Origin: a virus
Lineage: Duplodnaviria > Heunggongvirae > Uroviricota > Caudoviricetes
Reading direction: 5' to 3' (one strand)
IMG/VR virus record: IMGVR_UViG_2563366829_000011
Coordinates: 1-17,320 of that record
Length of the DNA: 17,320 nucleotides
Notes under the pieces: model-generated
Seen by the model: the letters and a program-made list of their open reading frames with translations, nothing else
Told to the model about the DNA's origin: nothing
The model's database searches: none
Part shown: positions 1 through 17,320 of the stretch, piece by piece
Layout: every line of letters starts with the position of its first letter
How positions within the stretch are numbered: the stretch's first letter is position 1
Position numbers and translations under genes: made by a program

Positions 1-147
1 ATCATCAGTGTGACGACTGCGGCGGCCATCCATCCAGTCATCGGTTCGTCTGAGAATGACGTGCAACTGCGCACGCGACACCCGGAGACAACGGCTGACT
101 AAGCTTCCCCCCCATCCCCGGGCAATAAGGGCGCGTGCGTTATCCAC
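1..147 (-). CDS. insD: IS2 transposase OrfB (InsD-like), N-terminal part only; continues beyond window start
   Basis: Minus-strand frame from GTG (reverse complement of 145-147) reads [49 protein letters not shown], matching the recalled IS2 OrfB N-terminus. It overlaps the orfA 3' end in the -1 frame. Confidence 0.6.
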
Positions 148-470
148 TTTTTTGCCCGTCCATATTCAACGGCTTCTTTGAGGAGTTCATTTTCCATCGT
201 TTTCTTGCCGAGCAGGCGCTGGAGTTCTTTAATCTGCTTCATGGCGGCAGCAAGTTCAGAGGCAGGAACAACCTGTTCTCCGGCGGCGACAGCAGTAAGA
301 CTTCCTTCCTGGTATTGCTTACGCCAGAGAAATAACTGGCTGGCTGCTACACCATGTTGCCGGGCAACGAGGGAGACCGTCATCCCTGGTTCAAAGCTCT
401 GCTGAACAATTGCGATCTTTTCCTGTGTGGTACGCCGTCTGCGTTTCTCCGGTCCTAAGACATCAATCAT
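99..470 (-). CDS. insC: IS2 OrfA (InsC-like HTH protein), 123 aa
   Basis: Protein [54 protein letters not shown]... recognised as IS2 OrfA. The ORF track extends upstream into the inverted repeat; the ATG at 468-470 (minus) matches the canonical start. Confidence 0.85.
147..153 (-). other. Putative programmed -1 ribosomal frameshift slippery site (AAAAAAG on minus strand) joining IS2 orfA to orfB
   Basis: Minus-strand sequence GGCAAAAAAGTGGATA lies at the orfA/orfB overlap. IS3-family elements use A6G slippery heptamers (established knowledge). Confidence 0.5.
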
Positions 471-561
471 CTGCTCTCCAATGACTAGTCTAAAAACTAG
501 TATTAAGACTATCACTTAAATAAGTGATATTGGTTGTCTGGTGATTCAGGGGGCCAGTCTA

Positions 562-1010
562 CTTGGATTATCCAGGTAAAGCGTTTCTCCATGCAGCAGT
601 TCATTCCGGTAGTTTAAGATATCGCTATAACGAATATGTGATATCGGGGTACTTTCACAAATTATTATTCTGAGTGTTTTTAATTGTGATTTCGTTTTCT
701 TCATTGTGTTTGTTGTTAACTCTGTCTCTTTAATTTTTGTCCAGATATCACAAAGCTCTCCGAACGTTTTTATGACTCTCGTTGTCACCATTTTTGCCCC
801 AGTGCTGGACTGGGGAAAACGTCTTAAATACTCAAATTCACCGGAGTTTATTTCATGAACTATCAGCGCTCTTAAATTTCCGGCCTTTTTAATATTACTG
901 TTTGTAATCTCCCAGCCTTTTAATGTTTCCCGACATCGTTTTCCTCGAAACATGAACCAGATGCGAATGTATCTACCTCTAATCTCGACACCTGTTGGTA
1001 ATTTAGACAT
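562..1010 (-). pseudogene. intR: Rac-type prophage integrase, N-terminal 149 codons only (arm-binding domain); 3' part removed by the IS2 insertion
   Basis: Translation MSKLPTGVEIRGRYIRIWFMFRGKRCRETLKGWEITNSNIKKAGNLRALIVHEINSGEFEYLRRFPQSS... matches the IntR N-terminus from memory. The frame runs into the IS2 end, adding the IS-derived residues SRLAP before a stop. Confidence 0.85.
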
Positions 1011-1011
1011 A

Positions 1012-1227
1012 TCATGAGTCTTTGATAAACTGATTTATCTTTGGATAGTTGTACCAGATAATCCCTCGTTTGCTGTCTGGCTTACCTAAAGGAGATACTC
1101 GTTTGAAGTGGAAGCCCTCCACCCAACAGTTCTGGCGGTATGCTTCAATTTGTCTGGCCCCCAGACCAGTGCGAAGCATCAGGCCGTATTCAACCATCCA
1201 CTCTTCATTAAAGATTACTTGTGCCAT
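1012..1227 (-). CDS. xisR: Excisionase-like protein (XisR/YdaQ), 71 aa
   Basis: [80 protein letters not shown] lies upstream of the ATG at 1225-1227 (minus). Sits immediately upstream of int, as in Rac. Confidence 0.8.
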
Positions 1228-1278
1228 CGCATCACCTCTGGCAGGCGCCAATGTTAGACTGAAATTGACGCCCGATGT

Positions 1279-1294
1279 TGATTATTAATAATCA
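1279..1294. repeat. Perfect 16 bp AT-rich palindrome TGATTATTAATAATCA between ydaC stop and xisR start
   Basis: Seen directly; the sequence is its own reverse complement. It lies about 52-67 bp upstream of the xisR start codon. Confidence 0.6.
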
Positions 1295-1305
1295 GCTATG
1301 AAGTT

Positions 1306-1515
1306 TTAATTTGAATACAATGCAATTCTCGAGGACTGAAGTTTCTCGCAATTAAAATTTATCAGTTTTACTTTCTGCTCTCTGGAAACGCCTGCTTCTT
1401 TTTTACCTGAGAGCATTTTTTCGCATTCTGATTTCGTTAGTTTAGATTTTGAATATCTTGTCCAGTTAGTAGGAGTGCCACCTTCCTTTTCAATAGTGGC
1501 GGTAATTTTATACAT
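1306..1515 (-). CDS. ydaC: YdaC-like small protein, 69 aa
   Basis: MYKITATIEKEGGTPTNWTRYSKSKLTKSECEKMLSGKKEAGVSREQKVKLINFNCEKLQSSRIALYSN. Strong SD GGAGGTG precedes the ATG at 1513-1515 (minus). The ORF-track start further upstream was rejected. Confidence 0.75.
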   Translation of the reverse strand: MYKITATIEKEGGTPTNWTRYSKSKLTKSECEKMLSGKKEAGVSREQKVKLINFNCEKLQSSRIALYSN

Positions 1516-1702
1516 GAACACCTCCATTATTATTTCCAGTGGTTCGTTTATTCCATCTTTCGAGTGCTTCTTTTTCACTTCCACCATAACCGGTTCGGGA
1601 TTCGCATCCGTTACACTTCGCTCGGTAATATCCTGAAATGGCTTTCACCGTTACTGATGGACAACCACAAAATGGACATGGTTTAACATTGTCATATCTC
1701 AT
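1508..1702 (-). CDS. ralR: Restriction-alleviation protein Lar/RalR, 64 aa, Cys-rich
   Basis: MRYDNVKPCPFCGCPSVTVKAISGYYRAKCNGCESRTGYGGSEKEALERWNKRTTGNNNGGVHV, recognised as Rac Lar/RalR. An alternative upstream ATG at 1714 lacks an SD. Confidence 0.85.
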   Translation of the reverse strand: MRYDNVKPCPFCGCPSVTVKAISGYYRAKCNGCESRTGYGGSEKEALERWNKRTTGNNNGGVHV

Positions 1703-1730
1703 AATTTTTCTCATAAAAAATATTTCAAGT

Positions 1731-1751
1731 TGGCGGTGCATTACACCGCCA
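1731..1751 (-). other. Stem-loop (8 bp stem TGGCGGTG/CACCGCCA, 5 nt loop) between recT stop and ralR start
   Basis: Seen directly. On the minus-strand transcript it follows the recT stop codon and is followed about 13 nt later by a U6 run. Confidence 0.4.
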
Positions 1752-1758
1752 GGCTGAA

Positions 1759-2568
1759 TTATTCCTCTGAATTATCGATTACACTGTATTCCCCGGTTAA
1801 TACAGAGGAATCTGCAGGATCGATTGTCAGTGGTTCCTTTTCATCCATTGATACTGCACGCTGGATCTCAATTGATACGGGCAGATATTTGAACAGGCGA
1901 CGAATAGCCGTTTTCTTTGCCATTTCTTCCCAGTGAGTTACCCACGGCCCGTTATTACCAGCTTTACTCAGGCTGCGCACCAGCTCAATCTGTTTGCGCG
2001 TCATAACTTCAAACTGAGTACCTCCGTCTTTCAGTCTTGCGACAGCATAGACGTGGGTAACCGGGGCATCTTCGTTTTCTCCCGGGCGGTGTATTAACTT
2101 TTCATCAAGGCCAAATTCGAAGCTAAACTCGTCACCTTCACGGACAACACGGGCTGACAGGCTGGCGATTTGACCAGAACGGCGAGCCAGATCAATCATG
2201 CCGCGATAGCCAATGATTAGCTGAACGTTCTTTTTACCGCTCTTTTCGTTTTTATTACCAAAAGGCAGTAAATATGCATGACCGAGGGCGCTACCTGGCT
2301 CAAGTCCGAGCTGTGAACACTGTACGATCGCACTGACAAAACTCATAGTGTCACAGTTTCCTAACGCCGGAACTTTACGAATTTCTGTAGTGGCGATACG
2401 GATCATACGTTCAGCCGTCATATGGCGTGGAAGAGCTGCTGCCAGTTGCTCTTTCATTGATGGCTGGTTAATAAAACTAATCACGTCGCTATTTTTAACT
2501 GCTGCTGGTGCACGGTTTCCCTGAGTTTTTTGCAGATCGGCTTTTGCGATTGGTGGTTGCTTAGTCAT
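1759..2568 (-). CDS. recT: RecT single-strand annealing recombinase, 269 aa
   Basis: [66 protein letters not shown]... matches RecT. SD AAGGAA lies upstream of the ATG at 2566-2568 (minus). The start overlaps the recE stop by 8 nt. Confidence 0.95.
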
Positions 2569-5161
2569 TTGCATATTCCTTAGCCCAGCGGGGCAGTGAT
2601 AATGTCTTAATAGCTGGCCATTCATCGGTATTCAGGCAGTCAGACAGGGTTCGCAGATTGCGGTGATATTCCTGTTGACCTGCCAGTTTTGCTTCTTCGC
2701 CCATCATGAAAATTTCAACCGGATAACGTCCGCATTCAATAGTTGTGCTGGCAACCAGAAAAACGAAAGTTGGCTGCACTCCAAACAGTGCTTCATAACC
2801 GTCACTGTAGAATGCATCCTGAACGTGATAGCGGTAGTCGTAATAAGCGGTTTTGAATCGTTGAATATCCGCCGTAGTTTTCACGTCCATGATCCAGTGA
2901 AATTCAGGGATAATTTTGTCCGGACGGCACCGACACAAAATTCCTGTTTCAGGATCTTCCCAGTAAATTGATGATTCAGCGTGTCCGGCGCTTTCAACAA
3001 GCCATTGCCCCAGCGGCAAAGCCATAACGCTTTGATACATGAGTTCAATTTTCCGGCCTTCTTCCGCAGTGATAACCGTTTTTCCTGTGCTTGCGCATTC
3101 CATCAGAAACGCTTTCTCTTCTTCTTTTCCGGCGTTTGTACGGCGGTTAAATTCAGGTGCTACGATAAAGCGGTTACTGAATTCTTCCGGTTCAAGTACC
3201 CGGCAGTGGAAAGCAGTTCCTAAATCGAGCGTTTTTGTCTTTGTGGTGTCCACGGGGGCATTTTTACGCCACAAATATAGTGCCGGAGTATCAGCAATGT
3301 CATCGAGCTGAGACTTACTGATACCGGGACCCGCGTGGTAATTCTCATTCGAAATTCCGTAATAAATACCTGGCTCTATGTCTTCTACGATTACGGGATC
3401 TGCGACTTCGCCAGTTTCATCACTGCAATCGTGATGCGGATCGCTGCCAGCATTCTCATTGTGCGGATGTTCAGCGCCTTCCATTTCCTCCGGATCATTT
3501 TCCTTAGCTTCAACCTGACTCTCTTCATCGAATGTTTCCTGGTATGTTGCGTCGCCCATCACCGCACCACAGTCAGGGCAGTTATCCCCGCCAGTCTGGC
3601 CGCAGGCATTGCAGGCTATTTCCGGTTCCTGTTGCACTACTGGCTCAGGTTGATTCATATCTGGGCTGGTTTTTTCCGTTTCTGGCTGGTTCTGGTACAC
3701 ACAATCGCGAGTCTGGATCCCCTTTACCCATTTCGGATCGTTCGGGTCGCTAATTCCGTCAACAAATTCACCACGTGATGCAGCAAGCAATTTATCGGCA
3801 TCGACAGGATTTTTTGATGGAATGTTTTTCCGGGCTTCATGGAGTTCTGCCCGCAGTTCCTGATATTTCGCATCAACAGAATTTACCTGTGACTGAGCAT
3901 CCAGCGGCTGCGTGTCCTGATGATGTTCAGTTGCGTCCGGTTCCATTGTTTCAGCCTCTCCCTGTTCAACTGCCGTTGTTCCAGATGGTTGCGGTTTTTC
4001 TTCATCATCCTGTTTTCCTTCTTCTGTTACTCGCTGCGGCATCGGGGCAGAGGAGCGACCGCAGGCAATATCCACGATTTCCGGATCAGGGTTGGCATGA
4101 TCGGTTTCAGTCAGTACTTTGTTCAGATATTCAGTGACGTGCGCGGGGATGACCTCGATCCCAATTGGTGCTTCTTTTACGGACGCAACCACGATGGCGC
4201 GGGAATAATCCAGCCCGCCAGGCATGGTGATGAATTTGTCGCGGAAAACAGAAAAGGGCGGTTTATTTTCAGCGATAATTTCCTCAATGCGTTTAGCGTG
4301 TGCCGGATGAAGGTTATAGATGTCCAGATCCATTGAACGGGCCAGTACGCCAGTGGCTACGTCGCGCGCCAGTGACGTCAGATCGTGTACGAAACCTTCG
4401 CCGCGATCGGTGAGGTTTCCGCCGCCAGCATTAGCACCGGAAGCCGTGCGAGTGATGTGTGAAACACGATTACCCTTCATCCACTCTTTTGTCAGCAGTC
4501 CTCGATCGGTGTAGTCAGCGTTCAGGTATGCTTCGAAAAAAGCAGTTATCAGTCCCAGGTTTGAATTACCAGGATTAGGGAAAACTTTGTCAGTGTCACG
4601 AACCAGTTTGTGGAGTTCGCGAATTTCCAGCGGGTCGAGCAGGCTGGTTTTGTGGGAAACAGCCAGGGCAGTAACAGCCGGTAGTTCTTCAGCCCGAGCA
4701 ATGTGTAATGCCTGGAGTCCGTCGCGTGAAACGTGCGTTACCGGTTTTTCGCTGCCGTGTTGAGCAAGCCAACGAATGGGCAGTTCCTGGCCAGAAATTG
4801 GGAGTAGCATATTCTCCTCAATCTCAGTCATGTCTTCGCCGTTGACGTTGGTATTGCCTTGATAATGAGCGTTGTCTGGTGCTGCTCCCGGTTTTAGTTC
4901 CCATGTCATGGAGTCTTTGCTGAGTTGATAGCGTTCACTCCAGGTAAAATCGATCTCACCTTCAGCGGGCAGGTCATTAACGACAGGAAAATTCGTGGCA
5001 ACAGCTTTAAAATAGCTGCTCAGTTTTTTACCTGACTTAACGATCAGGTAGTCCAGAGTGGCACAGGTCGATTCAAAATCGTTGCTTGCCCACAGGACGA
5101 CGTCAGGTTCACCGGATGATTTTTTCGCTTTCCGTAACAGGAAGAGTGGTTTTGTGCTCAT
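2561..5161 (-). CDS. recE: RecE exonuclease VIII, 866 aa
   Basis: 866 aa [49 protein letters not shown]... recognised as full-length RecE. SD GAGG lies upstream. Confidence 0.95.
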
Positions 5162-5232
5162 TGTTTTTTAACCTCAACTCAGATTAAAATTCGTTTTGTT
5201 CAGTGAATGATCTTGCCGGATACACACTGTTC

Positions 5233-5263
5233 ATAGCCTGCGCCATACGCAGGCTATTTCTTT
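5233..5263 (+). other. Hairpin (10 bp stem ATAGCCTGCG/CGCAGGCTAT, loop CCATA) followed by a T-rich tract on the plus strand, in the racC-recE spacer
   Basis: Seen directly at 5233-5257, followed by TTCTTTC. In the plus orientation it looks like an intrinsic terminator; on the minus (gene) strand it is a stable stem immediately after the racC stop with no U tract. Confidence 0.4.
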
Positions 5264-5538
5264 CAGATTTCACCTTTTAATTTCATTGCAATTAGAGTTG
5301 CCAGAAATTCGGCTTTTTTTTCTGCGGGCAGATTCTTTCCGATATGCACCAGGCACATTTTTTTGACACCTTCATCAAGTGTTTTTACGTTGCCTGATGG
5401 ACCATCGATATCAACCACAGTGAATGGGGTTTCTTTATTTTCTGTTTTAATTACGTAGCCAATGCGCTTTCCTTCCAGATTCACCTCGTGAACAATGTCA
5501 TCGGTAGTTACAACAGTGGCTTCATAATTGGTAATCAT
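5263..5538 (-). CDS. racC: RacC, 91 aa
   Basis: MITNYEATVVTTDDIVHEVNLEGKRIGYVIKTENKETPFTVVDIDGPSGNVKTLDEGVKKMCLVHIGKNLPAEKKAEFLATLIAMKLKGEI. SD AGGAG precedes the ATG at 5536-5538 (minus). Confidence 0.85.
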   Translation of the reverse strand: MITNYEATVVTTDDIVHEVNLEGKRIGYVIKTENKETPFTVVDIDGPSGNVKTLDEGVKKMCLVHIGKNLPAEKKAEFLATLIAMKLKGEI

Positions 5539-5612
5539 GTTTTTCTCCTTAATTAAGGTTGAGCGAATACCTGCCATTTCTGGCATAAATTCAGTTTCGA
5601 ATAGTCAATTAA

Positions 5613-5783
5613 TTAAAGTTCATGTGCCATCTGGTCTTTTTCGGCACAAGCTTCACTGCAATATTTTCTCGGTTCGTCTTTTGATAAAATCCCGTGCATG
5701 AAGTGAAGCATTCTTTCAATAGCTTTGCTTTCTTCAACGTCTTTTTTGCAAAGGTGGTAAGCACATTTTGTTTTCTTAGTCAT
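5613..5783 (-). CDS. ydaE: YdaE-like small Cys-rich (zinc-binding type) protein, 56 aa
   Basis: Below the ORF-track size cutoff. Minus-strand translation [62 protein letters not shown] upstream; the start overlaps the kilR stop (TGATG). Confidence 0.8.
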   Translation of the reverse strand: MTKKTKCAYHLCKKDVEESKAIERMLHFMHGILSKDEPRKYCSEACAEKDQMAHEL

Positions 5784-6004
5784 CACCATGACTCCGCCTT
5801 TACAGGTAAACCATCACAACCGAGGAAGACTTTAATCATGCGGTCAGTAATGCATGTTTTTGTGGTCAGGTTACGAATATATAGTTTTCGCTTTTTAATA
5901 TTGTTTGCCGAGGCAATATATGTCCGGCCTTCATGAAGAACATAATCGCCAGGAGTCACACACTGACGTGGTATTTCATCAGTTCCGAAGTGATGTGCAA
6001 TCAT
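5783..6004 (-). CDS. kilR: KilR, Rac cell-division inhibitor, 73 aa
   Basis: [79 protein letters not shown] lies 6 nt upstream of the ATG at 6002-6004 (minus); the ORF-track start at 6016 has no SD. Confidence 0.85.
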
Positions 6005-6176
6005 AATTATCTCCATTTTTACAAATGAACTTTGTTGATGCGGTGTCTGGTGCCTCCAGGTGACTGCAACCAGTTAACAATTACAGTCGGCTTTCCCACC
6101 CAAACCAATAAGGACTAACATGACTTTTAACTGTGCCACGTGCGCTTAGCCGCATTCACCGCATCACAAAATTCAC

Positions 6177-6227
6177 TTTAAAAAGGGCGGACATCAGCCG
6201 AACTTCAAGAAAAAAACTGATGCCGCC
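6177..6227 (-). terminator. Candidate intrinsic terminator for leftward transcription upstream of kilR: 11 bp stem with one bulge, 19 nt loop, then U5 on the minus strand
   Basis: Arms GGCGGACATCAG (6186-6197) and CTGATGCCGCC (6217-6227). Minus-strand RNA after the stem reads CUUUUUAAAG. The long loop weakens the call. Confidence 0.3.
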
Positions 6228-6383
6228 AGGACTACACACAGCAATGTCGTTATTTACAACCGGAGGCGCACTCCCACCATTTAAATTTAACAGACAAGAC
6301 CGACTCTTTATGGATATCGGAAATGCGCCTTCGTGTTGTGCCCGGTTTTATTTCACCACCTCCGGGCTTCGGTGGTCTCGGCT

Positions 6384-6430
6384 ATACCCCTACAGCGAGA
6401 GCTTGTGTTAACATTTCAATACCCTTACAG
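6384..6430 (+). promoter_or_regulatory. Direct repeat ATACCC(C/T)TACAG x2 (6384-6395 and 6419-6430) immediately upstream of sieB; possible promoter or operator
   Basis: Seen directly, 11 of 12 identical, 35 bp apart, ending 16 bp before the sieB ATG. A TTGTGT -35-like hexamer lies between the copies. Confidence 0.3.
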
Positions 6431-6445
6431 TTGAGAGTTATTGAT

Positions 6446-6934
6446 ATGTTGGATGTATTTACTCCATTGTTGAAACTTTTTGCTAACGAGCCACTCGAAA
6501 GACTTATGTATACGATTATCATTTTTGGTCTCACTCTCTGGCTGATACCGAAAGAGTTTGCTGTCGCATTCAATGCTTATACTGAAATACCCTGGCTCTT
6601 TCAGATTATCGTTTTTGCCTTTTCTTTCGTGGTCGCTATTTCCTTCTCAAGATTGCGAGCACATATTCAAAAGCATTATTCATTGCTACCAGAGCAACGA
6701 GTATTGCTTCGTTTATCTGAGAAAGAAATCGCTGTATTTAAAGATTTCCTTAAAACAGGAAATCTTATTATCACTTCTCCTTGCCGTAACCCGGTTATGA
6801 AAAAATTAGAACGGAAGGGCATCATTCAACATCAGAGTGATAGCGCAAACTGTTCTTATTATCTCGTCACCGAAAAATACTCCCACTTTATGAAGTTATT
6901 CTGGAACAGCAGGAGCAGGCGTTTTAATCGTTAG
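6446..6934 (+). CDS. sieB: SieB superinfection-exclusion protein, 162 aa, predicted membrane protein
   Basis: MLDVFTPLLKLFANEPLERLMYTIIIFGLTLWLIPKEFAVAFNAYTEIPWLFQIIVFAFSFVVAISFS... with hydrophobic segments. SD GAGAG lies upstream of the ATG at 6446. The ORF-track start at 6323 was rejected. Confidence 0.85.
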   Translation: MLDVFTPLLKLFANEPLERLMYTIIIFGLTLWLIPKEFAVAFNAYTEIPWLFQIIVFAFSFVVAISFSRLRAHIQKHYSLLPEQRVLLRLSEKEIAVFKDFLKTGNLIITSPCRNPVMKKLERKGIIQHQSDSANCSYYLVTEKYSHFMKLFWNSRSRRFNR

Positions 6935-7086
6935 CTTACTGTGTGCTTCTCCAACCATCGTCGTGCGCCAGCTTCGGTTTTAAACGTTTTGCTTTTGGTA
7001 TACGTCATGGCAGTGAACGTTCCATCCTGGTTGGGGAACACGCCGCACACCAGGGATTCGTTATTGCCGAGGTCGATTTTTTGCAT
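6931..7086 (-). CDS. ydaF: YdaF-like small protein, 51 aa
   Basis: Below the ORF-track cutoff. Minus-strand translation MQKIDLGNNESLVCGVFPNQDGTFTAMTYTKSKTFKTEAGARRWLEKHTVS. SD GAGGTG upstream. Confidence 0.75.
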   Translation of the reverse strand: MQKIDLGNNESLVCGVFPNQDGTFTAMTYTKSKTFKTEAGARRWLEKHTVS

Positions 7087-7096
7087 TTTTCGCACC

Positions 7097-7231
7097 TCAC
7101 ATCTTGTTGTTGCGGATAGAGGCTTCTGCCTGCCAGAGATCCCAGTCGTTGCTGCGTAGAGCCTGTACAGCCTGGCTGTAAGTGATATCGCAACAATCCA
7201 TCAAATACTGAACTACTTCGTAATGCACCAT
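7097..7231 (-). CDS. ydaG: YdaG-like small protein, 44 aa
   Basis: MVHYEVVQYLMDCCDITYSQAVQALRSNDWDLWQAEASIRNNKM. SD GGGGAGAG lies upstream of the ATG at 7229-7231 (minus). Confidence 0.75.
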   Translation of the reverse strand: MVHYEVVQYLMDCCDITYSQAVQALRSNDWDLWQAEASIRNNKM

Positions 7232-7404
7232 CTTATCTCTCCCCTTAACGCCGGGTGGCGGAACTGAAACCTGCTGCACTGCAAAATCTGAACCCTGCCG
7301 TCATGTTCATACGCCTCGGGCTGGCTACTTAACCCCTGACCACTGCCTGGTAACTCGAAGTATTGCCCTGCGTTCTGTGGGGCGGGGTGGGTTGGTAGGT
7401 ATAT

Positions 7405-7446
7405 GATGTACTTTGTGTTCATTGATGTAAAGTACTTTAAGTACAT
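7405..7446. promoter_or_regulatory. Operator-like cluster downstream of racR and upstream of ydaG: ATGTACT at 7406, AAGTACT at 7430 (24 bp later), and a 13 bp palindrome GTACTTTAAGTAC at 7432-7444
   Basis: Seen directly. The same ATGTACT 7-mer pair with 24 bp spacing recurs in the racR-ydaS spacer. The position corresponds to the pL/oL region of a lambdoid immunity region (inference). Confidence 0.4.
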
Positions 7447-7521
7447 TTTGTGTGTAAAAAAATGAGATGGGATAAAGTGAAGCACAAACCCGGAGGGGGG
7501 AGCTACCGGATTTATGCTGGT

Positions 7522-7941
7522 TTAAGAGGCTTTTTGTTTTTTCTTTCGTGCTAACTCTTCGTAAATTGCATTGTACTTCTGTTTTTTCTCCTCAAGAGTT
7601 TTTAAAAGTTCATCTGTCTCACTGTCAGGGAGCTCGTCCAGAAGGTCAATGATGATTTTTTGTCTTGGATTTAACTCCTGATAGAAACGTACCTGTCCAC
7701 TTTCTTCTGTATCCTCTCCCAAAAGATAGGTTGGTGTTGTTCCAATGAGTGTTGCTAATTCCCTTAATTTCTCTCGGCGAGGAATTGTTTCGCCATTAAA
7801 CCATTTGCTAACCGCTTTTGGTGTTAATTTCATTCGACGGGCAATTTCTGCCTGCCTTCCATGTTGTTCATAACCAGCGTTTTCACAGGCTAGCGCAAGC
7901 CTACTGGCGAACTCTTTACGCGCTTTATCTTCATGAACCAT
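7522..7941 (-). CDS. racR: RacR prophage repressor (HTH, cI-like), 139 aa in this frame
   Basis: MVHEDKARKEFASRLALACENAGYEQHGRQAEIARRMKLTPKAVSKWFNGETIPRREKLRELATLIGTTPTYLLGEDTEE... An HTH lies in the N-terminal half. Divergent from ydaS. Confidence 0.9.
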   Translation of the reverse strand: MVHEDKARKEFASRLALACENAGYEQHGRQAEIARRMKLTPKAVSKWFNGETIPRREKLRELATLIGTTPTYLLGEDTEESGQVRFYQELNPRQKIIIDLLDELPDSETDELLKTLEEKKQKYNAIYEELARKKKQKAS

Positions 7942-8020
7942 AAGTTCAATGATATTCGCTCTTGAATGTACTGTCAGTTCTGTTATACCATGTACTCAAA
8001 GTTCACATTGTGAGGGTGAT
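7942..8020. promoter_or_regulatory. racR-ydaS divergent promoter/operator region with two ATGTACT motifs (7966-7972, 7990-7996) 24 bp apart
   Basis: Predicted minus-strand promoter CTGACA (7972-7977), 17 bp spacer, TATCAT (7949-7954), ending 7 nt before the racR ATG. Predicted plus-strand promoter TTGAAT (7962-7967), 16 bp spacer, TATACC (7984-7989) toward ydaS. SD GAGGG precedes ydaS. Hexamers identified by eye. Confidence 0.5.
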
Positions 8021-8275
8021 ATGAACCAGAAAACACTTGAAGATGTAATCAAAACTGTTCGCGTTTCTGTTGTGGCCGACGTTTGTGGTGTCAGCCAAAG
8101 AGCAATCTACAAATGGATGGATAACGGAAAATTGCCTCGCACAGAATATACCGGCGAAACAAATTACGCTGAAAAAATCGCTCATGCATCAAACGGATTA
8201 TTTTCTGCCGATGTAATTTTAACTATTGGCAGAAATAAAACTACTACGAAAAAGCTGATGGGAGTTGATTCATGA
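8021..8275 (+). CDS. ydaS: YdaS (Cro/HTH-like small protein), 84 aa from the SD-supported start
   Basis: MNQKTLEDVIKTVRVSVVADVCGVSQRAIYKWMDNGKLPRTEYTGETNYAEKIAHASNGLFSADVILTIGRNKTTTKKLMGVDS. SD GAGGG lies 7 nt upstream of the ATG at 8021. The upstream in-frame ATG at 7949 lacks an SD and lies in the operator region. Confidence 0.8.
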   Translation: MNQKTLEDVIKTVRVSVVADVCGVSQRAIYKWMDNGKLPRTEYTGETNYAEKIAHASNGLFSADVILTIGRNKTTTKKLMGVDS

Positions 8276-8694
8276 AAATCAAGCATGAGCACATCGAGTC
8301 AGTGTTGTTAGCCCTGGCAGCCGAAAAAGGGCAGGCATGGGTAGCCAATGCCATTACTGAAGAATATCTGCGCCAGGGGGGCGGCGAATTGCCCCTGGTA
8401 CCAGGCAAGGACTGGAATAATCAGCAGAACATCTATCACCGTTGGTTAAAAGGTGAAACGGAAGCGCAAAGGGAAAAAATTCAGAAACTGATCCCTGCAA
8501 TTCTGGCAATCCTTCCGCGCGAGCTGCGTCACCGACTCTGCATCTTCGATACCCTGGAACGCCGTGCATTACTGGCGGCGCAGGAAGCGTTAAGTACGGC
8601 AATTGATGCGCATGATGATGCAGTCCAGGCCGTTTACCGGAAAGCGCATTTCAGCGGCGGCGGGTCTTCCGACGATTCTGTCATTGTTCATTAA
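8272..8694 (+). CDS. ydaT: YdaT, 140 aa
   Basis: MKIKHEHIESVLLALAAEKGQAWVANAITEEYLRQGGGELPLVPGKDWNNQQNIYHRWLKGETEAQREKIQKLIPAILAILPRELRHRLCIFDTLERR... The start overlaps the ydaS stop (ATGA). Confidence 0.85.
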   Translation: MKIKHEHIESVLLALAAEKGQAWVANAITEEYLRQGGGELPLVPGKDWNNQQNIYHRWLKGETEAQREKIQKLIPAILAILPRELRHRLCIFDTLERRALLAAQEALSTAIDAHDDAVQAVYRKAHFSGGGSSDDSVIVH

Positions 8695-8706
8695 GCAAAA
8701 GTTTCC

Positions 8707-8917
8707 ATGCTGTTTGTGCTTATTCTAAGCAACCGGGCAGCATCATACGGGGCAATTATGGCCGCATTACCATACATGCAACTGTACATAGCTGATTATC
8801 TGGCTGACACCATGCATTTGTCAGCAGAGGAGCATGGTGCGTATTTGTTGCTGATGTTCAATTACTGGCAAACAGGAAAGCCAATACCTAAAAACAGGCT
8901 GGCAAAAATTGCCCGTC
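8707..8917 (+). pseudogene. ydaU: YdaU-like (DUF1376-type) gene, 5' fragment only, interrupted by IS629 at 8918
   Basis: ...[52 protein letters not shown] then continues into IS629-derived codons. The true start may be the ATG at 8758. Confidence 0.65.
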
Positions 8918-8971
8918 TGAACCGCCCCGGGAATCCTGGAGACTAAACTTCCTGAGAAAGAGGTAAACAGG

Positions 8972-9298
8972 ATGACTAAAAATACTCGTTTTTCCCCCGA
9001 AGTCCGTCAACGGGCAGTCCGTATGGTTCTGGAAAGTCAGAGCGAATATGACTCACAATGGGCGACAATTTGTTCCATTGCTCCAAAGATTGGCTGTACG
9101 CCGGAGACTCTGCGTGTCTGGGTTCGCCAGCATGAGCGGGATACCGGGGGCGGTGATGGAGGGCTCACCACCGCTGAACGTCAGCGTCTGAAAGAGCTGG
9201 AACGTGAAAATCGTGAACTGCGCCGCAGTAACGATATCCTTCGCCAGGCTTCCGCTTATTTTGCGAAGGCGGAGTTCGACCGCCTCTGGAAAAAATGA
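8972..9298 (+). CDS. IS629 transposase OrfA (HTH), 108 aa
   Basis: [61 protein letters not shown]... recognised as IS629/IS3-family OrfA. Confidence 0.9.
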
Positions 9299-10185
9299 TG
9301 CCACTGCTGGATAAGCTGCGTGAGCAGTACGGGGTCGGACCGCTATGCAGCGAACTGCATATTGCCCCGTCAACGTATTACCACTGTCAGCAACAGCGAC
9401 ATCATCCGGATAAACGCAGTGCCCGTGCGCAGCTCGATGACTGGCTGAAGAAAGAGATACAGCGCGTATACGATGAAAATCACAAGGTATACGGTGTGCG
9501 TAAAGTCTGGCGTCAGTTGTTACGGGAAGGTATCAGAGTGGCCAGATGCACTGTGGCACGTCTCATGGCGGTTATGGGACTTGCCGGTGTTCTCCGGGGT
9601 AAAAAGGTCCGTACGACCATCAGCCGGAAAGCCGTTGCCGCAGGCGACCGCGTAAACCGTCAGTTCGTGGCAGAACGACCTGACCAGCTGTGGGTGGCTG
9701 ATTTTACTTACGTCAGCACATGGCGGGGCTTCGTCTATGTGGCGTTCATCATTGATGTGTTTGCCGGATACATCGTGGGGTGGCGGGTCTCATCGTCCAT
9801 GGAAACGACATTCGTGCTGGATGCACTGGAGCAGGCGTTATGGGCCCGTCGACCGTCCGGCACGGTCCATCACAGTGATAAAGGTTCTCAGTATGTATCG
9901 CTGGCCTACACACAGCGGCTTAAGGAAGCCGGATTACTGGCATCAACAGGAAGTACAGGCGACTCGTATGACAACGCGATGGCGGAGAGCATCAATGGTC
10001 TTTACAAAGCGGAGGTAATACACCGTAAGAGCTGGAAAAACCGTGCAGAAGTGGAACTGGCCACACTCACGTGGGTGGACTGGTATAACAATCGACGATT
10101 GCTGGAAAGGCTGGGCCATACTCCTCCGGCAGAAGCAGAAAAAGCTTATTATGCTTCCATCGGAAACGATGATCTGGCAGCCTGA
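9295..10185 (+). CDS. IS629 transposase OrfB (DDE/RNase H-fold catalytic domain), 296 aa
   Basis: [37 protein letters not shown]...[34 protein letters not shown]...[10 protein letters not shown]...[15 protein letters not shown], a typical IS3-family integrase core. Confidence 0.9.
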
Positions 10186-10227
10186 GTTCACAGATAAAAC
10201 ACTCTCCAGGAAACCCGGGGCGGTTCA

Positions 10228-12072
10228 ATTGCGACTTATAACCAGATTAAGGCGCTACAGGATGAAGGGAACCAGCAGGAGGCCGCCCGCATTGCGACAG
10301 AAGCATACTCATCCTCAATGATCCAGCGCACCAACCAGATTAAAGAAAATCTTGGTTATCTTGAGACTGCATGGAAAGCTGTCGCAGACTCCGCAAAATG
10401 GGCATGGGATTCCATGCTGGATATTGGCCGTGAGGCCTCCCTTGATCAAAAAATCTCAGATGTTCTCCGTCAAATTGATGAAATAGAAAAAAATACCCGC
10501 CCCGGAGTTTTCGGGTTAGGTGGCATTGGAGATGGCGGAGCTCAAAATAAAAGGCTGGCACGATTAAAGCAGCAATTGGGCGTACTTCAAGCAGAAAAAA
10601 TTGCTCAGGACGTACTAAATTCATCAATAAACGATTACAACAAGCGACAACAGGAAGGAATTGAACTCAGACAGAGAGCAGATGCCTTTTCAAAACAATA
10701 TCAGACCCGGGAGCAGCAGAGAGCTAGTGAACTTGCAAAACTGGAAAAACTAAAGAGTCAGTATTCAAAGGAAGAATATAATAATCTTATCGCTCAAATA
10801 AATGAGCGTTATAAAGATCCAAAGCAACCAAAGGCGAAAGGTTATTCGGATGATGCTGCCCAACGAATGATTGATCATCTGAATCAACAGAATGCGTTAC
10901 TAAGTTCACAAACTGAATTAACCGTTAAATTAAGTTCCTCTGAACAGGAACTGGTTAAGTGGCGTCAGCAGATTGCCGACCTGGAGTCACGACCGTCATC
11001 GAAATTAACCAAGGATCAGAAATCGCTTCTCTTACACCGGGAAGAAATAACCGCGTTGATGGAGAAAAATGTTGCGATTGAAAAAAATAACAGGCTAATC
11101 AAGGAATCCGCCGAAATAGCTGCATGGCGTGATTCATTGCAGGCTTCGATTGATAATCGTCAACAGGGGTATGATATTCAGATTGCTGGTTATGGGGTTG
11201 GCGATAAAAATCAGCAACGCCAGCAGGAATTACTGCGGATTGAACGTGAATATAACAATCAGCGTCTGCAACTTGAACGTGACTATGCAGATAAATCCCG
11301 TGGGATGTCAAATCATGTTTTTCAGGAGAAAATGCAGGCTCTGAATGATGCTCTGGAACGAGAAAAAGAAATTGTCAGACAGAAAAACGAGCAGCTCGAT
11401 ATTCAGGCAGGAGACTGGGTTAGTGGTGCCTCCCAGGGATTCAATAACTGGCTGGATGACACTAAGGATATCAGTGAGCAGATAAAATCAACCACGACTC
11501 AGATGTTTGATGGAATGACCGATGCGCTGGGTGATTTTGTCACGACAGGCAAAGCAAATTTTCGTTCTTTCGCTACTTCCGTGATTTCGGATCTTAGTCG
11601 AATAGCATTAAAGGCTTCAATTACTGGGATTTTCGACAGCATTAGTAACAGTTCTTCTGGGGGGATTTTAGGAACTATCGGGAGTGCTATTAGTAAATTT
11701 ATTCCGAATGCAAAGGGCGGTGTTTATGAGTCTCCGTCATTGAACACGTATTCGAACGGTATTTATGATTCCCCGCAATTTTTTGCTTTTGCAAGAGGGG
11801 CTGGTGTTTTTGGTGAGGCTGGTCCGGAAGCCATTATGCCATTAACACGAACTTCCGATGGTTCTCTTGGTGTCAGAGCTGTTAATAGTAAAAGTGGTAA
11901 TGGAGGCGGAGATATTACCTATGCCCCTGTATACCAAATCACTATTCAAAATGACGGCCAGAATGGAGAGATTGGCCCTCAGGCAATAAAAGCACTTATG
12001 GGGATGGTTGATCAGCGGGTGCAGGGCAATCTGTTAAATATGCGACGTGATGGGGGAATGTTAAGTGGCTAA
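10228..12072 (+). pseudogene. Lambda H-like tail tape-measure protein, 5'-truncated by IS629; C-terminal about 614 codons retained
   Basis: The frame is open from inside the IS629 end through 12072. Product is Q/E/K-rich and coiled-coil-like with a Gly-rich C-terminus (FAFARGAGVFGEAGPEAIMPLTR...). Identified by position immediately upstream of M-L-K-I-J homologues. Confidence 0.8.
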
Positions 12073-12403
12073 TACGGAAGAATTTCACTGGTTACCAGAG
12101 GATGGAATGAAAACAGAAAATAAACCATCGATAAAAACTGTAAGATTTGGCGATGGTTATGAGCAACGAAGTCCAAATGGACTTAATCATTCTCTGCGCG
12201 TTTTCACCTGTGATTTCAAAGTTGAGGCGAATGAACGTGATTCATTTGAAAAATTTTTAGCCCGGCATGAAGGCTATAAATCTTTTTTTTGGCGCCCGCC
12301 GGGTATTAACAGAAAAATCAGAGTGGTGTGTCGAACGTGGTCAGCGACAGAACATATCACCTATACCGATTTTTCGTGTCAGTTTGACGAAGTGGTGATC
12401 TGA
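12065..12403 (+). CDS. Lambda M-like minor tail protein, 112 aa, GTG start
   Basis: ...KTVRFGDGYEQRSPNGLNHSLRVFTCDFKVEANERDSFEKFLARHEGYKSFFWRPPG... resembles lambda gpM (recalled motif VRFGDGY). SD GGGGGAA upstream; overlaps the tape-measure stop. Confidence 0.85.
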   Translation: MANTEEFHWLPEDGMKTENKPSIKTVRFGDGYEQRSPNGLNHSLRVFTCDFKVEANERDSFEKFLARHEGYKSFFWRPPGINRKIRVVCRTWSATEHITYTDFSCQFDEVVI

Positions 12404-13101
12404 TGCAGGACATACAACAGGAAACGCTGAATGAATGCATTCGTGCGGAGCAGTCGGCCAGCGTGGTGCTCTGGGAAATCGACCTGACCGAGGTAGGCGG
12501 GGATCGCTACTTTTTCTGTAATGAGCAGAACGAAAAAGGTGAGTCTGTCACCTGGCAGAGTCGGCAGTATCAGGCCTATCCCATTCAGGGGAGTGGATTT
12601 GAGATGAACGGCAAGGGCAGTGCTGCCCGTCCGACACTGGCGGTCTCTAACCTGCACGGCATGATCACCGGGATGGCGGAAGATCTGCAGAGTCTGGTCG
12701 GCGGAACGGTGGTCCGGCGTAAGGTTTACGCCCGCTTTCTGGATGCGGTGAACTTCGTCAACGGAAACAGCGAAGCCGATCCGGAGCAGGAGGTGATCAG
12801 CCGCTGGCGCATCGAGCAGTGCAGCGAACTGAGCGCGGTCAGTGCCTCTTTTGTACTGTCCACGCCGACTGAAACGGATGGCGCTGTTTTTCCGGGACGT
12901 ATCATGCTGGCCAACACCTGCACCTGGACCTATCGCGGCGATGAGTGCGGTTATAGCGGTCCGGCGGTCGCGGATGAATATGACCAGCCGACGTCCGATA
13001 TCACGAAGGATAAATGCAGCAAATGCCTGAGTGGCTGTAAGTTTCGCAATAATGTCGGCAACTTTGGCAGCTTCCTTTCCATTAACAAACTTTCGCAGTA
13101 A
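12403..13101 (+). CDS. Lambda L-like minor tail protein, 232 aa
   Basis: MQDIQQETLNECIRAEQSASVVLWEIDLTEVGGDRYFFCNEQNEKGESVTWQ... ...CSKCLSGCKFRNNVGNFGSFLSINKLSQ closely matches lambda gpL as recalled. The start overlaps the M stop (TGATG). Confidence 0.9.
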   Translation: MQDIQQETLNECIRAEQSASVVLWEIDLTEVGGDRYFFCNEQNEKGESVTWQSRQYQAYPIQGSGFEMNGKGSAARPTLAVSNLHGMITGMAEDLQSLVGGTVVRRKVYARFLDAVNFVNGNSEADPEQEVISRWRIEQCSELSAVSASFVLSTPTETDGAVFPGRIMLANTCTWTYRGDECGYSGPAVADEYDQPTSDITKDKCSKCLSGCKFRNNVGNFGSFLSINKLSQ

Positions 13102-13106
13102 ATCCC

Positions 13107-13850
13107 ATGACAGAGACAGAATCAGCGATTCTGGCGCACGCCCGGCGATGTGCGCCAGCGGAGTCGTGCGGCTTCGTGGTGAGAACGCCGGAGGAGGAAA
13201 GATATTTTCCCTGCGTGAATATCTCCGGTGAGCCGGAGGAGTATTTCCGGATGTCGCCGGAGGACTGGCTGAGTGCAGAAATGCAGGGAGAGATTGTGGC
13301 GCTGGTCCACAGCCACCCCGGTGGTCTGCCCTGGCTGAGTGAGGCCGACCGGCGGCTGCAGGTACAGAGTGATTTGCCGTGGTGGCTGGTCTGCCGGGGG
13401 GCGATTCATAAATTCCGCTGTGTGCCGCATCTCACCGGGCGGCGCTTTGAGCACGGGGTAACGGACTGTTACACGCTGTTCCGGGACGCTTACCATCTGG
13501 CGGGAATTGAGATGCCGGATTTTCATCGCGGGGATGACTGGTGGCGTAACGGTCAGAATCTCTATCTGGATAATCTGGAGGCCACAGGGCTGTATCAGGT
13601 GCCGTTGTCAGCGGCGCAGCCGGGCGATGTGCTGCTGTGCTGTTTTGGTTCATCGGTGCCGAATCATGCCGCCATTTACTGTGGTGACAGCGAGCTGCTG
13701 CACCATATTCCTGAACAACTGAGCAAACGAGAGAGGTACACCGACAAATGGCAGCGACGCACACACTCCCTCTGGCGTCACCGGGCATGGCACGCATCTG
13801 CCTTTACGGGGATTTACAACGATTTGGCCGCCGCATCGACCTTCGAGTGA
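13107..13850 (+). CDS. Lambda K-like tail assembly protein with JAMM/MPN and NlpC/P60-like motifs, 247 aa from the first ATG
   Basis: JAMM signature HSHPGGLPWLSEAD (H-x-H-x7-S-x2-D) and a downstream Cys/His region (GVTDCYTLF ... NHAAIY) are visible. The 3' end overlaps gene I by 103 nt, as in lambda. An alternative start at 13251 would give the 199 aa lambda-size product. Confidence 0.85.
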   Translation: MTETESAILAHARRCAPAESCGFVVRTPEEERYFPCVNISGEPEEYFRMSPEDWLSAEMQGEIVALVHSHPGGLPWLSEADRRLQVQSDLPWWLVCRGAIHKFRCVPHLTGRRFEHGVTDCYTLFRDAYHLAGIEMPDFHRGDDWWRNGQNLYLDNLEATGLYQVPLSAAQPGDVLLCCFGSSVPNHAAIYCGDSELLHHIPEQLSKRERYTDKWQRRTHSLWRHRAWHASAFTGIYNDLAAASTFE

Positions 13851-14389
13851 AAACGGGGTCCGAAGCCATCCGGGCGCTGGCCATGCAGATCCCGGCATTT
13901 CGTCAGAAACTGAGCGACGGCTGGTACCAGGTACGCATTGCCGGGCGTGATGCAGGTGAAACCGAATTGTCTGCCCGTCTTAATGAGCCGCTGGAAAATG
14001 GTGCCGTGATCCATATCGTGCCGCGTCTGGCAGGAGCCAAAAGTGGCGGTGTGTTTCAGGCTGTGCTGGGGGCGGCTGTTATGGCGGTTGCTATATGGAT
14101 GCCGGGGGTAGGAATTATGGCGAGTAATCTGCTGTTTTCTCTCGGTGCCAGTATGACGCTTGGCGGTGTTGCACAGATGCTGGCCCCTAAACCCAAAACC
14201 CCCCGCACACAGACAACGGATAACGGCAAACAGAACACCTATTTTTCTTCACTGGATAACATGGTTGCCCAGGGCAATGTTCTGCCGGTTCTGTACGGTG
14301 AAATGCGCGTGGGGTCACGCGTGGTTTCTCAGGAGATCAGCACGGCAGACGAAGGGGATGGTGGTCAGGTTGTGGTGATTGGTCGCTGA
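13748..14389 (+). CDS. Lambda I-like tail assembly protein, 213 aa
   Basis: MAATHTLPLASPGMARICLYGDLQRFGRRIDLRVKTGSEAIRALAMQIPAFRQKLSDGWYQVRIAGRD... ...YGEMRVGSRVVSQEISTADEGDGGQVVVIGR matches lambda gpI as recalled. Confidence 0.85.
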   Translation: MAATHTLPLASPGMARICLYGDLQRFGRRIDLRVKTGSEAIRALAMQIPAFRQKLSDGWYQVRIAGRDAGETELSARLNEPLENGAVIHIVPRLAGAKSGGVFQAVLGAAVMAVAIWMPGVGIMASNLLFSLGASMTLGGVAQMLAPKPKTPRTQTTDNGKQNTYFSSLDNMVAQGNVLPVLYGEMRVGSRVVSQEISTADEGDGGQVVVIGR

Positions 14390-14407
14390 TGCAAAATGTT
14401 TTATGTG

Positions 14408-14430
14408 AAACCGCCTCCGGGCGGTTTTAT
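14408..14430 (+). terminator. GC-rich hairpin (AAACCGCC-TCCG-GGCGGTTT) with a short T tract, between genes I and J
   Basis: Seen directly at 14408-14427, followed by TAT. SD GGAG for J follows at 14438-14441. May be a weak terminator, attenuator or mRNA stability element. Confidence 0.45.
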
Positions 14431-14449
14431 CGTTTATGGAGCATGACGA

Positions 14450-17113
14450 ATGGGTAAAGGCAGCAGTAAGGGGCATACCCCGCGCGAAGCGAAGGACAAC
14501 CTGAAGTCCACGCAGCTGCTGAGTGTGATCGATGCCATCAGCGAAGGGCCGGTTGAAGGTCCGGTGGATGGATTAAAAAGCGTGCTGCTGAACAGTACGC
14601 CGGTGCTGGACAGTGAGGGGAATACCAATATATCCGGCGTCACGGTGGTGTTCCGGGCCGGTGAGCAGGAGCAGACACCGCCGGAGGGATTTGAATCCTC
14701 CGGCTCCGAGACGGTGCTGGGTACGGAAGTGAAGTACGACACGCCGATTACCCGGACCATCACGTCGGCAAACATCGACCGTCTGCGCTTTACCTTCGGT
14801 GTGCAGGCACTGGTGGAAACCACCTCAAAGGGGGACCGGAATCCGTCGGAAGTCCGCCTGCTGGTTCAGATACAGCGTAATGGTGGCTGGGTGACGGAAA
14901 AAGACATCACCATTAAAGGCAAAACCACCTCACAGTATCTGGCATCGGTGGTGGTGGGTGACCTGCCGCCGCGTCCGTTCAATATCCGGATGCGCAGGAT
15001 GACGCCGGACAGCACCACAGACCAGCTGCAGAACAAAACGCTCTGGTCGTCATACACCGAAATCATCGATGTGAAACAGTGCTACCCGAACACGGCACTG
15101 GTCGGCGTACAGGTGGATTCGGAGCAGTTCGGCAGCCAGCAGGTGAGCCGTAATTATCATCTGCGCGGGCGTATTCTGCAGGTGCCGTCGAACTATAACC
15201 CGCAGACTCGGCAATACAGCGGTATCTGGGACGGAACGTTTAAGCCAGCATACAGCAATAACATGGCCTGGTGTCTGTGGGATATGCTGACCCATCCACG
15301 CTACGGCATGGGGAAACGTCTTGGTGCGGCGGATGTGGACAAATGGGCGCTGTATGTCATCGGCCAGTACTGCGACCAGTCAGTGCCGGACGGCTTTGGC
15401 GGCACGGAGCCGCGCATCACCTGTAATGCGTACCTGACCACACAGCGCAAGGCGTGGGATGTGCTCAGTGATTTTTGCTCGGCGATGCGCTGTATGCCGG
15501 TATGGAACGGGCAGACGCTGACGTTCGTGCAGGACCGACCGTCAGATAAGGTGTGGACCTATAACCGCAGTAATGTGGTGATGCCGGATGATGGCGCGCC
15601 GTTCCGCTACAGCTTCAGCGCCCTGAAGGACCGCCATAATGCCGTTGAGGTGAACTGGATTGACCCGGATAACGGCTGGGAGACGGCGACAGAGCTTGTT
15701 GAAGATACGCAGGCCATTGCCCGTTACGGTCGTAACGTCACGAAGATGGATGCCTTTGGCTGTACCAGCCGGGGGCAGGCACACCGCGCCGGGCTGTGGC
15801 TGATTAAAACGGAGCTGCTGGAAACGCAGACCGTGGACTTCAGCGTGGGCGCAGAAGGGCTTCGCCATGTACCGGGCGATGTCATTGAAATCTGTGATGA
15901 TGACTATGCGGGTATCAGCATCGGCGGGCGCGTGCTGGCGGTGAACAGCCAGACGCGGACGCTGACGCTCGACCGTGAAATCACGCTGCCATCCTCCGGC
16001 ATCACGCTGATAAGCCTGGTTGACGGACAGGGGAATCCGGTCAGCGTGGAGGTTCAGTCCGTCACCGACGGCGTGAAGGTAAAAGTGAGCCGTGTTCCTG
16101 GCGGTGTTGCTGAATACAGCGTATGGGGGCTGAAGCTGCCGACGCTGCGCCAGCGACTGTTCCGCTGCGTGAGTATCCGTGAGAACGACGACGGCACGTA
16201 TGCCATCACCGCCGTGCAGCATGTGCCGGAGAAAGAGGCCATCGTGGATAACGGGGCGCACTTTGACGGCGAACAGAGTGGCACGGTGAATGGTGTCACG
16301 CCGCCAGCGGTGCAGCACCTGACCGCAGAAGTCACTGCAGACAGCGGGGAATATCAGGTGCTGGCGCGATGGGACACGCCGAAGGTGGTGAAGGGCGTGA
16401 GCTTCCTGCTTCGCCTGACCGTGGCAGCGGATGACGGCAGTGAGCGGCTGGTCAGCACGGCCCGGACGACGGAAACCACATACCGCTTCACGCAACTGGC
16501 GCTGGGAAACTACAGGCTGACAGTCCGGGCGGCAAATGCCTGGGGGCAGCAGGGCGATCCGGCATCGGTATCGTTCCGTATTGCCGCACCGGCAGCGCCG
16601 TCGCGGATTGAGCTGACGCCGGGCTATTTTCAGATAACCGCCACGCCGTATCTTGCCGTTTATGATCCGACGGTACAGTTTGAGTTCTGGTTCTCGGAAA
16701 AGCGGATTGCGGATATCAGGCAGGTTGAAACCACAGCCCGCTATCTTGGCACGGCGCTGTACTGGATAGCTGCCAGTATCAATATCAAGCCGGGCCATGA
16801 TTATTATTTTTACATCCGCAGTGTGAACACCGTTGGCAAATCGGCATTCGTGGAGGCTGTTGGCCAGCCGAGTGATGATGCATCCGGCTATCTGGATTTT
16901 TTCAAAGGAGAGATAGGGAAAACCCATCTGGCTCAGGAGTTGTGGACGCAGATTGATAACGGTCAGCTTGCGCCTGACCTGGCGGAAATCAGAACGTCCA
17001 TCACGGATGTCAGTAATGAAATCACGCAGACCGTCAATAAGAAACTGGAAGACCAGAGTGCAGCGATCCAGCAGATACAGAAGGTTCAGGTTGATACAAA
17101 TAATAACCTGAAC
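14450..17113 (+). pseudogene. Lambda J-like central tail fibre/host-specificity protein, N-terminal about 888 codons; C-terminal receptor-binding part removed by IS2
   Basis: [58 protein letters not shown]... is typical of gpJ. The frame runs into the IS2 end at 17114, giving the IS-derived tail SRLAP then stop. Confidence 0.9.
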
Positions 17114-17320
17114 AGTAGACTGGCCCCCTGAATCACCAGACAACCAATATCACTTATTTAAGTGATAGTCTTAATACTAGTTTTTAGACTAGTCATTGGA
17201 GAGCAGATGATTGATGTCTTAGGACCGGAGAAACGCAGACGGCGTACCACACAGGAAAAGATCGCAATTGTTCAGCAGAGCTTTGAACCAGGGATGACGG
17301 TCTCCCTCGTTGCCCGGCAA
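17114..17320 (+). mobile_element. IS2 insertion sequence, right copy, partial (runs off window end); inverted relative to the left copy
   Basis: TAGACTGGCCCCCTGAATCACCAGACAACCAATATCACTTATTTAAGTGATAGTC... is identical to the reverse complement of 355-561. Confidence 0.9.
17206..17320 (+). CDS. insC: IS2 OrfA (InsC-like), 5' part only; continues beyond window end
   Basis: ATG at 17206; [38 protein letters not shown]... Confidence 0.8.

Follow-up and report, generated by a model that had tools for sequence, protein, structure and literature searches.

The 17,320-nucleotide stretch of DNA analysed here (the window) very probably contains the genetic switch of a Rac-type lambdoid prophage, in which the immunity cassette at 7398-8265 belongs to the HK022/933W family and not to that of K-12 RacR, and in which dyad-symmetric sites around the repressor gene would serve as the operators of this repressor. 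The window is a Rac-type prophage, and its nearest complete genome is TUM14771 (99.9%), where the gene order is ttcA, intR, xisR, rcbA, ralR, recT, recE, racC and ydaE, followed by kilR, sieB, ydaF, a ydaG-like gene, two HTH proteins, ydaT, ydaU and ydaV. BLASTN homology to the K-12 Rac prophage is 98.9% up to position 7397 and returns at 97.4% from position 8266, and therefore the segment in between is an exchanged immunity cassette, with the left motif cluster as its first element and the start of ydaT as its right edge. The cassette and its genes are located as follows.

7398-8265, no strand: exchangeable immunity cassette (OL/PL, repressor, OR, cro-like gene), replacing the K-12 racR-ydaS cassette
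7522-7941, minus strand: repressor gene, 139 aa, Pfam HTH_3, with an HK022/933W-type N-terminal domain and a DicA-like helical C-terminal domain
8021-8275, plus strand: cro-like gene, 84 aa, with RBS GAGGG; the PGAP start in TUM14771 is identical
8265-8282, no strand: YdaT box TTGATTcatgaaAATCAA, an exact match to TTGATT-N6-AATCAA, over the ydaT ATG (8272) and at the right edge of the cassette
8272-8694, plus strand: ydaT (cII analogue), K-12-like, Pfam YdaT_toxin, with 97.4% DNA identity to K-12 from 8266 on

The cassette is carried by 1047 of 5426 complete E. coli genomes and also by the record of phage Tritos, whose "CI repressor" is 100% identical to the repressor of the window; a literature search found no mention of phage Tritos in papers. 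In current annotation the cassette appears only as "helix-turn-helix domain-containing protein".

The anatomy of the operator clusters, like their homology, conservation and statistics, was read directly from the sequences. ATGTACT is present on the plus strand at 7406, 7966 and 7990 and AAGTACT at 7430-7436, the positions given in an earlier note on this DNA, and the 24-bp spacing that the note reported for the paired copies is exact in both clusters (7400-7450, TATATGATGTACTTTGTGTTCATTGATGTAAAGTACTTTAAGTACATTTTG; 7960-8006, TCTTGAATGTACTGTCAGTTCTGTTATACCATGTACTCAAAGTTCAC). The 13-bp palindrome that it described in the left cluster is also there, as GTACTTTAAGTAC at 7432-7444 (GTACTT-T-AAGTAC, 6-nt arms around a central T); the right arm of this palindrome forms a fourth copy of ATGTACT, on the minus strand at 7440-7446, which is absent as such from the list in the note. 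An independent repeat finder recovered a 15-nt family, ATGTACTnnnnGTTC, at 7406, 7966 and 7990, and a 23-nt pair at 7401 and 7425, spaced by 24 bp. ATGTACT does belong to the candidate operators, but makes up just half of a site: the full dyad is 15-17 bp long and reads (A)T-GWAC-N5-GTWC-A(T), with the 7-mer as its consensus half-site. Five such dyads are found around the repressor gene, two to its left and three to its right, each a symmetric 15-17 bp site whose GWAC(T/C) halves flank a central base.

7406-7422, no strand: OL1 dyad ATGTACTttgTGTTCAT, pattern match, PWM score 14.8 bits, in the spacer and -10 of the predicted PL
7430-7446, no strand: OL2 dyad AAGTACTttaAGTACAT, perfect GTACT-N3-AGTAC core, PWM score 19.5 bits, abutting the predicted PL -35
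7933-7949, no strand: OR3 dyad ATGAACCataAGTTCAA, pattern match, PWM score 21.8 bits, the highest in the window
7966-7982, no strand: OR2 dyad ATGTACTgtcAGTTCTG, pattern match, PWM score 16.8 bits
7990-8006, no strand: OR1 dyad ATGTACTcaaAGTTCAC, pattern match, PWM score 18.4 bits, just downstream of the PR -10

The spacing is 24 bp between OL1 and OL2, 24 bp between OR1 and OR2, and 33 bp between OR2 and OR3. Reading the right-hand cluster as oR-like is upheld, except that it consists of three sites and not two, the third (7933-7949) having been missed in the earlier note. OR3 covers the repressor ATG (7941-7939) and the predicted leaderless start.

The repeats could in principle be chance AT-rich words or promoter hexamers that serve no dedicated regulator, and two observations are compatible with this: promoter-like hexamers overlap the dyads, and the 7-mer itself, counted without the dyad, is weak evidence, its enrichment being mild (4 occurrences in the window versus 1.27 expected, with 4 or more in 7 of 200 shuffles). 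The comparison with background frequency that had been proposed as a check separates the bare 7-mer from the full dyad, which is non-random: the GWAC-N5-GTWC pattern GWACNNNNNGTWC has 6 matches in the window versus 0.64 expected, a count never reached in 200 shuffles, and five of the six flank the repressor gene (core starts 7408, 7432, 7935, 7968 and 7992). The symmetry of the sites, their 24/33-bp register, and the retention of the cores where the spacers and flanks of relatives differ also speak against chance, as does the fact that these elements are annotated operators in the 933W-type Stx2 phage 24B and that the operators of 933W, which is of the same immunity type, have been measured biochemically (PMC3317979). 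An origin as chance words or promoter hexamers is thus very improbable. An effect of GTAC as a restriction site was considered separately and rejected; the tetranucleotide is rarer than expected across the window (45 versus 67), and this leaves the local clustering unexplained.

The operators of HK022 were reportedly mapped experimentally by Carlson & Little in 1993. Their sequences (OR3 is TTGAACTTATGGTTCA(T/A)) are nearly those of the window, to the point that the two sets are almost interchangeable, and both systems have an OR spacing of 24 + 33 bp, an OL pair at 24 bp and a TTTACA -35 between the OL sites. HK022 has in addition a far-right dyad between cro and cII (position 1165 of locus L008), of which no counterpart was found in the window. 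The GenBank annotation of 24B gives OR1 as CGTACTTTCAGTACG, OR2 as about TGAACTGAAAGTTTT and OR3 as CGTACTCATGGTTCA, all of them GWAC-N5-GTWC dyads, which share with the sites of the window their core and their relation to pR, pRM and the cI ATG, with a spacing of 24 + 32 bp. OR1 of the window lies in the position of the annotated 24B OR1, OR3 is the positional equivalent of the annotated 24B OR3 over the cI ATG, and the OL2 palindrome GTACTttaAGTAC has a core identical to that of 933W OR1. The 933W/24B switch shares with the window an OR3 placed across the ATG of a leaderless cI and an OL pair spaced by 24 bp, and differs in its flanks (TC/TT versus AT) and in the distance between OR2 and OR3 (32 versus 33 bp). 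In 933W, biochemical measurements by Koudelka's group defined five natural sites, each 15 bp long and symmetric, with critical positions G2, A/T3, A4, C5 and T/C6 (PMC3317979), and every half-site in the window fits these mutational rules. Homology to the switches of 933W and HK022, which have been characterised by experiment, strongly supports the reading of the five dyads as probable operators, and it bears out the proposal of the earlier note that the clusters correspond to oL-like and oR-like sites, the repressor taking the cI position of a lambdoid immunity region.

The same arrangement was found in related phages and prophages, for which the core starts are given below as coordinates within each fetched locus (ETEC1730 in the orientation of the window, the others with the repressor on the plus strand).

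Tritos: OR cores 3938, 3962, 3995; OL cores 4498, 4522
E. coli ETEC1730 (86.8% variant): OR cores 2033, 2066, 2090; OL cores 1508, 1532
Klebsiella phage 2b LV-2017: OR cores 1438, 1462, 1495; OL not found
Salmonella phage ABTNLsp11242: OR cores 11, 35, 68; OL cores 843, 867
HK022: OR cores 1432, 1456, 1489; OL cores 2264, 2288
Salmonella phage SI8: OR cores 1439, 1463, 1495; OL not found
24B: OR cores 2439, 2463, 2495; OL cores 3063, 3087 (in L005)
Salmonella prophage L011: OR cores 2938, 2962, 2995; OL cores 4314, 4338

The OR triplet (24 + 33 or 32 bp) was present in 8 of 8 relatives, including two Salmonella prophages, and also in 24B; the OL pair (24 bp) was present in 6 of the 8 and in 24B, and was not found at the Klebsiella 2b LV-2017 or SI8 loci. 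The position of OL1 is common to Tritos, ETEC1730, HK022, Salmonella and 24B. The second Salmonella prophage (L012) has the layout of L011; in both, a HigB/HTH gene pair lies between the repressor and OL, the OL pair is 1.3 kb away, and the repressors are 62-65% identical to that of the window. The window has the layout typical of the family, in which an OL pair spaced by 24 bp accompanies an OR triplet (24 + 32/33 bp) whose third site covers the ATG of the repressor. The half-site logo from 72 half-sites reads (A)T-G-W-A-C-T.

A position weight matrix (PWM) was trained on 26 sites from other phages, leaving out the window and its near-identical relatives. Its five highest scores in the window (21.8, 19.5, 18.4, 16.8 and 14.8 bits) fell on the five dyads, and the next match reached 12.0 bits; in 200 Markov sequences the maximum averaged 10.1 bits and never exceeded 16.7, although the test is not fully independent because the training sites outside 24B were picked with the same pattern. 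Conservation in homologous repressor-flanking regions, another check that had been suggested, is selective for the cores: in the ETEC1730 variant (86.8% identity) none of the 40 core bases was changed, compared with 39 out of the 167 remaining non-coding bases (Fisher's test, one-sided, 8.5e-5), and the differences seen in Tritos and in an O157:H7 strain likewise fall outside the operator cores. OR1 in a close variant is GTGTACT. Across relatives with differing spacers and flanks, the dyad symmetry, the 24/33-bp register and the core bases are kept. One half of OR3 lies inside the coding sequence, in conserved MVH/MVQ codons, so the conservation of this site is confounded by coding constraint.

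The gene between the clusters had been taken for racR, and were this so the dyads would be K-12-type RacR operators to which the published binding data apply. Its location is that of racR, in the slot between ydaG and the cro-like gene of a prophage that is inserted at ttcA and has the Rac gene order; K-12 Rac also shares with the window the prophage backbone, the divergent repressor and cro genes, ydaT and the YdaT box, and K-12 racR is transcribed without a leader and has an operator across its ATG (PMC9638921), as is predicted here. However, K-12 racR and this gene are not orthologous, with 36% identity over only 33 aa, the repressor and Cro sequences are unrelated to K-12 RacR and YdaS, and the entire cassette at 7398-8265 is non-homologous to K-12. 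The motif footprinted for K-12 RacR is also a different one, (T/A)TAGGC-n3-GCCTA(T/A) (PMC9638921, PMC5700373): TAGGC-n3-GCCTA has five dyads in K-12 and no match in the window with up to one mismatch allowed. Operators of the K-12 RacR type are refuted at the level of the sequence compared here, and the probability left to them is minute. The comparison with published RacR binding sites that the earlier note recommended would wrongly seem to refute the operator idea, because the repressor of the window is not the RacR orthologue.

The repressor instead has an N-terminal HTH domain homologous to those of HK022 and 933W CI. Over its first 73 residues it shares 51% identity with 24B/933W CI, residues 4-102 are 47.5% identical to HK022 CI, and its N-terminal domain is ~56% identical to that of HK022 CI. 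The recognition helices of the window repressor (TPKAVSKWFNGE) and HK022 CI (TPKAISKWFNGE) differ by one V/I change, TPKA[V/I]SKWFNGE, whereas that of 933W (SSKGVSKWFNAE) differs from the window's; the form ..K..SKWFN.E is kept, and the family alignment shows no variation at K42, S45, K46, W47, F48 and N49. K42 and K46, which are the same in 24B/933W CI, are base-contacting residues in 933W CI (PMC3317979), and residue 41 is Pro in the window repressor versus the contact residue Ser41 in 933W. Shared immunity with HK022 is plausible on this basis, because the helices differ by a single V/I change and the operator sets are almost interchangeable.

The C-terminal half is of another kind. HK022 CI has a LexA/S24-type C-terminal domain and 933W/24B CI an S24-type domain, unlike the window repressor, in which no Pfam match to PF00717 (LexA/S24) was obtained. 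The protein has the features of the DicA type (the class of ~135-150 aa, an N-terminal HTH_3, a helical C-terminal domain and no protease motif), and its 29% identity to K-12 DicA over 112 aa includes the C-terminal domain. In the AF2 model (pLDDT 80.6) the HTH domain is built of five helices, residues 77-87 form a disordered linker, and two further helices span 92-103 and 106-138. Only a small number of proteins are homologous over the whole length, namely E. coli variants (88-89% identity) and Salmonella proteins (62-65%); the majority of the remaining matches have the N-terminal domain alone in common, fused to an S24 peptidase domain. The repressor is therefore a domain-mosaic relative, and not a full-length member, of the HK022/933W repressors, for which domain mosaicism was noted previously (PMC3202840). 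A PDB sequence search returned the P22 C2 N-terminal domain as the sole match, and Foldseek with the AF2 model returned generic HTH/XRE matches only (E 1e-3 or worse), leaving the C-terminal domain without an identified solved relative.

DicA (Qin) and the Gifsy-type short repressors resemble the window repressor in their size class (135-139 aa) and in having an HTH, a helical C-terminal domain and no autocleavage domain, whereas the operator specificity of DicA is not that of the window, which is HK022-like. The repressor would dimerise through its C-terminal helices, and because the C-terminal domain is a DicA-like helix pair and not LexA/S24, inactivation via RecA-stimulated self-cleavage is unlikely. 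Gifsy repressors are inactivated by antirepressors (PMC3121763), and by analogy with these prophages an antirepressor route of induction is a reasonable guess for the window. The PaaR2/YdaS/YdaT system of CP-933P is similar to the window in being a cryptic lambdoid prophage with a cI-like/cro-like/YdaT layout and both OR and OL sets, and its repressor gene is leaderless (PMC8630535); it differs in its described operators, which are GTTTAGTAA-type 18-bp palindromes, and in having a toxin-antitoxin pair in the repressor operon. Its PaaR2/YdaS operators were set aside as a model since the motif is different (PMC8630535).

A consensus scan placed promoter-like hexamers where the lambdoid paradigm demands them, and the hairpin after the repressor gene was found by RNA folding.

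7403-7431, minus strand: predicted PL, -35 TTTACA (7431-7426), 17-nt spacer, -10 CATCAT (7408-7403), consensus scan 9/12
7481-7518, minus strand: hairpin with a 13-bp stem directly after the repressor stop codon, dG -19.3 kcal/mol, z -5.95
7949-7977, minus strand: predicted PRM, -35 CTGACA (7977-7972, inside OR2), 17-nt spacer, -10 TATCAT (7954-7949), consensus scan 10/12
7962-7989, plus strand: predicted PR region, -35 TTGAAT (7962-7967), -10 TGt-TATACC / TTATAC (7981-7989)

The hexamers of the predicted PL, TTTACA and CAT(C/T)AT, are retained across the aligned family, and its predicted start at ~7396 coincides with the cassette boundary; from there it would be expected to fire leftward into ydaG, ydaF and beyond. 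The predicted PRM matches the annotated pRM and start of 24B in its placement, and would start at or next to the repressor ATG at 7941 to give a leaderless mRNA, as is also annotated for 24B. Leaderless repressor mRNAs have been reported for lambda cI, PaaR2 and K-12 RacR (PMC8630535, PMC9638921). PR was not called by the consensus promoter scan; it was placed by visual inspection and by aligning the region with 24B, whose pR -35/-10 are annotated, and the choice of hexamers is uncertain. OR2 lies in its predicted spacer and OR1 just 3' of its -10, with the PR transcript predicted to start near 7996 on the plus strand. None of 200 shuffles was as stable as the hairpin at 7481-7518, and the Tritos differences are located in its loop; it is a candidate for the end of the PRM transcript, although the terminator scan returned no intrinsic terminators, this hairpin included. 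An Rfam search of 5000-9000 gave no match.

We infer repressor binding at the dyads and, with it, the promoter assignments, the order of occupancy, cooperativity and the mode of induction. The 139-aa repressor would bind the five dyads as a dimer through its helix-turn-helix domain. OR1 and OR2 would cover the start region and spacer of PR, and their occupancy would shut off the cro-like gene and ydaT, while the PRM -35 within OR2 and the position of OR3 over the leaderless start and ATG of the repressor would make autoregulation possible. On the left, with OL2 abutting the PL -35 and OL1 in the spacer and -10, occupancy would silence the early-left operon (ydaG, ydaF, kilR, recET and further genes). 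The Cro-like protein, a 933W-type Cro homologue (47% identity over 68 aa to 24B Cro), would presumably compete for the five dyads; it is unrelated to K-12 YdaS.

Operators are shared by Cro in lambdoid switches. This, and the homology of the cro-like gene to the 933W-type Cro, would also suit a switch in which the dyads chiefly serve the Cro-like protein or YdaT, with the 139-aa protein acting at other sites or having no role; in K-12 the intergenic region is bound by YdaT too (PMC11879457). Such an arrangement is improbable given that the recognition helix matches that of HK022 CI with one V/I change and the operators of the two are alike in sequence and layout. Sharing by Cro, moreover, would complement binding by the repressor and not replace it. 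The motif footprinted for the K-12 and CP-933P YdaT proteins, TTGATT-N6-AATCAA (PMC11879457, PMC9986795), differs from the dyads and is present in the window at 8265-8282 only.

With the five dyads read as operators of the 139-aa repressor, the predicted operator-repressor system is a hitherto uncharacterised addition to the well-known HK022/933W family, with a Rac backbone and a DicA-type C-terminal domain. It provides a predicted operator and promoter map (OL1-2, OR1-3, PL, PR and PRM) for the cassette found in 1047 of 5426 E. coli genomes, and points to mosaic evolution in which an HK022/933W-type DNA-binding domain and its operators were joined to a DicA-type C-terminal domain, with the PL start marking the left limit of the cassette and the YdaT box its right limit. 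Among Rac-type prophages, genes labelled "racR" belong to two or more immunity types that are unrelated, and results for K-12 RacR are therefore not transferable to the cassette of the window. The prophage in the window is itself defective: it has IS insertions, a deletion of the replication-to-head genes and few of the late and accessory genes, so its switch may no longer matter physiologically.

Rac-type prophages carrying the short repressor are often cryptic. It is conceivable, though rather unlikely, that this short, non-cleavable DicA-type repressor gives ~1/5 of complete E. coli genomes an SOS-proof superinfection immunity against phages of HK022 immunity and cross-binds related operators, including those of Stx phages; if it did, a resident repressor could alter the induction of related prophages, Stx phages among them. 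In the 5426 complete E. coli genomes the cassette was found in 1047, a 933W-type OR with the N-terminal domain in 427, and either in 1390; the two occurred together in 84 genomes versus 82 expected under independence, with phylogenetic structure uncontrolled. This count gave no depletion that would indicate incompatibility of the cassette with 933W-type immunity, and the chance-level co-occurrence suggests that the two immunity types are heteroimmune. It argues against strong cross-immunity with 933W and says nothing on HK022-type phages.

In the K-12 Rac prophage, RacR-type dyads and a promoter scoring 11/12 were observed at the position equivalent to OL, forming a candidate OL pair and PL. 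A fall in K-12 RacR derepresses ydaG, ydaF and kilR by 40- to 70-fold (PMC11014345), and a RacR-controlled PL/OL upstream of ydaG, likely undescribed, may be present there.

K-12 Rac carries two RacR-type dyads in the interval from ydaG to the racR stop codon, a place equivalent to that of the OL pair in the window.

K-12 Rac locus (L002) 3627-3668, NC_000913.3 about 1419626-1419667: two RacR-type dyads

The dyads, TAGGTaatGCCTA (L002 3631) and TAGGCtatGCCTA (L002 3656), are spaced 25 bp apart, and both flank or overlap a minus-strand promoter sequence with 11/12 matches (TTGACA-17-TATAGT). Judged from sequence, the dyad pair and this promoter form a candidate K-12 PL/OL, for which no description was found in the accessible RacR literature. 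Such a PL/OL would explain why ydaG, ydaF, kilR, ydaE and racC become derepressed by 40- to 70-fold after a fall in RacR (PMC11014345).

In the two Salmonella prophages, an inserted gene pair separates the homologous repressor gene from its OL pair.

L011 3553-4220 and L012 3588-4255: HigB-toxin and HTH-antitoxin pair

The same place is occupied by rexAB in lambda and by paaA2-parE2 in CP-933P.

Two predicted promoters of the window carry sequence variants. Position 7988 is a private substitution to C (G in TUM14771, an O157:H7 strain, strain 746 and phage Tritos); it falls in the predicted PR -10 region, in the gap from OR2 to OR1. Of 5426 complete genomes, none equals the window throughout 7930-8010, and the closest has one mismatch. 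The variant at position 7405 lies in the predicted PL -10, which is CATCAT in the window, as in TUM14771, whereas the three other relatives compared (the O157:H7 strain, strain 746 and Tritos) have CATTAT, which is nearer to consensus; exact identity to the window across 7400-7450 is limited to 12 genomes.

The Tritos 'Cro' (TRITO_34, L003 3667-3993) is annotated as a long 108-aa ORF, with its window counterpart at 7949-8275. The start of this ORF falls within OR, and its reading frame would cross OR2 and OR1. More likely than this start is the one at 8021, which gives 84 aa, has a GAGGG ribosome-binding site and was also chosen by PGAP.

The remaining features of the window are as follows.

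99..515: transposase gene, abutting the truncated integrase
266-278: GWAC-N5-GTWC match GAACAACCTGTTC, within the transposase ORF
546..1010: truncated integrase
7481-7518, minus strand: strong hairpin (dG -19.3 kcal/mol, z -5.95), immediately 3′ of the repressor stop codon
8265-8282: perfect YdaT box TTGATTcatgaaAATCAA, spanning the ydaT start codon
8972-10185: IS3-family element, truncating ydaU (8707-8946)

The prophage is defective. The IS3-family element directly adjoins a truncated tape-measure gene, followed by tail genes M, L, K, I and J-like (regions 8707-10321 and 10318-17131), so that the prophage lacks its regions for replication, lysis and the head. Besides the five operator dyads, GAACAACCTGTTC is the sole exact GWAC-N5-GTWC match in the window, and one such match is expected by chance (0.64). 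The hairpin differs between the window and Tritos in its loop only, and, since no T-run adjoins it, it is uncertain whether the hairpin acts as a terminator. On its right side, the exchanged immunity cassette has its junction exactly at the YdaT box, the first half of which is ATGATT in K-12 (PMC11879457).

Follow-up and report, generated by a model that had tools for sequence, protein, structure and literature searches.

A Rac-type prophage remnant with an HK022-related cassette in place of racR-ydaS: a probable immunity switch of exchanged specificity

Related immunity switches

In E. coli K-12, the racR gene of the Rac prophage is reported to be essential as the repressor of ydaS-ydaT (PMC5700373, PMC5700377), as the preliminary description of the locus studied here had correctly stated. 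The control of toxicity in K-12 is purely transcriptional (PMC5700373), and expression of ydaT is toxic (PMC11014345, PMC11879457). Depletion of the Rac repressor derepresses ydaST, kilR, xisR and intR, with toxicity arising from YdaT and escape occurring by excision (PMC11014345). YdaS and YdaT were later treated as analogues of Cro and CII and not as toxins, the toxicity being that of YdaT alone (PMC5917428, PMC8630535, PMC9986795, PMC11014345). The published YdaT-box consensus is TTGATT-N6-AATCAA, the K-12 box being ATGATTCATGAAAATCAA (PMC11879457, PMC9986795), and rcsA is under YdaT control in K-12 (PMC11879457).

Three other systems are close to this one. The PaaR2-YdaS-YdaT locus of prophage CP-933P (E. 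coli O157:H7) has the layout of CI, Cro and a CII analogue with a leaderless repressor (PMC8630535, PMC9986795), and its YdaT is an activator that binds TTGATT-N6-AATCAA in a bistable system (PMC8630535, PMC9986795). Downstream of the CP-933P repressor lies the paaA2-parE2 toxin-antitoxin pair, and it is this pair, not ydaS/ydaT, that was shown to be addictive. In Qin, DicA-DicC represses dicB/dicF. DicA, a short peptidase-less XRE repressor, is an essential protein of this defective prophage and represses a division inhibitor (PMC5917428, PMC10448788). Together with the antirepressor Rem, DicA/DicC make up a bistable switch that works independently of SOS (PMC10448788). Phage HK022 carries its elements in the order pL/oL, cI, oR/pR and cro (X16093), followed by a λ-type cII/pE, and its repression is described as highly cooperative in a passage of PMC8053113 that cites Carlson & Little.

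The locus compared here with these systems lies in a viral stretch of 17,320 nucleotides, hereafter the window. It shares with K-12 Rac the prophage location at ttcA, flanking genes that are 97-99% identical, the ydaT gene (98%), the position of the YdaT-box and the divergent repressor/cro/cII layout; however, its repressor gene, its cro gene and all its operators are not homologous to those of K-12. With HK022 it shares the order and spacing of the elements from pL/oL to cro, and it differs in having a YdaT-type CII analogue with a YdaT-box downstream of cro; nun/nutL of HK022 are absent to the left of its cassette. The layout is also that of CP-933P, including a repressor that is predicted to be leaderless, although paaA2-parE2 is absent at the locus. 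The window repressor resembles DicA in being short and without a peptidase domain, and the same cassette also occurs in dicB-type prophages; conversely, DicC is unrelated to the window's Cro-like protein, and the operators are HK022-like.

The repressor, cro and ydaT genes and their control sites

The preliminary description had reported three intact genes, racR, ydaS and ydaT. Their reading frames were confirmed at 7522-7941 (minus strand), 8021-8275 (plus strand) and 8272-8694 (plus strand), while among the names only ydaT was upheld (137/140 residues); racR and ydaS were rejected by BLASTP, Pfam and NCBIfam. The statement that all three have good translation signals applies to cro and ydaT, whereas the repressor gene has no Shine-Dalgarno (SD) sequence and looks leaderless.

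The uninterrupted frame at 7522..7941 (minus strand) encodes a CI-type repressor of 139 aa. It was rejected as RacR, since BLASTP found 12/33 identities to K-12 RacR, all within the helix-turn-helix (HTH), and since it did not match the NCBIfam equivalog NF049929 (200-bit cut-off), on which K-12 RacR scores 244.6 bits. Its DNA-binding HTH domain is instead like that of HK022 CI (47% identity over 99 aa, E 6e-32), and its helix-3 region (TPKAVSKWFNGE) differs only slightly from that of HK022 CI (TPKAISKWFNGE). The two proteins differ at the C-terminus: Peptidase_S24, which HK022 CI matches at 2.6e-19, is absent from the window repressor (Pfam matches to HTH_3 and other HTH families only), and a DicA-like helical tail takes its place. 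Indeed, the similarity to DicA (29% identity over 112 aa, E 5e-15) includes the C-terminal helices, and the best NCBIfam match was the DicA subfamily NF007257 over residues 29-137 of 139, at 56.8 bits, which is below the 101-bit cut-off for family membership. We infer the role of the C-terminal domain from the similarity to DicA only, because the single-sequence AlphaFold model has low confidence (pLDDT 53). Phage Tritos and APEC O1 both encode a repressor with the identical amino-acid sequence.

On the opposite side, 8021..8275 (plus strand) is an intact gene for a Cro-type regulator of 84 aa. The mechanical open reading frame begins at 7949, and the ATG at 8021, preceded by the SD sequence GAGGGTGA, aligns with Met1 of HK022 Cro; the two proteins are 62% identical (E 2e-34). 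Identity with YdaS was rejected, as the similarity to K-12 YdaS is not significant (E 0.028) and PF15943 (YdaS_toxin), which K-12 YdaS matches at 2.6e-31, was not matched. DicC was rejected as well, showing no similarity.

The third gene, ydaT (8272..8694, plus strand), encodes a CII-like transcription factor of 140 aa, 137 of which are identical in K-12 YdaT (98%). It has the SD sequence GGGAG, and its start overlaps the cro stop in ATGA, a 4-bp overlap where K-12 has a 22-bp gap. The protein matches PF06254 (45.3 bits versus a cut-off of 21), carries the PHROG annotation 'CII-like activator' and has the PDB relatives 8BT1 and 3C4R. On the criteria for residues and box taken from PMC11879457 and PMC9986795, the DNA-binding residues H56, R57 and W58 and the helix residues L107 and A110, involved in tetramerisation, are conserved. 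The YdaT-box, TTGATT-CATGAA-AATCAA (8265..8282, plus strand), is a perfect inverted repeat lying across three landmarks: the stop codon of cro, the start codon of ydaT and the cassette's right boundary. Its first base is T in the window and A in K-12, and the box is kept in six related loci.

The cassette itself extends over 7398..8265 (868 bp) and comprises PL/OL, the repressor gene, PRM/OR/PR and cro. It replaces the racR-ydaS segment of K-12: the flanks are 97-99% identical to K-12 Rac, and blastn gave no alignment to K-12 Rac inside 7398-8265. At the DNA level the cassette shares ~71% identity with the immunity region of HK022, and 97.7-98.5% with phages Tritos and vB_EcoS-666R9.

The operators and promoters of the window were predicted by alignment to those of the HK022 record, where they are labelled 'potential'. 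The operator motif ATGTAC-N5-GTTC has six matches versus 0.75 expected, and five of the six flank the repressor gene, in register with the annotated oL and oR sites of HK022 (X16093), which likewise has two OL and three OR sites with ATGTAC/GTTCA half-sites. On the left, the motif scan placed the candidate site OL1 (ATGTACTTTGTGTTC; 7406..7420, plus strand) on an annotated HK022 oL, and OL2 (ATGTACTTAAAGTAC; 7432..7446, minus strand) also aligns with HK022. On the right, the predicted OR3 (7933..7947, plus strand) lies over the repressor start codon, as in HK022, and its core TGAACCATAAGTTCA recurs unchanged in the HK022 oR site with which it aligns; OR2 (ATGTACTGTCAGTTC; 7966..7980, plus strand) and OR1 (ATGTACTCAAAGTTC; 7990..8004, plus strand) were recovered by scan and HK022 alignment.

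A consensus promoter scan found PL- and PRM-like promoters. The former (7403..7431, minus strand; -35 TTTACA at 7431-7426, -10 CATCAT at 7408-7403) aligns in both hexamers with the annotated HK022 pL (X16093), and its predicted start lies approximately at the left cassette boundary. The latter (7949..7977, minus strand; -35 CTGACA, -10 TATCAT) has a -10 that ends only 7 nt upstream of the repressor ATG, so that the repressor mRNA is predicted to be leaderless, with precedents in cI and paaR2 (PMC8630535). The PR-like promoter (7962..7989, plus strand; -35 TTGAAT at 7962-7967, -10 TATACC at 7984-7989, TG before the -10) was read from the sequence and aligns with the -35 and -10 of the annotated HK022 pR; the scan missed it because of its weak -10. 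The same scan recognised no PRE-like promoter near the YdaT-box, and no intrinsic terminator was found in 7200-8750. Taken as predicted, the divergent repressor and cro genes, the three OR and two OL sites, the overlapping PRM/PR and the PL would form a lambdoid immunity region.

The reading that we consider probable is that of a Rac-type lambdoid prophage immunity (lysis/lysogeny) switch with an exchanged specificity cassette, which persists through a young left arm together with lock-in of its repressor. An HK022-related module of 868 bp would have replaced racR-ydaS and been joined to the Rac CII analogue ydaT exactly at the YdaT-box. The repressor, made from a leaderless PRM transcript, would bind operators of 17 bp (ATGTAC-N5-GTWCAT), three of them at OR and two at OL, and thereby shut both PR (cro-ydaT-ydaU') and PL (ydaG-ydaF-kilR-ydaE-racC-recET-ralR-xis). 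Cro would compete for the same operators, and YdaT, if made, may bind the YdaT-box and boost leftward transcription of the repressor, as λ CII does at PRE. Since the repressor is without the S24 autocleavage domain, RecA is not expected to act on the switch directly; induction would more likely come from an antirepressor of the DicA style or from an inherent instability of the repressor. The switch is of an already known kind, and its allele is one not previously characterised.

Damage to the remnant and intactness of the module

As described previously, several genes of the remnant are broken by insertion sequences. An IS2-like element (1-561) splits the integrase, of which an N-terminal fragment (564..1010, minus strand) is seen, the remainder being beyond the element. 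The ydaU gene (DUF1376) is broken after ~70 codons, leaving a 5' fragment (8707..8917, plus strand), by an IS629-like element of the IS3 family (8918..10227, plus strand), which contains an ALIL frameshift pseudoknot (9253-9369) and adjoins the tape-measure ORF. No target-site duplication was found around this element (GTC versus ATT), which therefore marks the joint of a deletion between ydaU and the tape-measure gene. The J ORF (14450-17131) is truncated by a second IS2-like copy (17116..17320, plus strand), which reaches the end of the window.

The contrast between an intact module and an otherwise dead prophage was nevertheless drawn too strongly. Between the IS2 and IS629 elements lie 14 annotated genes, none of them broken and 11 of them at or near 100% identity to K-12, and blastn against K-12 Rac gave 99.4% identity for window 562-7397 and 97.4% for 8266-8920. 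The intact genes include sieB, the DNase toxin gene ralR (1508..1702, minus strand; identical to K-12), whose antitoxin sRNA RalA is at 1331-1509 (plus strand; Rfam RF02694, 225 bits), and kilR, encoding an FtsZ inhibitor within the predicted PL operon (5783..6004, minus strand; 72/73 aa as in K-12). The kilR gene is also annotated in the twin strain M15. Since all 14 genes are likewise intact, the intactness of the module in the remnant is statistically unremarkable.

These figures bear on an explanation by neutral persistence, according to which the remnant is young, its three IS-associated events happened to fall elsewhere, and no selection acts in the host. The module and PL make up ~8.5% of the non-IS DNA, and the probability that three random breakpoints all miss the module is ~0.77 (arithmetic from coordinates); moreover, the racR-type cassette is as often full-length (1085/1089 genomes). 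Against this stand the precedents of K-12 and DicA, where loss of the repressor is harmful while kilR, ydaT or dicB is expressed (PMC5700373, PMC5917428, PMC10448788), and three natural repressor-less variants, described below, which had all lost promoters too. We regard purely neutral persistence as rather unlikely; as far as structure goes it can stand beside the switch reading, and it departs from that reading only on the reason why the module persists.

Distribution, natural deletions and persistence

The cassette is present in 1049 of 5426 complete E. coli genomes (19%), and it is full-length in all but two of these carriers (1047/1049). A combined query (7400-8800), representing a K-12-type ydaT with the HK022-type cassette, was at least 80% covered in 618/5426 complete E. 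coli genomes. The cassette is paired with three different YdaT-family alleles, occurs in Rac-type and Qin-type left arms, and is found in deposited phage genomes, where it is annotated CI/Cro. We rejected the full-length fraction as evidence of selection, because the racR-type cassette and ydaT (full-length in 1456/1513) behave alike and because mosaic breakpoints confound the comparison. The dN/dS that the preliminary description had proposed to check is low (repressor ~0.05, ydaT 0.07-0.10) and indicates purifying selection; however, the compared alleles include deposited phage genomes (e.g., Tritos), so that it was rejected as evidence of selection within remnants.

Such a distribution would also suit a host-beneficial domestication, in which the module gives superinfection immunity, together with sieB, against phages with HK022-type operators, and/or YdaT regulates host genes such as rcsA. 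Besides the occurrence in phages and in 19% of E. coli genomes, the nearly identical helix-3, the operator half-sites common to the window and HK022, the intact sieB and the control of rcsA by YdaT in K-12 (PMC11879457) are in keeping with it. Cross-immunity with HK022, as judged from sequence, is nevertheless uncertain, given the different C-terminal cooperativity domain and the highly cooperative HK022 repression, and a host benefit is speculative, as YdaT is silent under repression. We rate this explanation slightly below neutral persistence.

Three natural variants were examined. EC291 has a Rac remnant at ttcA in which the whole stretch from sieB to the tape-measure gene is missing. SW070919, with a left arm 99.97% identical, is missing window 4007-8915, the whole module included. 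In FELIX_MS533, a different prophage beside ompW is without the cassette repressor, OR and the 5' part of cro, and retains an intact YdaT-family gene. In these variants (n=3) the repressor was removed only together with PR and/or PL.

The preliminary description had proposed that racR-ydaS-ydaT is an addiction-like module, in which loss of the repressor frees the toxins YdaS and YdaT so that the remnant is stabilised. The essentiality of K-12 racR through ydaS-ydaT (PMC5700373, PMC5700377), the 98% identity of ydaT and a cassette almost never broken (1047/1049) speak for it. Yet neither racR nor ydaS is in the window, the K-12 toxicity has been reassigned to YdaT only, YdaS and YdaT now being regarded as counterparts of Cro and CII (PMC11014345, PMC5917428, PMC8630535), and the Rac prophage of K-12 can be removed entirely, by deletion or by excision (PMC5700373, PMC11014345). 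Furthermore, Rac remnants without the entire module exist, one of them the 99.97% identical SW070919; together with FELIX_MS533 without repressor and PR, they contradict stabilisation of the remnant by the module. Addiction demands differential stability or post-segregational killing, with loss of the module being lethal or strongly counter-selected; judged indirectly from the viable sequenced strains EC291 and SW070919, such loss would not be. This makes addiction improbable, clearly more so than the other alternatives. The three intact genes are best taken as an ordinary prophage switch under partly wrong names, not as a proven addiction module.

Within the reading of an exchanged immunity switch, the module would persist because the left arm is young throughout and shows no decay. 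Inactivation of the repressor alone would derepress the toxic YdaT, KilR and RalR, and as the integrase is broken there would be no escape by excision; the repressor could therefore be lost only together with its promoters. This narrower idea of a locked-in repressor is plausible, since ydaT, kilR and ralR would all be kept silent by that protein and since, in K-12, racR is reported to be essential and ydaT, toxic there, is 98% identical to the gene of the window. What persists would then be a repressor that cannot be lost on its own, not an addiction system protecting the remnant.

More tentatively, and with about the same modest likelihood as neutral persistence, the repressor may be a natural hybrid of a DNA-binding domain of HK022 specificity and a peptidase-less DicA-type C-terminus, conferring RecA-independent immunity against HK022-immunity phages. 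It would be a common interchangeable allele (that 19% of genomes) plugging into several YdaT-type CII genes through the YdaT-box as a shared recombination joint, and in the present strain, with its integrase broken, it would be truly essential, with no excision escape.

The main value of these results is a correction. The genes found where racR/ydaS would lie in Rac-like prophages are often different ones, so that essentiality and toxicity should not be transferred from K-12 by position alone; here, K-12 genetics is not directly transferable because a heteroimmune HK022-type repressor/cro cassette lies in that place. Strains that pair a K-12-type ydaT with the HK022-type cassette were described in an earlier survey as 'ydaT without racR, IGR lost' (PMC5700373); what they carry is an entire alternative switch, acquired by exchange. 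The locus is a natural system for studying how the CII-type activator YdaT works with heterologous repressor cassettes and how peptidase-less CI repressors are induced, and for asking if a broken integrase makes a prophage repressor inescapably essential to its host.

Gene identity and the exchanged cassette

A Rac-type prophage remnant inserted at ttcA makes up the window. E. coli M15 (NZ_CP185789) matches it from end to end at 99.9% identity, and the RefSeq annotation of this strain guided that of the window genes. The module, previously described as racR-ydaS-ydaT, was confirmed in the window sequence as three uninterrupted ORFs: a leftward one for a 139-aa helix-turn-helix (HTH) protein (the repressor, 7522-7941), and two rightward ones for an 84-aa HTH protein (Cro-like, 8021-8275) and a 140-aa protein (8272-8694). 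The name ydaT is correct for the last gene, with 137 of 140 residues matching K-12 YdaT, while the other two names are wrong. The repressor has only 12 of 33 residues in common with K-12 RacR, all inside the HTH, and does not match the NCBIfam RacR equivalog, which K-12 RacR matches at 245 bits. Similarly, the 84-aa protein gave a pairwise E value of 0.028 against K-12 YdaS and no match to PF15943, which K-12 YdaS matches at 2.6e-31.

The DNA alignment to K-12 Rac covers 562-7397 at 99.4% and 8266-8920 at 97.4% identity, and between 7397 and 8266 it detected no similarity of the 868 bp present here to the 1059-bp racR-ydaS stretch of K-12. As judged from this alignment, the replaced 868 bp represent a classic lambdoid immunity-cassette exchange. 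Divergence from K-12 Rac grows nearer the cassette (6446-7397 and 8272-8694), with 7 nucleotide differences in sieB, 6 in ydaF, 9 in ydaG and 15 in ydaT, and 0-4 from xisR to kilR, which suggests an imported recombination tract that was longer than the non-homologous core and reached past it.

The phage collection search returned four deposited phage genomes (Tritos and three vB_EcoS phages) 97.7-98.5% identical to the cassette, and the HK022 immunity region at ~71%. In the Tritos record the cassette genes are labeled "CI repressor" and "Cro". The latter (Tritos 6557-6883) is a longer, 108-aa ORF (window 7949-8275) whose first codon precedes the PR promoter. RefSeq and the HK022 Cro alignment back the start at 8021 (84 aa), and the Tritos record probably overstates the length of Cro. 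HK022 Cro is 62% identical to the 84-aa protein (E 2e-34), and HK022 CI is 47% identical to repressor residues 1-99, with a nearly identical helix 3 (TPKAVSKWFNGE in the repressor, TPKAISKWFNGE in HK022 CI). Unlike HK022 CI, the window repressor carries no Peptidase_S24 domain; its C-terminal third is DicA-like, the match to this Qin prophage protein being 29% identity over 112 aa (E 5e-15). DicA is also the repressor's best NCBIfam subfamily, with a score under the cut-off. The single-sequence structure model of the repressor had a confidence too low for use (pLDDT 53).

Operators, promoters and predicted regulation

Six sites in the window fit the motif ATGTAC-N5-GTTC with at most one mismatch, compared with an expectation of 0.75, and five of the six flank the repressor gene: two on its left (7406-7420 and 7432-7446) and three in the 79-bp divergent intergenic region (7933-7947, 7966-7980 and 7990-8004). 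In the alignment these five operator-like sites correspond, position by position, to the two oL and three oR sites that HK022 record X16093 labels "potential repressor binding sites"; the pL and pR hexamers of HK022 also align with the window. The end of a PRM-like promoter (CTGACA-17-TATCAT) lies 7 nt upstream of the repressor ATG, which has no Shine-Dalgarno upstream, so the repressor mRNA is predicted to be leaderless; λ cI and paaR2 are precedents (PMC8630535). In the predicted PR -10, position 7988 is C in the window (TATACC) and G (TATAGC) in four other carriers, including Tritos and O157:H7; the change is lineage-specific.

On the left, a PL-like promoter (7431-7403, TTTACA-17-CATCAT) has its predicted transcription start no more than 1-2 bases from the cassette boundary. 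On the right, the perfect inverted repeat TTGATT-CATGAA-AATCAA (8265-8282) covers the stop codon of cro together with the start of ydaT, and coincides with the consensus published for YdaT recognition; the box footprinted in K-12 is ATGATTCATGAAAATCAA, and residues H56, R57, W58, L107 and A110, required for YdaT binding or tetramerisation, are conserved in the window (PMC11879457, PMC9986795). The cassette thus appears to carry exactly the specificity determinants (OL, repressor, OR and cro), spliced to shared flanks at what look like functional joints. The repressor start region (7922-7940, minus strand, TGGTTCATGAAGATAAAGC) resembles the YdaT-box region (8266-8284, TGATTCATGAAAATCAAGC), the two forming an inverted repeat (I1) that is 84% complementary; the resemblance could reflect a second, weak YdaT site overlapping PRM/OR3 or be due to chance.

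YdaS and YdaT have been recast as Cro and CII analogues (PMC5917428, PMC8630535, PMC9986795), and YdaT turns on repressor transcription from its box and also acts on host rcsA (PMC11879457). For the window allele, we infer that the repressor, bound to OR and OL, would silence both PR (cro-ydaT-ydaU') and PL (ydaG to xis, kilR and ralR included), that Cro would counteract it at the same sites, and that YdaT would be a CII-like positive input through its box. Since the repressor has no S24 domain, induction would be RecA-independent, through an antirepressor or repressor instability, as reported for DicA (PMC10448788).

Distribution and conservation of the cassette

Among 5426 complete E. coli genomes, the HK022-type cassette matched 1049 (1047 full-length or ≥80% covered), the K-12 racR-ydaS cassette 1089 (1085) and K-12-type ydaT 1513 (1456); the cassette joined to K-12-type ydaT matched 2220 by any part of the query and 618 full-length or ≥80% covered. 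The cassette is found in Rac-type left arms with kilR and sieB (O157:H7, O169:H41) and in Qin-type left arms with dicB and dicF (APEC O1, S19-141, phage Tritos), paired with three YdaT-family alleles of 140, 141 and 183 aa. Six of the loci examined, each with the cassette or its remnant, have a perfect YdaT box at their junction, which is absent from the 87%-identity cassette variant.

The dN/dS was ~0.05 for the repressor (against the 87% variant, which differs by 38 synonymous and 12 non-synonymous changes), 0.07-0.10 for ydaT and 0.2-0.5, on few sites, for cro. By these values the genes are functional; because the alleles include deposited phage genomes, selection inside dead remnants is not demonstrated by them.

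Damage to the remnant and loss of the repressor in natural variants

The insertion sequence damage already reported for this prophage is real, with the integrase, ydaU and J all hit. An IS2-like copy (1-561, minus strand) splits the integrase, and a second, inverted one (17116-17320, plus strand) truncates J; the pair brackets all 16.5 kb of the remnant, an arrangement that could permit inversion or movement as one composite unit. After ~70 codons ydaU is cut by an IS629-like element (8918-10227), which abuts a tape-measure ORF. No target duplication was found at the ends of this element (GTC on the left, within 8915-8920; ATT on the right, within 10225-10230), so it marks a deletion joint between these two genes, where replication, lysis, packaging and head genes have been removed. 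The module is intact, as the preliminary description stated, but the contrast with its surroundings was overstated: none of the 14 genes annotated between the IS2 and IS629 elements is broken, 11 (xisR to ydaG) encode proteins with 100% or nearly 100% identity to those of K-12, and the module with the PL promoter makes up ~8.5% of the non-IS DNA, so that by our arithmetic three random breakpoints would miss it ~77% of the time. The remnant also holds a genuine toxin-antitoxin system, separate from the immunity module: the type I pair ralR/RalA sRNA (1331-1702), intact and identical to K-12 (Rfam RF02694, 225 bits).

The module had been proposed to stabilise the remnant through an addiction-like function. 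The literature account behind this was correct, racR of K-12 being deletable only in combination with loss of ydaS-ydaT or of the intergenic region (PMC5700373, PMC5700377); later work changes the picture and assigns toxicity to YdaT alone (PMC11014345). The addictive element of CP-933P is the paaA2-parE2 pair (PMC8630535), which is absent from the window. Natural variants speak against any stabilising function. The EC291 Rac remnant at ttcA lacks the equivalent of window 6879-11064, that is, the sieB 3' end, PL, repressor, cro, ydaT and ydaU, and keeps intact intR, xisR, ralR, recET and kilR. The deletion is clean (EC291 locus, 7385-8818), its IS-free joint linking the sieB 3' end with the interior of the tape-measure gene; neither a repressor nor PL accompanies the retained kilR and ralR. 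SW070919, with a left arm 99.97% identical to the window, is missing 4007-8915, including the whole module, and has the same IS629 left end joined to recE at 4006, apparently through an additional IS-adjacent deletion in a sibling lineage. In FELIX_MS533, within a different prophage adjoining ompW, an IS1-associated deletion removed OR, the cassette repressor and 5' cro sequence, leaving an intact, now promoter-less YdaT-family gene.

In all three variants the repressor was lost together with PR and/or PL, which fits a lock-in of the repressor, losable only with its promoters, and not a module protecting linked DNA. Such a lock-in, based on ydaT and kilR, is plausible, but an addiction function that keeps the remnant in place is not. 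In K-12, escape from RacR depletion occurs by Rac excision through IntR/XisR (PMC11014345); with the integrase destroyed this route is unavailable, so repressor-only loss should be more strictly lethal here than in K-12.

The locus belongs to a well-known type of system, the heteroimmune lambdoid immunity region, of which it is a common allele. Its main value is to correct the positional annotation of the genes standing in the place of racR and ydaS; also of value is the hybrid architecture of the repressor, which joins an HK022-type DNA-binding domain to a DicA-type tail.

Follow-up and report, generated by a model that had tools for sequence, protein, structure and literature searches.

A putative HK022-type immunity switch with a predicted leaderless repressor promoter in a Rac-like prophage

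Several repressor genes of lambdoid phages and prophages are expressed from promoters placed directly in front of the start codon. The cI gene of lambda is the classic leaderless case (cited in PMC9638921 and PMC8630535). In E. coli K-12, primer extension and −10 mutagenesis showed the racR promoter PracR3 to be both leaderless and indispensable for promoter strength (PMC9638921). For paaR2 of CP-933P (E. coli O157:H7), 5′ RACE together with N-terminal sequencing of PaaR2 likewise revealed a leaderless gene (PMC8630535). In the related phages 933W and BAA2326, the repressor is reported both to activate PRM and, via OR3, to repress it (PMC5977221). For HK022, the GenBank record of the immunity region (X16093, covering cI, cro, oR1-3, oL, pL and pR; also HK75) annotates 15-bp repressor sites. 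A direct statement of leaderless expression for HK022 or 933W was not found in the literature.

The window (the whole stretch of 17,320 nt that was analysed, from IMG/VR record IMGVR_UViG_2563366829_000011) contains a short spacer between divergent genes for a repressor and a Cro-like protein. This spacer is likely to be the OR of an HK022-type lambdoid immunity switch, which has been swapped into a Rac-like prophage as a cassette and includes a leaderless promoter for the repressor gene. The genes and boundaries of the region are as follows.

7398–8265 (868 bp, no strand): swapped immunity cassette (OL/pL, repressor, OR, cro), delimited by blastn
7522–7941, minus strand: repressor gene, an ORF of 139 aa with its ATG at 7941–7939
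7942–8020 (79 bp), between the minus-strand repressor ORF and the plus-strand cro-like ORF: the spacer, from the sequence
8012–8016, plus strand: Shine-Dalgarno GAGGG of the cro-like gene, from the sequence, contrasting with the repressor ATG
8021–8275, plus strand: cro-like gene, an ORF of 84 aa, 62% identical to HK022 Cro (E 2e-34)
8265–8282, plus strand: YdaT box TTGATTCATGAAAATCAA, 0 mismatches, at the cro stop and ydaT start and also at the right edge of the cassette
8272–8694, plus strand: ydaT, an ORF directly 3′ of the cro-like gene

By blastn, the identity of the window to K-12 Rac is 98% over 5501–7397 (kilR to ydaG) and 97.4% over 8266–8920 (ydaT and ydaU), and the YdaT of the window is 98% identical to that of K-12. 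The interval between these matches, 7398–8265, has no K-12 match in the same comparison, and corresponds in position to the ydaG–ydaT interval of the Rac prophage. HK022 DNA matches here with 70% identity over 7781–8191 and 82% over 7402–7462. The HK022-type homology and the lack of a K-12 match, flanked on both sides by near-identical Rac sequence, identify the locus, as judged from these alignments, as a classical immunity-cassette swap that has placed an HK022-type OL-cI-OR-cro module in a Rac backbone. Of 5426 complete E. coli genomes, 1047 (about a fifth) carry the cassette region (at least 80% of 7380–8300), and a scan of genome contigs returned one locus, a Shigella flexneri copy. There were no Rfam matches in or near the spacer, and a terminator scan of 7200–8800 gave none.

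The starts of both the repressor and the cro-like gene agree with the RefSeq annotation in the best-matching genome. An alternative start codon for the repressor was considered and rejected, as there is no in-frame start upstream of 7941. The next in-frame ATG is codon 37, which lies inside the HTH, and the MV(H/Q) N-terminus is conserved.

The repressor has a Pfam HTH_3 domain (1.8e-9), and over aa 4–102 its DNA-binding domain shares 47% identity with that of HK022 CI (E 6e-32), with a near-identical recognition-helix stretch (TPKAVSKWFNG and TPKAISKWFNG). A search of solved structures gave the HTH domain of P22 C2 only. Escherichia phage Tritos has an annotated CI that is 100% identical to the window repressor. 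No paper on Tritos was found in the literature. Both the repressor and the cro-like protein are labelled in the databases only as 'helix-turn-helix domain-containing protein'. HK022 CI (235 aa, translated from the annotated CDS) carries a LexA/S24 self-cleavage domain, lambda CI has a cleavable C-terminal domain, and the S24 C-terminal domain is also present in the repressors of the Klebsiella and Citrobacter relatives. In contrast, the 139-aa window repressor has no Pfam match to Peptidase_S24, its alignment to HK022 CI stops at aa 102, and its 59-aa C-terminal part matches phrog_5736, a phage family of short regulators. Since the S24 domain is missing, induction by RecA-stimulated cleavage would be unlikely. 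The S24-type C-terminal domain also mediates cooperativity in lambda and HK022 CI, so that for a repressor without it, cooperative filling of OR1 and OR2 and looping between OL and OR are conjectural.

The repressor-binding unit is predicted to be a 15-bp imperfect palindrome, TGAACTnnnAGTACA, read on the repressor strand. Five candidate operators and a leftward promoter were located with it.

7403–7431, minus strand (read 7431 to 7403): pL-like promoter TTTACA-17-CATCAT, 9/12 in the consensus scan, pointing at ydaG/ydaF
7407–7421, minus strand: OL1, TGAACACAAAGTACA, a pattern match in the pL spacer, aligned with an annotated HK022 oL site
7431–7445, minus strand: OL2, TGTACTTAAAGTACT, a pattern match just upstream of the pL −35, aligned with an annotated HK022 oL site
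7934–7948, minus strand: OR3, TGAACTTATGGTTCA, 0 mismatches, covering the pRM +1 and the start codon, with its dyad centre at A7941
7967–7981, minus strand: OR2, AGAACTGACAGTACA, 1 mismatch, overlapping the pRM −35 and lying in the pR spacer
7991–8005, minus strand: OR1, TGAACTTTGAGTACA, 0 mismatches, covering the predicted pR start

Searching with the pattern TGAACTNNNRGTWCA at up to 2 mismatches gave 16 strand-hits in the window compared to an expected 4.08 ± 2.37, a number reached by none of 200 shuffles, and ten of the 16 are the five OR and OL sites. The heptamer ATGTACT had been proposed in the sequence-only reading as the motif bound by the repressor. It occurs four times (7966–7972, 7990–7996 and 7406–7412 on the plus strand, and 7440–7446 on the minus strand), compared to 1.27 expected, with 7 of 200 shuffles reaching four. 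The copies at 7966 and 7990 are present as described and overlap the lytic promoter, but the 7-mer is not the binding unit: it corresponds to a single half-site (AGTACA, seen on the plus strand) with one adjoining base, and every copy lies inside a 15-bp palindromic site resembling the HK022 operators. OR3, the autorepression site, and the OL/pL set were both missing from that reading; OR3 was overlooked because it has GTTCA halves. Its placement over the repressor promoter is what autoregulation calls for, as far as sequence alone can tell, with binding predicted. Beyond the repressor gene, at 7403–7445, the second operator set and leftward promoter are arranged as expected of a lambdoid switch. 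A counterpart of the third HK022 OL site was not found at up to 2 mismatches.

The operators correspond closely to those annotated in HK022, and the two share an operator consensus. HK022 oR3 (TGAACTTATGGTTCA) is identical to OR3 of the window and both are centred on the repressor ATG. HK022 oR2 is GGAACTGATAGTACA, compared to AGAACTGACAGTACA in the window and in the same register, while oR1 of HK022 has the sequence TGAACTTATGGTTCA and OR1 of the window TGAACTTTGAGTACA. The centres of OR1 and OR2 are 24 bp apart, as are those of OL1 and OL2, and this spacing is also that of HK022, as are the layout and both hexamers (TTTACA and CATCAT) of pL. The two systems differ downstream of cro, where HK022 has cII and the window, with its Rac backbone, has ydaT. 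The likeness to lambda is one of plan: divergent pRM and pR, three operators, a leaderless repressor mRNA (predicted in the window), an OR3-type autorepression site and a second set of operators at pL. The operators themselves are unrelated, being 17 bp in lambda and 15 bp in the window; OR3 of the window is centred on the +1 and ATG rather than on the promoter core as in lambda, and its OR2 overlaps the −35 more deeply.

The predicted promoter of the repressor gene (pRM-like) has the following elements.

7972–7977, minus strand (read 7977 to 7972): −35 CTGACA, from the consensus scan, inside OR2
7949–7954, minus strand (read 7954 to 7949): −10 TATCAT, from the consensus scan, ending 7 nt before the ATG
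7941, minus strand: predicted transcription start A7941, the 8th nt after the −10 and preceded by T

The minus strand thus reads CTGACA, a 17-nt spacer, TATCAT, TGAACTT (7948–7942) and ATG. This promoter, already recognised in the sequence-only reading, can be read directly from the sequence and scores 10/12 consensus matches in the promoter scan. Promoter-like sites of at least 9/12 are not enriched in the region (two, compared to 2.4 expected from shuffles). Those of at least 10/12 are rarer, with 0.34 expected per 1.6 kb by first-order Markov simulation, and one would end 6–8 nt in front of any given ATG with a chance of about 3e-4. Neither hexamer varies among the 81 copies of the allele. 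The same reading had likened the gene to lambda cI transcribed from pRM, with essentially no leader or Shine-Dalgarno, and this is supported: there is no Shine-Dalgarno within 18 nt of the repressor ATG, and the geometry recurs in relatives (below).

E. coli RNA polymerase preferentially starts 7–8 nt after the −10, at a purine that follows a pyrimidine. With the −10 ending 7 nt before the ATG, initiation would be expected at the A of the AUG or 1 nt before it, and the promoter is probably placed for a leaderless or 1-nt-leader repressor mRNA, by analogy with lambda cI from pRM. The gap in lambda is 6 nt, compared to 7 nt in the window. The commonest start position is the 7th nt after the −10, which with a 7-nt gap is T7942, giving a possible 1-nt leader; such a leader weakens leaderless translation. 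In a minimum-energy fold, the first 20 nt of the predicted repressor mRNA are unpaired, which lends weak support to a leaderless design. Another hexamer, GAATAT, ends 10 nt before the ATG, and was rejected as the main −10 element because it has no usable −35 partner at 16–18 bp.

The leaderless design was examined by comparison with related phages. Annotated phages (HK022, HK75, phi24B, Salmonella S9-5 and SI8, Klebsiella 2b and Citrobacter Omnitron) were compared together with IMG/VR prophages, which were collected using the N-terminal domains of the window, Klebsiella and HK022 repressors as seeds. Upstream regions were anchored on the repressor ATG, giving 76 distinct haplotypes, among which 19 representatives differ by more than 6 mismatches. 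The stretch from OR1 to the ATG is free of indels in 75 of the 76; in the exception (L297), one nucleotide is inserted downstream of the −10 and before the ATG. In 75/76 haplotypes and 18/19 representatives, the distance from the end of a TAnnnT hexamer to the ATG is exactly 7 nt, and the hexamers include TATGAT, TATAGT, TATGCT, TATTAT, TATCAT, TACTAT and TAGTAT; in HK022, the order is TATAGT, TGAACTT and ATG, matching the geometry of the window. Columns 1, 2, 3 and 6 of the hexamer show near-maximal conservation, while columns 4 and 5 and the 12 nt upstream are poorly conserved. This pattern is the one expected of a −10 element, and the hexamer lies outside all three operators. The −35 partner, CTGA(C/T/A)A, lies inside OR2 and is 17 bp away in every case; the family variants at this position are CTGATA, CTGAAA and CTGACA, and the window allele is the best version. 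A pyrimidine precedes the A of the ATG in 71 of 76 haplotypes, which fits the known start preference of RNA polymerase.

The divergent, pR-like promoter is less clear in its −10 element, for which there are two readings.

7962–7967, plus strand: −35 TTGAAT, from the sequence, at the position of the annotated HK022 pR −35 (TTGACT)
7981–7991, plus strand: −10 area TGTTATACCAT, read as TATACC or TACCAT
7984–7989, plus strand: first reading of the −10, TATACC, with a 16-bp spacer and a TG at 7981–7982 (extended −10)
7986–7991, plus strand: second reading of the −10, TACCAT, with an 18-bp spacer, 2 nt downstream of TATACC

This promoter had been described as TTGAAT-16-TATACC. Both elements are present in the sequence and the −35 is borne out, being unchanged in 81/81 copies of the allele, but the −10 fares less well. 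TATACC was not called by the consensus scan because it lacks T at hexamer position 6. It lies at the offset of the annotated HK022 −10, CATAAT, and TACCAT lies at the offset of TAATAT, the form found in the family. Among the 19 representatives, TAnnnT occurs on the cro strand at the 18-bp spacer offset in 16, and A2/T6 at the CATAAT offset in 13. In the 81 copies of the allele, the hexamer with the 18-bp spacer has T6 in all and A2 in 76, compared to T6 in only one for the 16-bp spacer; its forms are TAGCAT (70/81), TAGAGT, TAGTGT, TAACAT, TAGCGT, TGGCAT and TGGCGT. Because A2 and T6 are conserved both in the family and in the population of the allele, TACCAT is the likelier −10 of pR, and TATACC is probably 2 nt off. 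Positions 7986–7990 are the sole polymorphic patch of the spacer among the allele copies, and the C at 7988 of the window (a G to C change) is absent from all 81 other copies. Under either reading, the −10 is weak, the start would fall inside OR1 and OR2 would lie in the spacer, so that repression by occupancy would follow.

The other described systems resemble the window in layout rather than in components. The Rac prophage of K-12 has its module in the same slot, with a leaderless repressor promoter (predicted in the window), a strong divergent promoter from which the cro-like gene and ydaT are transcribed, an operator over the start codon of the repressor gene and pairs of operators on the far side of that gene. 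It differs in its repressor and cro-like proteins, in its TAGGC-n3-GCCTA operators, in having three mapped racR promoters and in the length of the racR-ydaS spacer (123 bp, compared to 79 bp). The paaR2/ydaS locus likewise has ydaS-ydaT under a divergent PR, a non-LexA repressor, and a PL whose operators lie on the far side of the repressor operon, but its palindromes are of the type GTTTAGTAA, its repressor gene is co-transcribed with a toxin-antitoxin pair and its spacer is 97 bp. The 933W and phi24B repressors are homologous to that of the window at the N-terminus (MVQNEK...), and in these phages OR3 lies over the ATG and TAGTAT ends 7 nt before it. The half-sites, however, are of the GTAC/TGAACTGAAAGTTTT types, and the repressor is full-length with an S24 domain. 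In HK022, the pR −10 (CATAAT/TAATAT) differs from that of the window (TATACC/TACCAT).

The sequence-only reading had taken the two divergent genes for racR and ydaS. A location between ydaG and ydaT of the Rac prophage would suit a K-12-type RacR/YdaS module, as would the excess of ATGTACT if the 7-bp repeats were themselves the repressor sites, but the palindromes around every copy speak against this, and the proteins do not bear out the names. The repressor matches K-12 RacR in only a 12/33-aa stretch of the HTH; the cro-like protein has a 6/18-aa match to K-12 YdaS (E 0.028) and no Pfam match to YdaS_toxin (PF15943), for which K-12 YdaS scores 2.6e-31. A motif search for the K-12 RacR operator found none in the spacer, compared to six sites around K-12 racR. 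By these comparisons, orthology of the repressor to K-12 RacR is refuted, the module is HK022-like, and it is very improbable that the locus works as a RacR/YdaS module. It is just as hard to credit that the hexamers have arisen by chance from the AT-rich spacer and the operator sequences and are devoid of promoter activity. Sites of at least 9/12 are as frequent as in shuffles, and the operator alone could account for the conservation of the −35, which lies inside OR2. The −10, however, is outside every operator and keeps TAnnnT at a fixed 7-nt offset while its neighbours vary, the positional coincidence is itself improbable (above), and the repressor gene needs a promoter, for which the scan detected no other candidate.

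A third explanation is that the repressor is made mainly from leadered transcripts starting further upstream, with CTGACA/TATCAT contributing little. The source could be a reverse promoter activated by YdaT and located within the cro-like gene or past it (an analogue of lambda pRE or K-12 PracR4), or extra spacer promoters like PracR1 and PracR2. K-12 provides the precedent, with its three racR spacer promoters and a YdaT-activated reverse promoter in ydaS (PMC9638921; PMC11879457), and the window has both a YdaT nearly identical to that of K-12 and a perfect YdaT box at 8265–8282, the sole one found in the window by a motif search (motif from PMC9986795 and PMC11879457). The hexamer GAATAT, with its A2/T6, adds another possible start, and TATTAT or TAATAT occupies its position in 50/76 haplotypes. 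Yet this 10-nt-gap hexamer has no usable −35, the consensus scan found no other minus-strand promoter in the spacer or the cro-like gene, and leadered transcripts would be poorly translated since there is no Shine-Dalgarno near the ATG. In K-12, moreover, it is the leaderless promoter on which promoter strength depends. Leadered transcription is also compatible with a functional pRM, as lambda uses both routes. That it should be the main source of repressor is unlikely, and the leaderless pRM-like promoter is the preferred reading.

In the proposed mechanism, CTGACA-17-TATCAT would fire leftward to give a repressor mRNA without a leader or Shine-Dalgarno, translated as a leaderless message like that of lambda cI. 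Repressor dimers at OR1 and OR2 would block pR, and thereby cro-ydaT and the replication genes, while repressor at OL1 and OL2 would block pL (ydaG, ydaF, kilR and onward). As OR2 overlaps the pRM −35 region, repressor bound there may stimulate pRM. The centre of OR2, however, is at about −33 relative to A7941, closer to pRM than is OR2 in lambda, so bound repressor might hinder rather than help. At high levels, repressor would occupy OR3, centred on the pRM +1 and ATG, and shut off its own gene. That repressor occupancy would silence the rightward operon and might autoregulate the repressor gene had been anticipated in the sequence-only reading, and is what OR1, OR2 and OR3 would lead one to expect by analogy with known switches. 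The core of this scheme (leaderless promoter, operator-covered lytic promoter, repression and autoregulation) appears well supported by comparison with relatives; what we infer beyond it are the actual 5′ end, how strong the promoters are, in which order the operators are filled, and any activating role of OR2.

Leaderless repressor genes are already known in lambda cI, K-12 racR and paaR2, and the window carries a textbook lambdoid switch with no new mechanism. Its value lies in correcting how a prophage locus that is very common in E. coli is labelled, since under the names racR and ydaS it would mistakenly be credited with the operator and cross-talk data of K-12. It also provides exact coordinates for the predicted pRM, pR and pL and for five operators in a widespread allele that is present in the sequenced phage Tritos as well, and a conserved comparative case, in which a 7-nt gap between −10 and ATG is maintained across HK022, 933W-type, Klebsiella, Salmonella and Citrobacter phages. 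More tentatively, a repressor with the operator specificity of HK022 and no self-cleavage domain, if the cassette encodes one, might give the host permanent, SOS-insensitive immunity to phages of HK022 immunity, with the Rac-like prophage locked by its leaderless, self-limiting pRM, and the substitutions in the pR −10, including the private G to C change, could represent attenuation of the lytic promoter during domestication.

The swapped cassette has its left edge just outside a complete pL/OL-like region, and K-12-like sequence is found again at 7397, close to the predicted start of transcripts from pL. The right-hand mosaic junction coincides exactly with a perfect YdaT box.

7403–7445: predicted pL/OL-like region, complete, with the promoter TTTACA-17-CATCAT and a pair of 15-bp operators at 24-bp spacing
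8265–8282: perfect YdaT box, TTGATTCATGAAAATCAA, lying across the cro stop and the ydaT start

By analogy with K-12, the YdaT box may serve a pRE-like reverse promoter; a consensus scan of the spacer and the cro-like gene found no such promoter to accompany it.

The DNA-binding domain of the window repressor is HK022-like by sequence, but the protein lacks a LexA/S24 self-cleavage domain; the C-terminal 59 aa (aa 81–139, window 7522–7701) match phrog_5736. The repressors of the Klebsiella and Citrobacter phage relatives are 236–251 aa long and carry an S24 domain.

When the spacer was compared with 81 other copies of the same allele, variation was confined to a single polymorphic patch, 7986–7990, which lies within the −10 area of pR, the predicted rightward cro promoter. 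C7988 is private to the window, which reads TATACCAT in place of TATAGCAT. Variation in this patch, including the private C7988, could have arisen by drift or could serve to attenuate the lytic promoter.

Elsewhere in the Rac-like prophage, ydaU is interrupted by an IS3-family element (window ~8921–10200), and K-12 homology ends at 8920. The Rfam match to the RalA sRNA indicates that the window carries Rac's type I toxin-antitoxin pair, RalR/RalA.

1331–1509: RalA antitoxin sRNA (Rfam, 225 bits)
8972–9298 and 9295–10185: two ORFs of the IS3-family element
9253–9369: ALIL frameshift pseudoknot (Rfam match), within the IS3-family element

In the phage Tritos record, Cro is annotated as a long ORF of 108 aa (L003 2167–2493; window 7949–8275), the start of which falls within the operator region. 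The RefSeq start at 8021, giving 84 aa, has a Shine-Dalgarno sequence and aligns to the N-terminus of HK022 Cro. Among the relatives, those from Klebsiella and Citrobacter phages (L007 1189–1203; L008 1156–1203) have TATGAT as the −10 hexamer of pRM, the predicted repressor promoter; this hexamer includes an in-frame ATG, so that the longest repressor ORF starts further upstream (MIEHMVHEE...). Longest-ORF callers would place pRM of these phages within coding sequence, hiding the promoter.

Follow-up and report, generated by a model that had tools for sequence, protein, structure and literature searches.

IS629 without a target-site duplication very probably bridges an internal deletion in a Rac-type prophage of Escherichia coli

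The closest described counterparts of the locus analyzed here are the IS629 copies of E. coli O157:H7 (Ooka et al. 2009; Rump et al. 2011, PMC3271280), which belong to the same family, reside mostly in prophages and in many cases lack a target-site duplication. Duplications of 3-4 bp were found at only 21 of 47 O157 IS629 sites (26 of the 47 had none), and 62% of the copies were located in prophages (PMC3271280). Deletions starting at IS629 have also been described in O157:H7 prophages (Kusumoto et al. 2011, as related in bioRxiv 10.1101/2023.06.07.543989). Our locus differs from these cases in its host, which belongs to a non-O157 human-gut lineage of E. coli, and in its IS element, which is a Shigella-type variant. 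A documented transposase route to a single IS with noncontiguous flanks and no duplication is provided by the IR-IR junctions of IS30 and IS911, in the form of minicircles and tandem dimers; in copy-out-paste-in elements, such junctions make deletions and inversions and may join the IRs of distant copies (PMC9333248). This route is established for IS30, on plasmids and on the K-12 chromosome (PMC9333248); for IS629, dimers and IR targeting are putative.

The window, that is, the whole stretch of 17,320 nucleotides that we analyzed, is a Rac-type prophage adjoining ttcA. Comparison with collinear loci places int, xis, ralR/RalA, recT, recE, racC, kilR, sieB and ydaS/T/U in its early region, where the match to the RalA sRNA reaches 225 bits, and sitABCD adjoins the prophage in the host. 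The Rac prophage of K-12, which we take to lie next to ttcA as well and to carry the early genes intR, xisR, ralR/RalA, recET, racC, kilR, sieB and ydaS/T/U like the window, is presumably also defective by loss of structural genes, with only a tape-measure remnant left. We further take K-12 Rac to have kept ydaU/ydaV and lysis remnants, its head genes having gone in another deletion than that of the window. Unlike K-12 Rac, the window prophage breaks inside ydaU, is bridged there by IS629 and keeps the tail genes M to J. The tail module follows the order H (tape measure)-M-L-K-I-J, with protein families matching the lambda-like type (Phage_min_tail, Phage_tail_L, Prok-JAB/NLPC_P60 and Lambda_tail_I; J is assigned from the annotation of relatives).

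Between the early genes and the tail genes lies a complete IS629 of 1310 bp (Table 1), delimited by imperfect 25-nt inverted repeats that are 92% complementary. Its termini are TGAACCGCC...GGCGGTTCA, i.e., TGAACC...GGTTCA, and 10 other IS629 copies from related loci align exactly from 1 to 1310, which establishes the element ends independently. The joint as a whole reads ...AAATTGCCCGTC / IS629 / ATTGCGACTTAT.... As the sequence-only reading of this DNA had proposed, the element sits between a 5′ fragment of ydaU and a tape-measure gene lacking its 5′ part; both genes are cut in the middle of their reading frames, exactly at the IS629 termini. The ydaU fragment, which matches Pfam DUF1376 with E=1.7e-17, continues in frame for 29 nt into IS629, and translation of the resulting ORF (8707-8946) gives a chimera of 79 aa. 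The tape-measure fragment comprises the last 1845 nt of its gene, the preceding 1389 nt being lost, and only an internal ATG at 10318 can be used as a start because there are in-frame stops within the IS629 end. The triplets GTC on the left and ATT on the right form no direct repeat of 3 or 4 bp, as had been stated before, and re-examination of the element ends revealed no duplication. Intact ydaU goes on with TGA, which equals the first 3 nt of IS629, and the intact tape-measure gene reads CA before ATT, which equals the last 2 nt; the boundary ambiguity is thus small, and moving the boundaries by these shared bases yields no duplication.

Table 1. Coordinates of the features of the window
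Feature	Position	Strand	Evidence
IS2 copy, 3′ part, interrupting the prophage integrase gene	1..560	-	full copy seen in collinear SY033 (L001)
ydaS-like HTH gene and ydaT, last intact early genes before the joint	7949..8694	+	Pfam HTH_17 (match of the ydaS-like gene below the curated cut-off; RefSeq annotation of the identical region agrees), YdaT_toxin
ydaU 5′ fragment, 211 of 858 nt	8707..8917	+	Pfam DUF1376; intact 858-nt gene in MS 69-1
GTC, left flanking triplet	8915..8917	+	flank of the IS629 IRL
Complete IS629 (IS3 family), no target-site duplication	8918..10227	+	inverted repeats, end-to-end alignments
IRL, left terminal inverted repeat	8918..8942	+	25 nt, 92% complementary to IRR
IS629 orfA, 108 aa	8972..9298	+	Pfam HTH_Tnp_1
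ALIL frameshift-stimulating pseudoknot, IS3-family, across the orfA/orfB overlap	9253..9369	+	Rfam RF01497
IS629 orfB, 296 aa	9295..10185	+	Pfam HTH_21, rve, rve_3
IRR, right terminal inverted repeat	10203..10227	+	inverted-repeat pair with IRL
ATT, right flanking triplet, tape-measure codon 464	10228..10230	+	alignment to the intact gene
Tape-measure 3′ fragment (lambda-H-type), codons 464-1077 of a 3234-nt gene	10228..12072	+	TMP_4, Tape_meas_lam_C
Remaining lambda-like tail genes: M, L, K, I, and J cut short by IS2	12065..17115	+	Pfam, annotation
Second IS2, 5′ part, interrupting gene J, inverted relative to the first IS2	17116..17320	+	annotation, boundary comparison

An intact version of this prophage is present in E. 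coli MS 69-1, where the arrangement matches the window flanks at 98.9-99.9% identity. In the alignment, the sequences that flank IS629 in the window are separated by 26,928 bp in MS 69-1, an interval that holds the 3′ part of ydaU, ydaV, the lysis genes, trkG, the terminase, portal, capsid and tail tube genes and the beginning of the tape-measure gene. The earlier suspicion that the replication, lysis and head modules are missing is hereby confirmed. With IS629 bridging a 26.9-kb deletion, the locus is not a simple insertion, and the two candidates put forward beforehand, namely an adjacent deletion and recombination between two copies, were the right ones. Overall, IS629 very probably bridges an internal deletion of a Rac-type prophage that extends from nt 211 of ydaU to nt 1389 of the tape-measure gene and that arose through IS-mediated loss. 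Because both joints fall at the exact terminal nucleotides of IS629, they were made by the transposase or inherited from joints so made, rather than created by random breakage. A microhomology joint through the 5-nt ATTGC common to both flanks was considered and rejected, since both copies of ATTGC are kept in the window and in MS 196-1.

The sequence-only reading had also seen an AT-richer early region joined to a GC-richer tail cluster at the junction, which is not what we found. The GC content is 0.486 in the 500 bp to the left of IS629 and 0.462 in the 500 bp to the right, and the tape-measure fragment, at 0.437, is the most AT-rich piece nearby. GC climbs only past this fragment, from the next gene near 12,100-12,250, about 1.8 kb downstream of IS629, and is 0.565 over 12065-17115. 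In MS 69-1, the early region of Rac type and the lambda-like tail genes belong to a single intact prophage with the same GC pattern. The joint does not unite two different phages; both modules come from one prophage type.

The joint is fixed in a lineage represented by three complete genomes (SY033 and M15 are among the carriers), one draft and many gut-metagenome contigs. The draft, GCA_000408745.1, carries it at 100% identity, and at least 62 blocks of public contigs encode the exact 79-aa product of the ydaU-IS629 chimera. Among JGI metagenome contigs, the right-joint pattern occurs in one 2.5-kb contig, which is identical to the window, and the left-joint pattern gave no match there with a gap of 0-4 nt allowed. 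The joint can serve as a base-exact lineage marker, shared by isolates from Korea and the USA, one draft genome and several human-gut metagenomes. Lambdoid prophages are mosaic, short-read assemblies often break or misjoin at IS elements, and most contigs with the joint terminate inside IS629, so one might ask whether any deletion took place or whether the window is a natural mosaic phage with early genes next to tail genes, or an assembly artefact at the IS. We consider the probability of either to be negligible. Against them stand the mid-frame cuts at the IS629 termini and the known intact arrangement in MS 69-1; in addition, the entire IS629 is spanned, with identical joints, by a draft scaffold of 792 kb and by three complete genomes that are independent of one another. 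A natural IS-free adjacency of ydaU and the tape-measure gene had been named beforehand as a finding that would speak against a deletion; an IS-free fusion of the two, be it an excision scar or a natural adjacency, is absent from 5,426 complete E. coli genomes.

The remaining insertion sequences of the prophage behave differently with respect to duplications. Three insertion-sequence events are found in it, i.e., two simple IS2 insertions, in int and in J, and the one IS629 that bridges a deletion. The IS2 in int is accompanied by the 5-bp duplication CTTGG (561-565), both copies of which are visible in SY033, and the IS2 in J by the 5-bp duplication AACAG (17111-17115); for the IS2 in int, relatives carry the IS2 family label. 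At related loci, five simple IS629 insertions are flanked by duplications of 3 bp (ATC, GTC, CAG and ACC) or 4 bp (GGAC), so that all seven of the simple insertions examined first in the window and its relatives (five IS629 and two IS2) show a duplication. A sixth simple IS629 insertion, in the tape-measure gene of WP7-S18-ESBL-09, is flanked by a duplicated GAT. In contrast, none of the IS629 copies that bridge noncontiguous genes has a duplication. The missing duplication in the window reflects the later deletion and is no ground for excluding the element from IS629.

In other strains, IS629 has hit the tape-measure gene of this prophage family at numerous distinct positions, and further IS629-bridged deletions were found in the same family in E28, CEA106S, PEC240, N10 and 23CRST038. 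Like the window, all of them lack a duplication. IS629 links the tape-measure gene to J in E28, with end points that differ from ours; CEA106S has lost 11.6 kb from the tape-measure gene to the DinI region; ralR is linked to ydaU in PEC240, xisR to a tail fibre gene in N10 and int to a tail fibre gene in 23CRST038, and the IS629 is complete in all five strains, as it is in the window. These sister cases differ from the window in their end points and partly in their IS629 variants, which are 94.9-99.9% identical. IS629-mediated prophage deletion is an ordinary, already-known route of prophage decay.

The window copy is 99.1-99.5% identical to copies on large (virulence-size) plasmids of Shigella flexneri and S. 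boydii, and about 96% identical to copies labelled as IS1203 family by RefSeq. A nucleotide identity of at least about 95% to the reference IS629 is the ISfinder criterion for an isoform. Judged by its identity to the Shigella-plasmid and RefSeq-labelled copies, the window copy can acceptably be named IS629. Three sub-types of IS629, 4-5% apart and one of them Shigella-like, have been described (Rump 2011, PMC3271280), and the window copy probably corresponds to sub-type II of that scheme and not to the O157 sub-types I/III. The match to its ALIL pseudoknot (RF01497) reaches 120 bits, the gathering score being 50, and RefSeq annotates a programmed frameshift in copies identical to it. A private substitution at 9434 (OrfB R47L) distinguishes the window copy from all sister copies. 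Genomes of this lineage contain 24-34 copies of IS629 each.

The IS copies of PEC240, which are 94.9% identical to the window IS629, deserve separate consideration. PEC240 has the complementary joint, IRR/GTC-ydaU, at the same target position and in the same orientation as the left joint of the window, and the two ydaU joints together rebuild a 3-bp GTC duplication. However, the PEC240 element is divergent and its mismatches to the window IS629 are distributed along the whole element; therefore, the PEC240 insertion in ydaU is an independent event at the same site. For the same reason, a chimeric IS in PEC240 linked by descent to the window joint was ruled out. Read from these two joints, the GTC of ydaU is a proven IS629 target, from which it does not follow that the window copy originated there; at a preferred target an insertion may take place, but a deletion may just as well end.

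We provide a putative course of events for the deletion. A canonical insertion of IS629 would have come first, either in ydaU or in the tape-measure gene, and the DNA from that copy to the other site would then have been lost in an IS-mediated step, leaving one IS and no duplication. In the route that we favour, a second IS629, oriented like the first, would have landed at the ATT of the tape-measure gene, which is a repeated IS629 target in relatives. The two copies would then have recombined, either by RecA or by a reaction in which the transposase joins their IRs and the dimer is subsequently dissolved. Our preference for two copies is tentative, its probability lying slightly below an even chance, and it is placed ahead of a route with one copy that is nearly as likely. 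We looked for the precursors with synthetic queries for four joints (tape-measure-left/IRL, tape-measure-left/IRR, IRR/ydaU-right and IRL/ydaU-right) in the 5,426 complete E. coli genomes; only IRR/GTC-ydaU-right was present, and only in PEC240. The tape-measure-left/IS joint at ATT was absent in either orientation from these genomes and from IMG/VR, and the same four precursor joints, as exact patterns, had no match in IMG/VR. The predicted 464-aa truncated tape-measure product was absent, as two alleles, from a collection of 15 billion proteins, which is a weak, exact-allele-dependent result. The reciprocal IS629 junction that the sequence-only reading had proposed to search for was likewise not found for this event among the 5,426 genomes, and neither a two-copy precursor nor a reciprocal product turned up in those genomes, IMG/VR or the protein collection. 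As no pre-deletion genome was found, the second IS629 copy is hypothetical. Nor can a recombinant IS be recognized, since the IS629 copies of the lineage are identical but for the one private SNP. For further searches, the diagnostic joint k-mers are CCATTTTCTGACAATT+TGAACCGCCCCGGG and CCCGGGGCGGTTCA+GTCTGACTAACGAGCG, and that of the flipped joint considered below is AAAAATTGCC+TGAACCGCCCCGGGTTTCC.

It is also possible, at clearly less than an even chance, that the resident IS629 made the deletion alone and that the 26.9 kb disappeared after being released as a circle. Either the resident element would have given rise to a tandem dimer or an IR-IR junction that attacked ATT (or GTC) on its own molecule, or the first strand transfer would have been "sloppy", reaching a remote site rather than the second end of the IS. 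Such a course requires fewer events, and a genome with a second IS629 at the other site was not found among those searched. The IR-IR junctions of copy-out-paste-in elements give rise to deletions and inversions, and dimers of IS3-family elements do form (PMC9333248). Excision assays with IS629 also yielded more extensive deletions, for which Kusumoto et al. (2011) proposed the "sloppy" first strand transfer, according to bioRxiv 10.1101/2023.06.07.543989. E28 and WP7-S18-ESBL-09 offer a natural parallel: in E28, as compared with WP7-S18-ESBL-09, 92 bp are gone from one side of the same IS copy and 4.1 kb from the other, while its orientation is unchanged. However, the donor is regenerated in the canonical copy-out step, and Chandler's group states, in the same preprint, that deletions of this kind require an extra, undefined reaction. 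Moreover, the product is the same as that of recombination between two copies, and sequence does not discriminate between them.

Evidence for transposase activity at these joints, which suits a deletion made by one resident copy, comes from orientation flips. MS 196-1 has the same right joint at ATT as the window, but its IS629 is inverted and its left flank is 4 bp shorter; ATT adjoins IRR in the window and IRL in MS 196-1. In the same way, 23CRST038 and N10 share the right joint GGGGCA and have identical but inverted IS629 copies, the left flank of 23CRST038 being 418 bp shorter. Thus, in two independent pairs of sister genomes, a shared joint goes with opposite IS629 orientations and with additional DNA missing on one side. 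An IS629 at a joint cannot be flipped by homologous recombination, in which the IS end that abuts each flank stays unchanged, and flips by homologous recombination with third IS copies were rejected on this logic, the flank-to-IS-end junctions being preserved in such exchanges. The flips consequently point to a transposase outcome outside the canonical copy-out-paste-in repertoire, and the one in MS 196-1 shows that other reactions, apparently of the transposase type, act at the joint of the window. IR targeting as described gives only IRL-IRR (direct) junctions (PMC9333248), which by itself does not explain the flips seen here. It is conceivable, if rather unlikely, that IS629 at deletion joints can invert in place, with one flank junction kept exact and the other flank shortened. 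One possibility is that an inverted copy inserts exactly against the resident IRR and that the IRR-IRR junction then attacks the opposite flank; another possibility is that inverted IS pairs are resolved alternatively by strand transfer from IRR to a position adjacent to IRL. A 69-aa ORF expected from the flipped MS 196-1 joint, found on 12 contigs, was rejected as a confirmation of the flip: these contigs stop at ...ATTGCCC or ...ATTGCCCG, and the products are contig-end partial proteins that match the unflipped sequence.

The flips also invite a different ancestor with an inverted pair, namely IS629(+) at the GTC of ydaU and IS629(-) at the ATT of the tape-measure gene. From that pair, the window and the flipped MS 196-1 would have arisen as alternative resolutions; in both, the surviving IRR would have been linked to the outer IRL edge of the lost copy or to a point close by (offset 0 bp in the window and 4 bp in MS 196-1). 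One scheme would then cover both the position of ATT at IRR in the window and at IRL in MS 196-1 and the 4 bp between the ydaU joints. N10 and 23CRST038 fit the same geometry, with identical right flanks, opposite orientations and left joints 418 bp apart, and in such a pair the outermost 14 nt of IRR recur as an identical direct repeat in the reversed IRL, through which the exact 0-bp joint could have formed. Nevertheless, such an ancestor is improbable. It would have to last undeleted until the lineages split, after which the same 26.9 kb would be lost twice; it is absent from the collections searched (the 5,426 complete E. coli genomes and IMG/VR); and, by reasoning on strand geometry, an IRR attack beside the IRL of an inverted copy gives no obvious deletion.

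The main value of these results lies in annotation, as they account for the locked and defective state of this Rac-type prophage remnant. Its head, lysis and replication genes are gone and int and J are each split by an IS2, so that the prophage should be unable to replicate, lyse, package or excise. The remnant is stable across the lineage and retains recET, kilR, sieB, ralR/RalA, ydaS/T and some of the tail genes. It is a further documented example of prophage erosion by IS629, outside the O157 lineage in which such erosion was described. Together with its relatives, the locus forms a comparative series that comprises a prophage still intact, simple insertions, losses on one side or on both sides, and two orientation flips. 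This series could serve studies of IS3-family transposition as a set of natural products on which models of adjacent deletion and of IR-IR junctions can be checked. For some of these natural products the precursor is known, as in the case of WP7-S18-ESBL-09 and E28.

A once intact Rac-type prophage very probably lost an internal segment through the action of IS629. The element, which spans 1310 bp within its terminal inverted repeats (25 nt each, 8918-8942 and 10203-10227, 92% complementary in a repeat search), contains orfA (HTH_Tnp_1), orfB (HTH_21, rve and rve_3) and an ALIL frameshift pseudoknot. Because ten copies from related loci align to it across exactly positions 1-1310, its ends are not in doubt. 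The joint reads ...AAATTGCCCGTC / IS / ATTGCGACTTAT..., and both of its sides fall on the exact terminal nucleotides of IS629, which is the signature of joints made by a transposase. As the sequence-only reading had proposed, the element lies between a 5′ fragment of ydaU and a tape-measure gene lacking its 5′ part, and with the boundaries so fixed the flanking GTC and ATT form no direct repeat, either of 3 bp or of 4 bp. The ydaU frame continues ten codons into IS629, producing a 79-aa ydaU'-IS chimera. At 9434 the window carries a private T for G, which replaces Arg47 of OrfB, in the HTH_21 region, by Leu; none of the copies compared (SY033, both copies of M15, MS 196-1 and CEA106S) has T.

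Positions of the elements and gene fragments in the window and in related E. coli genomes
Feature	Sequence	Coordinates	Details
IS2 copy 1	window	1-560	in integrase gene; simple insertion, 5-bp duplication CTTGG
RalA antitoxin sRNA	window	1331-1509	opposite ralR; Rfam RF02694, 225 bits, full-length
ydaU 5′ fragment	window	8707-8917	first 211 nt; DUF1376
IS629	window	8918-10227	complete
Tape-measure 3′ fragment	window	10228-12072	codons 464-1077 of 1077-codon gene
IS2 copy 2	window	17116-17320	in tail gene J; simple insertion, 5-bp duplication AACAG
IS629	MS 196-1 (L002, NZ_CP146681.1)	12915-14224	inverted relative to window
IS629	PEC240 (L009, NZ_CM168014.1)	18941-20250	same ydaU position and orientation as window 8915-8917
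IS629	NCTC9699 (L004)	6005-7314	simple insertion in tape-measure gene
IS629	N10 (L023)	20923-22232	xisR (window 1171) / IS(+) / GGGGCA
IS629	23CRST038 (L024)	12505-13814	int (window 753) / IS(-) / GGGGCA
IS629	WP7-S18-ESBL-09 (L025)	9872-11181	simple insertion (-) in tape-measure gene
IS629	E28 (L010)	20780-22089	joined to J
IS91-family element and IS629	CEA106S (L005)	4196-8099	flank a 978-bp internal tape-measure fragment

A missing 3-bp match is by itself the chance expectation (63/64), and therefore a control set of insertions was the informative test. In relatives, simple IS629 insertions are flanked by duplications in 5/5 cases (3 bp, n=4; 4 bp, n=1), a sixth in WP7-S18-ESBL-09 duplicates GAT, and both IS2 copies show duplications of 5 bp, whereas IS629 copies joining non-contiguous genes lack a duplication in every case examined. 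The earlier preference for an IS-mediated deletion over a simple insertion is thus upheld.

The same prophage is intact at the same locus in E. coli MS 69-1, with an identity to the window of 99.85% left of the joint and 98.9% right of it, and there 26,928 bp separate the two flanks. This interval comprises the remainder of ydaU, ydaV, several DUF genes, an IS5 that is probably private to MS 69-1, a hok-type toxin and antitermination-region genes, followed by holin, lysozyme, Rz, trkG, terminase, portal, a P22-type capsid gene, tail tube and ydaY, and it ends with nt 1-1389 of the tape-measure gene. Alignment to this relative therefore confirms that the replication, lysis and head modules, which had been described as missing, are absent from the window. 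The uninterrupted ydaU reads ...GCCCGTC / TGACTAACG and the uninterrupted tape-measure gene ...TTTCTGACA / ATTGCGAC; their overlaps with the IS ends (TGA and CA) are too short to have much meaning.

The proposal that the joint fuses an AT-richer early region to a GC-richer tail cluster did not hold. The 500 bp flanking IS629 on each side have a GC of 0.486 (left) and 0.462 (right); by part, GC is 0.455 in the ydaU fragment, 0.539 in IS629, 0.437 in the tape-measure fragment and 0.565 in genes M to J, so that composition changes within the tail module, some 1.8 kb to the right of the joint. This step is native: the tape-measure gene of MS 69-1 has a GC of 0.468 in its 5′ part and 0.436 in its 3′ part. 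The joint is not a weld of two phage types.

In a set of 5,426 complete E. coli genomes, the complete joint occurs in two Korean genomes, SY033 and M15, and a variant form occurs in MS 196-1 from the USA. Public contigs yield the 79-aa chimera in at least 62 blocks, among them several human-gut metagenomes and the draft GCA_000408745.1. A 792-kb scaffold of this draft matches the window at 100% identity across 8.2 kb, and the draft is probably the window's source or its clone; the right joint lies on one JGI metagenome contig. ydaU naturally beside a tape-measure gene without an IS, named beforehand as counter-evidence, was found in none of the 5,426 genomes. Given this spread and the lack of an IS-free fusion, the joint is real, stable and old enough for fixation in a lineage. 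A 69-aa YdaU fragment was also observed on twelve contigs, eleven from NCBI (5-10 kb, the longest being 8,350 bp) and one from Logan (1.6 kb). The two examined in full (L021 and L022) stop at ...AAATTGCCC and ...AAATTGCCCG, 2-3 nt short of the IS boundary, unlike the other assemblies, which continue into the IS by k-1 bases; these ends may reflect trimming by the assembler or a mixed population at the joint.

The left target has been used more than once. In the pig isolate PEC240, the complementary joint IRR / GTCTGACTAACG (GTC-ydaU; IRL and IRR denote the left and right terminal inverted repeats) is retained and the other side is replaced by ralR, and the window and PEC240 joints combined rebuild the canonical GTC duplication. 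ydaU-GTC is thus a proven IS629 target. The PEC240 element represents an independent hit, since it is 94.9% identical to that of the window with mismatches over its whole length, and two IS629 variants have thus used one ydaU target independently. The simple insertion in NCTC9699 duplicates GTC, followed by TGA, and has the 7-mer CGTCTGA in common with the ydaU target, which is suggestive of a target preference; in O157, however, Rump et al. saw no such preference (PMC3271280). The TGA after GTC in both targets matches the start of IS629 itself (window 8911-8920, MS 69-1 and NCTC9699), and the post-insertion right joint, TCA-GTC-TGA, resembles an IRR-3 bp-IRL circle junction.

The class of mechanism is settled, and the sub-route is left between three that the sequence is unable to separate. 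A second, directly oriented IS629 would have landed at ATT, and recombination of the two copies would then have removed the intervening DNA; we favor this route, at somewhat under an even chance, because the tape-measure gene of relatives carries IS629 at many positions and recombination between IS copies is the commonest such route in bacteria generally. A crossover inside IS629 would be invisible, since copies within the lineage are identical save one private SNP. A precursor joint of the left tape-measure part to IS629 at ATT, in either orientation, was not found in the 5,426 genomes or in IMG/VR; the joint of IS629 to the right part of ydaU occurred only in PEC240 among these genomes and not in IMG/VR, and the predicted truncated tape-measure protein was absent from the protein collection. 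A single copy might instead have acted through its transposase, by an IR-IR junction or a misdirected first strand transfer. We hold this somewhat less probable than the two-copy route; IS30 and IS911 offer precedents (PMC9333248), and a preprint describes more extensive deletions in IS629 excision assays (bioRxiv 10.1101/2023.06.07.543989). Alternative resolution of an inverted IS629 pair is an unlikely third route.

Unexpectedly, orientation flips occur among relatives, supported by four independent complete assemblies. MS 196-1 has the flanks and IS sequence of window 8918-10227 with the IS inverted; its right joint, now IRL / ATTGCG, matches that of the window base for base, and its left joint is ...ATTGCC / IRR, the flank being 4 bp shorter through loss of CGTC. 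N10 and 23CRST038, sister strains in the same lineage, have lost nearly all of the prophage. They share identical IS629 copies and an identical right flank (GGGGCAACC, tail fibre) but carry the element in opposite orientations; the left flank of 23CRST038 is 418 bp shorter. Homologous recombination cannot yield such flips: recombination within the IS keeps each flank attached to its IS end, and they are therefore transposase-type or end-specific events. No one-step derivation was found from the canonical copy-out-paste-in pathway or the IS30 network. Possibly, an inverted copy would insert exactly against the resident IRR and the new junction would then attack the other flank; alternative resolution of an inverted IS629 pair is also possible. 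The flips would add modest value if they prove a distinct transposition outcome. The 69-aa ORF was rejected as a marker of the flipped joint in further assemblies, its matches being contig-end truncations. A simple IS629 insertion in M15 (duplication CAG) is 6 bp away from the right joint shared by N10 and 23CRST038.

At least five further IS629-bridged deletions occur in the same prophage family in other strains. The IS629 of E28 is identical to that of WP7-S18-ESBL-09 and oriented alike, but its flanks are shorter by 92 bp on the left and by 4.1 kb on the right; the two are likely a precursor and product in a sister lineage, and in E28 both flanks seem to have been eroded with orientation unchanged. 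The CEA106S fragment covers the ATT site of the window, uninterrupted, and 11.6 kb are missing past its IS629, up to the DinI region. In E. coli O157, 62% of IS629 copies lie in prophages, 21/47 sites have 3-4 bp duplications, and three sub-types differ by 4-5% (PMC3271280). The event in the window is of the same kind as those described there, and the joint is the mark of an ordinary event, correctly interpreted.

Both window bounds lie inside IS2 copies, the second inverted relative to the first, and both are full-length in the collinear genome SY033. Between them, the Rac-type prophage carries xisR, rcbA, ralR with RalA, recT, recE, racC, kilR, sieB, a repressor pair and ydaT; the lambda-like tail genes M, L, K, I and J follow after the joint (Pfam; annotation of identical DNA). 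In complete genomes, the prophage adjoins the Rac attachment locus, ttcA, and has sitABCD at its other side. The remnant retains an intact RalR/RalA toxin-antitoxin pair. The bracketing IS2 copies, which interrupt the integrase gene and tail gene J, are identical, and their recombination would invert the whole remnant.
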